A stretch of DNA of 64,000 nucleotides from a bacterium (GCA_963693055.1 OY843751.1:5952001-6016000); one strand, 5' to 3'; shown: positions 1-64,000, counted from the first letter of the stretch. Numbers and translations: made by a program. The notes: generated from the letters alone by a model not told the origin.

Positions 1-33
1 AAATTAGATTTTTGAAAACCCAGGGAGTACCCT

Positions 34-2697
34 ATGAACAGTAAATCATTATTACTGCTTATATCTTTATTCATATCGACATTTCTTTTTGTAAACTGTG
101 GTGAAAAAGTAGATTACAGTCAACTGCCGGCTTATAAAAACCCTACTCTTTTAATAGAAGAACGTGTTGATGATCTTGTCAGCAGAATGACCCTAGAGCA
201 AAAAGCTTCGCAAATGGTTAACGATGCTCCGGCAATCCCTGAACTGGATATTCCTGCGTATAACTGGTGGAACGAATGTTTGCATGGTGTTGCACGTGCG
301 GGTAGAGCGACCGTGTTTCCACAGGCCATAGGTATTGCAGCCACCTGGGATACCAAGCACATGTATCAGGTTGCCACAGCCATATCCGATGAAGCAAGAG
401 CAAAACACCACAACTTTGTCAGGAACGGAAAACACGGAATCTATCAGGGTCTTACGTTTTGGTCACCCAACATTAATATTTTTCGTGATCCTCGTTGGGG
501 TCGGGGTATGGAAACCTATGGGGAAGATCCCTATCTTACCTCCCGCCTGGGTGTCAATTTCGTAAAAGGCTTACAGGGCAATCACCCAAAATATCTCAAA
601 GTTGTTGCTACCGTAAAACATTATGCTGTACATAGCGGTCCCGAACCCGATCGTCATACTTTTGATGCCAAAACCAGTGAACGGGATTTGAGAGATTTTT
701 ACCTTCCCCACTTTAGAACCACCATCATGGAGTCCAAGGCCTATTCTGTCATGTGTGCCTATAACCGTTACATGGGCGAAACCTGTTGCGGCAGTGATCG
801 ATTGGGCAACAAAATCCTTCGTGATGAATGGGGCTTTGATGGCTATGTGGTTTCCGATTGCGGTGCAATACGTGATTTCTGGAAATATCACAAAGTAGTA
901 GAAACCCGGCCCGAAGCCGCGGCACTGGCCGTAAAATCCGGTACCGATCTCAACTGCGGCAGCGAGTATCAACAACTGGTTGAGGCTGTTGAAAAAGGAT
1001 TAATTACTGAAGAAGAAATTGATGTCTCTCTGAAACGATTGTTTACAGCAAGATTCAAGCTGGGTATGTTTGATCCCGAAGACATGGTACCATATAGCAA
1101 GATACCATATGATATTGTAGATTGTAAAGCACATCGTGATCTTGCATTAGAGACTGCCAGAAAATCCATGGTACTGTTAAAAAATGACAACAATACCCTC
1201 CCTCTTTCAAAAAATCTAAAAACCATAGCGGTTATTGGTCCCAACACCAACGACCAGGAAGTTTTGCTTGGTAACTATAACGGTTATCCCACAAATCCTA
1301 TTACCCCGTTGCAGGGTATAATCGATAAAGTGGGTGATAACACTCAAGTCAATTACGCACTGGGATGTGAATGGGCAGCAGGTCTACCGGTTTTTGAAAT
1401 CATGCCGGACAGTGTGCTGTTTACCTTAGGCAAGGACGGCAAACGCGTTAACGGATTAAAAGCGGAATATTTTAAAAACAATGAGCTGGAAGGTGAACCG
1501 GTATTCACTCGCATCGATAAAAATGTAGACTTTAACTGGTGGGACAAATCACCGTCTGAAGAACTGGATGATGACAATTTCAGTATCCGTTGGAGCGGTG
1601 AATTTACAGCACCGGTAACCGGCAGCTATTCCATTGGTGGCGAAGCATTTAATGCTTTTAATCTCTATATCAATGGCGAAGAATTTGTTACCTTTAGCGA
1701 TACCCATCATGCAAACAAACGTTACGAAACCATAGACCTGATCAAGGGTGAAACATACCCCATTACTTTTGAATTTATGGAAAGACAGGGAGACGCCTTT
1801 GCGCATCTGATCTGGGCGCCACCGGGACGCGATTACGAATACGAAGCCATAGAAGCTGCCAAAGACGCAGATGTAATCGTACTGGTAATGGGTCTGTCCC
1901 CCCGCCTTGAAGGCGAAGAGATGCGGGTCAAAGTAGAGGGATTTGCCGGTGGTGACCGGCTTACACTCGACCTGCCCGCCATTCAGGAAAATCTGATGAA
2001 AACCCTGAACCGACTGGGTAAGCCCATGGTACTGGTGAACATGAGCGGTAGCGCGGTATCCATTAATTGGGCCGATGAAAACATACCCGCTATCTTACAA
2101 GCCTGGTATCCCGGTCAAGCAGCGGGACAAGCTATTGCCGATGTACTGTTTGGCGATTATAATCCGGGTGGGCGTTTGCCGGTTACCTTTTACAAGTCTG
2201 TTGATCAGCTTCCACCGTTCAAAGAGTACAACCTGGTGAACCAAACCTATCGTTATTTTGATGGTATGCCGTTATATGCCTTTGGTCATGGTATGTCATA
2301 TACCACGTTCCGCTATCATAACCTTGAATTACCGGAACAAATTGAATCGGGTGAAACGGTTAACATCTCAATTGAGGTAGAAAATACCGGTCAAATGGCT
2401 GGTGAAGAAGTTGTTCAACTCTATATATCGGATATAAAAGCGTCTGTTCCTACGCCTATTCGTACTTTGCAGGGATTCAAACGGATTTATCTGGAACCCG
2501 GTAAAACAAAAACCGTAAAATTCACCCTGGATCCGCGACAACTTTCATTTACCAATAAAGAAGATCTGCGTATTGTTGAACCGGGGTTGTTCAAAGTTTC
2601 AGTAGGTGGTAAACAACCGGACGTGCCTGGTCCCTCTACCACAGACGTAATAACCAGCCAGTTCGAGGTCACCGGCAAAACGTTTTATGTAGAATAA
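34..2697 (+). CDS. GH3 beta-glucosidase/beta-xylosidase with PA14 insert and Fn3-like C-terminus; probable lipoprotein
   Basis: WWNECLHG, WSPNINIFRDPRWGRGMETYGEDP, KHYAVHSGPE and VVSDCGAI (nucleophile Asp) motifs; PA14-like insert; lipobox-like FVNC. Confidence 0.93.
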   Translation: MNSKSLLLLISLFISTFLFVNCGEKVDYSQLPAYKNPTLLIEERVDDLVSRMTLEQKASQMVNDAPAIPELDIPAYNWWNECLHGVARAGRATVFPQAIGIAATWDTKHMYQVATAISDEARAKHHNFVRNGKHGIYQGLTFWSPNINIFRDPRWGRGMETYGEDPYLTSRLGVNFVKGLQGNHPKYLKVVATVKHYAVHSGPEPDRHTFDAKTSERDLRDFYLPHFRTTIMESKAYSVMCAYNRYMGETCCGSDRLGNKILRDEWGFDGYVVSDCGAIRDFWKYHKVVETRPEAAALAVKSGTDLNCGSEYQQLVEAVEKGLITEEEIDVSLKRLFTARFKLGMFDPEDMVPYSKIPYDIVDCKAHRDLALETARKSMVLLKNDNNTLPLSKNLKTIAVIGPNTNDQEVLLGNYNGYPTNPITPLQGIIDKVGDNTQVNYALGCEWAAGLPVFEIMPDSVLFTLGKDGKRVNGLKAEYFKNNELEGEPVFTRIDKNVDFNWWDKSPSEELDDDNFSIRWSGEFTAPVTGSYSIGGEAFNAFNLYINGEEFVTFSDTHHANKRYETIDLIKGETYPITFEFMERQGDAFAHLIWAPPGRDYEYEAIEAAKDADVIVLVMGLSPRLEGEEMRVKVEGFAGGDRLTLDLPAIQENLMKTLNRLGKPMVLVNMSGSAVSINWADENIPAILQAWYPGQAAGQAIADVLFGDYNPGGRLPVTFYKSVDQLPPFKEYNLVNQTYRYFDGMPLYAFGHGMSYTTFRYHNLELPEQIESGETVNISIEVENTGQMAGEEVVQLYISDIKASVPTPIRTLQGFKRIYLEPGKTKTVKFTLDPRQLSFTNKEDLRIVEPGLFKVSVGGKQPDVPGPSTTDVITSQFEVTGKTFYVE

Positions 2698-2719
2698 ATA
2701 CCTGAACAAACTCAAATTT

Positions 2720-2752
2720 AAACGTGGCAGAAGAACCTCTGTCACGTTTTTT
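2720..2752 (+). terminator. intrinsic terminator after GH3 gene
   Basis: AAACGTGGCAGA/TCTGTCACGTTT stem followed by a T run. Confidence 0.65.
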
Positions 2753-2779
2753 ATTAGACATAATAAAAAAAAGCTTTCA

Positions 2780-3233
2780 GCCCACGGATAACACAGATAA
2801 TCACAGATTTTATAAAAGTATTTACCGTTTATACTCTACTTTAGGATATTGTCCAAAATTTACAAGCAATCCTAATTTAAAATTTGTTGCATTCAGATAA
2901 TTTAATACCTGTGATTGATGTTCTTTCAATAATTGAGATACAGACTTGATCTCTACTATTATTTTACCATAACAAATAAAATCTGGTTTGAATGTTTTAT
3001 TTAATATCATGTTTCGATATGTTAACTGAATTTCTTTTTGCGAACAAAAAGGAATTTGTTGATATTGAAATTCAATTTCCAGACACTCTTGATATACTGC
3101 TTCAAGAAAACCAGATCCCATTTGATTATAAACCTGAAAACAGGCACCTAATATTTTATAACTTTCCTTGTTATAAATCAAATCATTCATAATTCCCCCT
3201 TTTAATTCGTGCATATTCGTGATATTCGTGGGC
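2780..3233. repeat. imperfect 30-bp inverted repeats (3x 9-10 bp CAC-unit tandem) bracketing the GxxExxY gene
   Basis: 2780-2809 GCCCACGGATAACACAGATAATCACAGATT vs reverse complement of 3204-3233 GCCCACGAATATCACGAATATGCACGAATT; 22/30 identical by hand. Confidence 0.75.
2822..3190 (-). CDS. GxxExxY protein (PD-(D/E)XK nuclease superfamily)
   Basis: GSGFLEAVY signature, FKPDFICYGKIIVEIKS, QVLNYL, LGLLVNFG; likely start ATG 3190 after a GGGGG RBS (the ORF track extends to 3235). Confidence 0.92.
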   Translation of the reverse strand: MNDLIYNKESYKILGACFQVYNQMGSGFLEAVYQECLEIEFQYQQIPFCSQKEIQLTYRNMILNKTFKPDFICYGKIIVEIKSVSQLLKEHQSQVLNYLNATNFKLGLLVNFGQYPKVEYKR

Positions 3234-3408
3234 ATCTTTTACATTTATGTATCCTTCATGATATTTAAATTATGTAGATAAATCTCTGTGATATTATATT
3301 ACAAAATTTAATTTATTGCAATCCCTTTTAAATCAAAAACAGAAATCCCCTCTTGCAGAATTTCATAATTATTTGTAATATGGGGTTCACAAATTTATAA
3401 AAACAAAT

Positions 3409-3825
3409 ATGATCGAAATCAATCCTACAACCTTTATAGACGAGTCAGAACTCTCGTTTTCAACTTCCCGCAGTGGTGGTCCAGGCGGTCAGCATGTGAA
3501 CAAGGTCAATACCAAGGTGTTGCTGGAATTTGACGTATTGAATTCGCAGTACTTGTCGGATGATCAAAAAGCTCGTATTCAGGAAAAGCTCAGCAACCGC
3601 ATGACCAAAGAGGGAATCCTGCAAATCACCTCGCAGGATTCGCGTAGTCAGTACGCCAACAAGGAAGACGCGATCGAAAAATTTACCGACCTTTTACGAG
3701 AGTCACTCAAAACCCGTCCCAAAAGGCGCAGAACCCGCATCTCAAAGGCCGCAAAACAAAGACGCTTGGATTCAAAAAAACACCGCAGCTCTATCAAACA
3801 AAATCGGGGACGCATACGCTTTTAA
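3409..3825 (+). CDS. arfB: alternative ribosome rescue peptidyl-tRNA hydrolase ArfB
   Basis: RSGGPGGQHVNKVNTKV (GGQ motif), RSQYANK, basic C-terminal tail. Confidence 0.95.
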   Translation: MIEINPTTFIDESELSFSTSRSGGPGGQHVNKVNTKVLLEFDVLNSQYLSDDQKARIQEKLSNRMTKEGILQITSQDSRSQYANKEDAIEKFTDLLRESLKTRPKRRRTRISKAAKQRRLDSKKHRSSIKQNRGRIRF

Positions 3826-3904
3826 CCGCAATAGCCGCCAGATTTAAAATAAATATTGCATATCAGTTCAAAAACTTATACACTGTAATGATGTTTGTTT
3901 AATC

Positions 3905-5422
3905 ATGGAGGTTATTCGTATGTCAAATTTATATAAATTTTCCCGCCGTAATTTTATCCAAACCACAACTACTGCTGCATTTTCCGCTCCCTTTTTCAAT
4001 TGCGGAAAAACCGGTGTAAGCAAACCCATAACCCGTCCCTTTGGCAAACTCGATTTAGAGGTCACCACATTGGGCCTGGGCGGTCAGGCGTCCATCCAGT
4101 GGACACCGGAAGGAATAGATCCCACTGCTATTATCCATAAAGCATTTGAGAAAAAAATAAACTATTATGATACATCCAACCTATACGGTCCCAGTCAACT
4201 CAATTACGGAAAAGCGTTTCGGGAACTGGATCTCATACCCGGAAAATCGGGATACAATGAAGCGTTGCGCAAATCCATCTTTTTAACCAGCAAAACCCGA
4301 ATCCGCTGGGGCAAAGGCGGTTATGAATACAAGGGTGTTAGAAACGGTACCAACGGTCCTGAAGGATCCTTGGCAATCGACGATGTAAAACGCTCACTCA
4401 GCCAGATCTATGGAGACGGTAAAGGCAATTACCCCAAAGGTGCCTATCTGGATATGGTGCTCATTCACAGCATCCGCCGCCTGGAAGAACTGGATGTTCT
4501 CTTTATGGGACTGGATAATACCTCACCAACAGAAGAGCATATCGGTGCACTAGCGGCTCTTCGCGATGTTCGTGACGGCACCAACCTGACCGGCATGAAT
4601 CCCAAAGAGGAAAAGCTGATTCGCCATATCGGTTTCTCCGGCCATTACTCTGCACCGGTGATGATGGAATTTATCCGTCGTGATAAAGATAATATCCTTG
4701 ACGGTATGCTGGTTGCCATTAACAGCAATGACCGGTTGTACATGAACATGCGGCACAATGTAATTCCCGTTGCGGAAGCCAAAAACATGGGCGTGATCGC
4801 TATGAAAGTCTTTGCAGATGGAGCCATGTACAGCAAGGGTGCGCATTTTTCCAATAAACCGGAACATGTCATCCGCAGTGTGGGCACACAAGATCTACCC
4901 AGTCGCCCGCTGATCGAGTACAGTCTTTCCACTCCAGGAGTGCATACCGGTATTATTGGTATTGGTCAGATCGACAATGTTGATCCGAAAAAATGCCAGC
5001 TTGAGCAAAACCTGTCCGCAGCCCAGATTGCAGTGAATGGATTGAGTGCGACCGAGCGCGAACAGATCGAAACCCTGACAAGCCCCATCAAAGACGGCAA
5101 GACCAACTATTTTCAAATTGAGGAAGGCGGTCTCAGCGCAGTGAACGATCCCAATATTGAGCAAAAAGTTGTCGAGGGAAAACGTAACATATTGCTTAGC
5201 TGGAATACAGCATATGCAGGTAACGATCCGGTTAAGGCCTATGAAATCTGGCGAGACAATCAGAAAATCGCCGAGGTTGCACACAAACCCCAAACAACCC
5301 AAACGCCATTTCAATACAAAGATGAACTAAACAATACAGCCGAAATCAAGTATCAGATCAAAACGATTGATACTGCTGGGAATGCGGCATCAACAGAAAT
5401 ACTGAATTTAAAATCCGTATAA
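3905..5422 (+). CDS. Tat-exported aldo/keto reductase family protein with C-terminal Fn3-like domain
   Basis: SRRNFI Tat motif; LGLGG, YYDTSNLYG, IRHIGFSGH and MGVIAMK AKR motifs; C-terminal LSWN..YEIWRD..YQIKTID Fn3 pattern; start may be 3920. Confidence 0.8.
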   Translation: MEVIRMSNLYKFSRRNFIQTTTTAAFSAPFFNCGKTGVSKPITRPFGKLDLEVTTLGLGGQASIQWTPEGIDPTAIIHKAFEKKINYYDTSNLYGPSQLNYGKAFRELDLIPGKSGYNEALRKSIFLTSKTRIRWGKGGYEYKGVRNGTNGPEGSLAIDDVKRSLSQIYGDGKGNYPKGAYLDMVLIHSIRRLEELDVLFMGLDNTSPTEEHIGALAALRDVRDGTNLTGMNPKEEKLIRHIGFSGHYSAPVMMEFIRRDKDNILDGMLVAINSNDRLYMNMRHNVIPVAEAKNMGVIAMKVFADGAMYSKGAHFSNKPEHVIRSVGTQDLPSRPLIEYSLSTPGVHTGIIGIGQIDNVDPKKCQLEQNLSAAQIAVNGLSATEREQIETLTSPIKDGKTNYFQIEEGGLSAVNDPNIEQKVVEGKRNILLSWNTAYAGNDPVKAYEIWRDNQKIAEVAHKPQTTQTPFQYKDELNNTAEIKYQIKTIDTAGNAASTEILNLKSV

Positions 5423-5438
5423 ATCCTTCGGAGATTGA

Positions 5439-6818
5439 ATGCAATCTACACGACGTTCTTTTATGAAACGCATGGGCCTCTCCCTTTTGGGAGCGGCCAC
5501 CATGCCATTGGCCTGTGCAGCACCTAAAAAGCAGCCCAACTTTATTATCTTTATCTCGGACGATGTAAGCTGGAACGATATCGGTGCCTATGGACATCCC
5601 CATATAAAGACACCCAACATTGATAGAATGGCTAAAGAAGGTGTAAAATTCACCAATGCGTTTCTAACTATCAGCTCTTGCAGCCCCAGCCGCTGCAGTA
5701 TCATGACCGGCAGGTATCCACATTCAACCAGTGCCGGTGAACTGCATATGCCGCTGCCATCGGACCAGGTTGTATTTGCGGGATTGTTAAAAAACGCCGG
5801 GTATTATACAGCCAGTTCCGGGAAATGGCATATGGGTGAAGCGGCCAAAGTTAATTTTGATCGTATTGAAGATGGGCATCCCAGCGGATGTGAATACTGG
5901 GAACAGGTAGTACAGGAACGTCCCAAAGACCAACCCTTTTTTATGTGGTTTGCCTCTTTTGACGCACACCGGGGTTATGAGGAGAATTGCATCCCAAATC
6001 CGCACAAGCCGGAGGATGTGATCGTCCCGCCCTTTCTACCAGACAATGCCGAAACCCGCAAAGACCTAGCGCTTTATTACGATGAAATCTCAAGGCTGGA
6101 CAGTTATATGGGCAAAGTGTTCAAATTGCTAAAAGACCAGGGAGAACTGGACAATACCTTTATGCTGTTCCTGGGTGACAATGGCAGGCCTTTCCCCCGC
6201 TGTAAAACCCGCTTGTACGACAGTGGAATTCAAACTCCTTTTATCATCCGTTACCCCGCACTTGTTCAAGCTAATAGCGTTCGAGACAACCTTGTCAGCT
6301 CCGTGGATATTGCTCCTACCATCTTGGAACTGGCCGGACTGGATGCATCCCCCTCTTTTCAAGGTAAATCTTTTGTCGCCATGCTAAAAAAGGATTCCAC
6401 ATCTATACGGGATTATGTTTTTGCCGAACACAACTGGCACGACTATCAGGCACATGAACGATCCGCAAGAAATAAAAAATATCTCTATATACGCAACAGC
6501 TTTCCGCAATTTAATGGTAATCCACCGGCAGATGCGGTCCGAAGCATTACATATCGTAAAATGCTGGAATTACAAGATCAGGGAAATCTGTCTCCCGGTC
6601 AACAGGATTGTTTTATTTCTCCTCGTCCAAAAGAAGAATTATATGATATAATACAGGATCCCAATTCATTTAAAAACCTGGTTGGCAATCAAAAATATGC
6701 AAACGTACTGGCTAAAATGCGGTCTGCTCTGGATGATTGGATCAAACAAACGGATGACAAGATACCAGACAAGCCAACCCCGGACAAATTCCACCGCCAA
6801 ACAGGTAAAAAATTGTAA
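5439..6818 (+). CDS. sulfatase (N-sulfoglucosamine sulfohydrolase-like), Tat signal
   Basis: TRRSFMK; PNFIIFISDD; CSPSRCSIMTGRY (CxPxR); GKWH; GDNG. Confidence 0.93.
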   Translation: MQSTRRSFMKRMGLSLLGAATMPLACAAPKKQPNFIIFISDDVSWNDIGAYGHPHIKTPNIDRMAKEGVKFTNAFLTISSCSPSRCSIMTGRYPHSTSAGELHMPLPSDQVVFAGLLKNAGYYTASSGKWHMGEAAKVNFDRIEDGHPSGCEYWEQVVQERPKDQPFFMWFASFDAHRGYEENCIPNPHKPEDVIVPPFLPDNAETRKDLALYYDEISRLDSYMGKVFKLLKDQGELDNTFMLFLGDNGRPFPRCKTRLYDSGIQTPFIIRYPALVQANSVRDNLVSSVDIAPTILELAGLDASPSFQGKSFVAMLKKDSTSIRDYVFAEHNWHDYQAHERSARNKKYLYIRNSFPQFNGNPPADAVRSITYRKMLELQDQGNLSPGQQDCFISPRPKEELYDIIQDPNSFKNLVGNQKYANVLAKMRSALDDWIKQTDDKIPDKPTPDKFHRQTGKKL

Positions 6819-7035
6819 GAAAATTGACGAATTTCATAAAATCGTTTGTAAATTTCTTCTAAATTATTAATTTCCCTAGGGATGTATTTTCATTTCATCC
6901 CAACTTTCCCTGTTTTATAAATCGGTTCATTTCAATCTATATTACATTGCTATCAAGAGATTCACGTGATTCATATTACAGTTTATAATAAATGCTTTCA
7001 CATAAATCATCACCCGAACCCTTTAAGGAGTTGCA

Positions 7036-9399
7036 ATGAAAATTAAATTTTCAATCCGTTTCATTATAGCAGTATGTTTGATGGGTTCTTTTCTTTTTGC
7101 ACAGGATGCGGGAAAATCCGTCGAGCAAAAGGCAAAAGATCTCGTTTCAAAATTAACTTTGGAAGAAAAAGTTGCCCTGACCGTTGGCGATGGACGGTTC
7201 CTGCCAAATGCCGAAAAGCTTGAAGAAAATACAACAGAACAGTACATTGCAAATCGAAAATCCAAAATGCTTATTCCCCGTTTGGGAATCAAAAATACCG
7301 CATTAACCGATGGCCCTTGTGGTATCAATAAAGGTAATGAAAACAAAGGCGAACCGGGATACCTGTATACTACTTCTTTTCCCACACCCACCTGCATGGC
7401 TGCTACCTGGAACGTTGATCTGGTAAAAAAAGCAGGTATGGCCTTTGGTAATGAATTGATTGAATACGATTATGATCTGGTATTAATGCCTGCATTAAAC
7501 CTTCATCGTAATCCCAATTGCGGAAGAAATTTTGAATATTATTCCGAAGATCCTCTTCTTTCTGGTAAAATGGCTGCATCAATGGTACTCGGCTTGCAAG
7601 ACAATGGTGTAGGCGCTACCCTCAAACATTTTGTAGCAAACAACCAGGAATCGAATCGTAGAAAATACAATGCGGTTATCAGTCAACGCGCTTTACGGGA
7701 AATCTATTTACGCGGTTTTGAGATTGCTGTAAAAGAAGCAAGACCCAAAGCCATGATGACGGCATACAACAAACTCAACGGTTTTTATACCGCAGAGATC
7801 TCCGGAATGCTACATGACATTGTACGCAAAGAATGGGGTTTTGAAGGTCTGTTCATGACTGACTTTGACGGCCATTTTGGCGATGCCGTAGCCAAAGTAA
7901 GAGCAGGTAACAATCTGCTTATGAGCGGCAGCGAACGCGAGCTGAACGAACTCACCAACGCTTTGAAAAACAAAGAGCTTGATGAAAGTATGCTTGATAA
8001 TAATTTGTACTATAACATGAAATTAAAGCTTTCTTCTCCAAGCATGAATGGCAACAAACCCTCCTTTAAACCAGACCTGGAAGCACATGCGCAGGTAGCA
8101 CGTGAAGCCGCCAGCGAAGGTATGGTTCTGTTGAAAAATGACAACAAAACTCTGCCTCTCAAAAAGAAACAAAAAGTTGCTCTGTTTGGCAAGATTGGTT
8201 ACCACCTGATTCCCTTTGGAACAGGCAGCGGGAGTGTTCGCAGTTACAAACACGCGACATCGATTAACGAAGGTTTAAAAGCCGCGGGATTCAAGGTACT
8301 CAAAGAGATGGAAGAAAATTACGTAAATTACATTGAAAAAATCAAACGCGAAAACCTGGTACCCCCCTATTTTGATAACCCCAAAATGCGTAAAGACAAT
8401 GGCATAACCGGCAATCAATCTCCTCAGCATTTCAAAGAAAGACTGGTTGCTTTTAGTGTTGAACAACGTGTTCCCAGAGCAGATATTGAAAAATACGAAT
8501 CAAAATCTGACCTCGCTGTAATAACCCTGGGTAGAAGTGCCGGTGAAAACTATGAAAACGGTTATCTGCCCATCACCGAGATCGAAATGGACCTGGTAAA
8601 AAATGTAAGCGATATTTTCCACGCTGCGGGCAAAAAAGTAATTGTAGTGCTCAATGTTGGCGGTGTTTGGGAAACTGCAAGCTGGAGAGACTATGTGGAT
8701 GCGATCTTGTTAGCATGGCAGCCGGGACAAGAAGGCGGAAATGCTGTTGCCGATATTTTCGCGGGTAAAGTCAATCCTTCCGGCAAACTGCCTGACTCTT
8801 TTCCACTAAAATATGAGGATGTACCTTCAGCCGATACATTTCCCGGTGAACCTGCAGATGAACCTGTCGTTTCCCTGTACAATGACGGTATCTTTGTCGG
8901 TTATCGCTATTATGATACATTCGATGTACCCACTGCTTACGAGTTTGGATTTGGATTGTCTTATACCACCTTTGAATTTTCTGACCTGAAATTAAGCAGC
9001 AATAAATTTAATAATAAATTGCAAGTTTCGGTAACAGTTAAAAACACCGGCAAAGTAGCAGGAAAAGAAGTTGCGCAACTCTATCTCTCTGCTCCTACGC
9101 AAGAAATTTACAAACCTGTTCATGAACTTAAAGGTTTTGCTAAAACCAAATTACTGAAACCCGGCCAAAGCCAGACTCTTTCTTTTGAACTGGATGAGCG
9201 CGCCCTCGCTTCTTTCTGGAGCGGAATTGATGCCTGGGTAGCAGACAAGGGCGAGTACAAGGTACAGATTGGTGCTTCCTCAAAAGATATACGTCTTGAA
9301 GATTCATTTACTTTAGCAAATCAGATCATCGTTGAAAAAGTCCATGATGTTCTTTATCCAAACTTTATCTTGCACGAAATTACACCATCTAGTAAATAA
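7036..9399 (+). CDS. GH3 beta-glucosidase, secreted
   Basis: signal peptide; TDGP, GRNFEYYSEDP, KHFVANNQE, FMTDF; Fn3-like GKEVAQLY. Confidence 0.93.
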   Translation: MKIKFSIRFIIAVCLMGSFLFAQDAGKSVEQKAKDLVSKLTLEEKVALTVGDGRFLPNAEKLEENTTEQYIANRKSKMLIPRLGIKNTALTDGPCGINKGNENKGEPGYLYTTSFPTPTCMAATWNVDLVKKAGMAFGNELIEYDYDLVLMPALNLHRNPNCGRNFEYYSEDPLLSGKMAASMVLGLQDNGVGATLKHFVANNQESNRRKYNAVISQRALREIYLRGFEIAVKEARPKAMMTAYNKLNGFYTAEISGMLHDIVRKEWGFEGLFMTDFDGHFGDAVAKVRAGNNLLMSGSERELNELTNALKNKELDESMLDNNLYYNMKLKLSSPSMNGNKPSFKPDLEAHAQVAREAASEGMVLLKNDNKTLPLKKKQKVALFGKIGYHLIPFGTGSGSVRSYKHATSINEGLKAAGFKVLKEMEENYVNYIEKIKRENLVPPYFDNPKMRKDNGITGNQSPQHFKERLVAFSVEQRVPRADIEKYESKSDLAVITLGRSAGENYENGYLPITEIEMDLVKNVSDIFHAAGKKVIVVLNVGGVWETASWRDYVDAILLAWQPGQEGGNAVADIFAGKVNPSGKLPDSFPLKYEDVPSADTFPGEPADEPVVSLYNDGIFVGYRYYDTFDVPTAYEFGFGLSYTTFEFSDLKLSSNKFNNKLQVSVTVKNTGKVAGKEVAQLYLSAPTQEIYKPVHELKGFAKTKLLKPGQSQTLSFELDERALASFWSGIDAWVADKGEYKVQIGASSKDIRLEDSFTLANQIIVEKVHDVLYPNFILHEITPSSK

Positions 9400-9417
9400 C
9401 AATTAACACCTCTATTC

Positions 9418-9464
9418 TGAACACAACGGAGATAATGATGGTCTCCGTTGTGTTCATTTTTTTT
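9418..9464 (+). terminator. intrinsic terminator
   Basis: 15-bp perfect stem TGAACACAACGGAGA/TCTCCGTTGTGTTCA followed by T8. Confidence 0.8.
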
Positions 9465-9571
9465 ATCTAAACTGTTATTATGCAATACAGGAAAAGTCTC
9501 TTTTGTACATTATCCCTCCCAAAACGGTAACCCTGTTAAAAGTGTCTCTTTTGTAAAAGGAATAAAAGGCA

Positions 9572-12500
9572 ATGAACAATATACTCCAAAAGCAATCTGC
9601 AAAAAAATATTACATTTTTTTATTAATACTTTTTTCAGTAATATTTTCATGTAAAGAAAAAGAATTAAAAGACTATGCCGCATTGGTTGATCCCATGATC
9701 GGGACTAACTGGAATGGTCACACATTTCCGGGAGCTACACTCCCTTTTGGCATGGTACAACTTTCACCTGATACAAAAGTGGGATTCTGGGACAAAGAAT
9801 CCGGCAATGATTATTCTGTAGGAATCTGGGACAATTGCTCAGGCTATCATTATTCTGACAGTACAATTATGGGATTTACACATACCCATTTCAGCGGTAC
9901 AGGCGGAGAAGGCGGTTCCGACATCATGTTCATGCCCACTGTTGGCGAACTGATGTTTACTCCCGGAGATACCCTGAATACAAAAACCGGTTACCGCTCA
10001 AGGTTTTCTCATGATAACGAATATGCATCACCCGGATATTATTCCGTACTATTGGATGACTATAACGTTCGGGTTGAGCTCACAGCAACCCAACGTGTTG
10101 GCTTGCATAAATATACGTTTCCACAGAGTAATGAATCCAATGTGATTTTAGATTTGGTTCATGGCAACAAAGATACTCCCGATAGTCTCTTTATCGAAAT
10201 TAAAGACAATAGATTACTGGGCTACCGGGCCGCCTCAGGCGGACTTGACGGTCCAAAGGCGATCTATTTCGTCGCAGAGTTTTCAAAACCTTTTGACTCA
10301 TTCGGCGTGGCAGTCAATGATATTATAAAGAACAACCTTACAACTGCCAAAGGTAAAAATATTAAAAGCTTTTTCAGATTTTCCACAGATAAAGACGAAC
10401 CTGTTCTACTCAAAGTTGCAATTTCCACAGTCAGCATTGATGGTGCAATTAAAAACATGAAAGCCGAGCTGCCTTATTGGGATTTTGAAAAAACCAAAAC
10501 ACTGGCCAGAAAAGCATGGAACAAAGAGTTAAACAAAATCGATATTAAAGTTGGTACACGGGAACAACAAAAAACATTCTATACCGCGCTTTATCATGCT
10601 TCTATTCATCCCAATATTTATATGGATGTTGACCGAAAATACCGTAGTACAGATAATAAAGTTTACACTGCGGACAAGAATTTTGACAACTATACCAACT
10701 TTTCTCTATGGGATACATTCCGGGGACTTCATCCGTTACAGACGATTATTAATACCGAAAAAACATCTCAATATATTAAAACATACATTGAACGATATGA
10801 ACACTCGCTCAATATGCCTATTATGGAATTTTCCGGTAACGAAAGATATTCAATGATTGGCTATCACTCACTACCTGTGGTGGCAGATGCTTATGCAAAA
10901 GGTATTCGTGATTACGATGTGGAAAAAGCTTATAAAGCCATGAAACAACTGTCCAATGCAAGTATACCTGGAAAAAAATACTATTTGCAGTATGGGTTTA
11001 TTCCTTATGAATTCGAAATAGCATCGGTTTCTTCCACTCTTGAATACAGTTTTGATGATTGGTGTGTATCGGTATTGGCCAAAGATTTCAATAAAGCAGA
11101 TTATGACCTATATAACCAACGCGGTCACTTTTATAAAAACCTGTTTAACCCTAAATACAACTTTATGGTCCCCAAAAGCAATAAATATGCATGGTACAAA
11201 AATTTCGATCCCATGCAAAGTTCACATCATTATACCGAAGCCAACGCGTATCAATATTCAACTTTTGCGATTCAGGATATTGAAAGCTTGATAGAGATGA
11301 TGGGTGGAGATAAAGCTTTTGAAAAATGGCTTGATGTTGCGTTTTCCACAAAAACCGATTTTGCAAAAATGACAATTGCAGATGTTACCGGATTAATCGG
11401 CCAGTATGCCCATGGTAACGAACCCAGCCATCACGTCTCATATCTGTACAACTATGTTGGTTCCGCATATAAAACACAAAAACTGGTCCGCCAAATTTTA
11501 ACAACATTGTATTCTGACAAGACAGATGGTATCAGCGGCAATGAAGATGCCGGACAAATGTCTGCATGGTATATTTTGAGCGCAATGGGATTTTACTCTG
11601 TCACTCCGGGTATGGATTACTTTGTTATTGGTAGTCCGTTGTTTGACAAGGTAACCATCAATTTAGAAAACGGTAAAAAGTTTACAGTTGTTGCAAATAA
11701 CAATTCAATCGACAATCCATATATTCAATCCGTTTCCTTGAATGGAAAGCCCTATCAAAAATCCTATTTAAAATATGAGGATATCATGCAGGGTTCTGAA
11801 ATTGTTTTTGAAATGGGTAACAAACCGAATTTCGACTGGGGCAAGGCTAAAGAAAACCGTCCCTATTCATTGAAATACAATGCCGTGGTTATGCCGCAAG
11901 TTACTTTTTCAAACAAAGTATTTCTTGATTACAGTTTAATTAAAATGACAACAGAAAATACAACTGCTGATATCAGATATACACTTGACGGAACAGAACC
12001 TGACCCATCTTCTACAAAATATACAGGGCCATTCAAAGTAAACGAATCTTCTGTAATCAAGGCCAAAACCTTTGTTCCGGGACAGGTACCAAGTTATACA
12101 ACTACTGTTTCCGTAAGAAAAACCGGACTTGAAGAACCACAAAATGTTTCCGGATTAAAGCCCGGAATCAAGTATTTATACCGTGAAGGATTATGCGCAG
12201 AAACGGCTGACCTGTTAAAATATCCGGTCAAAGATACAGGCGTTCTCCGTACGTTTAATGTCGATGCAATCAAAGACTCGAGGGTTTTTGGTTATAACCT
12301 GACCGGATATATAAATGTGCCTGAAAACGGTATTTATACATTTTATCTCGTATCCAATGATGGCGCAACGCTGTATGTAAACGATGAACTGATTGTTGAT
12401 AATGACGGCGCGCACGCTTCTTATGTTTTGTATGGACAAAAAGGCCTAAAGAAAGGTTTCCACAAAATTAAAGTCGATTATTTCCAGATGGGACGAGCCA

Positions 12501-12574
12501 AAGACCTTGTTGTCAGTTGGCAAAAAGATGATGGGAAAATTACAGAAATACCCGCAAAAGTTTTATTTCATTGA
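9572..12574 (+). CDS. GH92 alpha-mannosidase with Fn3-associated and PA14 domains; lipoprotein
   Basis: GHTFPGATLPFGMVQLSPDT, SLWDTFR, GQYAHGNEPSHH, GNEDAGQMSAWY; IRYTLDGTEP; PA14 at C-terminus; IFSC lipobox. Confidence 0.93.
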   Translation: MNNILQKQSAKKYYIFLLILFSVIFSCKEKELKDYAALVDPMIGTNWNGHTFPGATLPFGMVQLSPDTKVGFWDKESGNDYSVGIWDNCSGYHYSDSTIMGFTHTHFSGTGGEGGSDIMFMPTVGELMFTPGDTLNTKTGYRSRFSHDNEYASPGYYSVLLDDYNVRVELTATQRVGLHKYTFPQSNESNVILDLVHGNKDTPDSLFIEIKDNRLLGYRAASGGLDGPKAIYFVAEFSKPFDSFGVAVNDIIKNNLTTAKGKNIKSFFRFSTDKDEPVLLKVAISTVSIDGAIKNMKAELPYWDFEKTKTLARKAWNKELNKIDIKVGTREQQKTFYTALYHASIHPNIYMDVDRKYRSTDNKVYTADKNFDNYTNFSLWDTFRGLHPLQTIINTEKTSQYIKTYIERYEHSLNMPIMEFSGNERYSMIGYHSLPVVADAYAKGIRDYDVEKAYKAMKQLSNASIPGKKYYLQYGFIPYEFEIASVSSTLEYSFDDWCVSVLAKDFNKADYDLYNQRGHFYKNLFNPKYNFMVPKSNKYAWYKNFDPMQSSHHYTEANAYQYSTFAIQDIESLIEMMGGDKAFEKWLDVAFSTKTDFAKMTIADVTGLIGQYAHGNEPSHHVSYLYNYVGSAYKTQKLVRQILTTLYSDKTDGISGNEDAGQMSAWYILSAMGFYSVTPGMDYFVIGSPLFDKVTINLENGKKFTVVANNNSIDNPYIQSVSLNGKPYQKSYLKYEDIMQGSEIVFEMGNKPNFDWGKAKENRPYSLKYNAVVMPQVTFSNKVFLDYSLIKMTTENTTADIRYTLDGTEPDPSSTKYTGPFKVNESSVIKAKTFVPGQVPSYTTTVSVRKTGLEEPQNVSGLKPGIKYLYREGLCAETADLLKYPVKDTGVLRTFNVDAIKDSRVFGYNLTGYINVPENGIYTFYLVSNDGATLYVNDELIVDNDGAHASYVLYGQKGLKKGFHKIKVDYFQMGRAKDLVVSWQKDDGKITEIPAKVLFH

Positions 12575-12605
12575 AACGAATCATACTAACTAGAATGAGG
12601 ACCGA

Positions 12606-14753
12606 ATGAAATCTTTTAACATCATGATTTTTCGGAATAACCTGATCTACAGATTTATTGCAGTATTTTTGTTTTTATTCACAATCCAGTCTCCAGCTAA
12701 TGTTGTTGTGGATTTTGAGCATAATAGCTCTCCTGAAACGGTTTATACGGTTCATCTGCTAAAATATCATTTGACCAAACTCACGGGACATGCAAACCCG
12801 AATGATATTTCTGTTCATCTGGTGTTGGATCCATCATTGGCGGAATCTTGTGGAGATGAAGGGTACCAGTTGCATATATCTCCCGCTGATATAAACATCA
12901 AGGCCAGCACAGAAGCCGGACTGCTCTATGGCTCCGTAGCTCTTGTAGAGTGGGCCATTGCAAACAGCTCGGACTTTGATGATTATCAGCACGCCGATAT
13001 CGATTTTCCTGTCGTTGCCGGTCAGGCCGCTGAATTGTTTGAAAACCTCCCGGAAATTCAATTAAAAAGTAAACCCTTTTATCCATTGCGCTTTTTTGAA
13101 TTATCTAATTTCTCCATGGGTGTAGCGGATTTGATTGATACGGAAGTACTTGCCGAAAAAAACAATTATTACAGCGGCCATGAAGGAGGATTCAAGGATG
13201 CCGCCCATACCTGGAAAACCTGGTGCGACTGGTGCTCACGTCACAGGATCAACCGCCTGTCTAACTGGCCATACAGTACCGGCACAAACTGGTGGGACCT
13301 TGCCGTTGATCCTGCCACAAAGGGCATGAGTCAATTCTCAAATAACGAGATCATCAAAGCCGCAAAAGTACGTGAAGACCTGTTCAAATATGCTTCAAGC
13401 CGGGGCGTAAAACCCTATTTAATGAACTATTTAACCGGTTCCGCAACAACCACTATAGCCCAAAACCGTCCCGATCTTGTGGGTGTGCTCAGTAATGATG
13501 AACACCACAATGGCGCCATGTCTTTTTGCCATGCGGATGGAAGACTGACTAAAGTGTTTACCGCACAAATCCGGGCCATTTTGCGTACCTATCCTTCGCT
13601 TGCGGGAATTCACATCCGCTGGTGGGGAGAGTCTTTTCCCTGCCAATGTGATAATTGTCGTGGCAGACAGGGAGAACTGCAAAAAAAGCTGACGCTTGAA
13701 ATTATAGAGGCCGCTATTGATGAAAGACCAGACATAGAGATCCTGTTAAGCGGTCGGTTGTTTTTACATGGTTCGCAGGAATTTTGGGACAAGCTGCCCG
13801 ACAATGTGATTTTGCAAACCAAATGGGGACGCGACTGGGAACCCACTGCTGAACCGAATCTGGATTTTGAGGAAATCCGAAAAACAGGTCAACGCTTTCT
13901 GATCAGCCAGGCCCTGCCCAGTGAAGAAGTCTCTCCTTTTGGAAATGTACAATATCTGCCCTATCAGGACGGTGTTAAAAAATATGCCGCTTCTGACAAG
14001 GCACCCAATATCAACGGATTCAGTATTGTATCGGCTGAGAAGGATTTTGGCTGGATCACAGAAACCAACTTTCTTGCTATGGCCAAACTAAACTGGGCCC
14101 CCTTACAAACCCATGTTGAAGATCTGATTGGTAACTATCTCGAATCCACCTATGGTGATGCCAGTGAAGCGATATATAAATCCCTCGAATTGAACCAAAA
14201 TGCCTGGAAAGAATTCTGTGTTGATTTTGACGGAATTACACTGTATAAAGATTATTATCGTTTGGCCTGGATGTTTGGGTTGGACAGTCTGAAAACAGCA
14301 AAACCGGAGGAACTGGCCAGGAACATTAAACGCATTGAAAAGCATTCCCAAATGATGGCACAAGCACTCTTTTTACTGGAGAGCAATCGGAACCATGTAA
14401 CGCCTACAGCACTGCCGGCCTTTAACGATATGGTTCACGGCACACAACTCTTTACCGAGTTTTTCACCTCCAGATTATTACTAGCTGAAGCTTTTTCTCA
14501 TAAACATCGTCAGGAAACTGAAAAGATGAGAAAAAAACTCGGGCTGGTCCTGGAATCTGACAAACGCCTGGTAAAGCTGGCATTATCCAAACCCAATATT
14601 GCGGATGATTTTGAAATGGAGGGCATGGTCAGCGCCACAAATTTTTTTCGCGATACTATTTATATGAAAACCGGTGCATGGGATTTTCTCCATAACCGGG
14701 TTTTTAATGAAATGGACGAAATTGAAAAAATGATTCAACAGCTTGAGAATTGA
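12606..14753 (+). CDS. secreted putative glycoside hydrolase (GH20/GH67-type N-terminal domain plus unassigned barrel)
   Basis: signal peptide; DEGYQL..I.ASTEAGLLYG and P.YPLR pattern typical of the GH20 domain 2 / zincin-like fold; CQCDNC motif. Confidence 0.55.
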   Translation: MKSFNIMIFRNNLIYRFIAVFLFLFTIQSPANVVVDFEHNSSPETVYTVHLLKYHLTKLTGHANPNDISVHLVLDPSLAESCGDEGYQLHISPADINIKASTEAGLLYGSVALVEWAIANSSDFDDYQHADIDFPVVAGQAAELFENLPEIQLKSKPFYPLRFFELSNFSMGVADLIDTEVLAEKNNYYSGHEGGFKDAAHTWKTWCDWCSRHRINRLSNWPYSTGTNWWDLAVDPATKGMSQFSNNEIIKAAKVREDLFKYASSRGVKPYLMNYLTGSATTTIAQNRPDLVGVLSNDEHHNGAMSFCHADGRLTKVFTAQIRAILRTYPSLAGIHIRWWGESFPCQCDNCRGRQGELQKKLTLEIIEAAIDERPDIEILLSGRLFLHGSQEFWDKLPDNVILQTKWGRDWEPTAEPNLDFEEIRKTGQRFLISQALPSEEVSPFGNVQYLPYQDGVKKYAASDKAPNINGFSIVSAEKDFGWITETNFLAMAKLNWAPLQTHVEDLIGNYLESTYGDASEAIYKSLELNQNAWKEFCVDFDGITLYKDYYRLAWMFGLDSLKTAKPEELARNIKRIEKHSQMMAQALFLLESNRNHVTPTALPAFNDMVHGTQLFTEFFTSRLLLAEAFSHKHRQETEKMRKKLGLVLESDKRLVKLALSKPNIADDFEMEGMVSATNFFRDTIYMKTGAWDFLHNRVFNEMDEIEKMIQQLEN

Positions 14754-14770
14754 TTCATTTTAACCTTTTT

Positions 14771-14807
14771 ATAATATCCCCCAGTATACTGCTACGGGGG
14801 ATATTAT
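14771..14807. terminator. hairpin after glycan cluster
   Basis: ATAATATCCCCC/GGGGGATATTAT 12-bp stem. Confidence 0.55.
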
Positions 14808-14872
14808 CCTATTGACTTTTTAATCCGGGTTTAATATTTTCCAATATCCCAATCACAAAATCCGGATAAATC

Positions 14873-15652
14873 ATGATACTCCTTGAAGCAAATAAAACAA
14901 AAAAATTTGTTGCGATCCTTTCTGAAAACAAACTACCTCTCCCCCGACATCAGATATCTCAGTCATTCATTGATGGCATTTATGGGAAAGCATACATTGG
15001 CGATTCCGGTTCTGCAGTAATTGTGGGGGACTTTGTTGAACTTGCAGGGGCATTCGATCAAAAGATTTATAATAAAATAGCCGAAATCCAGGAAGCACAC
15101 CTTTATGATCCTCCTAAATCATGGTTGACAGAGATTCAAAAGCGCTATAACGGAAAGCTGGAAGCATATACAAGAATGGCTTTCCATCCCATGACTGCTG
15201 AAAACGCGGCAAAAGCCGGATCGAGCATACAAGAAGAAACTTCGTTGGTCCTGGAAGGCCAGCCGGTTGCAATCAAACCCATCGATGATTCATTGGTATC
15301 AGCTCTATACTCGGAAGAATGGTCCATGGATCTGGTAGCCAATACAATGCTCCATAACGAAAACGATTTACAGGGCTTTGGATTTGCAGCAACCATCGGC
15401 AATAAAATCATAGGCGGCATTGGCTGCTATACGTTTTACCGCAAAGGTATCGAGATCCAGGTGGATACCCGCGAAGGGTATCGTCGTCAAGGAATCGCCA
15501 CACGGGTGGCCCGCCGCATGCTGACCGAATGCGGCCGCCGTAACCTGGAATGCCACTGGGACGCCATGAACGCAGAGTCCACACGACTCGCTGAAAAACT
15601 GGGATTTGTAAAAATGAAAGAATACCCTTGTATTATGATGTCCCATGAATAA
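14873..15652 (+). CDS. GNAT family N-acetyltransferase
   Basis: IEIQVDTREGYRRQGIAT, HWDAMNAESTRLAEKLGF. Confidence 0.9.
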   Translation: MILLEANKTKKFVAILSENKLPLPRHQISQSFIDGIYGKAYIGDSGSAVIVGDFVELAGAFDQKIYNKIAEIQEAHLYDPPKSWLTEIQKRYNGKLEAYTRMAFHPMTAENAAKAGSSIQEETSLVLEGQPVAIKPIDDSLVSALYSEEWSMDLVANTMLHNENDLQGFGFAATIGNKIIGGIGCYTFYRKGIEIQVDTREGYRRQGIATRVARRMLTECGRRNLECHWDAMNAESTRLAEKLGFVKMKEYPCIMMSHE

Positions 15653-15676
15653 ATAAAAATCACTGGAGAACCACAG

Positions 15677-16165
15677 TTGATAATTATTGAAGCTGTGTTA
15701 ATGGGGATATTTGCAACATTCGTTATGGATTTTTTGGCTGGAATGCTTGCCAAAAGAAAACTCGTCTATCCATTTATTTCTCAGGAAGCTATGGGCAGAT
15801 GGTTCCTTTATATATTTAAAGGCAAATTAGTTCATAAAGATATTAACAACAGCCCGAAATTTAAGAATGAAAAACTTTGGTGCTTGATATCTCATTACCT
15901 AATTGGAATTGCACTTGCCGGAGTATATTTGATACTTGAATACAAAGTGGCACTTTTTCAAGAATTTGTTTGGATGTCATTGGTTTTTGGAATTGCTACA
16001 ATTTGCTTTCCCTGGTTTTGGTTGCTTCCTTCTATCGGTATGGGTTTTATGGCTTCAAAATCACCACATCGATCAAAAATTTTGAGAACCAATCTTATAA
16101 ATCACACAAACTTTGGTCTTGGACTTTTTATATGGATTGTCTTACCTCTCCGTTTCTTCATCTAG
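15677..16165 (+). CDS. DUF2938 family membrane protein
   Basis: GIFATFVMD, MGRW, HYLIGI, PSIGMGFMASK, H..FGLGL; 4 TM segments. Confidence 0.8.
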   Translation: MIIIEAVLMGIFATFVMDFLAGMLAKRKLVYPFISQEAMGRWFLYIFKGKLVHKDINNSPKFKNEKLWCLISHYLIGIALAGVYLILEYKVALFQEFVWMSLVFGIATICFPWFWLLPSIGMGFMASKSPHRSKILRTNLINHTNFGLGLFIWIVLPLRFFI

Positions 16166-16469
16166 AGAATAGCTTTAATCAAACCATATAAAAATTCGTC
16201 GAATAAAATTAATATAAATACCAGATCAAATTGGAACAGATCCTGAACAATCTAAAAGGTGAGGTCATATCAATTATCCCCAATATTACAAAAACCAGCA
16301 TGTTTCAGATATTCAGAGTAACCCGGAAAAATTTCTCTGCCAGATGTGGAAAAAAAAGCACAATTGCAATTCAATATTCGTATATTCTAAATATAAAAAT
16401 TTAATTATACAAAACAACTGCGTTAATCGGTTCTCAAAAGTAAATTAGAAAAGATATTGGAGTACAAAC

Positions 16470-17309
16470 ATGGAGCGTCGTAAATTATTTAAAATATTTG
16501 GCGGAGCAATCGTAGGGGGTGGAGCTGTGGGTGTTGTCACTCTCACTACTGCTTTTAAGCCAAATGTTTCACCTGCAGAATCTGCCAAAAAACTGACCCG
16601 TAATGAGGGAGAACAATCCTGGCCCTATAGTCAATTAGATCCTTTAGCTGCAGCCGAGTTGGCATATAATAGCTATGACGAGGGAAGTTGTATGTACGCC
16701 ACCTTTAAAAGCGTCGTATCTAAACTGGCTGATCAAGTGGGTGAGCCATTTAGTAATTTCCCCTGCGAGATGATGAAATACGGACACGGAGGTATTGGTG
16801 GATATGGTACGGTGTGTGGTGCACTAAATGGAGCGGCCGCCCTTATTGGCTTGTTAGTAAAAGACAAGAAAAATCAAGACTATCTGATAGAAAATTTGTA
16901 TCAATGGTACGAAAAAACCCCACTTCCTCAATTTAGTCCAAAAAATCCTTTACTTGAATTCACTCCACCTACGTCAATCTCTAATTCTGTGCTATGCCAT
17001 GCTTCCACCACAAACTGGAGTAATACAAGTGGATATGCAATTAAATCTATAGAACAAAAGGAACGCTGCCGCAGGTTGACCGCAGATGTGGTCTACCATA
17101 CAGTTACCATGCTTAATCAATTTTTTAACAATGACTTTATGACATCCGGCAATGCGAACGAACCCGTTACAACATGTATAACCTGTCATGGAAAAGAAGG
17201 TAAAGTGGCAAATATAAGCAGCAAGATGAATTGCACACCATGCCATTCGGAATCTGTGGGACATAAACTCTTTGCTGATATTCATTACAAGCTTATGAAA
17301 AAGAAATAA
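16470..17309 (+). CDS. C-GCAxxG-C-C family / split-Soret cytochrome c-like redox protein with two extra CxxCH motifs; Tat signal
   Basis: ERRKLF; GSCMY, YGHGGIGGYGTVCGALNG, SVLCHAS, ERCRRLTADV; CITCH and CTPCH. Confidence 0.8.
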   Translation: MERRKLFKIFGGAIVGGGAVGVVTLTTAFKPNVSPAESAKKLTRNEGEQSWPYSQLDPLAAAELAYNSYDEGSCMYATFKSVVSKLADQVGEPFSNFPCEMMKYGHGGIGGYGTVCGALNGAAALIGLLVKDKKNQDYLIENLYQWYEKTPLPQFSPKNPLLEFTPPTSISNSVLCHASTTNWSNTSGYAIKSIEQKERCRRLTADVVYHTVTMLNQFFNNDFMTSGNANEPVTTCITCHGKEGKVANISSKMNCTPCHSESVGHKLFADIHYKLMKKK

Positions 17310-17320
17310 AAATCCCTGGC

Positions 17321-17338
17321 CCGGCCCTCGTGGCCGGG
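17321..17338. repeat. GC-rich REP-like hairpin repeat, copy 1
   Basis: CCGGCCCTCGTGGCCGGG, identical at 31390 and 32340. Confidence 0.85.
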
Positions 17339-17547
17339 GCTGATGCCTCTAAATTATAAAAAAGAACCCTATTAACACTTTTCATCAAGTCAAAAACCGT
17401 TTGCTTTCATTTTCTTAAATTTGTATACTATTCTGTCAGATAATTTGTCAATAGCCGGGCCAAGCCCTTTCTTTAATATCTCCATGGGTAAAAACTCTTT
17501 TCCAATCAACATCTATCACTTTTAGATTATAATTCAAGTAGGATAAT

Positions 17548-18693
17548 TTGAAAAAATTGTTACTGACCATTTTATTGGCAGGTTTATGTAATATGGTGTT
17601 GGCACAGACCAATATCATGGATAACACAAATAATCTTGCTAAAGACCCCACCAACATGGATCAACTCCATGAGGGTGATATTGCTATCGTCTTTACCACA
17701 AATGCCACGCCATACGATTTATACAGTGCAACTCTGGTGCTATATAATTTTTCGCCAACGATTTCGGATGTCACATTTAGTATAAAGCTGGCAGATGGTA
17801 GTAATGTGCCAACAGGCTCTGTTTTAGCCTCTGAAACCTTTAATAATCAAGCAATTCCATCTACTGCGGCTTATAAAACTTTTACTTTTTCCACTTTAAA
17901 CAGCTACGCCTTTGATGCAAATACAAAGTACGCGCTAGTGGTAAGTACAACCGGGACTGCGTATAAGATTGATTGTGACGGTGTATTGCTGCCAACATCA
18001 AGTTATTATTCGGTTAACCGTACCTTACTTTATGATACGAGTTGGAACGATTTTAATTATTTTGCAATCCGGGTTATGGGCACTGAAGGCTCTCTTCCAG
18101 TAGAGCTTTCTACCTTTACAGCGAGCAGCAATGGCTCATCTGTGAATTTAGCGTGGGCAACCGAATCCGAAACAGACAACCTCGGATTCATTCTTGAACG
18201 CTCGAATGATAATAATTCGTGGCAAACCATTGCCTCATACCAGACCCATCCTGCCCTTAAAGGACAAGGTAACACATCGGATCGAACAAATTACTCTTTT
18301 ACAGACAAGATGGTAGAACCCGGTAATACTTATTTTTATCGTCTCTCGGATATCAGCACAAAAGGTGAAACCTCGGATTACACTTCTTTATCCGTTAAAG
18401 TGGACAAACTTCCGGAAACTACCGAAATGGAAAATGCGTATCCCAACCCATTCAATCCACAGACAAAGATTGCTTACAATCTGGCAATTGACACAAATGT
18501 AAACATAACCGTGTTCGACCTGTTGGGACGACAGGTGAAATCCCTTTTTAATGGAAACCAGACTGCCGGCAGTCATCATGTCTACTGGAATGCGATGAAT
18601 GAAACCGGCAGCACTGTCCCCAGCGGTTGTTACTTTATCCGGATGCAAACAGAAAACTCTACACAGATGCAAAAAGTCCTGTTGATGAAATAA
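17548..18693 (+). CDS. secreted protein with variable N-terminal beta domain and FlgD/T9SS-type C-terminal sorting domain (paralog A)
   Basis: TTG start, signal peptide; LPVELSTF..W.TESETDNLGF; AYPNPFNP..I.Y..FDLLGRQV..W..SGCYF..QKVLLMK. Confidence 0.85.
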   Translation: MKKLLLTILLAGLCNMVLAQTNIMDNTNNLAKDPTNMDQLHEGDIAIVFTTNATPYDLYSATLVLYNFSPTISDVTFSIKLADGSNVPTGSVLASETFNNQAIPSTAAYKTFTFSTLNSYAFDANTKYALVVSTTGTAYKIDCDGVLLPTSSYYSVNRTLLYDTSWNDFNYFAIRVMGTEGSLPVELSTFTASSNGSSVNLAWATESETDNLGFILERSNDNNSWQTIASYQTHPALKGQGNTSDRTNYSFTDKMVEPGNTYFYRLSDISTKGETSDYTSLSVKVDKLPETTEMENAYPNPFNPQTKIAYNLAIDTNVNITVFDLLGRQVKSLFNGNQTAGSHHVYWNAMNETGSTVPSGCYFIRMQTENSTQMQKVLLMK

Positions 18694-18729
18694 GGGATTA
18701 TTACAAAACGGTCGCCAATTTAATTTACA

Positions 18730-18760
18730 GATCGTGACGGAGATGATCTTCGTCACGATC
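18730..18760. repeat. 31-bp palindrome family, copy 1
   Basis: GATCGTGACGGAGATGATCTTCGTCACGATC; a decayed half copy lies at ~18826-18855. Confidence 0.9.
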
Positions 18761-18845
18761 TTAATAAAAAGAAATTTCTCATAGATTTTCCCCTGATAAC
18801 CAAAATGTTTATACGATGCATTTTAAATGATCAAAATAATTCCCG

Positions 18846-19202
18846 TCACATTCTTAAATCCAAATCCAGTACAATTTTAATATTTTCTATCACTTTTGAG
18901 ATTTTTTATGCTGGTAACATCCCAACTCTTTTTATCAATCTTTTATTATCAATAGCTCTTATCTGATCAATCATTAAATCGCAATTCTCGTTTACATTTG
19001 CTGTGCCTCTTTCAATATGTACCCGCAAAACATCTGATTTTATTGTAACCTTTGTAGTTATTGGGCAAATAATTGTAGAGAGATGATCAACTTTATTCAA
19101 CAGGTCTGTCAGTAATATAGCTACCGGTCTTGTTTTACCGGGTTCTGTACTTATCTGAGGATTTAGATCAGCTATCCAAATTTCGTATTGCTTAACCGTC
19201 AT
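18846..19202 (-). pseudogene. PemK/MazF toxin with premature stop
   Basis: EIWIADLNP..TEPGKTRP, TIICPITT, DQIRAIDNKRL; TAA at 18906-18908 is followed in frame by KISKVIENIKIVLDLDLRM*, the expected C-terminal helix. Confidence 0.75.
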
Positions 19203-19421
19203 AATCTATATCCTCAAACTCTTTTAATACTGTCACAGATTCGTCCCTGACAAATAAAGATTCCTTTGCAAGATTTTCCTCTATAATTTTTCGCTTTTGC
19301 AGCTTGTTGTAAAGTTCAATAGCCTCATTAATATATCGATTTCCGGGCTTTTTATGTCTGTTACTATTTGTTCAACATCTACAAAAATATCATCATCAAG
19401 CTTTAACGATATAGTTTTCAT
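19192..19421 (-). pseudogene. ribbon-helix-helix-type antitoxin, frameshifted
   Basis: MKTISLKLDDDIFVDVEQIVTDIK, then a shift in an A run (~19349-19353) to PGNRYINEAIELYNKLQKRK...EFEDIDYDG*, overlapping the toxin start. Confidence 0.7.
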
Positions 19422-19687
19422 AGTATATCCTTTCAGTATATACATAACTGACAAAAATTAAGGCATACGAATTATAATAAAAAGTCAATATTAATTTTAC
19501 AAAAACCTGATTAGCAAAAGTATTCACTTCGACATCCGAAACTGTACGAAAAAATGTTTATTTTATTGCGATGAGACGAGATATTGTATATATTAAAGAG
19601 TATATGTATTTTAAAAATTTAACAGTTCATCAATGCAAACATAATTAATCTCAACATAATTTTCAATCCAAATTTAAAGGATCGAAT

Positions 19688-20749
19688 ATGAAAAAAATCA
19701 AGGGAAAAGGTAATGTAACCAGACGTCAATTTATTGGAACTGGTACCGCAGCAACTGTCTTGACTGCGGGTGTATTGACTTCAAGTTGTTCTTCCAAACC
19801 AACACCAATGGCTACCGGTGTCGGAAAACCCAACTCTAAATTTGGCGGTGTTCAGATAGGTGCCTCAACTTATAGTATTCGTGGAATCAATCCATCAAAT
19901 GTGGACGAACTGTTAAAAGCCTGTATTGAGGCAGGCCTGAGTTCTATAGAATTCAGACAAACAAACCTTGCTGAAGAATGGTGTGGCGCACCCAAGGCTT
20001 TAAGACCCCCCATTAGACCCGGGCAAAGAGGATATGAACGGTTCAGAGCTCAACAAGAACGTGATTTAACAGAAGAAGAATATGCCGATCTTGAAAAAAA
20101 GGCCGCAGATTCAAGAGAAGCCTTAAAACAGTGGCGTTTATCCGCTCCCATGGATAAATTTGCAGAACTTGCCCAAATGTACAGGGCTGCCGGGGTAGAC
20201 ATCCACCTTATGAAATGGACCCCGGGCAGCTGGTCACTGGAAGAAATTGACTATGCATTCAAAGCTAACAAAGCCATGAATGTAAAGGGAATTACAGAAG
20301 AAATGAGACTGGAAACAGCCAAAAAAATGGGCCCGATTGCCGAAAAATACGGTTTGTATGCCGTCATGCATAACCATTATCAATACGCAGAAGAAGGATT
20401 CAACGTAGAAGATATTCTTGCCGTTTCACCAAGTATCATGTTGAATTTTGATGTTGGCCACTATTGGGGTTCAACCGGCATTAACCCCTGTGATTTCATT
20501 GAAAAATATCATGATCGGATTTACAGTTTGCACATCAAAGATAAAACCGGTCTCAATACAGAGCCACCCAATGCAAACCAGGTTTGGGGACAAGGTGATA
20601 CACCGTTAGAAGAAATATTGTTACTGATTAAAAACAAATATCCTCAAATCTATTGCGACATCGAACTGGAATACAGGATCGCTGCCTGGTCAAATTCTGT
20701 CAAGGAAACCAGAACCTGTGTTAACTATGCGCGCAATATTTTAATCTAA
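19688..20749 (+). CDS. Tat-exported sugar phosphate isomerase/epimerase (xylose-isomerase-like TIM barrel)
   Basis: TRRQFI; FGGVQIGASTYS, HNH, FDVGH, LHIKDK, IELEY. Confidence 0.85.
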   Translation: MKKIKGKGNVTRRQFIGTGTAATVLTAGVLTSSCSSKPTPMATGVGKPNSKFGGVQIGASTYSIRGINPSNVDELLKACIEAGLSSIEFRQTNLAEEWCGAPKALRPPIRPGQRGYERFRAQQERDLTEEEYADLEKKAADSREALKQWRLSAPMDKFAELAQMYRAAGVDIHLMKWTPGSWSLEEIDYAFKANKAMNVKGITEEMRLETAKKMGPIAEKYGLYAVMHNHYQYAEEGFNVEDILAVSPSIMLNFDVGHYWGSTGINPCDFIEKYHDRIYSLHIKDKTGLNTEPPNANQVWGQGDTPLEEILLLIKNKYPQIYCDIELEYRIAAWSNSVKETRTCVNYARNILI

Positions 20750-20772
20750 TACTGTACATTTACCTCTAGTAT

Positions 20773-20803
20773 GATCGTGACGGAGATTATCTCCGTCACG
20801 ATC
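20773..20803. repeat. 31-bp palindrome family, copy 2 (perfect)
   Basis: GATCGTGACGGAGAT-T-ATCTCCGTCACGATC. Confidence 0.92.
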
Positions 20804-21110
20804 TTTCAAATTAACTTTTTTACAAAAGGCTGGCTGATACGGCCTACCCTCCCAACAACAATCTCTACAACTCGATTTACCGGTATAGCTTTTCATTCAC
20901 AAGACTGTTAAATACTAAAGCCGCTCTGTTTACCCTTTGACACATCAGACCGAGTAATTATTAAAATTTTCAATTCTCCTGTTGTTTTTTTATCATACAT
21001 TATATATTTTAAATGCCAGTGTGTTATTTTCAGAAATACTGGTATTCAAGAAAATCTTAGAAAACCATCTATTATATTGTTTTCCGTTCTTTAATTAAAC
21101 AGGAGTAAAC

Positions 21111-22190
21111 ATGGAATCTATCCGGAACGTTATTGACTATACGGTATTCAATAATTCAGTCGGTCAATATCTACTGCTCAGCGGCGCCATTGTATTGGCA
21201 ATTATAGTAGGCAGGATTGTCTATTTTTTCTTTAAAACTTCTCTGCGCAGAATCGCACAAAAATCAAAAACCAAATTCGACGACTATCTCATTGATATTA
21301 TAGAGGAACCCATCGTTCTGCTGATCGTCAGTGGAGGCGTTTGGGTTGGGGCCCGGTTTCTGACACTGAACGAAGGCGGAATCAAATTCTTTCATAATGT
21401 AGTGATTACCCTGCTTGCCATTACCGCTACCTGGTTTCTGGTACGGTTCTTTGATATGCTGATCACCGCCTATATTGAACCGATAACCGAAAAATCAAAA
21501 AGCAAACTTGACGACCAGATCCTGCCCATCGTCCGTAAATCCGTAAAAACGGTTATTCTGGTCCTGGGAGGTATCATCATCCTGTCAAATCTGGGATATG
21601 ATATCTTGTCCATTCTGGCTGGCATTGGTATTGGTGGTTTGGCCATTGCCCTGGCAGCCCAGGATGCAGTCAAGAATATTATCGGTGGTATTACCATCTT
21701 TTGGGACAAGCCGTTCCAGATTGACGACTGGATTGAGATCAGCGGTAAATCCGGTTCCGTGCTTGAAGTAGGTATGCGAAGCACCCGTATCAAAACCGTA
21801 GGCGGCACGCATGTGGTCATCCCCAACAGCGCGATTGTGGATACCGTTGTGGAAAACTATTCCAAGCGCGAGCGACGCCGGATGGTGGTGAACATTGGTT
21901 TGGTCTATGAAACAACCGCAGATGATATGGATAAAGCCATGGATATTGTGAGAAAAACCATCGCTGATATTGAAGGTATTGACAGCGACGATACCGAAGT
22001 CAGATTTACCAACTTTGGTGCTTTTTCCCTTGATCTGGAAATTGTCTACTGGATCACGGACAGCAGTAACTGGAAGATCATTGTTCACAAGGTCAATATG
22101 GGTATCAAACGCAATCTGGATGAAGCCGGTATTGAAATGGCGTTCCCAACGGAAACCCATTATGTTATTAATCAGAACAGCGTGAAATGA
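21111..22190 (+). CDS. MscS family mechanosensitive channel
   Basis: GIGGLAIALAAQDAVKN, KPFQIDDWI, GMRSTRI, IPNS, GIEMAFPT. Confidence 0.93.
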   Translation: MESIRNVIDYTVFNNSVGQYLLLSGAIVLAIIVGRIVYFFFKTSLRRIAQKSKTKFDDYLIDIIEEPIVLLIVSGGVWVGARFLTLNEGGIKFFHNVVITLLAITATWFLVRFFDMLITAYIEPITEKSKSKLDDQILPIVRKSVKTVILVLGGIIILSNLGYDILSILAGIGIGGLAIALAAQDAVKNIIGGITIFWDKPFQIDDWIEISGKSGSVLEVGMRSTRIKTVGGTHVVIPNSAIVDTVVENYSKRERRRMVVNIGLVYETTADDMDKAMDIVRKTIADIEGIDSDDTEVRFTNFGAFSLDLEIVYWITDSSNWKIIVHKVNMGIKRNLDEAGIEMAFPTETHYVINQNSVK

Positions 22191-22507
22191 TCAATACCAT
22201 GCTTGACATATAAATATTTTATCGTATTTTCAGATATAGGATAAACCCGTCACTTATAAGCCCTTTTTTGCAGAGGCTGTTTATATTCATTGACCTGGTT
22301 AATAACCACTTGATTTCAGGTATCCGATACACCTCGGGGTATGCCTTGGTATATTTAATACTGGATTTTTTCCAGTGTGAGCTTGAAATATTTTAACCAT
22401 ACATAAAGAATTCCTGGTATAGGAGGGCCAGGCCATTTCGTAAAACAGGCAAAGGGTGGGAGCCCTTTACGATTAAAGTTATAAATACAACTTGAGGGAA
22501 AAATAAA

Positions 22508-23653
22508 ATGAAAAAAATTTTACTGACCATTTTATTGGCAGGGTTGTGTAGTATGGTGTTTGCACAGATTGAAATCATGGATAACACAGATAACCTTACC
22601 AAAGAGATCTGGGAGCTTGGTACTCACACTAATGGTGAAATTGCTATCATCTTTACGACTAACGCAACTCCATACAATTTACACAGTGTAACTCTGGTAC
22701 TCTATTCTTGGGCACCAGCTACTTCGGACGTTACATTTAGTATACAGCAGGCTTATGGCGATAATATACCAACAGGCCCTGTTTTGGCCTCTGAAACTTT
22801 TTCTAATCAAACTATTCCAGTTGTAGAAACCTATACAACCTTTACTTTTTCCAGTTTAAACAGCTACGCTTTTAGTGCAAATACAAAATATGCGCTTGTG
22901 ATAAGCACGTCTGAGAAGATTTCAATGTACCAGATTGACGGTATCGTGCTGCCAACATCAAGCTATTATACTGTGCACCATACCATACAATATGCTAGTG
23001 GTTGGTTCCCTTTTAATTCTTTTGCAATCAGAATAATGGGCACAGAGGGTGCTCTCCCCGTAGAGCTTTCTTCCTTTTCGGCAAAAAGTGAAAGCCGTTC
23101 CGTAGTTCTGGACTGGTTGACGGAATCCGAATCAGACAACCTGGGTTTTATCCTCGAACGATCAGATGATAACAATTCGTGGCAAACCATTGCCTCACAC
23201 CAGACCCATCCTGCCCTGCAGGGACAAGGCAATACATCGGACCGAACGGATTATTCTTTTACAGACAAGATGGTAGAACCCGATAAAACGTATTATTACC
23301 GTCTCTCGGATATCAGTACAAAAGGCGAAACCTCGGCTCTCTCTTCTGTATCCGTAAAAACAGACAAACTTCCTGAAACAACCGAAATGAAAAATGCGTA
23401 TCCCAACCCATTCAATCCACAGACAAAGATTGCTTACAATCTGGCAATTGACACAAATGTAAACATTTCCGTGTTCGACCTGTTGGGACGACAGGTGAAA
23501 TCCCTTTTTAATGGAAACCAGACTGCCGGAAGTCATCATGTCTACTGGAATGCGACGAATGAAACCGGCAGCAATGTCCCCAGCGGTTGTTATCTCATCC
23601 GCATGCAAGCGGGAAATACGACACAGATGCAAAAGGTTATATTGATGAAATAA
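22508..23653 (+). CDS. secreted protein with variable N-terminal domain and FlgD/T9SS-type CTD (paralog B)
   Basis: same length (381 aa) and architecture as 17548-18693; long identical nucleotide tracts in the 3' third. Confidence 0.85.
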   Translation: MKKILLTILLAGLCSMVFAQIEIMDNTDNLTKEIWELGTHTNGEIAIIFTTNATPYNLHSVTLVLYSWAPATSDVTFSIQQAYGDNIPTGPVLASETFSNQTIPVVETYTTFTFSSLNSYAFSANTKYALVISTSEKISMYQIDGIVLPTSSYYTVHHTIQYASGWFPFNSFAIRIMGTEGALPVELSSFSAKSESRSVVLDWLTESESDNLGFILERSDDNNSWQTIASHQTHPALQGQGNTSDRTDYSFTDKMVEPDKTYYYRLSDISTKGETSALSSVSVKTDKLPETTEMKNAYPNPFNPQTKIAYNLAIDTNVNISVFDLLGRQVKSLFNGNQTAGSHHVYWNATNETGSNVPSGCYLIRMQAGNTTQMQKVILMK

Positions 23654-23692
23654 GGAAATTTTTCCAGTAGGTTTTGAAAAAACAGCTATTCA

Positions 23693-23723
23693 GATCGTGA
23701 CGGGGATAATCTCCGTCACAGTC
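23693..23723. repeat. 31-bp palindrome family, copy 3
   Basis: GATCGTGACGGGGATAATCTCCGTCACAGTC. Confidence 0.88.
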
Positions 23724-23845
23724 CTTTGTATTACGTACGCTATCATCCGGGGGACGGTTGTAAAAGATCACGGCTTTAAAATATCAACAATTCTCCTACC
23801 CAAATAACACTTTTGCGGGAGATTTTCTGTTTCTTTCAACAGACA

Positions 23846-23937
23846 CCGGGAGGTGAAATCTTTGCTACCTCTAAAACAGAAAAAGACCGGATAAACCGAA
23901 CTGAAAGTACTGTCCAAGGGTGCAAGGCTTCGAATCC
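23846..23937 (-). repeat. decayed direct repeat of the tRNA-Gln 3' end, terminator and flank (att-like scar)
   Basis: aligns to 32531-32620 at about 65/92 positions by hand, including GGGTGCAAGGCTTCGAATCC vs GGGTGCAGGGATTCGAACCC. Confidence 0.8.
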
Positions 23938-24058
23938 ACCGATAGAGAAACAACATTCCCCGGTTTCCTCATAATACTTTTTCATTGATTCTTTAAAGAA
24001 ATATGATTAATTACTATTACTTTTTAACAAAATACCGATATATGTAAGGGATACCAGA

Positions 24059-25567
24059 ATGGATCTTCGATTGTATATACTCTGCCTTACCCTGTGTCTT
24101 GGGATGATTGCCACGGCTTGCTACGCTGAATCGACCCCGGATACAGCAACCCATATTGTTACTCTCAAACAGGCACATGTAGGCAGCCTGGAAATAGACT
24201 CGCTTCTTCTGGACAGTTTTGAACGTCTGCCGGAAGCACAACGCTCTTTTTACCTAAAGGCCCGTGAAATCCTTGCAAGCTGTCCTGACGCCACACTTAG
24301 CGATCCCAAAATCATCAAAGCCGCCAAAAAGGCCGGTCTTGCCCTCATCAGCGGACCGATGTTGGGTGATGTTTCAGAGAGCGATATTACCATCTGGTTT
24401 CGTCCGGTCCTTGCTGAAGCTTTGAAAGTAAATGTCACAGATAAAGAAGGAAATCAAAAGTCTTTCCCTGTCGAGGTTACCCAGCCCGGAGCGGCCACCC
24501 GGGTCAGGATTACCGGATTGTCGGCAAACACCCCATACCTCTACCAGATCGTTAACAGTGCAGGTGCTGTTTTAGGCAATGGCTCTTTTCACACTGCTCC
24601 TGAACCGAATACCACAGACACCATGCGCATTGCTTTTGGTTCGTGCTATCACAAGATCGGTGTTCACAATCCCAATTTGATGCGATTGATTGTAGAGCGC
24701 GGCAATCTTGCCATGCTGCTTTTGGGTGATATAGCAGTGGATGACCGGGAAACCAACACCCATATGCACTATGCCGATTATCTTTTACGAGACGTTTCAA
24801 AACCGTGGCGAACATTTTCTGCCAATATTCCGGTCTATGCCAGTTGGGATGATCACGATTATCTGAACAATGACAAATCCGGTCTTCAAAAAGGTCAGAT
24901 AACAAACATGCAGCGTAACGCGCTGCGGAAACTCTGGCAGGAAAACTGGGTCAATCCCCAGACGTCTGTCACAGATCGCGGCATCTATTTCAACACCGTC
25001 ATTGGCGATGTGGAAATCATCATGCTCGATACCCGCTCTTGCCGAAACTGGCAGAAACGGGAACAGCGCGGTTCCTACCTTGGTGATACACAAATGCAAT
25101 GGCTTTTTAAAACCCTCAAGGCATCCAAAGCCCGGTTTATCATTCTGACCAGCGGCACCATGTGGAGCGACTATATGTCCAAAGCAAAGGACTCGTGGGG
25201 CAGTTGGGACATTCCGGGACGAGAAGAGATCTATAACTTTATAGAAGAGAACCAGATAGGCGGTGTATTGCTTCTAAGTGGCGACCGTCACGGCGCACGC
25301 AGTTTCAAGATTAAACGGCCATCGGGTTTTGCGCTGCATGAATTTGAAGCTGCAACCCTGGGCGGTGTTCCCGGTCCGGACGCGTTTGCCCCGGACAAAT
25401 CGGCACAGCTCTTTGGATACAAAGGCGGATTGATCGCGTTTGGTGAATTCACTTTTGACATGAACAAAGCGGATCCCACAGTGACATTTCGCCTGATCAA
25501 TGAAGCTGGGACGGAGCTTGAAAAGCATACCTTTCGCTGTTCCCAGCTTACTCCTCAGAAACAGTAA
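24059..25567 (+). CDS. alkaline phosphatase D (PhoD) family metallophosphoesterase
   Basis: IAFGSC, LLGD, WDDHD, MLDTR, LSGDRH; N-terminal purple-acid-phosphatase-like Ig domain; signal peptide. Confidence 0.9.
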   Translation: MDLRLYILCLTLCLGMIATACYAESTPDTATHIVTLKQAHVGSLEIDSLLLDSFERLPEAQRSFYLKAREILASCPDATLSDPKIIKAAKKAGLALISGPMLGDVSESDITIWFRPVLAEALKVNVTDKEGNQKSFPVEVTQPGAATRVRITGLSANTPYLYQIVNSAGAVLGNGSFHTAPEPNTTDTMRIAFGSCYHKIGVHNPNLMRLIVERGNLAMLLLGDIAVDDRETNTHMHYADYLLRDVSKPWRTFSANIPVYASWDDHDYLNNDKSGLQKGQITNMQRNALRKLWQENWVNPQTSVTDRGIYFNTVIGDVEIIMLDTRSCRNWQKREQRGSYLGDTQMQWLFKTLKASKARFIILTSGTMWSDYMSKAKDSWGSWDIPGREEIYNFIEENQIGGVLLLSGDRHGARSFKIKRPSGFALHEFEAATLGGVPGPDAFAPDKSAQLFGYKGGLIAFGEFTFDMNKADPTVTFRLINEAGTELEKHTFRCSQLTPQKQ

Positions 25568-25579
25568 CTGCTTTTTACT

Positions 25580-25610
25580 GATCGTGACGGAGAGTATCTC
25601 TGTCACGATC
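25580..25610. repeat. 31-bp palindrome family, copy 4
   Basis: GATCGTGACGGAGAGTATCTCTGTCACGATC. Confidence 0.9.
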
Positions 25611-25664
25611 TTTGATATTCCTATAATCGTTGAGAACAAATGATCAAAAAAGAAAAAACCATAA

Positions 25665-26258
25665 ATGAAAATGAATTTTAAAAAATATCTTGGTGAAGGG
25701 TTTCTAATTGTATTTAGTGTTCTTTTTGCCCTTTATATTAACAAAACATATGAAAAGGCAAAAACAACCAGCGCTAAAAACAATGCCATCAAACAAATCA
25801 AAGCAGAGTTGTTAGAAAATCAAAATACATTAGATGACTGGATAGCAGACCATAAAACTATACTCGAAAATCTAAACCATTTGATCGAAAGTAAAAATGA
25901 CAGTATTCAAATAATTGTCAAAAATAATAGTTATATACCTACACAAACCCTTTTAGCCAATAAAAATCTAATGAGCAAACCCTTGTCAAATTCAGCATGG
26001 AGTTCTGCCCAATCTATTGGAATCATATCAGAATTTGATTTTCAGACATTAAAAAACATTAACGAAACCTATGCATTGCAGCAGTTAATACTGGAAACCT
26101 CTATTGAAAAAATTGCGGAAAGATTTCTTTTAAAATCAAATGATGTTGAAAATACAAAAGCTCTGCTGATTGAATTCAGATTACGGTTCCAGAATTTACA
26201 AGGTCAGGAAACTAGATTACAACAGTTGTATAATGAAACAATCGAAATACTGGAATAA
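25665..26258 (+). CDS. hypothetical membrane-anchored helical protein (DUF6090-like)
   Basis: KYLGEGFLIVFSVLFALYIN N-terminal anchor followed by a coiled coil. Confidence 0.6.
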   Translation: MKMNFKKYLGEGFLIVFSVLFALYINKTYEKAKTTSAKNNAIKQIKAELLENQNTLDDWIADHKTILENLNHLIESKNDSIQIIVKNNSYIPTQTLLANKNLMSKPLSNSAWSSAQSIGIISEFDFQTLKNINETYALQQLILETSIEKIAERFLLKSNDVENTKALLIEFRLRFQNLQGQETRLQQLYNETIEILE

Positions 26259-26288
26259 ATTATTACATCAATATGGATCTTTCCAACT

Positions 26289-26333
26289 GCTCATGACGAT
26301 GAGCTCATTCAAGATCTTTGATATTCCTATAAT
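26289..26333. repeat. decayed palindrome copy 5 ending in an exact 21-bp direct repeat
   Basis: GATCTTTGATATTCCTATAAT at both 25607-25627 and 26313-26333. Confidence 0.8.
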
Positions 26334-26407
26334 ACACCTCCGTGTGGTAATAAAACACGTTATTAAAATTAGGTTAATGATTTATTATTTTGTTCAAGGA
26401 TTTTATT

Positions 26408-27118
26408 TTGAAAAGGTTTGATTTCAAAGTCGGTACTATTCCCTCGATTTTATGGGGAGAAAAATCAGAAAATATCTTTATAGCCATTCACGGGAATATG
26501 TCAAATAAAGCGGATGATGTAATTGCTATTTTTGCGCAAGAAGCGGTTAATTCGGGTTACCAGGTTCTAAGTTTTGATTTGCCAAAACATGGAGATCGTA
26601 AAAATGAAGCAACTCTCTGCAAAGTTCAAAACTGTGTCAAAGAGCTTGATGTCATATTGGAATACGCAAAATCAATTTCAAATAACGTGAGTGTCTTTGG
26701 TTGCAGTATTGGAGCGTATTTGAGTCTTTTAGCATATAAACATGAAGCGCTGCGACAAGCAATGTTACTGTCTCCAATTGTTAATATGGAATCCATTATT
26801 GTCAATATGATGAACATGTTTAATATAACAGAAAAAAGACTTTATGATGAAAAAGAAATTGCAACGCCCATCGGTGAGGTCCTCTATTGGGATTATTATT
26901 CCTTTGTTAAGGAACATCCAGTTGTTGAATGGAAAATACCAACCTCGATTTTATACGGATCAAAAGATAATTTGACAGCTCATGATACTGTTTCTTCATT
27001 TTCCCGCCGCTTCAATTCTGATCTGACAGTATTAGAAAATGGAGAACATTTCTTTCATACAGATGAACAATTATCTTTTTTTAGACAATGGCTCCAAAAC
27101 ATCTTACAGATCACATAA
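26408..27118 (+). CDS. alpha/beta hydrolase (integron cassette ORF)
   Basis: IHG, FDLPKHG, GCSIG nucleophile elbow, GSKD, GEHFFH; TTG 26408 lies 7 nt after AAGGA (the ORF track starts at 26390). Confidence 0.88.
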   Translation: MKRFDFKVGTIPSILWGEKSENIFIAIHGNMSNKADDVIAIFAQEAVNSGYQVLSFDLPKHGDRKNEATLCKVQNCVKELDVILEYAKSISNNVSVFGCSIGAYLSLLAYKHEALRQAMLLSPIVNMESIIVNMMNMFNITEKRLYDEKEIATPIGEVLYWDYYSFVKEHPVVEWKIPTSILYGSKDNLTAHDTVSSFSRRFNSDLTVLENGEHFFHTDEQLSFFRQWLQNILQIT

Positions 27119-27122
27119 TCTA

Positions 27123-27200
27123 AAATAACAAATGCATTCACCCAACCTCCCCGCCGCTCATGCAACTCAATAGGGTTGGCTGGTGATGCTGGTGTTAAAA
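27123..27200 (+). mobile_element. integron attC site
   Basis: R'' AAATAAC, L'' GCATTCAC(C), inner stem CCAACC/GGTTGG, L' (G)GTGATGC with one extrahelical base, R' GTTAAAA; 78 bp, begins 4 nt after the hydrolase stop. Confidence 0.75.
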
Positions 27201-27345
27201 ACAATCATACTCTCATCAACAGGATTTATATGAAAATCAACTTGCAACAATGGCTCCTGGTTCTTTTATGTGTTTTTTCAAATACAGCAATTCAAGCACA
27301 AGAGCGAACCCTTTCTGGAAAGTACATGACTGTAGAGGATACAAT

Positions 27346-28383
27346 ATGAAGAAAATCATCCCTTTATTACTCTTGATGTTAATCCCATATTTTGGTGTTT
27401 TGGCACAAACGGATTTGAAACCGATTACAGAACCCATCAAAATCATTTTTGACACGGATATGGGATCTGACTGTGATGATGTAGGAGCGCTGGCCCTGTT
27501 ACATACCTATGCGGATATGGGCAAGGTTGAAATTCTTGGATGTATCTATAGCTCGGGCAAAGTACCCTATGGTGCGGGAATTGTTCAGGCAATTAACATA
27601 TATTGTGGCCGGCCCCATATACCCGTGGGTGCGAACCATAAAGACGATGTTGGTGATACTGTGGATAAAATGAGTGCGGAAAAGCTGGCAAAAGACACCG
27701 CTGCTTTCGGGAACACGATTATATCCAACACCGATGCTGTTGAACAAACACAGCTGAACAGGAAATTACTTTTAGAACAGCCGGACCATAGCGTGACCTA
27801 TATTACCGTAGGCCATACAAAAGGATTGTATGATCTGTTGGTTTCGGAAGGAGATGCCATAACGCCTTTGAACGGATTGGAACTGGTCCGAACCAAAGTC
27901 CGTCGCTGGGTGGCTTTGGGTGCGCTTGGCGCAAACAATAAAAAAAGAGAATACACGCAAGACTGGAATTTCTTTAAAAACGGCACCGCACCATATACAA
28001 AATATCTAATCGATAATGTACCGGTGCCTATGGTTTTTGTGGATGCCGGTGCTGATGTGATGACCGGTAAATCCTTAAAGCAGACACCTGCTGGCAATAT
28101 CATCCGTACAGCCTATCGGGACTGGCTTTGGTGGTATGGCAAAAAAACACTTGATGACCAAAGGCCAAGCTGGGACCTGGCCACGGTCTATTATGCGGTT
28201 GAAGGCGTTGGCGGTTTTTTGATAAACAGCGGAACCGGCTATTTAGACTTTGATCCGGATAAAGGATGTAAATGGATTCCCGACAAGAACAAACACATGC
28301 AAACCTACATCAATCAAAAGGATGGTGTTGCAAAAGACTTTGCAGATTATCTGAACATGATGATTGCCAAACCCCGGGAGTGA
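27346..28383 (+). CDS. secreted nucleoside hydrolase family protein
   Basis: IIFDTDMGSDCDDVGAL, DWNF, RPSWDL; signal peptide from ATG 27346 after GAGGA. Confidence 0.88.
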   Translation: MKKIIPLLLLMLIPYFGVLAQTDLKPITEPIKIIFDTDMGSDCDDVGALALLHTYADMGKVEILGCIYSSGKVPYGAGIVQAINIYCGRPHIPVGANHKDDVGDTVDKMSAEKLAKDTAAFGNTIISNTDAVEQTQLNRKLLLEQPDHSVTYITVGHTKGLYDLLVSEGDAITPLNGLELVRTKVRRWVALGALGANNKKREYTQDWNFFKNGTAPYTKYLIDNVPVPMVFVDAGADVMTGKSLKQTPAGNIIRTAYRDWLWWYGKKTLDDQRPSWDLATVYYAVEGVGGFLINSGTGYLDFDPDKGCKWIPDKNKHMQTYINQKDGVAKDFADYLNMMIAKPRE

Positions 28384-28485
28384 TGGATTGCGTTTTAGGG
28401 GATGATTCCTTTGAGTAATCCTCCGGGTACACCTCTCAGAGAAGATTTGATACGAGTCTCGAAACATGAACAGATAAAAAATCCC

Positions 28486-28516
28486 GATCGTGACGGAGAT
28501 AATCTCCGTCACGATC
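28486..28516. repeat. 31-bp palindrome family, copy 6 (perfect)
   Basis: GATCGTGACGGAGAT-A-ATCTCCGTCACGATC. Confidence 0.92.
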
Positions 28517-28866
28517 TTTTGGATTGAATACGGACGCTAAAGCTCAAAAAAGATATAGATAAAAACTTTAAACCACAGATACACTCAAGATAGTACAGTC
28601 CTTGACCCTCTACACAGTTTTTTAGTAAAAATGTATATTTTCCTATTGACTCTTTCCAAAAATATGATTAACTAAAATTATACCCGAAGTAAAATTTCAA
28701 TGTGCAATACAAGTTTTATAGCATAACATGTCATAATTCATTGTCAATAGGTTTAAGCAAAAAACTATTTTTACTTAATAGAATAATATGTGTATTCTAT
28801 TTCTGGCTAAAACTTGTTAAATACTATATTGGGCTTATCTCTGTTCAATAAAAATGAGGAACTATT

Positions 28867-31374
28867 GTGGTAGACTTTGACAAATTAAGAACCAAAAAGA
28901 AAAAAACCAAGGCGATAGAACCATCTGAAATTTTCCGTCGCTTACCGAAACCACCTGGAATCAATGATCTCTACACCAGTCAAGCTGAGGTACTTCATGC
29001 TTGGTTTAAAAATAGGCAAGAACGCGATACTGTCGTAAAGCTGCATACTGGTGGTGGTAAAACTCTGGTTGGCCTTCTTATGGCTCAATCAACGCTGAAT
29101 GAAACTTCAGAGCCTGTTCTCTATCTTGCTTCAACTGTCCAACTTGTTAATCAGACTATAGAAAAAGCAATCAGTATTGGCATAAACGCCGTCGCATACG
29201 AACGAAGACAGCCATTGAACGAAGACTTTATAAACTCAAATGCCGTCATGGTTGGCACATATAAGGCTCTATTCAATGGGCGGAGCAAATTTGGTCTTCG
29301 TGGAGATCCATTACCACAAAAAGTCTCAGCAGTCATCCTTGATGATGCCCATGCTGCCTTTTCCGTTGTACGCGAATCCTTTACGCTTGATGTCAAAGCC
29401 GAAGTGGATAGAGAAAGATATGAAAGTTTAGCTGATTTATTTCGAAAGGCATTTAAGGAAACAGATAAGATTGGGACATTTGATGATATCATTGCGGGAT
29501 CTGAATATTCTGTTTTGGAAGTTCCGTATTGGGCGTGGCATGAGCAACTAGATACTGTCCGTGAACAAATAAAATCAGATGCAGATAAATATGCTCTAGT
29601 TTGGCCACTTTTACGAGATCAATTGCATTTTTGTCACGCGCTAATAAGCCGTAATGCTTTCACAATTACACCGATTCTCCCGCTTGTAAATGCCTTCCCA
29701 ACTTTCTTTGATGCATCACGACGCATTTATATGTCTGCAACAATAGCTGATGATAGTGATATCGTTCGTACATTTGATGCGAATCCTGAAGCAGTGCAGA
29801 AGCCACTGACTTCTCGATCGTTAGCAGGCGTAAGTGAACGTATGATTTTGATTCCTGATCTGATGCCATTCAAATTCGATGTAACGAATGCAATCAAAAA
29901 AATTGTTGAATGGACTTCAAAGAATAAACTAGGAGCAATAATTCTTGTCCCGTCCGATAAAGCTGCAGAAAAATGGATAGATTCTGTAACTGTAGCAAAG
30001 GGGTCTGCCGAAGTTGAAAAACTTGTAGCCGACTTGCAGGAAAGGGCAACATCGGGACCAGTTGTATTTGCAAACCGATACGATGGCATCGATTTACCAG
30101 GCGATTCATGCCGATTGCTTGTTATGAGCGGTCTGCCTGCTGGTACATCAAATTACGAGTTATTTCGAGCAGCCGCTCTTTTTGGTGCTACAACAATCAA
30201 TAGGATGCTCGCCCAACGAATTGAGCAAGGCATTGGAAGGGGGGCCAGAGGCTCTGGGGATCATTGTGTAGTCCTTCTTGCTGGGGCAGACATTGCGGGC
30301 TGGGTGGCTAAAGACGCTAATTTTAAGCTTCTAACCAATGCCACAAGAGCACAAATTGAAATGGGTGCAGAGATCAGCAAAGAAGTAAGTGATCTTAAGG
30401 AGCTTGCACAAACAATTCAACGGAGTTTCGATCGCGATAAAGGATGGATTGAATATCACGCAGAAACTCTTGCTGAATTGGTGGATGAAGAGGCTCCAGA
30501 AGAATTACGATTTATACAAGCCGCTGGAGAAAGAAAAGCTTTTAATTTGTGGGTCGACGGCTATCATGAGCAGGCAATTTCGAAAATTGAGAAAAACCTA
30601 ATTAAAATAAATTCATTGGATTTACAAATTTGTGGATGGATGGAGCAATTAGCTGGTCGCATTGCCGATCGTTGGGGACATCCTGATCGTGCGGATTATT
30701 TCCAACGCCAGGCATATGCACATAACCGTTGCCTAACCCGTCCAAAAGTTCTACCCCCTTATCGTCGGTTATCAGCTCCTAGCGTACAAGCGATGGCTAT
30801 TGTAAATCAACTAATCGATTACCGGTTAAGACGAGGTTTTTTGCAGTCTTTTGAGGAAGTTGTTTCACATCTGCATCATAACTCCTCTGCTAGTCAATTT
30901 GAACAGGCTTTGGCCGATCTTGCCATCATGATCGGGCTTTCCTCTGAGAGACACGATATAAATGGCCAAGGTCCTGATGTATTATGGCTTTTGCCAGAAA
31001 AAATTGGATTTGTCATTGAAGCAAAAAGCCGTAAAAAGGAAAAAAATGCGCTTACAAAAGAAGAACATGGGCAACTCTTAGTCGCCGCCGAATGGTTTAG
31101 TACCAATTATAAAGGATACGAATGTGTTCGTGTGAGCGTTCATCCAAAAAATCAAGCGACAAAAGCCGCTGTTGCAGGTGCTTCACACGCTTTAACCTAT
31201 GAAAAATTAGCGCTTCTAGTCTCTGATTCCCGCGCTCTTCTTTCTACTCTTTCCGAATCACAACTATCCGCAGAAGACCTTGTGATAGAGTGCCAAAGGC
31301 TTTTATCGAATACATCATTAAGAGCTGAGCAAATTTCAAAGAATTATTTGCTTCCATTTAAAGAGATAGAATGA
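28867..31374 (+). CDS. SF2 (DinG/XPD-like) helicase fused to a C-terminal PD-(D/E)XK nuclease; Hna-like anti-phage protein
   Basis: LYTSQ, HTGGGKT, ILDDAH, YMSAT, NRYDGIDL and EQGIGRGARG motifs; GPDVLW...VIEAKS nuclease motif; 835 aa. Confidence 0.78.
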   Translation: MVDFDKLRTKKKKTKAIEPSEIFRRLPKPPGINDLYTSQAEVLHAWFKNRQERDTVVKLHTGGGKTLVGLLMAQSTLNETSEPVLYLASTVQLVNQTIEKAISIGINAVAYERRQPLNEDFINSNAVMVGTYKALFNGRSKFGLRGDPLPQKVSAVILDDAHAAFSVVRESFTLDVKAEVDRERYESLADLFRKAFKETDKIGTFDDIIAGSEYSVLEVPYWAWHEQLDTVREQIKSDADKYALVWPLLRDQLHFCHALISRNAFTITPILPLVNAFPTFFDASRRIYMSATIADDSDIVRTFDANPEAVQKPLTSRSLAGVSERMILIPDLMPFKFDVTNAIKKIVEWTSKNKLGAIILVPSDKAAEKWIDSVTVAKGSAEVEKLVADLQERATSGPVVFANRYDGIDLPGDSCRLLVMSGLPAGTSNYELFRAAALFGATTINRMLAQRIEQGIGRGARGSGDHCVVLLAGADIAGWVAKDANFKLLTNATRAQIEMGAEISKEVSDLKELAQTIQRSFDRDKGWIEYHAETLAELVDEEAPEELRFIQAAGERKAFNLWVDGYHEQAISKIEKNLIKINSLDLQICGWMEQLAGRIADRWGHPDRADYFQRQAYAHNRCLTRPKVLPPYRRLSAPSVQAMAIVNQLIDYRLRRGFLQSFEEVVSHLHHNSSASQFEQALADLAIMIGLSSERHDINGQGPDVLWLLPEKIGFVIEAKSRKKEKNALTKEEHGQLLVAAEWFSTNYKGYECVRVSVHPKNQATKAAVAGASHALTYEKLALLVSDSRALLSTLSESQLSAEDLVIECQRLLSNTSLRAEQISKNYLLPFKEIE

Positions 31375-31389
31375 ATGGGCGAACATAGT

Positions 31390-31407
31390 CCGGCCCTCGT
31401 GGCCGGG
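31390..31407. repeat. GC-rich REP-like hairpin repeat, copy 2
   Basis: CCGGCCCTCGTGGCCGGG. Confidence 0.85.
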
Positions 31408-31467
31408 AATTATTTTAAAAATCCCGGAGGTAAGCTCCGGGTTACTTAGCACTGGAAGGAAACATGT

Positions 31468-32310
31468 TTGACTAATATCACGAATAAAAACTCAGCTCCT
31501 CTGACTGACACTATCATAGTAGCACTATCGAAATTAGTGGACGATGCGCAGGAACAGACATATCGCGAGCCTAGCCACTCCGAAATTCAGACACAGATTG
31601 ATAGAGCCCAATTATCATCGTGCGACCCTAATCAACAGGGTCAAACGCTTGGAAAGGCAAAACGTGTTCGTGCTGTCCTAAACTGGGCTATTGAGAACAA
31701 TGCGGATGCAGGAGGTAGGTTTGTCTATGGACTACTCAGCCACATTAGGGGATGTGGAGGTTTTCGTGTAGAGTCTCCAAACTACGCTGGAGCAGATGCC
31801 ATTCGTGGTGCAGTTGAGGCCTTTAATACAGAGGGTTTCTTGTTGGGGTTTGACGGGGTTCTAAGTCGAAAGGTTCTTGATGGATTGTCTGGAAACGAAC
31901 TCACAGAGGCACTTGAGGGTTACGTACACCGCGCGAAAAAGGGGGTTGCGGATGCTGCCTTGCTCACCGGAACAAGTAAAGATCTATTGGAAGCCACTGC
32001 TGCTCATGTCCTGATAACAAGATTCGGGGATTATTCGACAAGAGACAACTTTCCAATGTTGCTCGGACAGGCATTTGTCGCACTCGAACTATCTGTCCCC
32101 AATGATGGCAAGGATGATACACCGATCAATCGCCTTGATAGGGGCCTCTTCGAGGCGGCCTGTGCGATTAACACACTTCGCAACAAACAGGGAACAGGTC
32201 ACGGCCGCCCATGGTTGCCCACGGTATCAGATCACGTTGCACGTACTGCGGTGGAGACGATGGGTTTGGTGGCAGAACGGATGCTCAATGTCTTGCAAGG
32301 TGCAAAGTAA
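31468..32310 (+). CDS. abortive infection family protein (Abi_C, HEPN-like)
   Basis: SKDLLEATA and LRNKQGTGHGR (RxxxxxxH-type) motifs; N-terminal KAKRVRAVL domain. Confidence 0.82.
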   Translation: MTNITNKNSAPLTDTIIVALSKLVDDAQEQTYREPSHSEIQTQIDRAQLSSCDPNQQGQTLGKAKRVRAVLNWAIENNADAGGRFVYGLLSHIRGCGGFRVESPNYAGADAIRGAVEAFNTEGFLLGFDGVLSRKVLDGLSGNELTEALEGYVHRAKKGVADAALLTGTSKDLLEATAAHVLITRFGDYSTRDNFPMLLGQAFVALELSVPNDGKDDTPINRLDRGLFEAACAINTLRNKQGTGHGRPWLPTVSDHVARTAVETMGLVAERMLNVLQGAK

Positions 32311-32339
32311 TGGTATAACCAGGAGATGTAGTCCATTCC

Positions 32340-32357
32340 CCGGCCCTCGTGGCCGGG
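32340..32357. repeat. GC-rich REP-like hairpin repeat, copy 3
   Basis: CCGGCCCTCGTGGCCGGG. Confidence 0.85.
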
Positions 32358-32476
32358 GCCTATCTAAGAAACACCATCATTAATCCCCATTATCACCTTT
32401 AAAATTTTTACTAAATCTTTTCTGCCCCAATCCGGATCGTACCACTCCATTTTAACGTATTTATGAAATGTTGATT

Positions 32477-32507
32477 GAACATGACTGAAATATTCTCCGT
32501 CACGATC
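32477..32507. repeat. 31-bp palindrome family, copy 7 (left arm decayed), adjacent to tRNA-Gln
   Basis: GAACATGACTGAAATATTCTCCGTCACGATC. Confidence 0.8.
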
Positions 32508-32563
32508 TTTGTAATACTTTTATTATACCTCCGGGAGGTGCAACACGGTTCCCCCTAAAACGC

Positions 32564-32587
32564 AAAAAGGCCGGATATACCGACCTT
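32564..32587 (-). terminator. tRNA-Gln terminator
   Basis: minus strand AAGGTCGGTATATCCGGCCTTTTT. Confidence 0.7.
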
Positions 32588-32597
32588 GTGTATTGTG

Positions 32598-32668
32598 CTG
32601 GGGTGCAGGGATTCGAACCCCGGTTCCATGAGCCAGAGTCATGTGTCCTGCCGCTGGACGACACCCCA
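32598..32668 (-). tRNA. tRNA-Gln(CTG)
   Basis: TGGGGTG/CACCCCA acceptor stem, CATGA-CT-CTG-GC-TCATG anticodon arm, GGTTCGAATCC T-arm; CCA not encoded. Confidence 0.95.
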
Positions 32669-32698
32669 GTTTGGCTATATTATAAACGAGTTACCGTT

Positions 32699-34192
32699 TC
32701 AACGTGTAATGGCTGTAGCGCCTGCTTTCAGCCGTCTTGTCACCGTTTCTTTGCCAAGGACTACCAACATATCGTAAAGTCCCGGACCTACACCCATGCC
32801 GGATACCGCTAACCGTACCGGGTGTATCAGTCGACCTGTACCGGCTTCATTTCGCTCGGTCACCACATGGAGGGCTTTTTCAATCGACTCTTTATCAAAC
32901 ACATCTAATTTAACAATTTCATCAACAAATTCAAGTATTAATTTTACTGAATCGTCTTTCCATCTCTTTTTAACCGTTTTTTCATCATAATGTTCCGGAT
33001 CTTTGAAAAAATATTCTCCCAGTACGGCAAACTGGTCCACAAACAACATGCGGGATTTTAACAGATCCACAACTTTAAACAAATATTCTTCAGAGCCATA
33101 ATCCAGTCCCTTTTCAGCCAGTTGAGGTTTTACCTGTTCAACCAGCTCTGCTGTGTCGCGTTGGGTAATGTGCTCGCCGTTTACCCATTCCAGCTTGCGC
33201 AGATCAAAAATAGCCGCAGCCTTGTTTACGCGCTCGAGCGAGAATTCGTTCACCAGTTCTTCTTTGGTGAATATTTGACGTTCATCACCTTCACCGGGAT
33301 TCCAACCCAGCAAGGCTATATAATTTATGATCGTTTCCGGTTCGAATCCTTTTTTCACATAAGATGCCACATCCGGGTCCACTTTGCCCTGCGGCAGATC
33401 GTCGAGCGACTGGATGTCACGTTTGGACATTTTGGATTTGTCCGGATTCAGGATCAGCGGCAGATGCGCCATTTCAGGGGCCTGCCAGCCAAAGCATTCA
33501 TACAGATAGATATGCTTGGGCACACTGCTAAGCCACTCTTCACCACGGATCACATGCGTGATCTCCATCAGGTGATCATCAACTACGTTTGCCAAATGGT
33601 ATGTGGGGAACCCGTCCGATTTGATCAATACCTGGTCATCTACCTGCTCGCTCTTGAAAGAAACCTCGCCACGGATAATATCTTTGAATGTAAAAGTACG
33701 GTCCTCGGGAATCTTTAATCGGATGACATGTGGCGTTTCCGCATCTATCAGTTCCTGTACCTGGGCGTTATCCAGATTCAAGCTGTTGCGCATTTCATTA
33801 CGAATAGAAGCGTCATATTTCAAATGCGGGTTACCGGTGGATTTTCGTTTTTCATCCATTTCTTCCGGCGTATCAAAGGCGATATACGCATGTCCGTTAT
33901 CCAAAAGCTCCTGAGCATATTTTTTGTACAGATCGGTACGCTCGGATTGGAAATAGGGGCCAAAATCTCCGCCGGTTTCGGGACCTTCATCAGGAACCAG
34001 ACCGGCCCAGTTCAAGGCGGAAATCAGGTTTTCGGTTGCACCCTCTACAAAGCGGGTGCGGTCAGTATCTTCTATGCGCAAAATAAAAGTCCCGCCATGT
34101 TTTTTTGCGAACAGATAATTGTACAGTGCTGTTCGCAGTCCACCGATGTGAACAAAACCTGTGGGACTCGGCGCGAATCTCGTTCTTGTCAT
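32699..34192 (-). CDS. gltX: glutamate--tRNA ligase
   Basis: RFAPSPTGFVHIGG, LRIEDTD, DDHLMEITHVIRGEEW, KMSKR. Confidence 0.97.
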   Translation of the reverse strand: MTRTRFAPSPTGFVHIGGLRTALYNYLFAKKHGGTFILRIEDTDRTRFVEGATENLISALNWAGLVPDEGPETGGDFGPYFQSERTDLYKKYAQELLDNGHAYIAFDTPEEMDEKRKSTGNPHLKYDASIRNEMRNSLNLDNAQVQELIDAETPHVIRLKIPEDRTFTFKDIIRGEVSFKSEQVDDQVLIKSDGFPTYHLANVVDDHLMEITHVIRGEEWLSSVPKHIYLYECFGWQAPEMAHLPLILNPDKSKMSKRDIQSLDDLPQGKVDPDVASYVKKGFEPETIINYIALLGWNPGEGDERQIFTKEELVNEFSLERVNKAAAIFDLRKLEWVNGEHITQRDTAELVEQVKPQLAEKGLDYGSEEYLFKVVDLLKSRMLFVDQFAVLGEYFFKDPEHYDEKTVKKRWKDDSVKLILEFVDEIVKLDVFDKESIEKALHVVTERNEAGTGRLIHPVRLAVSGMGVGPGLYDMLVVLGKETVTRRLKAGATAITR

Positions 34193-34195
34193 AAC

Positions 34196-34585
34196 TTATT
34201 CTTTGTTATCTTGATCCAAAATATATGTTTGGGAAACAACGTCCAGATCTTTATCCAGCTGTTCGGCTTCAATGGTAAAGCCGCCAACCATACGTGAAAA
34301 AATATTATACAACGATGAAAATATCAAAGCGCTTATGGTATAAAAAAAGGCAAAACTGATTGTTCCTCCAAAAATAATGAGGATCGCCAACAATCCGCTT
34401 GCCGGTAGCATGGGTGTTATGTCTTCTCCGCCAATAGCACCCATAAAACTGCTCATAACCATAATAAATCCGGCGTAAAGCAAGCTGAAAAGGAATCCGA
34501 GAATCAAAGATAATAAAAAGACAATTTTAACAACAGACCATATTTCCAAGCGTTTGATTAAAATTCTCATATCTTTTTTTCCCAT
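34196..34585 (-). CDS. DUF3566-like membrane protein
   Basis: IKRLEIWSVVKI...LYNIFSRMVGGFTIE; two hydrophobic segments; start may be 34570. Confidence 0.7.
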   Translation of the reverse strand: MGKKDMRILIKRLEIWSVVKIVFLLSLILGFLFSLLYAGFIMVMSSFMGAIGGEDITPMLPASGLLAILIIFGGTISFAFFYTISALIFSSLYNIFSRMVGGFTIEAEQLDKDLDVVSQTYILDQDNKE

Positions 34586-34593
34586 CTCTTTAG

Positions 34594-34680
34594 CGGAGAG
34601 AGAGGGATTCGAACCCTCGGTAGGGAAACCCCTACAACGGCTTAGCAGGCCGCCCCATTCGGCCTCTCTGGCATCTCTCC
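34594..34680 (-). tRNA. tRNA-Ser(GCT)
   Basis: GGAGAGA acceptor, GCGGC-CT-GCT-AA-GCCGT, long variable arm, GGTTCGAATCC. Confidence 0.95.
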
Positions 34681-34703
34681 GAATGAGCTTGCTTTACGTC
34701 TAG

Positions 34704-34787
34704 CGGAGGGCGGGAGACTCGAACTCCCAAGGGCGCGAACCCGGCGGTTTTCAAGACCGCTGCCTTACCAATTAGGACTAGCCCTCC
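34704..34787 (-). tRNA. tRNA-Ser(TGA)
   Basis: GGAGGGC/GCCCTCC acceptor, GCGGT-CT-TGA-AA-ACCGC, variable arm, AGTTCGAGTCT. Confidence 0.95.
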
Positions 34788-34802
34788 GATTGATAGACAA
34801 TA

Positions 34803-34831
34803 AATGTACAAAATTTATAATTCTTTGTCAA
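34803..34831 (-). promoter_or_regulatory. sigma70-type promoter for the tRNA-Ser/gltX operon
   Basis: TTGACA-17-TACATT. Confidence 0.7.
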
Positions 34832-34865
34832 ATATTTTTTTTACTTTATTGAATTTACCAAAACC

Positions 34866-35969
34866 CTAAAACGATCTGATAAAGTGTTTTCCTATGATCT
34901 GTTTAACAAGATTGCGTAATTCAAGCGATAATAACACACCCAACACCTGCGACGTTGGCAAACCCGCCTTTTCTGACAATCGATCAATGTGCAAGGGCTC
35001 ATTTGACAGCAGATCAAAGATTTTCTTTTCATCTGCTGACAGATCTGGTGGTGCCTGCTGTTGTACGGGTACCGCGCCAACAGAATCATATTCTTCCAGA
35101 ATATCCTGAACGTTTGTGATAAGTTTGGCCCCCTGTTGGATCAGTTGATTACAGCCCGCGCTTTTAGGACTGTTGATGTTACCCGGAACAGCAAACACAT
35201 CACTCCCCTGTTCAATTGCACGGTCAGCCGTTATAAGCGCACCGCTCTTTTTACCGGCTTCTATTACCAGCGTTGCAGAGCATAATCCCGCAATGATACG
35301 GTTTCTTCGCGGAAAATACATGGCTTCCGGCTTGGTGCCCAATGGAAACTCGGATACCAGCAAGCCTTTTTCATAAATAGACTCTGACAGCTTTTTATTT
35401 TCGTACGGATAGATCACATCCACTCCCGAGCCTAAAACCGCTATAGTTGACCCGCCTTCATTCACGGTTGTCTGATGTGCTATGGTATCTACTCCCCTGG
35501 CAAGGCCACTCACCAGTGTAAATCCGTTTCTTACCAGATCGCGTGTGAATGACTCGGTAATCAATTTACCATAAGCACTGGGATGCCGGGTCCCCACAAT
35601 TGCCAGGGATTTCTGTCCCACAGGCAAACCATTCCCCTTGTAATACAACACAATGGGCGCATCCGGAATATTCTTCAAAGATGTCGGATACTCGTCCTGC
35701 CAAAAGGAAACAATCTTGGCATTACGCGTTTTCAAAAGATTGATCTGGTTTTCAATAAAGGAATCGTTCATGTGTTGTTTTATATTTTGGGCAAGCTGCT
35801 TGCTGATGCCTTCTATTTCAACAAGCTCCCGTACAGACGCACCAAACACCTTGTCAGGAGAGCCAAAGTGCGCAACCAAAGCACGTATACGTTTTGAACC
35901 GATACGGGGTACCGTACACAATCTGAACAACGCCTCAAGATACTGCCGGGTATCTCTGGATGTTTTCAT
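34866..35969 (-). CDS. dprA: DNA-processing protein DprA
   Basis: AIVGTR, VSGLARGVD, FPRRNRIIAGL, SGALITA; C-terminal winged helix. Confidence 0.96.
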   Translation of the reverse strand: MKTSRDTRQYLEALFRLCTVPRIGSKRIRALVAHFGSPDKVFGASVRELVEIEGISKQLAQNIKQHMNDSFIENQINLLKTRNAKIVSFWQDEYPTSLKNIPDAPIVLYYKGNGLPVGQKSLAIVGTRHPSAYGKLITESFTRDLVRNGFTLVSGLARGVDTIAHQTTVNEGGSTIAVLGSGVDVIYPYENKKLSESIYEKGLLVSEFPLGTKPEAMYFPRRNRIIAGLCSATLVIEAGKKSGALITADRAIEQGSDVFAVPGNINSPKSAGCNQLIQQGAKLITNVQDILEEYDSVGAVPVQQQAPPDLSADEKKIFDLLSNEPLHIDRLSEKAGLPTSQVLGVLLSLELRNLVKQIIGKHFIRSF

Positions 35970-35974
35970 GTTTA

Positions 35975-36964
35975 TTATTTTTCTGTTTCAGAATTCAACA
36001 TGTCCCACACCATCTGTGTGAGGTCCTGAATATTCTCCCCGGTAACCGAAGATATCATCAATGTTGGTACATTTTTCAACGCTTTATGCGTTAAAGGTTT
36101 AAATGAATCATCTATTAAATCATTTTTTGTATACACAACCATTCTGGGTTTGTTTTCCAATCCCTGGCCATAAGATTCAAGCTCACCCTGCAAGGTTTCA
36201 AAATCTTCTTCAAGGGTTTCTGACGTTGCATCGAGCAAGATCAATAACAAACGGGTACGTTCAATGTGCTTGAGAAACTGGATTCCCAATCCTTTTCCCA
36301 AATGCGCACCTTCAATGAGCCCTGGAATATCTGCGGTAACAAAACTTTGAAAATCCCTTACTTTAACGATTCCCAAATTGGGTGTCAATGTAGTAAAGGG
36401 GTAATCCGCAATTTTGGGTTTAGCTGCAGTTATGCGAGAAAGCAAGGTAGACTTGCCAGCGTTTGGCAGCCCAACGAATCCTACATCGGCCAACAGCTTT
36501 AATTCAAGCGCAAGATTTTTATCTTCTCCTTTGCCGCCTTCTTCACAAACCCGAGGGGTTTGATTGGTAGGAGATTTGAAACGGGCATTTCCTCTTCCGC
36601 CTCTTCCTCCCTGAGCAACAATCGCCTGCTGACCATTATCAACCATATCGGCAATAATTACATTTTCATCAACATCATATACAACGGTTCCAACCGGTAC
36701 TTTGATAATACAGTCTTTACCGCCCTTGCCGGTTTTGTTGGATCCCTGTCCATGACCGCCACGCTCACCTTTATAGTCACGCTGATAGCGAAAATCCATC
36801 AACGTATGAATATAAGAATCGGCTAAAAATATAATATTTCCACCCTTGCCGCCGTCTCCACCACTGGGACCGCCTTTGGGTACATATTTTTCACGACGGA
36901 ACGCAACACATCCATCTCCGCCATCTCCGGCTTTAACATGTATTTTTGCAGAATCTATAAACAT
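35975..36964 (-). CDS. obgE: GTPase ObgE
   Basis: Gly-rich Obg fold, GLPNAGKST, DYPFTTL, DIPG, TKND. Confidence 0.97.
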   Translation of the reverse strand: MFIDSAKIHVKAGDGGDGCVAFRREKYVPKGGPSGGDGGKGGNIIFLADSYIHTLMDFRYQRDYKGERGGHGQGSNKTGKGGKDCIIKVPVGTVVYDVDENVIIADMVDNGQQAIVAQGGRGGRGNARFKSPTNQTPRVCEEGGKGEDKNLALELKLLADVGFVGLPNAGKSTLLSRITAAKPKIADYPFTTLTPNLGIVKVRDFQSFVTADIPGLIEGAHLGKGLGIQFLKHIERTRLLLILLDATSETLEEDFETLQGELESYGQGLENKPRMVVYTKNDLIDDSFKPLTHKALKNVPTLMISSVTGENIQDLTQMVWDMLNSETEK

Positions 36965-37015
36965 AAATAAAAAGGATTCAATTTTAAAAGGTGAATGACT
37001 AACCCCCTGTGTGGA

Positions 37016-37693
37016 TTAACCATCATAAGTAATGGCATGGAGTTTTCTTTTTTGTTTCGAGTCCAAATCAAGACGTTTAAGCGCGCGACGTAAACCAAAC
37101 CAGCCAATCTTTACAAATCCATATTGAGATGTATTTAACAAGCGTACAATTTGAACGGTGCTTGCATCCGGCTCTGCTGCAACGATTCTTTGAATCTTTT
37201 CGTCTATTGACAAATTGGCAGCCTGTGAAGGACGTTTGGTCTCGGTTTGTACCGGAGGAATATCCTGCTGAACCGGTTTGCTTTCCGGCTGTGGTTCGGG
37301 CTTGCTTTTCTTGGGTTCTGAAACGGAACCCACAAGATTTTTTTCAAAATCCGCAACAGCATCCTGAATGCTGTCAAATGCTTTTAATATATGATGAAAT
37401 TCAAGTAATTCAAAGACTTCATAAACTTCGGGTACCATATTAACCAGCTTTAAATCGCCGCTTTTTTCACGAATACCTTTAATCTCGCTGATAAAAATAC
37501 CCCAACCCGCACTACTTACATAATCAACTCTGCCAAGGTCAATGACGATCATATAAGAACCGGCTTTGATCAAACCGTTTAATGCGTGTTCCAATTCGGC
37601 TGATGTGGTTGTGTCAATGTATCCGCCAACCTTAATAACAGATATGCTGTTGTTTGTTCCAGCCCTGTCAACAGACAACTGAATACCTTCCAT
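37016..37693 (-). CDS. STAS anti-sigma-factor antagonist with Pro/Lys linker and C-terminal HTH-like domain
   Basis: GYIDTTT, DLGRVDYVSSAGWG (phosphorylatable Ser); extra C-terminal domain. Confidence 0.88.
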   Translation of the reverse strand: MEGIQLSVDRAGTNNSISVIKVGGYIDTTTSAELEHALNGLIKAGSYMIVIDLGRVDYVSSAGWGIFISEIKGIREKSGDLKLVNMVPEVYEVFELLEFHHILKAFDSIQDAVADFEKNLVGSVSEPKKSKPEPQPESKPVQQDIPPVQTETKRPSQAANLSIDEKIQRIVAAEPDASTVQIVRLLNTSQYGFVKIGWFGLRRALKRLDLDSKQKRKLHAITYDG

Positions 37694-37761
37694 TTAAATA
37701 TATCTCCGTATAAACCCCTATTATCTTTTATTTCACGCCCTGTAAACTGCGGGCATCATAT

Positions 37762-37790
37762 AATATAGGAGTTCACTTTACCAATGTCAA
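37762..37790 (-). promoter_or_regulatory. sigma70-type promoter upstream of STAS-obgE-dprA
   Basis: TTGACA-17-TATATT. Confidence 0.65.
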
Positions 37791-37819
37791 CATCTATTTA
37801 ATTAGTACAGTATATTTAG

Positions 37820-40800
37820 CTAAACCATTTTATTCAAGTATTTTTTGGCGCGTTCGATACTTTTTTTAATATCTATACGTTCGGGAGATATAGTTAACAA
37901 CTTTTCCCATTGTTGTATAGCTTTACTCAAATTTCCCTGATTTGCGTAAACAACACCAAGATTTTCACATGCCTGAATATTATTTTCATTAATTTGCAGT
38001 ACCTGTTCATATTCCACAGCTGCCTTGGAATATTGTTTATTGTGAAAATAAGCATTACCCAAATATCCGTGTACCTTGTAATCTTGAGGATGTTTTTTCT
38101 TTAATTCTAGAAACACTTGAATGGCTTCGGTATATTCCTCTTTTTCGTACAACTTTATCGCTTTGGTCATTAATTTATCTCTGAACAACTGGTCTTTTTC
38201 ATGCTGCACATTTGGATTTTGCGGACTGCTAGATGCCGTATAAGATGCCGAACCATCGTCTTTATCATCTTTACCAGCCAGTTCAATCAACTCTTCAAAA
38301 GACATCTTGTTCTCTTCCGGGCCAGCGGATTGAACTGCACCTGTACGGGTTTCGGGTTTCATTTCTTTGATTTCCCAGATATCATCATAAGAAATGGAAA
38401 AATCAAAATCGTCTTTAACATCTTCCCAGTTTACTGTCTCTGCGTCACTCTGGTCATCATGCTCTGCTTTTACCAGATCATCAAAAGGTTGAACCGCCGG
38501 AGGTGTCTGATCATAACTACTTTCAGAAATAACATCTGCTTCTTCAACATTATGCTGATCATAAAATGACTTTTGCTCTGGAGTTTCCTGTTCTTCAATT
38601 AGCGTATCATTCGAATCTAGCATGTCTATCAGATCTCTCTCTTCCTGCTCTACATCCCTGGGTTTGTATTTTCCCTCTACACCCAAATCTGTTACATCAG
38701 GTTCTTCTTCCAGATTGTGTATTTCAATTAAAGGGTTGTTTGTATCTATTAATAATGTTTCATCATCCTCGTCTCCCAACACAATGTCAGCAGGAGATAA
38801 ATTCTCGTCCGATGCTTGAATATTATCTTCATAATGCTCAAGTACCTGATCATCTATGGAATCCATTGAATCGTCGGAAATGGATTCAAAAACCTGCTCA
38901 TCTAATTGGGGTTGCTCAAACTGCTCTGGTTCTGATGCATCTTTAAAGGGATGTGTTATAGCATCTGTATGATCAACCTGACTATCCATTTCAGGATCAT
39001 AAATATCCATTACATCAAAACGGTTCTCTTTGATTTCAGAATCCTCAGGTTGTGTTTCTTCCTGAACAAAGAAATCATTAGTTACCAGATCATTTTCTTC
39101 AATGGGTTCTTCTTTTACAAACAGACTTTCATCATCAACTTCTTCTACATCTGCAAATATATCAATTTCATCGTCTATTTGTGATTCGGTCGTTGCTTCT
39201 GTTTGATGAATAAATCCTGCTTCCGGTTCTTCCGCTTCAGCGTCCTGTTCTTTTTCAGTTTCGGTTTCGGTTTTCTGAACCAGAGGATCTGTATCTTCAT
39301 CATGATCAAACATGAACTCATCAAACGCACTGGAAGATTCAGTCTCTTCTTCAGGAAAAGAAAACATAGACTCGTCAATATCTACTGTCAAAGAGTCTAC
39401 CGGATCCGGTTCATCATCCTGTTCAATTTGCTCGTCAAGTGAAGATTCCTGCTCCGGCTCCTCTTTATTTTCCGCAACAGGTTGCTCGGCAGGTGTTTCA
39501 ACCTCTAATTCTACTGTGTCTTTTGTTGCAAAAATATTTTCCAGACTCTCGTCGTCGGTATCATCAGCAAGTGTTTCAACAATGTCAGATTCTTTTTCAA
39601 GATCATCAACTGTCAAGAGTTCCGGTTCTTTGTTCCCATCCTCCAAAACAGTTTCTGAGGTGTGTGCGGCCTCTTCCATCTCGGATTCAAATTGTTCCTG
39701 GATCTCTTCCGGTTCTTCAACAGACAACAATTCTCGGTGAGAATCACCGAAAATTGATTCCATAAAATCCGGTTCTTCAACCGAATCATCAATAACGGTT
39801 TCGTGTTCAGGTGTTTCCTGGCCGGGTTCAGAGACATGAGATTCTATATCATCAGAGCCCATGAGATCTGTTTCGAGATCAATTGACTCTATATCCTCGG
39901 TCTCATTAGATTCTGTGTCAGACACCATCTTTAAAGCATCGCTTTCTCTGTTGTCATCAGAGGTGTCATTTGATACACTCAATTCTTCCTGATTAAGGGA
40001 TTCCGATACCTCTGGCGCCTGTGTTAATTCAGATTCCATTTCATTAAATGTTTCATCTACATCAAAACTAAAATCGGTAAGATCTTCAAACGTCAGTACA
40101 TCCTCTAAAGGCATTTCTTCTATTTGAATGGGCTCATGAGTTTCTTCAACAGCAGAATCCAGTTCCTGTCCTTCCGCTGAATCGACTGTTTCCGTTTCCT
40201 GTTCCAGATTTTGAAGAATTTCTTCTTCCTGTGGTTTTTCATCATTAAATATATCACCAGTGGTAATCACTTCCTGATGTCTTTCAGTTTCCACTGGCTC
40301 AGGCAGTTCAAACCGGGGTTCAGGTTTGGGTTTATTGACAATAATTTTTCCATCAATTGTCAACATGGGTGTACCGGGGGGTTTCATTCTTTTTTGGCGA
40401 TTGCCCCTTGCAATAAAACCCTCGCGCAGCTTTTTTGTATTTAAACGTGAACTGACCAATTCATCATAAATTTTTGCAGGACTAATTACCGTATTTTCAT
40501 AATGTTCCGAATTCAATTCCTCACTGATACGTTTGGCGCCAAATTCAGGGAATCTTTTTATTACATCATAAATCTTGGTTTTTTCTTCAATACTGAGTTG
40601 TTTAACTTCAAATTCTTCACTGGGCTCGTCTGCTAAAACATCGTCCAATTCATTCTCTTCAAATCTGGTTTTGTACTTGTTGTAATAAGAATAGGTGGAA
40701 ATACCGGCTTCTTTACAGGCCTGTTTTACGGATTTACCATTCTGTATCGCCATATACGCATCTTTGGCGCGTTTGAGTTCCAGTTTTTCCGCCGATGTTT

Positions 40801-42817
40801 GTTCTTTGATTGCTACCAAAGTAATATCATCATTTTGCGGACTGCCTTCAGTAAATGACATAATTTCTGATTTTAAATTTTCTACAAATTCATCAGCTGT
40901 AGAATCGCCATTATTCTGAATGACTTTGAGGAACCGTTCTTCACCAAACAAATCGCGCTTGGTATTCATGGCCTCGGTTACACCATCAGTATAAACAATG
41001 AGAATATCATCTTCTGTCAAAGCGATGGAATCTGACTCGAGAGAGTTTTTAAATAGATCTTTATCCGGCAAAGAGATACCAATAGGAAAGCCCTTGGGAT
41101 TCAGATAATAGGTTTTCTTTTGGGACGCGCGGTACAAAATCATGGGATTATGACCAGCACTAGCATAATTGATACGTCGTTTTTTGGAATCGACAATAAC
41201 ATAAAACAAGGTCACAAACATACCTTTTTTCATATCATTGACCACAAAATCATTTACACGGGTCAGCACTTCTGCGGCATCTTTAACACCGCGGGCTTCA
41301 GTCCGTAATGCGGTACGGATCATGGTCATAACCAGTGATCCTGGCACACCTTTACCCGATACGTCAGCAACAACAATTCCCAGGGTATCCTGATCTACTT
41401 CAACAAAATCATAATAGTCGCCACCCACCTCTTTGGCCGCAGCATAAAAAGAAGCTAAATCATAGCCCTCAAGATCCGGGAATTCAGAAGGCAGCAGCGT
41501 CTGCTGAATTTCCTGAGCAACCTGCATTTCTTTTTGCAAGCGTTCCTGCTCGGCAAGGTTTGCCTGAGAATCTCGAAGTTTCAGAGTAATATCACTAAAG
41601 GCTTTGGCAATTTCGCCGACTTCTGTTGACGTATCGATTTCTAAATCTTCAAGATCTCCCGGCTGATTCATGGTTTTTACCCAGTCCTGCAAACGTTTCA
41701 GGGGGGTCATTACCAGATAAATCAGTAAAAAGAGACCAGCCGCACCAATAACCCAAACTAACAATACCAAATTTAAATAGCTGAATCTGGCTGCATTCAT
41801 TTCCTTTTGTATAATCTGATAGTCAATTAAAAAATGAAGTGTACACAGGGTCCGGTCTTCCGCATTCCTGACCTGCCAGGTATAATCGACTACTTTTTCA
41901 CCAGAGGGTAAACGATATTCGTATACATTTTCTTCAAGCTTTTTATTCTCACCCGGTATATCAAAACGACTCAATATACGAAAATACACAGAATCATATT
42001 CCGCGGTTGATAATATATTTTGTATATTATCAACAACAAATGCATTCAGCAGAATATCACTATATTCCGTATTGAGCAAATTTTTGATAGAGGTGTTGGT
42101 ATAATCAAGTATGATGGGATCCATACTTCCATTTTTTACCAGGTCATCTATAATTTCATCAGTAATAAGATCATTATCGGGGATTAAATTTTCAGAAATA
42201 TCGCTGCCAACAATAGAACAGGCTTCGCGGGCTTTTTCAATATAGCGTGACAGAACAACCTGATTCTGGTCCATAAAAAAAAACAAATAGACCAGTACCA
42301 AAACAATCGTAAACGCCGCCATGGAAAACAACCAATAACGAGCTTTTAGACCCAAGGGAATTGGTGAAACCGTAATTTTAGGACGACCGGGCTTTTCCTG
42401 TTTGTTCTTGGTAAGCCACAGCTCATTTCCCTCTTCTGTCTTTTTATAGTCGATACGGTCCAAAAGGCGGCGCATCATAAAAATACCAAGGCCACCCTTT
42501 TTACCAATATCAACATACTTTTGCAGATCTGGGTCTTTGAACTGACGGGGATCGAAATATTTTCCGTTATCAATGAGTACAAATGTAAGACTGCTTTTGC
42601 GCTTGACTGCCCGGATGATAATATCACCATCCCATTCTTTATAAGCGTGTTTGATGATATTGGTTGCTGCTTCATCAATGGACAATTTAAACGCGTTTAC
42701 GACCCGCTCGGAATAGCCATACTTTTTTCCGATACGGGTCACAAATTCACGTAATTCACCCAGATGGTCTACATTTGCCTGTATTTTTAATTGTTCATTT
42801 TCTGATGTTTTTGCCAA
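37820..42817 (-). CDS. membrane fusion protein: RsbW-type HATPase + 2TM sensor + HAMP + SpoIIE/PP2C phosphatase + HTH domains + acidic linker + TPR
   Basis: DEAATNIIKHAY, DNG, GGLGIF; TM segments; EVGEIAKAF; EVGGDYYDF, ADVSGKG, YTDGVTEA, DDITL; ~700-aa D/E-rich tract; TPRs at C-terminus. Confidence 0.9.
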   Translation of the reverse strand: MAKTSENEQLKIQANVDHLGELREFVTRIGKKYGYSERVVNAFKLSIDEAATNIIKHAYKEWDGDIIIRAVKRKSSLTFVLIDNGKYFDPRQFKDPDLQKYVDIGKKGGLGIFMMRRLLDRIDYKKTEEGNELWLTKNKQEKPGRPKITVSPIPLGLKARYWLFSMAAFTIVLVLVYLFFFMDQNQVVLSRYIEKAREACSIVGSDISENLIPDNDLITDEIIDDLVKNGSMDPIILDYTNTSIKNLLNTEYSDILLNAFVVDNIQNILSTAEYDSVYFRILSRFDIPGENKKLEENVYEYRLPSGEKVVDYTWQVRNAEDRTLCTLHFLIDYQIIQKEMNAARFSYLNLVLLVWVIGAAGLFLLIYLVMTPLKRLQDWVKTMNQPGDLEDLEIDTSTEVGEIAKAFSDITLKLRDSQANLAEQERLQKEMQVAQEIQQTLLPSEFPDLEGYDLASFYAAAKEVGGDYYDFVEVDQDTLGIVVADVSGKGVPGSLVMTMIRTALRTEARGVKDAAEVLTRVNDFVVNDMKKGMFVTLFYVIVDSKKRRINYASAGHNPMILYRASQKKTYYLNPKGFPIGISLPDKDLFKNSLESDSIALTEDDILIVYTDGVTEAMNTKRDLFGEERFLKVIQNNGDSTADEFVENLKSEIMSFTEGSPQNDDITLVAIKEQTSAEKLELKRAKDAYMAIQNGKSVKQACKEAGISTYSYYNKYKTRFEENELDDVLADEPSEEFEVKQLSIEEKTKIYDVIKRFPEFGAKRISEELNSEHYENTVISPAKIYDELVSSRLNTKKLREGFIARGNRQKRMKPPGTPMLTIDGKIIVNKPKPEPRFELPEPVETERHQEVITTGDIFNDEKPQEEEILQNLEQETETVDSAEGQELDSAVEETHEPIQIEEMPLEDVLTFEDLTDFSFDVDETFNEMESELTQAPEVSESLNQEELSVSNDTSDDNRESDALKMVSDTESNETEDIESIDLETDLMGSDDIESHVSEPGQETPEHETVIDDSVEEPDFMESIFGDSHRELLSVEEPEEIQEQFESEMEEAAHTSETVLEDGNKEPELLTVDDLEKESDIVETLADDTDDESLENIFATKDTVELEVETPAEQPVAENKEEPEQESSLDEQIEQDDEPDPVDSLTVDIDESMFSFPEEETESSSAFDEFMFDHDEDTDPLVQKTETETEKEQDAEAEEPEAGFIHQTEATTESQIDDEIDIFADVEEVDDESLFVKEEPIEENDLVTNDFFVQEETQPEDSEIKENRFDVMDIYDPEMDSQVDHTDAITHPFKDASEPEQFEQPQLDEQVFESISDDSMDSIDDQVLEHYEDNIQASDENLSPADIVLGDEDDETLLIDTNNPLIEIHNLEEEPDVTDLGVEGKYKPRDVEQEERDLIDMLDSNDTLIEEQETPEQKSFYDQHNVEEADVISESSYDQTPPAVQPFDDLVKAEHDDQSDAETVNWEDVKDDFDFSISYDDIWEIKEMKPETRTGAVQSAGPEENKMSFEELIELAGKDDKDDGSASYTASSSPQNPNVQHEKDQLFRDKLMTKAIKLYEKEEYTEAIQVFLELKKKHPQDYKVHGYLGNAYFHNKQYSKAAVEYEQVLQINENNIQACENLGVVYANQGNLSKAIQQWEKLLTISPERIDIKKSIERAKKYLNKMV

Positions 42818-42832
42818 TGATAAACACCTTTT

Positions 42833-44848
42833 TTATTTTGATTGGGCTCTTAATCTTGCCCGACATAAATCAATTGCCTTTAATACATTAAGATTCAACG
42901 GATCAAGCTCGCGTGCACTTTCATAATTTTGCAGTGCTTCTTCGTAACGACCCTGGGTAAATGCTGCCAATCCCTTTTCAAAGAATTGTTTTGCTCTACC
43001 TGTTAACAATTTGGTTTTTGCGTTTGCGCGAGCGTACATTTCATTGTATTTCTTTTGAATTGCCGTGTTGTTTGGTTCAGATTTTAACAATTCTTTATAC
43101 AAATCGGCCGCGCTGGCATAATTTTGCTCAAGCTCATACTGGTTTGCACGACGAATGGTATCGTCACGGTTCAACTTGTTTTCCAGCTGCCTACGGGCAT
43201 TAAGAATTGCCTGGGTTACTTCTGTATCACCTTTGGCTAATTCCAAAGCCTTGTTATAAAACTGAATAGCATCATAAGGTTTACCGTTTAATCTTTGACG
43301 TCTGGCTTCATTCAAGAGCTTGGTAATCTCGCCTTTGAGATTTTCTACAATAACTTCACGCAGGCCTTTAATATGCTCGCTGTTTGGATCAAGTTCAAGT
43401 GCGCGATCACATTCGGTAAGTGCTTCTCTGAAATCCTGTGTTTCAAAATAAGCGGTAGCTTTGTTATAATGATCATCAATCAATTGCTCACGTTGTTGCA
43501 ATTCAATTTCAGCGCGGGTTTTTGCTTCTCTCTGACTGCGCTCATCTTCACGTTTGAGCTCTATTGACGCGTTGATCTCGTTCATCAATTGTCTTGCTTC
43601 ACTAAAAGCAGGATCTTTGCCTGAAGAATCCATAGCCAAAATACGGTTTACATTTGCAAGTGCCGCGTACAAATCACCACTTTTAAAATTGATACGCGCT
43701 TGTTCAAGTCCGCTTAAATATGCAGTACGCTGATCATATTTCTTTTGTCTTTCAACTTCTTCCTGAAATCGTGAAAGCTCATTCAGGTGGATCTCATCGA
43801 GACGCTGCTTGCGTGTTTTACCAATGCTGTAAACCAAAGAAATACGGTGGCTGCTGCTCAAGACATCATAACGGGGGCTCCAGTAAGAATAATCCAACTG
43901 GACTCCATACATATTAACACCCATACCCCATGTTGTCTTCCATGAAGAAACACCATCAGCCTGTTCTCCACGTCCGTCAAAACCCAGTCTCAGGAACAGG
44001 GTTTTTCTAAAATCATATTCCATACCCATATGATAAAATACCGGTACATTCTGAGCGCTGTTAATATCCATCTGAAACGCGAATAATGCATGATGGTTCA
44101 AAAAGTCTTGCCCCACACCTTTAGACATACCAAACAAAAAGTTGCGCGGGGTTTTATCCTGAGTTTCAACTACACGTTGCGTGCGCTGTAAAAAGTTTTG
44201 AATACTCAAACCCATAGAGAAATCTTTTAAAAATCCACTGGTTCTGCCTGGATCAATCAACATACCAAAATCTGCGCCCAAACCGGATTCAGAGTAATTA
44301 CTTTCGCCATCGTATCCCGGCAGGCTGGTCCGCTCTACTTTAAAATTGGTACCCATATAAAACCAGTTAGTAGCTTTAAAACCATAACCGAACATGAACA
44401 GGCTTTTACTGAAATCCCGGGTCCCAAGCTTTGAACCATAATCATCCGTGTTTAAAATATCACCGGTTCCTATTCTCAATACACCCGCCGAAAATGTTCC
44501 GAACGTAAGCGTGGGGTAGGAAAATGAAAAATAATTATAGCTCGTATTCATGGGTAGATTGGTATTGAAAAAACCAAATCCTATTCTGTCCACTCGCTGC
44601 AGGGCAGCTGGGTTCCAGTAAAGCGCATACGGATCATCTACAGCAGACACATATGCACCACCCATTGCCATGGCACGGGCGCCAACAGGATAATCGAAAA
44701 CATCCGTTAATCCACCCCATTGGCCATTTGCAGATTCATATTGTGCAAAACCTACGGTCACCAGAGACAATATAAATACCGCCACGACCGAAATTTTTAA
44801 TAATCTATTCACAGTATGCCACTCTTTTTTTTTATTATTCACAATCAA
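42833..44848 (-). CDS. PorV/PorQ-family outer-membrane beta-barrel with C-terminal coiled coil and TPRs
   Basis: GARAMAMGGAY..DDPYALYWNPAAL; LRLG, LDYSY, HRISL; TPR repeats; start may be GTG 44812. Confidence 0.85.
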   Translation of the reverse strand: MIVNNKKKEWHTVNRLLKISVVAVFILSLVTVGFAQYESANGQWGGLTDVFDYPVGARAMAMGGAYVSAVDDPYALYWNPAALQRVDRIGFGFFNTNLPMNTSYNYFSFSYPTLTFGTFSAGVLRIGTGDILNTDDYGSKLGTRDFSKSLFMFGYGFKATNWFYMGTNFKVERTSLPGYDGESNYSESGLGADFGMLIDPGRTSGFLKDFSMGLSIQNFLQRTQRVVETQDKTPRNFLFGMSKGVGQDFLNHHALFAFQMDINSAQNVPVFYHMGMEYDFRKTLFLRLGFDGRGEQADGVSSWKTTWGMGVNMYGVQLDYSYWSPRYDVLSSSHRISLVYSIGKTRKQRLDEIHLNELSRFQEEVERQKKYDQRTAYLSGLEQARINFKSGDLYAALANVNRILAMDSSGKDPAFSEARQLMNEINASIELKREDERSQREAKTRAEIELQQREQLIDDHYNKATAYFETQDFREALTECDRALELDPNSEHIKGLREVIVENLKGEITKLLNEARRQRLNGKPYDAIQFYNKALELAKGDTEVTQAILNARRQLENKLNRDDTIRRANQYELEQNYASAADLYKELLKSEPNNTAIQKKYNEMYARANAKTKLLTGRAKQFFEKGLAAFTQGRYEEALQNYESARELDPLNLNVLKAIDLCRARLRAQSK

Positions 44849-44858
44849 TTAGGTTAAT

Positions 44859-47800
44859 TTATTTAACTACAACCACCTTGGTAGAGGCAACCTTGCCATC
44901 CGAGGTAGACAAATACGCGAAATAAACACCGTTCAATACCAAATGACCTTTACCATTTCTTCCGTCCCATTCAATATCTCCCTGGTGTAAGCCAGATTCA
45001 CATTGAACGTCACCATTTGTCATAAGGTATTCTTTTTTAAGAACCAGATCTCCGGTCATGGTAAAAATTTGCAAAGTTACATCCATCTGGTCTTCAAGAT
45101 AATAAATGAACTTTGTAGATGGGCGATCTGCTCGTCCGAACGGGTTTGGATAATTGTAAAATGATTCCTTGGTTACGGCATCAACAATAACCGCCAGATC
45201 CGATTCCATCAGCAAATAAGATATCGGGTTGCCATCAACGTCTGCCAGTTCAACCTGCTGGTTGTTATCATCTAAGGCAATAATTGGCAAAGAATCTGAC
45301 ATGGTCATTCTGAAATCTTCAACATCCGTACTGAGAATATCTACAAGGATATCTACAGTATCCTGTTCAGCACTCTTGATTGTATCAATCCGAATATCAC
45401 GTAGATCAAGCATAACCTGACCCGGCTTGTCTGTATCCGTAAAGTCTGTGGTTTCAGCAAGCTTGATCGTGTAACCGGCTTTGGGATCAGCAGGCTTTTG
45501 ATACGCGACCACTCTCTTGACAACAGAAGATGCTGATATAACTTCACCTTCTCGGTTTTTGAATGTAAAAAAGAGTTTATTTAGATAGGTGTTTACCTGG
45601 CTTGAAATATCTTTATTTCTAAATACCAGACCCATCATAGGAACATCTGTTCCGCCCTTGATTACGGCTGTTTTTTCCCGGATCTTGTATGACTGGGCTA
45701 TCAGTTTACCGGTTTCAAGCTTGACCTTGACAATATCCGATGTATTATAAGTTGATGCGTTTGCATGTGTATATTGATCGTTTGGCGGATCAACCAAGGT
45801 AAAGGATATCGTTGACAATCCGCTCGTTACGCTGTTTGGTGCCTTTATGTTCCAGGTTAAAGAATCTTCAAAGCCATCCTGAATTAGTGCCTGCTTCAAA
45901 GTATCCGCAGAAGTATAACCGGATGGCAGATTGATCTTGACTGAAAAAGCTCCAACCATCTTGGCAGCACCCAGGTTTGTAACTTTACAAACCGCTTTAA
46001 AATTACTACCAATCCGTACACTGGATGTATCTTGAGTCTGTTGTCCCAACAGATAAGAATCAAAATTCACCAGAGCCCGTTCAACAACAAATATGGAAAA
46101 TCTTACAGAATCTTCCTGCACTGAACCCATCTGGTAAGAGTTGGTATCTCGTGCGGCTTCAAGCAGAGTAATAGTAAAAGAAGATGCCTCACTATTTGTC
46201 GGTTTTGTTCGTGGTGCTGTTATTCGCCACGTTGGATGATCCTGATTATTAAACTGCTCCCATCTGTATACCTGTTGTTTGTTGCCTTGAACTTCAAATT
46301 CCGGCGGAGCTGAAATTTTAACAACAAAGCTGTCTTGTCTCATGTACTGGGCGCCATCATGACGAATATAGGCTTCTATATCAAAGTCCTGATATGTAGA
46401 GACAACTTCTTGCTGTTCCTCCGGCCATGCATTGGGCCAAACAATTCTGGGCTCTACTTTGAATTTGGTTTTCTCTACCACATGTACAAAAATAGAGTCA
46501 GAACGCCATACCAACTCAACACCCGAAGCTTCATCTTCTGCAGTTACTTCAACATAAAGTGTATCTTTAGCATCCGTAAGAATATGGTGTTCAGCCGGGG
46601 CTGTAACTTCCCAGGTAACTTCCTGATAAAATCCCATTGGAACACTTTGTACTTTATCAGTCACTTTATAGGTTGCCGGAGTAACCAGTCTTGCGGCAAT
46701 TTTGTCCGGGTTAACCTTGTAAGAATTTACTTCTGTTGTAATATAAAACGTCTGATCAGTAGAAATAATATTGTCTTTAGCTCCGGATGGTGAACTGATT
46801 TCTGCAACATCGTTATTGATCCGGATTCTTCCAAGCTCTTGAACAAATACACGAATTTCCTTAACTGTTGCATCATCAACGGTTTTTGCATATTCATTCG
46901 TATTCGTATCACGCGGAGCCTGAACAATCTCTACTGTTATATCTTTACCATCTGTATCAATTGCACCCGCATCTACAATCCACTCTACTGATTCTGTTTC
47001 TCCGGTAAAGGTGGTTTGCAATGGAGTTGTATTACTCTCTGCAAGCGTCAGGTTACTTTGACCCAGATCCAGACGAATAATACCATTTCCATATACATTG
47101 GCTTCACCCTGGTTTTTGATTCTGGCGCGAAGGGTTATGCTTTTCTGATCTTTGGAAAAATAAGCTTCTCGCTCTCTGGGTTCATTATACCCAAGCTCAT
47201 CCTGAGATTCAAATGCTTCAATTGCTATATTTGCTCGTTTTTCTACAGAAACTATAGTCAAACTGTCTTCAACTGTTTTAGGTACTCCTGCTTCTACGGC
47301 TTCTGCAAAAACTCTAAATTTGTGCAGATTATCAAACTTTTCTTCCGGCGCTGTTAAAACCCATTCAATAGTATCCGGGCTGTTTACTAAAGGACTTGTT
47401 TGTTCTGAAATTAGATTATATTCAACATCTCCGGGCAAGTTATCCGGAAACTCGAGACGTGCCTGTCGGTTCTGCAGGTTTGTTGTAGAACTGATAATTG
47501 CACGCATGGTAAAGGATTGTACGGTGGAAAGAATACCATCGGTAGCACCAACGGGTTTGAAAATTTCAAACGCGTCAATAACCAAATTCGAACTCGACGT
47601 TCTTGCATAGATCGAATCTACGCTGGTTGTTACAATTGCCGGTTCATTGATATTCAAATCAACCGGAATAGTAGTAATCTCTCCAAGAATTTTTCGATTC
47701 GCAGTAGTAACCGCGGGTGATTTTAATACAAATTGAACATCTGTATAGGGTACCGCATCTACCAGTTGAAAATCCAATGCTGTGGGATCTACTGTATACA

Positions 47801-50800
47801 AATCCTGTGCTATCTTGATAGAGTAACCTTCAGGTGGAGTCAACGTAACCTTACCATTTCCGGTCTGTGCGCTACCCAAATTACGAATGCGGGCAAGCAC
47901 ATTAAAGTCCTGAGCAAGCGTCAACACACTGTCACCCTCGTTCTCAAACAAAAGCTCTAATGCTAAATTTGCCTGGCGCTGAATACGCATGGTTGCCAGA
48001 GCATCGCTCTCCTTGTCCGGCTTGCGGATACGTGCCTCAAGTTGTGTATCTTTGGACAATGCTGAAAGTATAGTGGCACTGAACACTTCTTCTTTTTCTC
48101 CGTCCAGCTCTGACCAGGTATCATCAGCAGTTAATGTAAAGATTGCCAGAGATTCAGAATCACGATTAATGCTGTCAATAACAACGGTATCGGGTTCAAG
48201 CATGGAATTACCGTCTGTGGTTAACATCACTTTGACAGAATCAACGCCTAGTAACTGTCCTGCTCTTACAAGAACATGAACTTCAAATTCCTGACCGCGG
48301 TTAACCAGACCTTTCTCTTCTTCATCGTGTTCATTGCTGTTTATTGTTGTTTCAACAATTTGTACAACTGCTTCTGAAATTACATAAACATTTGTAGAAT
48401 CTATAGCTTGCAAATCATTTGCCGGCCCCACATTCATGTCTTCACCATGAATATTGACCTTGATTACCGCGTTACCGGCAATCTCGCCGTTTTCTGCAAT
48501 ACTAAAAGCCAATGTGTCGGTTTGACCGGCGCGTAAAATCAAATCACCTGAACTGCGCAATTTCACGGGTGGACGAACATCATACGTATTGTCTTCCTGT
48601 CCGTCAACTACAAAGGTAACATTGCTACTGCCAAGTTCTGTTAATTGAACATCCGCCTCGCCATCGTTAAACAACTCTACATAGAGGTTCCATGGCGCCT
48701 GGCTATAGTTCGCAATGATCTCGCCATTATCTACATCTGCAACCAGATTAGAGATCAGCATTTCAGCACCTTTTTCAAGGTCTGCAAAAGTAGTATCGTT
48801 ATCACCACCATCCAGAAAATCCGGTTGTTGGTTATCATTCTTGCCTTTTGCATCAAACAGTGACGCGTAAATATTTACTTTTCCAGCCGCGGTACTGTTG
48901 CCGGCTTGTAATGTAAATATCACGGTCCCGGTATCTCCACCTGCTATTTCCTGTTCAATAAACAATGGAGTTTCCTGAACGGTTGCATGTAACGTGCTGG
49001 AAGTCATCATGGATAAGCGAACTTCTTTGGCTGCTTCTGAACCATAATTTGCCACTTTGACTTCAACCGGGAATGTCTGGCTCTGACTTACTTTTTTATC
49101 CGGATTTGGTGCCAGATTTTTTGTGCTAACAATCTGCAACTGTGCAGGATTATAAATTTTTATCATTACCGAATCATCTTCTGCCTGAGATATCTTGGAC
49201 TGTGTTCCATCCTGTCCATAAGCATAAACAATTTCGGATCTTAGTTTTTCACCAACAAGGTTTTGGGCATCATCAGCAATAACAGTAAAAACACCTTCTT
49301 TGTCTTCACCAAAACCAATATTTTCAACCAGAATCTCACCCTGAACGGATGAAAGCTGAGATAACAGCCTTACCCGAACGGAATCGAGTCCCTGGTCTGC
49401 TTTGTTTTCAATTTTTACCCGTACATTAAATGTCTGTCCGGTATTGACCAATCCCACTCCCTCTTCATCGATATTTGGGGTTGTAGGATCAATATATGTT
49501 TCGGTAATACCTACCGCAGAGGTCTTTGTGAAATAGACCTGTGTCTGTCCTGATTCTGTGAATGTTGAAATTGCTGGATCATTCCAGTCTTGTGCGCGAA
49601 TATTTGCTGTAACTGTAAAGATTCCACTCACTGAAGGAGTATTGGTTACCGTATAATTCAATACCTGAGTTTCACCCGCAGTTAACAAAGAGTCTGTCCA
49701 GATTTCAGAGGCTTTAATCACATAACCTTCTCGGTTAATAGAGATATCGGTATCCTGTGGTTTTTTGAGCAAAATTGTACCGGTACCGGTATTAGATACG
49801 GTAACATTGATTGCCCATGGCGCCTGTGTACCTGAAACAATGGTATCGTTTTCTGTAGTTACATTCAAGACATCCAGTATACCGGGATTTTGTGTTGTAA
49901 ACTCGGCACTGTTGTCGAGTGGTGATTCTATGTTTGCTGACTGTCCGGTGTTTCTTGCAATTGCACTTGATATATTTCCAATGACTACATCTCTGAAATT
50001 GGACAAATTAGGAGCTCTTACCAGAATACCGGGAGTAGTGACTTTGGAATCGTTGATTTTTACAGAATCTAATGTTACAGTATTTCCATTTGGGAAAGTA
50101 ATTCCATTGTTCTGTGCTGAAAAATCTATTACCAAATGTTCAACCATATCACCATTATCACCACCAACATTGCTGACCTGGGCTTGTACATAGAATTCCT
50201 GGTTTGTGTTAACCAGTGTATTTGATCGCAAATCTGCAAATACATTGTCAATGCGGATACTGGCATTTTCCTGAATACTTAGAGATATTGAACTTGACTG
50301 GTCTTGAATATCACGACCGGTGTTCAACTCATCGGTAAGAATAGTTGCGTTAACAGTAAATGGTCCAACAGACACGGAACTGCTTACATTGGTTACTGTA
50401 AAGACCAAACTGTCAACACCACCACCAACCAGCCTTGCTGTTCCGTTACCACTAAATGCAGTGGGTGCGGTAACAGTAAAATACTGATTGCCCCGGCTAA
50501 AATTAATCAAACTACCGGTACGAAGTTGTACCTCACTTTGTCCGATATTGGTGACTTTGGCGGTAATGGTCCACGGTACGGTTTGACCACGTGTAATAGT
50601 TGGCTGACTTGAACGGATACTGTTGATCACAATATCCGCCGGAGATTGTGACATGATCTGTGCAGCATTGTACAATTGGTCAGTAAATTGTCTGCCTGCG
50701 TCATTTGCATCAACCATGCCCACTTCGGTAGAAACCAGAATAGCTCCTGTAGGCGCATTAGCTGAAACTGCACTAATGGTTACATTGATCGAGTCCCGGC

Positions 50801-53800
50801 CATCACTTGCCAGCACTCCGGTGCCGCTACCCAAGAATGTAGTAGCAGGCGTATAAGTAAAGTAATTAGTTACATCATCCGTACTATAGTTAAAAGTCAG
50901 AGATACATTCTGCAAACGCATATCACTGATATCATTATTTTCTACAGTTATAACAGCAGTCCAGCTATTGGTCTGACCTACCGTAACCGAACCTGTACTG
51001 GTCCGAATTCCGGTAACCGTCAAATCTCCTGGCTCACCAACGGTTACCAGATCGCTGCCGGGTGTAAGAGAACGGGTGTAGACACTTCCGTTTTCAACAC
51101 CATTCAGTGAAATGGTTACAGGATAGCTGTCATTTGCTATAAATTCTGAAGGTACATTTTTGCTGTTAAAATGTAATGTCGTGGTTCCGGATCCAATAGT
51201 GGTTCCATAACCGGGATCAAGAGTTGCTGAAAAAACATGGCTGCCGCCATTAACCGCATCACTAAACTCTATTGTGGTTTGTTCTTCATCCAGTTGAACC
51301 GTAGCACCACCCGAGTTGCTAACACTCATTTGAAAGTCTGCAGCCGTACCCGGAAAAACACTGCGGGGTTGCAATGAACCACTCACATAGGTAACGTTTG
51401 GTGGTGTCTGCATAACAACCGTTCCGGAAACACCATCGTTCGCAACTGTTACATCACTAATCACCATGTTTCGGTTGGCTTCCGTACCCTGAACCCGACC
51501 CAAAATATTCATCGTACCCGAAGAAAAAGTGTTCGATGTAACATGGAAAATCAATTGATCTGTTGATCCTGCCGCCAATGTTGTACCGCCGGCAATTTCC
51601 AGATCTGTAGGCCATGTAAGATCAACATCATTAAGTTCCTGGGCTGACGCAGAATAAAATTTCAACCAGGTGTTTGTATCGGTAAAATCAATTTCTACAT
51701 CTGAACCGCCGTTATTTGAAATATCAACGACAATATCCCATTCTGTTGAACTGCCAATGGATATGGTATTTCGGGATGGTGTAATATCTGTGATTTGTAA
51801 ATTAGAAGCACTAACAACTTCTACCGACGCTCCACTACTCACCGTTGGTTCTTTTACAACCAACGTATTCTGAACCTGATAACTGAGTCTAACATTCAAA
51901 TTATGAGTACCGGTTGTGGTACCATTTTCTGTAACCGTAAAAACCATGGTCTTTGACTCGTCTGGTGCCAGGGTGGTGCTCAGATCAGTAAAAGTAGAAG
52001 GACGGGTATGTGTAACCTGTGCCGAAGAAACAAGAGATGTACGGGTAAAATCAAAATCAACAGTACTGCCACCGGTATTTTCAACTTCAACCGTAACAGT
52101 CCAGCTGTGTGTATCGTCACCTGCCACAACCTCGGGTTGAGAAGGTGTAGCCGAAACAATCTGTATGATCTCTGGAGTTTGAACTTCAACACCACTATAA
52201 ACTTCGTCCAAAGTAGATGTGGTATGATCACCACTGATAGTTGCAACACGTGCAAAAATATCAAGAGTTCCGGTCATGGTGCCGGTTTCATTAACGGTAT
52301 AGGTCAGGGTAGTTGTTCCTGTTGCAGGAATAGAAAAGGTACCTGTAGGTCCTGTAATATCATAACCGGTATCTACCGTACCTCGTTTGAATTGGATATA
52401 GGATTGTGTAGAATTACTTGACAACTGGATTGGGGTTGTTGTACTGTTATTTCTTACAACCACCTGAACAGTCCAGTCTGCAGTTTGCCCCTGTGTTACC
52501 GTGGTTTGTGACGGTGTGATACTAACAATTTCAATATCTGTGGGTATGCTCTTAACCTGGATGTAATTAGACTCGGTTGCTACACCTGCTGAAATATCAG
52601 CAACAGTAATGGTTTGATTACCAACCGTATGTAAAGAAAAATCCGCACCCGGAAAAGCACGAACACCATTAAACAATGTCGTACTACTTGGCAAATCTAC
52701 TTCAACCTTTGTATCAGTAGAAGTAAATTGAACAGTCCCGGTATAATTGGTTTTAACGTTACCAAAATCATCAAGAGCGGTCACGGTAATGTCATTTGTA
52801 AATGTTGCACCACTATCAACAGACACCGGTACACCAGCAAGATCAAATTCTTCAAGAGAACCCGGCTGTACATCAAAGTTCACAGAACGGGTAATGGAAT
52901 TGGCAGTTGCATTAATAGTAAGTGACAGCTCTGCATTAAAAAGATTTATCTGAACACTGCCTGAACCATTCACAACATTCAATACACTGGGAAGTACCGG
53001 GGTTTCTCCGTTTGGAGAGGTATGTGTGCCGCCGTCATCAAACGCAAGGGCAAACGATTCGTTCAATGGATTTCCCGAAGCGTCTTGCGCACCGGTTATT
53101 GACAGTGTAACGGGTTCACCGGCAATTACCAATTCTGGACTCACATCAAACGTGAATACTGACAAGTCACCACCATTTACTACAATGATATCTGAAGTGA
53201 TTGAACGTGTTCCATCATTTACGGTTATTGTCTGGTTGCCAGAATCCTGCAAACGAATACCTGAAAAGCTTCTTTGTCCCAAATCTCCTGAAACAAATGT
53301 ATAGGCGTTAGGAAGTGTATAACGTGTTGATGTCGTTGTAAAAGATACCGTACCCGTATAATTGGTTACGGTATTGTTATACACGTCCTGAGCAGTGACA
53401 ACAACCGGATCTGGAAATGTATTCGTTGCATCAATTGTTGCAGGATACCCTGTCATATCGAGATGATCTACAGCCGCATTGCTAACTGCACTAATATTTA
53501 TATTATCTGTTACCGAAGGATCGGTTAAAAGCGTTCCCACAAACTGAACATTGCTAGCAGCATTATACAAAGTCTGCCCGGTACCACCAGTACCATTTTC
53601 AACTATGATATCGGCTACAACCGGTGCTGTACCGTCCGGTGCAGTTTGGTCAGACGCAAGTTCAATTCTAACGGTCCGTTCATTCACATTGTCAGCCGGG
53701 TTGGCTGCGGGTATACCTGCAGGATTTCCATGGCCGTCTACTGCATTAATAACCTGCAATATAAAAGTCGTACCTGCTGTGATTGAGGCTGCAGCCGTAT

Positions 53801-54332
53801 AAAGATCAAAAGAGACAATAGGTCCCTGAAGGACGACAGTTGTAGGATTTGATTCATCTACAGGATTTGAAAAAGATGTGTCTGAATCTTTATACGTTGC
53901 AATTTTGATCTGATCTGCTGGTGTTGGATTTTCAGGATTGGTAATCATGGATAAATAAATTGTAACCTGATCGCCAGGGTCAATAGTGACTCCGGTTCCA
54001 TCACGTCTCACCCTAATTTTTTGCTGGCCCGAAGCATTATTGACAATGTTCCAGGTAGATTCAAACGCACCATAAGATTCGGGATTGGTTGGCGCAAATG
54101 TAATGGCTGTAAGGTATGCAAGATTAAATTCCGAAGTAAAAGTAAATTCGAACCAATCTGTACTTGAAATCACCTGACCCGGTTGAGCGGCAGTATATTG
54201 CAACTCATATAATGCCTGTTGCCCATATTCAGTATCACTGGGTGTGATATCAAGTGTTACAATGCTACCAAAAGTTTGTACTGCAAACAGCAATACAAAA
54301 AGACCGATATATATACGAGTTTTTGTTTTCAC
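44859..54332 (-). CDS. giant secreted Ig-like repeat protein with FlgD/T9SS-type CTD
   Basis: signal peptide; many ~130-aa repeats (I.SI.PS...V..GQ...W.V.V.V.N.G); C-terminal FYNYPNPF..IFTMTGDLV..WDGRN..NGVYF..KVVVVK. Confidence 0.85.
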   Translation of the reverse strand: MKTKTRIYIGLFVLLFAVQTFGSIVTLDITPSDTEYGQQALYELQYTAAQPGQVISSTDWFEFTFTSEFNLAYLTAITFAPTNPESYGAFESTWNIVNNASGQQKIRVRRDGTGVTIDPGDQVTIYLSMITNPENPTPADQIKIATYKDSDTSFSNPVDESNPTTVVLQGPIVSFDLYTAAASITAGTTFILQVINAVDGHGNPAGIPAANPADNVNERTVRIELASDQTAPDGTAPVVADIIVENGTGGTGQTLYNAASNVQFVGTLLTDPSVTDNINISAVSNAAVDHLDMTGYPATIDATNTFPDPVVVTAQDVYNNTVTNYTGTVSFTTTSTRYTLPNAYTFVSGDLGQRSFSGIRLQDSGNQTITVNDGTRSITSDIIVVNGGDLSVFTFDVSPELVIAGEPVTLSITGAQDASGNPLNESFALAFDDGGTHTSPNGETPVLPSVLNVVNGSGSVQINLFNAELSLTINATANSITRSVNFDVQPGSLEEFDLAGVPVSVDSGATFTNDITVTALDDFGNVKTNYTGTVQFTSTDTKVEVDLPSSTTLFNGVRAFPGADFSLHTVGNQTITVADISAGVATESNYIQVKSIPTDIEIVSITPSQTTVTQGQTADWTVQVVVRNNSTTTPIQLSSNSTQSYIQFKRGTVDTGYDITGPTGTFSIPATGTTTLTYTVNETGTMTGTLDIFARVATISGDHTTSTLDEVYSGVEVQTPEIIQIVSATPSQPEVVAGDDTHSWTVTVEVENTGGSTVDFDFTRTSLVSSAQVTHTRPSTFTDLSTTLAPDESKTMVFTVTENGTTTGTHNLNVRLSYQVQNTLVVKEPTVSSGASVEVVSASNLQITDITPSRNTISIGSSTEWDIVVDISNNGGSDVEIDFTDTNTWLKFYSASAQELNDVDLTWPTDLEIAGGTTLAAGSTDQLIFHVTSNTFSSGTMNILGRVQGTEANRNMVISDVTVANDGVSGTVVMQTPPNVTYVSGSLQPRSVFPGTAADFQMSVSNSGGATVQLDEEQTTIEFSDAVNGGSHVFSATLDPGYGTTIGSGTTTLHFNSKNVPSEFIANDSYPVTISLNGVENGSVYTRSLTPGSDLVTVGEPGDLTVTGIRTSTGSVTVGQTNSWTAVITVENNDISDMRLQNVSLTFNYSTDDVTNYFTYTPATTFLGSGTGVLASDGRDSINVTISAVSANAPTGAILVSTEVGMVDANDAGRQFTDQLYNAAQIMSQSPADIVINSIRSSQPTITRGQTVPWTITAKVTNIGQSEVQLRTGSLINFSRGNQYFTVTAPTAFSGNGTARLVGGGVDSLVFTVTNVSSSVSVGPFTVNATILTDELNTGRDIQDQSSSISLSIQENASIRIDNVFADLRSNTLVNTNQEFYVQAQVSNVGGDNGDMVEHLVIDFSAQNNGITFPNGNTVTLDSVKINDSKVTTPGILVRAPNLSNFRDVVIGNISSAIARNTGQSANIESPLDNSAEFTTQNPGILDVLNVTTENDTIVSGTQAPWAINVTVSNTGTGTILLKKPQDTDISINREGYVIKASEIWTDSLLTAGETQVLNYTVTNTPSVSGIFTVTANIRAQDWNDPAISTFTESGQTQVYFTKTSAVGITETYIDPTTPNIDEEGVGLVNTGQTFNVRVKIENKADQGLDSVRVRLLSQLSSVQGEILVENIGFGEDKEGVFTVIADDAQNLVGEKLRSEIVYAYGQDGTQSKISQAEDDSVMIKIYNPAQLQIVSTKNLAPNPDKKVSQSQTFPVEVKVANYGSEAAKEVRLSMMTSSTLHATVQETPLFIEQEIAGGDTGTVIFTLQAGNSTAAGKVNIYASLFDAKGKNDNQQPDFLDGGDNDTTFADLEKGAEMLISNLVADVDNGEIIANYSQAPWNLYVELFNDGEADVQLTELGSSNVTFVVDGQEDNTYDVRPPVKLRSSGDLILRAGQTDTLAFSIAENGEIAGNAVIKVNIHGEDMNVGPANDLQAIDSTNVYVISEAVVQIVETTINSNEHDEEEKGLVNRGQEFEVHVLVRAGQLLGVDSVKVMLTTDGNSMLEPDTVVIDSINRDSESLAIFTLTADDTWSELDGEKEEVFSATILSALSKDTQLEARIRKPDKESDALATMRIQRQANLALELLFENEGDSVLTLAQDFNVLARIRNLGSAQTGNGKVTLTPPEGYSIKIAQDLYTVDPTALDFQLVDAVPYTDVQFVLKSPAVTTANRKILGEITTIPVDLNINEPAIVTTSVDSIYARTSSSNLVIDAFEIFKPVGATDGILSTVQSFTMRAIISSTTNLQNRQARLEFPDNLPGDVEYNLISEQTSPLVNSPDTIEWVLTAPEEKFDNLHKFRVFAEAVEAGVPKTVEDSLTIVSVEKRANIAIEAFESQDELGYNEPREREAYFSKDQKSITLRARIKNQGEANVYGNGIIRLDLGQSNLTLAESNTTPLQTTFTGETESVEWIVDAGAIDTDGKDITVEIVQAPRDTNTNEYAKTVDDATVKEIRVFVQELGRIRINNDVAEISSPSGAKDNIISTDQTFYITTEVNSYKVNPDKIAARLVTPATYKVTDKVQSVPMGFYQEVTWEVTAPAEHHILTDAKDTLYVEVTAEDEASGVELVWRSDSIFVHVVEKTKFKVEPRIVWPNAWPEEQQEVVSTYQDFDIEAYIRHDGAQYMRQDSFVVKISAPPEFEVQGNKQQVYRWEQFNNQDHPTWRITAPRTKPTNSEASSFTITLLEAARDTNSYQMGSVQEDSVRFSIFVVERALVNFDSYLLGQQTQDTSSVRIGSNFKAVCKVTNLGAAKMVGAFSVKINLPSGYTSADTLKQALIQDGFEDSLTWNIKAPNSVTSGLSTISFTLVDPPNDQYTHANASTYNTSDIVKVKLETGKLIAQSYKIREKTAVIKGGTDVPMMGLVFRNKDISSQVNTYLNKLFFTFKNREGEVISASSVVKRVVAYQKPADPKAGYTIKLAETTDFTDTDKPGQVMLDLRDIRIDTIKSAEQDTVDILVDILSTDVEDFRMTMSDSLPIIALDDNNQQVELADVDGNPISYLLMESDLAVIVDAVTKESFYNYPNPFGRADRPSTKFIYYLEDQMDVTLQIFTMTGDLVLKKEYLMTNGDVQCESGLHQGDIEWDGRNGKGHLVLNGVYFAYLSTSDGKVASTKVVVVK

Positions 54333-54367
54333 AGATAAATCCTCTAGATTCTCTCAATAAAACATTT

Positions 54368-54832
54368 TTATTGGTTTGAATTGTCTTGTAGTTGTATTCT
54401 TGTTTGAAACGTTTCGTTGGCAAGTTCCTGATCATTATCAAGAATAGTTACGTTGAATTGATAATCCTGCTCCATGTCATTTGGATTATTCACAGCAGCC
54501 ACATAAAAATCCAACTGACCTGCCGGAGCCACCTCTCCCAAACCCTTTCTTTGTAATTCAACTGTGTTATTATCTACAACCACATCCAAACCGCCGGCAA
54601 AAGAAGAAGACGCGGCCATCTTGATATTGTCCAGTAAAAATTCTGACGGAAAATCAATGCGAACCACTGCATTCGCAGACAGGCCTTGTTCCGTTTCAAT
54701 TACAAATGTGTACCCGGCTTGCTTTCCGGGTTGTAATTGTGTTGCAGAAACGGACACCAGTTGCTGAGATAATACACTCTGACTCAAAACGAGTATCAGT
54801 ATGATAAAAAATGTTGTTTTACAGGTTTTCAT
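54368..54832 (-). CDS. small secreted protein homologous to the first domain of the giant protein
   Basis: signal peptide; G.QA.Y, F.SEF.L, R.G.G and NP pattern shared with the downstream protein. Confidence 0.7.
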   Translation of the reverse strand: MKTCKTTFFIILILVLSQSVLSQQLVSVSATQLQPGKQAGYTFVIETEQGLSANAVVRIDFPSEFLLDNIKMAASSSFAGGLDVVVDNNTVELQRKGLGEVAPAGQLDFYVAAVNNPNDMEQDYQFNVTILDNDQELANETFQTRIQLQDNSNQ

Positions 54833-55014
54833 GATAAAAATTCACCTTTATGGTTAACACTTAAAGTCTTACTTTAACTTGTAAAGTTAATGAAAACAAT
54901 GCATATAATACAAGTACTATTTTCCTATGGGGGTCATTTTTTCCTTTTTTTGATGACTTTTTTCATGCGAAATTACCCTTTTCCTCATGTTTTTTGACAA
55001 AACAGCTTCATTAA

Positions 55015-55031
55015 CGCAAACATAATGCCAG
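55015..55031 (-). promoter_or_regulatory. candidate sigma54 (-24/-12) promoter
   Basis: minus strand CTGGCATTATGTTTGCG: GG-N10-GC with TGGCA and TTGC. Confidence 0.45.
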
Positions 55032-55190
55032 ATATTCAATCAAAACACAAATATAGATTTTGACTCTCTTATTTTGATTCTGACAGTACCTACATTCTGA
55101 TACATATACGTAAAAAGATAGGCTGTTTTATAATCAAAATCATGACCGATATCACAGAATGGAGTATTAGTTTTGGTAATGCAGCAGCGG

Positions 55191-56324
55191 CTATTCCAGA
55201 ACCGTTTTCAATAAATTTAAAAATCCCTTTTTATCATTTTCCAATAGTCTTAACGTCTTTTGGGCCTTGATATATTCCGGGTTCTGTTCTACCGCATTTT
55301 GAATGGCATTGCTGGATTTTGTTAAAAAATGCCAGGTTTTGACCAGATATGCTTTACCCAAACTAAAATGAAGGTCAGCATATTCCGGATGGTCCTGAAT
55401 CATTTTCTCGATGGAATGTATATAGTGGTCAACCCCCTGTTCATCCTGATCTAATCCGGCAAACATGAATTTTAAATAAAATTCCGAATCATCAATTTGT
55501 TGTTTTTTCCATAACCGCTGTTTGTTTCTTTCCCGCTCCATGAGTGAGATTGCCTGCTCAATGTTTTCAGAATCATTGAACAATTCCAGCACTGATTCCA
55601 ACAGATGATGATCATACCGGGGAGATAATGAAATTGCTTTGTTTAAAAAATCGAGCGCTTGCTTTAATCGGTTTTCAGGACTACTCATTCTTGAATAGTG
55701 TGGAACCTCTATAATACTTTCTAAAAGTATTAGTGCATATAGAAAATAAGCTTCATGATATTGCTCATTTATATTAATAGCTTTTTCGATATGGTTTATA
55801 GAAAATTTATAACTTTTCAAGGTCCGGTAAGTATCAGCTAATATCAGGTGAAGATCCGCATATTGGTTGGTATCAATAACTGCTGCCTGTAAATATTCCA
55901 GAGCTTTTTCATAATCCCCTTTTTCATGAAAACACTGACCCAGTTCAAAGTTACAATGCTGCTCCCTTTTGGTATGCTCACGAATATATTGAAACTGATC
56001 AATGGCATGGTCTACAAACCCTTTTTTCAGATACAGGGTTCCCAGACTTTTTCTGGAAGGAATATGATCAGAAGCTTCTGCGCGTTCGGCAATAGCAAAA
56101 AGCATTTCAAGATCAGAAATAATATACTCGTGAAATACTTTTAACTCTTGACCATATTGAACCGGGGGCACATCCGTGTCCAACGATCTTTCACGTTGAT
56201 CAATCACAGTGCCCCCGTCAAATATTCCGGTGCTTATTTTAAGCGTATCTGCATGAAAACTGGTTTGAATGTGAAACGTTTTTTCACCCAGTTTTAAATT
56301 GCTATTTAGTCCGATATTTTGCAT
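55191..56324 (-). CDS. TPR protein with N-terminal FHIQT domain
   Basis: GLNSNL..GEKTFHIQT; repeated YADLH TPR units. Confidence 0.8.
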   Translation of the reverse strand: MQNIGLNSNLKLGEKTFHIQTSFHADTLKISTGIFDGGTVIDQRERSLDTDVPPVQYGQELKVFHEYIISDLEMLFAIAERAEASDHIPSRKSLGTLYLKKGFVDHAIDQFQYIREHTKREQHCNFELGQCFHEKGDYEKALEYLQAAVIDTNQYADLHLILADTYRTLKSYKFSINHIEKAININEQYHEAYFLYALILLESIIEVPHYSRMSSPENRLKQALDFLNKAISLSPRYDHHLLESVLELFNDSENIEQAISLMERERNKQRLWKKQQIDDSEFYLKFMFAGLDQDEQGVDHYIHSIEKMIQDHPEYADLHFSLGKAYLVKTWHFLTKSSNAIQNAVEQNPEYIKAQKTLRLLENDKKGFLNLLKTVLE

Positions 56325-56335
56325 TTACACCAAAA

Positions 56336-56605
56336 CTATTCGGATTTTGCGGTTGGTTTCTTTTCTTCTTTGGCCTTTTTCTCAGGTTTTTTTTCAACCG
56401 TAGAGCCAGAAGATGTTTTGGAATTTTTATAATCCGTTATATAAAATCCGGATCCTTTAAATATAAGACCGTTCCCGCCGCTGATCCGCTTTTGTACTTG
56501 TTCCTCTTTACAGACAGGACAAACCTTGACAGGGTCGGCCGTTATGCTTTGAAATTTTTCAAACTCGTGTCCGCAAGCATGACACACATATTCATAGGTT
56601 GGCAT
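56336..56605 (-). CDS. FmdB family zinc-ribbon protein
   Basis: MPTYEYVCHACGHEFE..CPVC..FKGSGFYITDY. Confidence 0.93.
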   Translation of the reverse strand: MPTYEYVCHACGHEFEKFQSITADPVKVCPVCKEEQVQKRISGGNGLIFKGSGFYITDYKNSKTSSGSTVEKKPEKKAKEEKKPTAKSE

Positions 56606-56615
56606 TATTCTGACC

Positions 56616-57800
56616 TCACTTCAATAATGATTTCAACCCATCCTCAATTCGGTCAAGCGCTTTTTCCAACATTTCCATAGATGTTGCAAATGACAACCGG
56701 GCATTTGTATCTACACCAAAAGCCACACCTGGTACAATTGCTACATTAAATTCTTCAAGCAGATAACCGCAAAAATCAATTGATGAATTGATGTTCTTTT
56801 TACCAAAATAATATGAAAAATCCGGAAAAGCATAGAATGCGCCTTGCGGCAGCATACACTTGACACCTTCCATATCATTCAATCGTTTATGTACATAATT
56901 ACGACGTTCAGTAAACGCCTTGTTCATTTCTTTTAGAAAATCTTTTTGACCATTGTATCCTGCCAGTGCTGCTTTTTGAGAAATAGAAGTAGGATTCGAT
57001 GTACTGTGTCCCTGGTATTTTTTTACCGAGGTAATCAAATCTTTATGCGCAGCTAAAAATCCAATTCTCCAACCGGTCATTGCAAAACTTTTAGAAACAC
57101 CATTTACCAGCAATAACTGATCTCGTATCTCAGGATATTGTGTAAGACTGGTGTATTCCATGTTATCGTATATAATCATGTCATAAATCTCATCAGACAT
57201 GACATAAATACCAGACTCTTTGATCACCTTAACCAGTGCGTCGATCTCTTGCTTGTTGTATACAGCACCAGAGGGATTACTGGGAGAATTTAAAATCAGC
57301 AAACGGGTTTTATCTGTTATAGCACTTTTTAACTGTTCGGCTGTAATTTTTAAACCGTTTTCCTGGCTGGTTTCTAAAATTTTGGCAACACCTCCTGCCA
57401 TTTTAATTTGCTCAGGATAACTCACCCAATACGGTGCCGGCAATAAAATTTCATCACCGGGATCAGTTACAGACAATATACCTTCATAAACCGCGTGCTT
57501 GGCGCCACAGGTAACAACCACTTCGTTTGGCTGATATTCCGCCCCATATTCGTCTTTGATCCAGTCACAAATTGCTTCACGCAGATCCATTAACCCATCT
57601 GCAGGGGTATACTTTGTAAAGCCGGCTTTAATAGATTCAATCGCGGCATCTTTAATATGGTCCGGAGTATCAAAATCCGGTTCACCCGCACCCAATGCTA
57701 CTACATCTTTGCCTTCCCGTTTCATTTTAGCCATTAGGCTGTTTAATGCTACGGTTTGAGACTCGCTGATCTGAGACAATCGTTTTGAAATATGAGGCAT
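56616..57800 (-). CDS. aspC: PLP-dependent aspartate aminotransferase (class I)
   Basis: GEPDFDTP, NSPSNPSG, DEIY, GVSKSFAMTGWRIG. Confidence 0.9.
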   Translation of the reverse strand: MPHISKRLSQISESQTVALNSLMAKMKREGKDVVALGAGEPDFDTPDHIKDAAIESIKAGFTKYTPADGLMDLREAICDWIKDEYGAEYQPNEVVVTCGAKHAVYEGILSVTDPGDEILLPAPYWVSYPEQIKMAGGVAKILETSQENGLKITAEQLKSAITDKTRLLILNSPSNPSGAVYNKQEIDALVKVIKESGIYVMSDEIYDMIIYDNMEYTSLTQYPEIRDQLLLVNGVSKSFAMTGWRIGFLAAHKDLITSVKKYQGHSTSNPTSISQKAALAGYNGQKDFLKEMNKAFTERRNYVHKRLNDMEGVKCMLPQGAFYAFPDFSYYFGKKNINSSIDFCGYLLEEFNVAIVPGVAFGVDTNARLSFATSMEMLEKALDRIEDGLKSLLK

Positions 57801-57836
57801 GCTGATCTCCTTTCTCTTCTCTCTATATAAAATAAA

Positions 57837-58811
57837 TTATGTTCTAATACTGCTGATACAAGCTACGGTAACAATATCATCAGTACTGCAACCGCGGGAC
57901 AAATCATTAGCCGGTTTAGCAAGTCCCTGAATCAATGGACCCAAGGCTACAGCACCTGCCAAACGTTCAGTTAATTTATATGCAATGTTTCCTGCACTCA
58001 GGTCGGGAAAGATCAAAACATTCGCTTTTCCGGCAACTTTACTGTCTGGTGATTTCTTACGACCAATGGCTTCAATCAAAGCAGCATCTGCCTGTAATTC
58101 ACCGTCAAGCGCCAGATCGGGTCTTCTTTTTTGTGCTATTTCAACAGCATTAACTACTTTATCAACATCCGGGTGTTGAGCACTGCCCTTGGTAGAAAAA
58201 GACAATAACGCAACAACAGGTTCTTCACCGGTCAGCTCCTGGTGGGTTTGCGCAGAAGCAATAGCAATATCTGCCAGTTCTTCTGAATTGGGATTCGGTA
58301 CAACACCGCAATCCGCATAGGTTAACGCACGGCCATCAGGTAGAACCATCAGGAATGTACTGGATACAACCTTGAATCCCTCTTTAACACCAATAATATG
58401 AATCCCAGAGCGAAGAACATTTGCCGTAGTATTGACAGCACCGGCAACACTTGCATGAGCTCTGCCTTTTCGCACCATCATTGCGGAATAAAACAAAGGA
58501 TTGGCAATAATTTTTTCAGCTTTTTCGTGAGTCATTCCTTTATGTTTACGCAGGTCGTAATACTCTTCAATATATTCTCCGCGTTTTTCATCAGTATCAG
58601 GATCAATCAGTTCATAAGAAGAAATATCAACACCTGCTGCTTTTGCCGCATCTGAAACACGCTTTTGGTTCCCAACCAGAATAGGAATTACATATTTATT
58701 TTGATGACAAATTTCTACTGCTTTTAAAACGCGCTCATCGTCAGCTTCCGGAAACAAAATCGGTTTCAGATTCTGCTGCGCTTTTTGTTGAATTTGCTGC
58801 AATACTTTCAT
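57837..58811 (-). CDS. pta: phosphate acetyltransferase
   Basis: [41 protein letters not shown]; ATG 58811 overlaps the coaD stop. Confidence 0.95.
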
Positions 58812-59305
58812 TGGTTCCTCATCTTTTCTAATAATTTTTCTTTCACATGTACGGGCACAAAACAATCAATATCCCCGTCTAACATTACCAATTCTTTAAC
58901 TATACTGGAATTCAAATAACTATATCTTTCATGCGGCATTAAAAAAACCGTAATAATATCTTTAGCCAGTTTACGATTCATTAAAGCCATTTGAAATTCA
59001 TATTCAAAATCAGAAACTGCCCGAAGACCTCTAATAATGGCAATAGAGCCGGTCTCTTGTGCATACTTTACAAGTAATCCCTGAAAACTGTCAACAGACA
59101 CATGAGGAATTTCAACAATCGAATCCCGAATCATTTCCACGCGCTCCTGTTCAGAAAACAAGGGTTTTTTGTTCTTATTCTGAGCAACTGCTACAATGAC
59201 CTTGTCGAACATTAAACTCGCCCGCTTTATAATATCAATATGTCCGTTTGTTATGGGATCAAACGAACCCGGGTAAATTGCAACTTTTTCTATATGTTCA
59301 GTCAT
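58808..59305 (-). CDS. coaD: pantetheine-phosphate adenylyltransferase
   Basis: [24 protein letters not shown]. Confidence 0.97.
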
Positions 59306-59843
59306 CTTTTTTCAATACTGTAATTTTTGTTATACCCATTTTTTTTTCTTTAATTACAATCATTCCATCCGGAACCGGAACATCTTCTTTTGCATCGGAC
59401 TCGTATATAACAAGACCTTCTGGAGTTAAAACATTCTGATCTAAAATTAATTGCAACAATTTTTGTTTATGTTCAAACCGATATGGAGGATCACAAAATA
59501 CAATATCATATTGTTGTTGAATTGCGTGCTCTTGAAGAAGAAAGGCCTTGGCATTTTTTCTATAAACCTTTGCCTGAGCTCTCACTTTATCCAGGTTTTT
59601 CTGGACCAAATCGCAGGCAACTTTTGACTGGTCCACAAATACAACCGAGGCAGCAAGTCTGCTTAGCGCTTCAATTCCAAAACTGCCAGTACCTGCAAAT
59701 AAATCAAGAACGTTGGCCTGGTTTATTTTATCATTCAGATACGAGAATAAAAACTCGCGTGTTCTGTCTGTAGTTGGCCTGATCCATTGATCTTTGGGAG
59801 TAAATAATTTATGTCCTTTATACTGACCGGATATTACACGCAT
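59298..59843 (-). CDS. rsmD: 16S rRNA m2G966 methyltransferase
   Basis: MRVISG, RPTTDR, LDLFAGTGSFGIEALSR, DPPY. Confidence 0.95.
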   Translation of the reverse strand: MRVISGQYKGHKLFTPKDQWIRPTTDRTREFLFSYLNDKINQANVLDLFAGTGSFGIEALSRLAASVVFVDQSKVACDLVQKNLDKVRAQAKVYRKNAKAFLLQEHAIQQQYDIVFCDPPYRFEHKQKLLQLILDQNVLTPEGLVIYESDAKEDVPVPDGMIVIKEKKMGITKITVLKKDD

Positions 59844-59922
59844 TTTAATATATTATATAAATGCCCCTTGACAACCAGGTTCCTGTGTCCGATCATTAAG
59901 GGGCCAATTTTAGAATTCTGTT

Positions 59923-60954
59923 TTATGCCGGGTTGTTCAGGAAAAATCTCAACACCAATGTACCATTGGATTTATTAACCGGCATTACAATTATTTTTGA
60001 AAGGGATACATCCCAACCACTGTTGAATATATCCGTTACGACATTTTGACAATTATTCATTTGTCCGGATATTTTTACAAAAACCAGAGATCTTTTTCCA
60101 CTGTTCCAAGCTTTGGGTGCACCCACAGTAATTTCATGTTTAAGAACACTGTTTTTATTAATAATATTATTGATCTGGGTTCTCATGTTTGCAGCGCTTA
60201 TGGGATTTGTGCCGCGTTGAGGTGAAACATTACTATATGTTCCCGCAATCAGTGTTTGTCTTCCGGTGAGTTTTGGCTCGGTTGTAATAGCGGCACCGGC
60301 AGGTAATGAAGAGGACAGAGACTGATAGTAACTGCTTAATGCGGATGATGATGTTGTAGATACACCTACAGAAAATGTGTTTTCATCAATGAACAAACTA
60401 CTCAATGAAACACTAGCAGGAAGAGCATTCAAAAAGTTATCTACAAGTTGAACGGCAACAACAGATTGACCCGAAGCAGATGTTCTGGTAACAGGTGTAG
60501 TAACCCGTGTTTGCCCTGCCTGAGACACTGGTTTACTTTCTGCATCAGTCTGAGATTGATTAACAGGTTGGTTTTGAACAACCGGTTGCTGCTCTATGGA
60601 TTCTGTAGTAGTTGGCTGTTGAACAACCTGATCTGTTTGTTGTTCGCTTGAATCCAACACTGTGTGTTGTTTTTGTGTTATGGTAGTTGGAACTTTGGGT
60701 TTAAATAAAAGATCTCTTTGAAAATAAAATAAATAACCCATAACCAATACAACCACAGTTAACGGGATGAGAATAAAATAAAGCCATCCCATTTTCATCT
60801 GTTTCTTGGGTTTTTTTATTTTATTTTTTGATGCTGCTTTATTATCCTTTACAGGACCGGCTTCATCAGAATGGAACATGACATCATCCTGGGTATACTC
60901 TTTATCAGGAACCGATTGGGATGATTGTTCTCGCTTATCAAATAATAAATTCAT
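59923..60954 (-). CDS. bitopic membrane protein with Q/T-rich linker; possible PilN/PilO-like periplasmic domains
   Basis: single TM, low-complexity linker, two alpha/beta domains; follows the pilM-like gene. Confidence 0.45.
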   Translation of the reverse strand: MNLLFDKREQSSQSVPDKEYTQDDVMFHSDEAGPVKDNKAASKNKIKKPKKQMKMGWLYFILIPLTVVVLVMGYLFYFQRDLLFKPKVPTTITQKQHTVLDSSEQQTDQVVQQPTTTESIEQQPVVQNQPVNQSQTDAESKPVSQAGQTRVTTPVTRTSASGQSVVAVQLVDNFLNALPASVSLSSLFIDENTFSVGVSTTSSSALSSYYQSLSSSLPAGAAITTEPKLTGRQTLIAGTYSNVSPQRGTNPISAANMRTQINNIINKNSVLKHEITVGAPKAWNSGKRSLVFVKISGQMNNCQNVVTDIFNSGWDVSLSKIIVMPVNKSNGTLVLRFFLNNPA

Positions 60955-61002
60955 AAATAACTCTCTTTTTCCCCATAAACTAATTACAAGAATCTATCAT
61001 TT

Positions 61003-61944
61003 CTACAAAACCATACCCAAACTGAAAACAAATTTTTCGGGATATCGCTCAATTAATTCCTGCGAATTGGAATCCAGATCCAATGGTAAGCTGGTAAAAG
61101 GATTGAAATGAATGGGTTGAAACCGGCTTTGTTGTTGCCCAAAATGATTGAGCAATTCAGATTTAAAATTTTCACCAAAAAAGTAAACCTGTTCAAGGCT
61201 GTTGACCTGCATAGATTCACTAACCTGCTGCAATAGATTGTTTATGGTATGATTAATATCTGTTGCAACATTCAAAGAATCCGTTCCTTTAATAGGATTT
61301 TCAGAATAGGAAATTTCATGCGAGAGTACATAATTACCATCATTTACAAGTATAATATCATACACTCCCTGCATACAATTGACAAGGGCACATAATCCTT
61401 CACTGTGTTGTGTCGCTTTAAAGGTTTTCAATGCTGCAAGCTTGTCAATATCAATTCGTGTTAATGTTAAAGAAGAATGGTCAAACACATCTTGAATATA
61501 TTGAATCATTTCTTTTCTAACAGAAACAACAAGATACCGCTCAAACCCGGGTTTGAGCGGTTTTATAGACTGATAATTAACATTAAACTCATCTCTATTT
61601 GAAACAAGAAGCTGATTAACTTCCCATTCCATATGATCTTCAAGCATAGCATTATCAAGATCATTATCAAAAACTACAATCTGTTCTACAGTCATTCTGC
61701 CATCAATTGCCAAGTCGGCTGCCCCCGGCAGCATACCTTCCTGCTCTACCAGCAAGTTAATCGCATTAGAAAATTTTTCTGCAGAAACCGCTTTACACGC
61801 TGTTGGCACAAACGGGGCTTCCAATTTGGTTTCGGCAACGCGAAGTATCTTTATATCGCCATTGTCTCTTTGAGCTTCTATTATCCGCAATACTTTACCA
61901 GACATATAGATTCCCAAACTTATTTTTTCCCCTTTAATCGCCAT
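61003..61944 (-). CDS. PilM-like actin-fold pilus assembly protein
   Basis: N-terminal LGI...LRIIE, MEWEVNQLL, YLVVSVRKE, RIDIDKLAAL, VYFFGE, FNPF, LGMVL. Confidence 0.7.
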   Translation of the reverse strand: MAIKGEKISLGIYMSGKVLRIIEAQRDNGDIKILRVAETKLEAPFVPTACKAVSAEKFSNAINLLVEQEGMLPGAADLAIDGRMTVEQIVVFDNDLDNAMLEDHMEWEVNQLLVSNRDEFNVNYQSIKPLKPGFERYLVVSVRKEMIQYIQDVFDHSSLTLTRIDIDKLAALKTFKATQHSEGLCALVNCMQGVYDIILVNDGNYVLSHEISYSENPIKGTDSLNVATDINHTINNLLQQVSESMQVNSLEQVYFFGENFKSELLNHFGQQQSRFQPIHFNPFTSLPLDLDSNSQELIERYPEKFVFSLGMVL

Positions 61945-61974
61945 ATTCTATACTTCTTTCTTGAGTATTATTGT

Positions 61975-62661
61975 TTATTTTTGCCAGCTTTTTTCACCAT
62001 TTTCATTGATTGAACCATGGTTTTCAAGTTTGTAACCGCCCAAAGTACTTTTTACAAAATCTTTTTTAACAGCAAGAATATCTGTAGAGTCTATCGGACA
62101 TGTGATAGAGATCTTTTTAAAGGTAGAATCATTATTTACTTCAATAACATATCCTTCATTTGTAGACGGACAATTAAACATTGCTTCTAAAGCAGCAAAA
62201 GCTATAGAATCTATTTTTTCTCCATAGTTTGCATCGACAACTCTTAAAGAGTCAAATACTAATGCTGCTGTAGTATCCAGGTCATAACGTCTACCATAAT
62301 CGCGTAATGAATCAACCAGGGATTTTGCTACACTGTCAGAACCTTGCTGAAAATATGCGTAAATGTCAAGTGTTAATACAGAATCTGCAGTCATGAATGT
62401 TCTTAATCTGGCACCAGTAGAATCATTTTTAATAAATTCTACAACTTTTGCAAGGGTATCATTATAAGCATTATTTTCACTGAGATATGTCAATTCTGCA
62501 TATAGTATGTGATCCATATGTTCCTGACAAATCTTGGTTTCTTTATCAGCCATATCCCAAAGTTGTTTTGGGTAAATAATGGTTAACACCAAGGCAACAG
62601 CCAAAACAAGAATCAGAAACTTGTAGATTATTGAACCTTTGGGCGTAAGTTCCTTTGCCAT
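61975..62661 (-). CDS. membrane-anchored pilin-like hypothetical protein
   Basis: N-terminal hydrophobic helix, C..M..I..AE..Y....Y...L pattern, CP..CP, NHGSI; ATG 62661 after GGAGG. Confidence 0.5.
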   Translation of the reverse strand: MAKELTPKGSIIYKFLILVLAVALVLTIIYPKQLWDMADKETKICQEHMDHILYAELTYLSENNAYNDTLAKVVEFIKNDSTGARLRTFMTADSVLTLDIYAYFQQGSDSVAKSLVDSLRDYGRRYDLDTTAALVFDSLRVVDANYGEKIDSIAFAALEAMFNCPSTNEGYVIEVNNDSTFKKISITCPIDSTDILAVKKDFVKSTLGGYKLENHGSINENGEKSWQK

Positions 62662-62688
62662 CTTTCCTCCTAAAGTTATCAGCACAAC

Positions 62689-63090
62689 TCAATCTATTGT
62701 TATGCTTGTTTTAATTTTTTTAAATGTTTTTTTTCCAATTCTATTGACACTTTTTATATCTTCAATGTGTTGAAATGGACCATGTTGATTTCTATATTCC
62801 ACTATATTGACAGCCAGTGTTGGACCAATTCTCGGCAATGTCTGTAATTGTTCAAAGGTTGCGGTATTGATATTTATCTTTCCAACAACACTGTCTTTTT
62901 GTTGATTTATTTCCTTTGTATGTTCATAGAGCAAACTTTGCTGCTCAAAACTGTCAATCCATTCCTTTTGTACAAAAGATGGATTGTTTTCATTTTGCCA
63001 AATTTTATACTCATTTACTGCAATTCCGGTAATTATGGCCAACAAAAACAATAGTAAAAATTTTTGTTCATTGCGCGTAAAAGAGAACAT
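62689..63090 (-). CDS. comEA: ComEA-family helix-hairpin-helix DNA-binding protein
   Basis: KININTA..EQLQTLPRIGPTLA..I.YR..GPF; N-terminal TM. Confidence 0.85.
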   Translation of the reverse strand: MFSFTRNEQKFLLLFLLAIITGIAVNEYKIWQNENNPSFVQKEWIDSFEQQSLLYEHTKEINQQKDSVVGKININTATFEQLQTLPRIGPTLAVNIVEYRNQHGPFQHIEDIKSVNRIGKKTFKKIKTSITID

Positions 63091-63093
63091 ATA

Positions 63094-64000
63094 TTATAAT
63101 ATAGCTTCTTTCATCCTTTCAAAGAAGCTTTTATCTCCTTTTTTTGGAAACATATTTTCCTGTTCTGCCAATTCTTTTAATAAATCTTTTTCTCTGGCAG
63201 ACAGCTTTGTCGGCGTATATACCATAACTCTTATCAACTGATCTCCGGCTCCATGCGAATTAAGATGCGGTAATCCTTTACCCTTCATTCGCAGTATCTT
63301 GCCGCTCTGTGTACCCGGTGCTATATGAATTTTCGCCTTACCCGATAATGTGGGTACTTCAATATCGTCACCCAGTGCAACCTGGGTAAAGCCTATGTGC
63401 AAGTTATAAACAACATCATCACCATGCCGTTCAAAGGATTCGTGTTTTTCTTCTTCAATGATTACCAAAACATCACCAGTAGGGCCGCCCTTGGGGCCAA
63501 CATTACCAGATCCGCGAAGCGTCAGATATTGTCCTTCAGCAACGCCTGCTGGAATGTTTACCTGAAGGGTATCTTCACCACGAACACGGCCTTCACCTTT
63601 ACAATCCGTACAAGGCTTGTCAATGGTTTTACCTTCACCACCGCAATTCTGACATGTCTGGGTAACCGTAAAAAAGCCCTGACGATAAGCTACTTCGCCA
63701 CGACCATGACAAACCGGACAAGTCACAAACGAAGTTCCCGGACTTGCACCAGAGCCATCACATGTATTACAACGAACATGTTTTTTTATTTTGATCGTTT
63801 TTTCAACACCGGTGGCTATTTCTTCCAGTGTTAGTTTTAAACGAATCTGTAAATCAGCACCTTTTTTAGCAGCAGAACGACGACGACCGGCAGAGCCGCC
63901 TCCCATTCCAAAAATATCTCCAAATCCACCACCAAATACTTCACGGAAAATATCAAAGGGATCTACATAGCCGCCCTCATAACCACCAAATCCACCTGTG
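63094..64000 (-). CDS. dnaJ: chaperone DnaJ (5' end outside the window)
   Basis: G/F region with DIF motifs runs to the window edge; four CxxCxGxG repeats; C-terminal domain. Confidence 0.96.
   Translation of the reverse strand, partial: TGGFGGYEGGYVDPFDIFREVFGGGFGDIFGMGGGSAGRRRSAAKKGADLQIRLKLTLEEIATGVEKTIKIKKHVRCNTCDGSGASPGTSFVTCPVCHGRGEVAYRQGFFTVTQTCQNCGGEGKTIDKPCTDCKGEGRVRGEDTLQVNIPAGVAEGQYLTLRGSGNVGPKGGPTGDVLVIIEEEKHESFERHGDDVVYNLHIGFTQVALGDDIEVPTLSGKAKIHIAPGTQSGKILRMKGKGLPHLNSHGAGDQLIRVMVYTPTKLSAREKDLLKELAEQENMFPKKGDKSFFERMKEAIL

Follow-up and report, generated by a model that had tools for sequence, protein, structure and literature searches.

The REP/BIME and RAYT systems (TnpA-REP; E. 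coli REPtron, PDB 4ER8) comprise intergenic hairpins around one HUH/Tyr transposase gene, dispersed over the chromosome and subject to tandem amplification. The E. coli TnpA-REP cleaves and recombines single-stranded DNA (ssDNA) near REPs, unit amplification and flanking-gene capture have been proposed from in vitro work, and in one lineage the RAYT gene has been lost, with hicAB in its place (parts of PMC3333891). The symmetric form of “double foot” REPs (subclass 2.4) is attributed to an inverted dimer that has lost its centre (subclass description in PMC6006769), and why bacteria keep RAYT-REP systems is referred to as an open question (sections of 10.1101/2021.07.10.451892). In TIRtrons/TIRYT, a Y1 transposase is associated with a spread family of repeats other than GTAG (main text of PMC3733652), and the Ssn GIY-YIG nucleases are small enzymes that recognise, as ssDNA, the NTS/SRM hairpins repeated close to variable genes (available part of PMC11893778). 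Integrons/CALINs hold unrelated one- or two-gene modules set apart by ssDNA hairpins, and the additive flexible genomic islands of Alteromonas occupy fixed tRNA loci with different cassette sets in relatives (PMC4898812).

The locus described here lies in a bacterial stretch of 64,000 nucleotides (GCA_963693055.1 OY843751.1:5952001-6016000; “the window”, numbered from its first letter), and its source genome (G000) was compared with that of a sister species (G001). It shares the hairpins, their dispersal, their tandem copies and (in G001) their clustering around a transposase gene with REP/BIME systems, from which it differs in a GATC foot instead of GT[AG]G and in the position of its REPs at accessory-gene seams; its symmetric hairpin resembles the double-foot REPs, and the TIR/phospholipase cassette at the RAYT site of G000 resembles the hicAB replacement in E. 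coli. Unlike TIRtrons, the G001 transposase gene sits amid many hairpins of two types, not within one inverted-repeat pair; unlike the Ssn system, enzyme class and repeat are different, and the available part of PMC11893778 never mentions tRNA. With respect to integrons/CALINs, the junction hairpin is perfect, symmetric and devoid of attC bulges, each module retains promoters of its own, both orientations occur, and IntI (TIGR02249) scores below cut-off in G000 and G001. Compared with the Alteromonas islands, no integrase is present, the host terminator forms part of the repeat, a REP marks the repeat's end, and most seams are REP-only. In the literature outside subscription journals, no GATC-footed REP, REP-made cassette array or GIY-YIG tRNA array was found described; a GATC foot is absent from the foot column of Table S1 of PMC6006769 (12 GATC matches, all in other columns) and from the main text of PMC3733652.

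The GATC-footed REP and its RAYT

The 31-bp palindrome is a genus-specific, dispersed REP-type hairpin, counted 29 times in G000 and 43 times in G001 at up to two mismatches, with 0 copies among 29 further relatives and 0 for a reversed control pattern. Scans of metagenomes with the palindrome and with the tRNA flank gave 0 stretches each, the genome scan retrieved G001 only, and Rfam matched tRNAs only. Two genomes alone carry the REP in all comparisons, so gains cannot be polarised against losses. At up to four mismatches, 41 copies are present in G000, 27 of them more than 15 kb from any tRNA.

Either strand folds into a perfect 14-pair stem, the centre varies as a loop would, and stem covariation amounts to 64 paired double changes vs 32 expected, one position giving 40 of the 64. 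As its foot is GATC, the palindrome is not classed as a canonical GTAG/GGAG REP. Two forms share the same arms: the short, symmetric REP and a long-loop REP, with an intermediate combining long loop and double foot at G001:C3:451113-451152. CT stands directly 5' of the foot in 7/49 short arms and 4/15 long REPs of G000, vs about 4% locally, an enrichment confined to a minority of sites whose source may be an inherited consensus. Tandem local copies of REP plus flank occur at several sites away from tRNAs.

The palindrome's arms lead to a RAYT (HUH tyrosine transposase) gene of G001, L055:4671-5204, whose product passes NF047646 (116 bits, cut-off 80), contains the HUH and Tyr motifs and is weakly similar to PDB 4ER8 (E 0.009). 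Within 3 kb of it lie 23 footed hairpins with the same 13-base arms in the long-loop form, and hairpin arrays of two types, on opposite strands, lie on both sides of the gene; the short form is missing beside it, the double-footed intermediate being located at another site. Its nearest counterpart from another family, a RAYT at 59% identity, has at its flank a hairpin whose loop is unchanged and whose stem, though altered, still pairs. Of 32 related RAYT loci, 10 (in 9 genomes) have two or more GATC-footed hairpins, vs 0-1 of 32 for five control feet. Other Y1 genes were rejected as partners of the REP, each carrying different hairpins. The cognate RAYT was not found in G000, where its site holds the TIR/phospholipase cassette; with this gene lost, the enzyme has probably ceased to drive the G000 array.

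Perfect symmetry, together with the location of 38 of the 41 G000 copies within 1.1 Mb of the origin (placed from GC skew), could also fit a protein-binding site, either an operator or a chromosome-organising site of the origin region, only incidentally linked to variable genes. This is very improbable, since the arms are shared with the arrays around the RAYT, the two species have the hairpin at widely different positions, the centre varies as in a loop, and long REPs and another hairpin family are likewise origin-biased. Xer/dif and parS readings were rejected because the arms belong to RAYT hairpins and the palindrome presumably has no dif-like core.

Module turnover at the REP junctions

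The tRNA-Gln region forms a gene island of the additive kind, with modules gained or lost at REP junctions (Table 1): the same locus holds different module sets in G000 and G001. An initial annotation of the window had described a tRNA-anchored array of unrelated modules, and its observations hold in part. Its palindromes at 18730, 20773, 23693, 25580 and 28486 were all recovered, together with a degenerate one at 32477 and the decayed one at 26289, and the gain or loss of modules that it anticipated at these junctions is borne out by G001. It had named genome-wide dispersal of the palindrome and invariant junctions among relatives as counter-evidence; dispersal is indeed genome-wide, and the relatives do vary. 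Its gene labels were mostly correct, except that PADLOC calls the helicase PDC-S28 (936 bits) rather than Hna, Pfam gives no match for the 197-aa ORF, and the toxin-antitoxin pair is broken, with the antitoxin split over two frames and an early stop in the toxin. The fold of the attC-like site is no better than that of shuffles (z -1.4). Two generalisations fail in G001: modules pointing toward the tRNA (3 of 5 G001-only genes point away) and defence genes in the tRNA-proximal slot (occupied there by an RraB-like gene and a Fib_succ_major-domain gene).

Table 1. Features of the tRNA-Gln island in the window, with their state in G001
Feature	Position	Strand	Remarks
Secreted protein, C-terminal sorting domain, paralogue 1	17548..18693	+	not found in G001
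REP, short, symmetric, GATC-footed; 3' of secreted paralogue 1	18730..18760	.	both flanks differ from matching G001 REP
PemK/MazF-type toxin-antitoxin pair, broken	18906..19421	-	not found in G001
TIM-barrel gene and MscS gene	19688..22190	+	common to G001, 89%
REP, short, perfect	20773..20803	.	position kept in G001, between TIM-barrel and MscS genes
Secreted paralogue 2	22508..23653	+	not found in G001
REP, short; ends 1.2-kb duplicate of 17543-18756 gene+REP unit (80% identical)	23693..23723	.	
Old duplicate: tRNA-Gln 3' end, terminator and flank	23825..23937	-	nhmmer E 1.3e-7
PhoD-like phosphatase	24059..25567	+	common to G001 (87%), there abutting nucleoside hydrolase gene
REP, short; left GATC foot is exact left end of 1.74-kb block missing in G001	25580..25610	.	
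AT-rich block: 197-aa ORF, alpha/beta hydrolase, attC-like hairpin at about 27126-27197	25665..27197	+	not found in G001
Decayed REP and flank, local copy of 25580 unit	26289..26330	.	flank scoring
Nucleoside-hydrolase-like gene	27346..28383	+	common to G001, 94%
REP, short, perfect	28486..28516	.	kept in G001 with promoter-like stretch to 28699; genes differ beyond
PDC-S28 helicase (defence candidate) and Abi_C gene	28867..32310	+	not found in G001
Different small hairpin, CCGGCC arms	32338..32358	.	copies at 17321 and 31390
RAYT remnant: C-terminal end of second, GTAG-type RAYT gene, cut off at REP	32378..32476	-	14/17 residues as in G001 RAYT L053:4645-5193
tRNA-proximal REP, degenerate; start of 144-bp unit duplicated in G001	32477..32507	.	
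tRNA-Gln flank and intrinsic terminator (hairpin about 32567-32587)	32508..32596	-	
tRNA-Gln(CTG), intact	32597..32668	-	

Between G000 and G001, breaks affect 28 of the 33 intergenic regions that contain a REP, vs 56 of 155 others (p 4e-7). One flank has been wholly exchanged at 17 of 37 orthologous REPs (short 12/25, long 5/12), over a background of 55/665 for random intergenic 31-mers at the same loci and 8/247 at loci picked blind; this version replaces an earlier test (12/21 REPs vs 5/19 hairpins, p 0.06). Many breaks fall within the foot or up to 5 nt from it. At single-copy long REPs, the 5' flank was exchanged at 4 sites (5 counting the RAYT site) and the 3' flank at 0, a 4:0 bias resting on too few sites for significance. 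Reads of one sample (three runs; contigs, depth about 3.5-9) tile 15500-35000 with no differences of note; the sole contig joint in the array, from 25611 to 28491, is uninformative because its short side (23 letters) lies within the REP.

Terminators (6/24) and other hairpins (3/15) also exchange flanks, and the rate of REPs does not exceed this total of 9/39 significantly (p 0.11-0.14), so that hairpins at the ends of genes may be passive seam markers. The RAYT would then spread REPs into tolerant variable regions without joining cargo itself, and seams would come from REP-REP recombination, hairpin-stimulated deletion, hairpin-targeting insertion sequences or DNA uptake from relatives. The mixture of several unrelated hairpin families at REP sites, which are mosaics of them, is consistent with such a hotspot. 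So is IS256, which adjoins REPs at 5605530 and 6068577, with a transposase gene next to the REP at one site, so that other elements also make seams there. Furthermore, REPs are considered insertion-sequence targets and recombination sites (sections of 10.1101/2021.07.10.451892), and dRS3/NTS repeats have been proposed as homology for recombination (available part of PMC11893778). On the other hand, several breaks lie on the foot to the base and long REPs lose the 5' flank alone; moreover, the REP is genus-specific and much of the cargo foreign, so the first joining of cargo to REP was not homologous. We consider a passive hotspot less likely than joining by the enzyme.

Duplications of the tRNA-Gln 3' end

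The initial annotation had read pieces of one composite of palindrome, tRNA flank, terminator and tRNA T-arm into the junctions. Its copy near 23693-23937 is real: positions 23825-23937 hold a decayed flank, the terminator and the last ~24 nt of tRNA-Gln, with 82 of 116 columns identical. When a profile was built from the flank alone, leaving out both palindrome and tRNA, its matches at E < 1 were 23833-23902 and the flank itself. With 70 palindrome flanks from the rest of the genome as the null (maximum 28, 95th percentile 24), the flank scores 85 at 23693, 25 at 26289 and 28 for the inverted piece left of 28486; the other values are 22 at 18730, 20 at 20773, 20 at 25580 and 23 at 28486. By this measure, one of the six distal junctions is clear, two are borderline and three at chance level, and the composite is not confirmed beyond the single significant remnant. 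The CCCCTAAAACGCAAAAA piece forms the tail end of the terminator region, with similar motifs after tRNA-Glu, -Asp and -Asn. Terminal inverted repeats around 28388-32566, suggested by an inverted CCCCTAAAACGCAA piece at 28388, were rejected, the score being borderline and the piece absent from G001.

In G001, a 1.75-kb insert at tRNA-Gln lies between two 144-bp copies spanning the REP foot into the tRNA. On at least two occasions, therefore, DNA was added next to the tRNA and the 3' end of the tRNA was duplicated, once long ago (23825-23937) and once freshly (the 144-bp copies). These additions, like module turnover, stand from the earlier interpretation; the tyrosine-integrase att arm that it saw in the shared unit does not, as the palindrome belongs to a RAYT-associated REP family spread over the genome and most junctions are REP-only. 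For comparison, the integrase island at G001 tRNA-Asp has a 49-bp att repeat inside the tRNA only, with unrelated DNA adjoining the intact gene, whereas the tRNA-Gln repeat runs through the host terminator and flank up to the REP foot.

Small integrase-free circles sharing one att arm, inserted at tRNA-Gln by a trans-acting tyrosine recombinase, would account for the displaced tRNA 3' fragments that both genomes have distal to the added modules. There are 7 tyrosine-recombinase matches in the genome, one relative (G005) has a 43-bp tRNA-Gln 3' repeat bounding a 1.3-kb insert without integrase, and repeats of this kind have been described in additive tRNA islands (parts of PMC4898812). This origin is nonetheless quite improbable: the supposed arm is a dispersed RAYT repeat, mostly remote from tRNAs, plus a host terminator; no trace of tRNA flank exists at 3 of 6 distal junctions; the true integrase island repeats tRNA sequence only; and no recombinase occurs in the window (as already noted by the initial annotation), in 60 kb of G001 or at the tRNA-Gln loci of nine relatives. 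Among these nine, of other genera (1.3-18.7 kb covered), no repeat of tRNA-Gln 3' end and terminator was seen, G005 excepted.

The G001 tRNA-Gln duplicate also carries, inside its T-arm, a 44-nt CCGCC double-hairpin insert of the type found at tRNA-Met and tRNA-Lys. Arrays of tRNA 3' end and terminator occur with GIY-YIG genes and CCGCC hairpins at G001 tRNA-Met and tRNA-Lys and at G000 tRNA-Asp, and without genes at tRNA-Glu and tRNA-Pro. A tRNA-lodged cassette system of this kind could have made the duplications, with the REP copied along and cargo arriving later. As a full account this is unlikely, since no GIY-YIG gene is found at tRNA-Gln in G000 or G001, and the REP-foot end of the duplication and the REP-only junctions are left unexplained. 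It does fit the RAYT explanation as the origin of one end.

A putative RAYT origin of the seams

With modest confidence, we favour the reading that the seams of this additive island were made by the enzyme whose arrays carry the arms of the GATC-REP, nicking at or 5' of the foot. A RAYT, and not a phage-type integrase, likely made many of them, given that the arms match RAYT-flanking hairpins and that REPs sit at seams of block gain and loss. The RAYT would nick ssDNA at the GATC foot, or immediately 5' of it, and join new DNA to the nicked site. The short symmetric form may be a collapsed inverted REP pair with one foot per strand, which would make either flank exchangeable. Where a REP lies 90 bp behind a tRNA, nick-primed copying or re-integration of a circle might duplicate the REP, the terminator and the 3' part of the tRNA around the cargo; the tRNA-side end of the duplication would then probably derive from the small-hairpin/GIY-YIG tRNA cassettes active at other tRNAs of the genus.

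More tentatively, and in our opinion doubtfully, a GATC-guided RAYT and its REP could form an integrase-free gene-capture system, in which foreign ssDNA is joined to the hairpin and modules stack at tRNAs (Gln; Asp with Rhs toxin-immunity modules). If so, the host function of the RAYT would be to build accessory-gene arrays around the origin. The idea is directly testable, given a small soluble enzyme, a GATC (non-GTAG) guide and predicted junctions; furthermore, a closed genome without the enzyme (G000) and a near-closed one with it (G001) make dozens of REP sites comparable base by base. Should the REPs be mere passive markers, there would remain an ordinary tRNA hotspot together with a clade of GATC-footed REPs that has not been catalogued. 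Next to the tRNA-proximal REP, the CCGGCC-arm hairpin is likely the REP of the RAYT remnant, judging from its position.

Identity of the palindrome and its transposase

The 31-bp palindrome of the junctions (GATC foot, 14-pair stem, 3-base loop, GATC foot) is very probably a REP, i.e., a dispersed hairpin repeat. At up to two mismatches it occurs 29 times in the source genome (G000; one contig of 6.5 Mb, matched by source-sample contigs) and 43 times in G001, a sister genome of the same genus, and has no copies in the other 29 of the 31 genomes searched. At up to four mismatches, G000 contains 41 copies; 38 lie no farther than 1.1 Mb from the origin, and for 27 the nearest tRNA is over 15 kb away. 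Such a genome-wide dispersal, if joined to a lack of tRNA-flank remnants, is what the initial annotation had itself set against its att-like reading. GC skew places the origin at ~6.05-6.1 Mb and the terminus at ~2.8 Mb, so that the tRNA-Gln locus lies ~100 kb from the origin.

A search for Y1 transposases led to the gene of a REP-associated transposase (RAYT) in G001, whose protein exceeds the NF047646 cut-off (116 bits vs 80). It is embedded among arrayed copies of a longer hairpin that has the palindrome's 13-base arms and a 12-15-base loop, and is also surrounded by a second GATC-footed hairpin type on the opposite strand; 23 footed hairpins lie within 3 kb. Searches for the long form gave 16 copies in G000 when each arm could carry one mismatch and, with the exact pattern, 40 in G001, one of them footed at both ends. 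Near the closest RAYT homologue from another family (59% identical), the hairpin loop is identical and the stem is altered yet paired. Of 32 loci with related RAYT genes, 10 (from 9 genomes; two of the loci overlap) have at least two GATC-footed hairpins, against 0-1 loci for five control feet in the same test. This RAYT is absent from G000, where a TIR/phospholipase cassette with Thoeris-like matches occupies its site. In the window, the 3' end (33 codons) of another RAYT gene, truncated at the tRNA-proximal REP, sits to the left of that REP. Its source family is that of a RAYT of GTAG type accompanied by CCTGGGC hairpins, whose gene is complete in G001 but broken across two frames in G000.

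REP/RAYT systems are already known. The GATC foot is missing from the main text and the foot column of Table S1 of PMC6006769, and from the main text of PMC3733652, whose supplements may list such repeats.

Positions of the features discussed (C, contig; L, fetched stretch; G005, a relative from another genus)
Feature	Position	Remark
RAYT gene of G001	G001:C3:340671-341201	
TIR / patatin-phospholipase / ThsB-like three-gene cassette with ThcA-like domain	L144:2640-5822 = G000:C1:4902640-4905822	At place of G001 RAYT and REP arrays
GTAG-type RAYT, intact	G001 L053:4645-5193	
GTAG-type RAYT, split	G000:C1:6442214-6443005 (L056)	
RAYT remnant	window 32378-32476	
Degenerate REP	window 2720-2950	Right behind first glycoside hydrolase gene
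GxxExxY (PF13366) gene	window 2822-3235	Adjoins the preceding REP
Promoter-like stretches	window 23974-24019 and 28635-28680	76% identical; upstream of PhoD and of helicase, respectively
3157-aa ORF	window 44859-54332	Pfam matches weak only; neighbours SpoIIE/STAS and TPR genes
Tandem arrays at tRNA-Met, -Lys, -Glu, -Pro	G001 L061:3900-5400, L025:4700-6000; G000:C1:3850500-3851389, 3672754-3673000	With or without GIY-YIG; CCGCC-type hairpin per duplicate
tRNA-Asp array with Rhs modules	G000:C1:5147242-5160000 (L042)	
Distant copies of 320-bp unit	1540087-1540494, 2229340-2234243	1.54 and 2.23 Mb
Insert behind tRNA-Gln	G005 L004:6698-8121	AT-rich, three genes, 1.3 kb; bounded by 43-bp tRNA 3' repeat
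Single-copy long REPs, 5' flank exchanged	274165, 278889, 5325896, 5329123	
Inversion ends	G001 L023:11375, L024:14133; G000:C1:6076781, 6066967-6118638	
Inverted tRNA-Lys(CTT) and insert	G000:C1:5612100-5615450	

Module turnover at tRNA-Gln

Palindrome copies were confirmed at 18730, 20773, 23693, 25580 and 28486, with a degenerate one at 32477 and a decayed one at 26289; likewise, 23825-23937 is a decayed copy of the flank, terminator and tRNA-Gln 3' end (E 1.3e-7; 82/116 columns identical). The broader proposal of the initial annotation, that pieces of one composite unit recur at every junction, fails: judged against 70 flanks of palindromes elsewhere (null maximum 28), the flank score is clear solely at 23693 (85), borderline at 26289 (25) and for a piece in inverted orientation to the left of 28486 (28), and at chance level at 18730, 20773 and 25580. 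The secreted paralogues are a duplicate of gene plus REP, 80% identical.

The main comparison rests on G001 as the single same-genus genome (3 contigs, 98% complete, 87-95% identical to G000 across shared DNA), which carries different modules at the same locus, in line with the expected variation at junctions. Common to both are the TIM-barrel-REP-MscS, PhoD and nucleoside hydrolase blocks, the 28486 REP and the promoter-like stretch that follows it (and precedes another gene in G001), and 290 bp adjoining the tRNA. Nowhere in G001 did we find the two secreted paralogues, the broken TA pair, the block at 25581-27324 (whose left end falls exactly within the left REP foot) or the pair of helicase and Abi_C genes. 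There, the locus contains seven REPs and five genes of its own (ICMT-like, two without family, Fib_succ_major domain, RraB-like); three of the five point away from the tRNA, contrary to the nearly uniform orientation first described, and no defence gene was recognised in the tRNA-proximal slot, where such genes had been proposed. The newest G001 module (1.75 kb) is flanked by two copies of REP-flank-terminator-tRNA 3' end (129/144 identical), a 144-bp repeat that begins at the REP foot and terminates within the tRNA; the displaced copy holds a 44-nt CCGCC double-hairpin insert inside its tRNA part. Another G001 REP retains a terminator remnant (score 39). Serial addition at tRNA-Gln is thus real, and internal REPs too serve as module entry points.

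Integrase islands and other tRNA arrays

None of the seven tyrosine-recombinase matches of G000 lies near the window, no tyrosine recombinase was detected in 60 kb of G001 or at the tRNA-Gln loci of nine relatives, and no IntI match exceeded the cut-off. A true integrase island exists at tRNA-Asp of G001 (22.5 kb), with a 49-bp repeat restricted to the tRNA and unrelated DNA adjoining the intact tRNA gene, whereas the Gln copies include the terminator and stop at the REP. Arrays of tRNA 3' end plus terminator that include small GIY-YIG genes as well as CCGCC-type hairpins are found within the genus (Met and Lys in G001, Asp in G000), together with gene-less ones at tRNA-Glu and tRNA-Pro. Since the Gln duplicate of G001 carries an insert of the CCGCC-hairpin type, this GIY-YIG system may supply the tRNA-side end of the duplication. 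A second, similarly built array follows tRNA-Asp of G000, where a GIY-YIG cassette precedes Rhs toxin-immunity orphan modules. Between these modules lies a unit of 320 bp, containing a remnant of the tRNA-Asp terminator and a degenerate GATC REP; the unit also recurs far from this tRNA. In G005, neither integrase nor REP was found at the tRNA-Gln insert in the DNA covered, which ends with the contig. Additive tRNA islands are already known (PMC4898812); the literature searched yielded no description of cassette arrays at tRNAs in which REPs separate the modules.

Flank exchange at REPs and its origin

Among the G001 regions fetched, synteny with G000 is broken in 28 of 33 REP-bearing intergenic regions, compared with 56/155 others. 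We also scored elements that had an orthologue and were homologous to it on one or both flanks (orthologue-less REPs excluded, tandem copies counted separately): one flank was wholly exchanged at 12/25 short and 5/12 long REPs, against 55/665 random 31-mers from the same loci and 8/247 at 11 loci chosen irrespective of REPs. Terminator-like hairpins (6/24) and other hairpins (3/15) were not significantly below REPs (p 0.11-0.14). Breaks frequently fall in the foot or within five bases of it. Among single-copy long REPs, four sites, plus the RAYT site, show an exchanged 5' flank, and no site an exchanged 3' flank (five intact, one triplicated); the lagging-strand template carries 13/16 long REPs (p 0.02, gene direction not controlled for). 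At several tRNA-free sites a REP plus 150-500 bp of flank is tandemly copied. REP sites are commonly mosaics with other hairpin families, and IS256 adjoins some REPs.

The E. coli TnpA-REP nicks single-stranded DNA 5' or 3' of the REP and joins strands, and has been proposed to capture flanking genes and, through nick-primed copying, to amplify units (passages of PMC3333891 and PMC8266576). A RAYT with a GATC guide would nick and join at REPs in a similar way; that it made most of the seams itself we consider an even bet. The main rival is that seams collect at passive hotspots, because terminators likewise mark them and only two genomes are usable for the comparison.

Near the origin, a ~45-kb inversion between G000 and G001 has both ends at or beside REP copies. 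Elsewhere in G000, the orientation of tRNA-Lys(CTT) is opposite to that in G001, and an insert of 2.7 kb comes after it, with a REP amid the rearrangement edges; by eye, the insert looks like a restriction-modification block.
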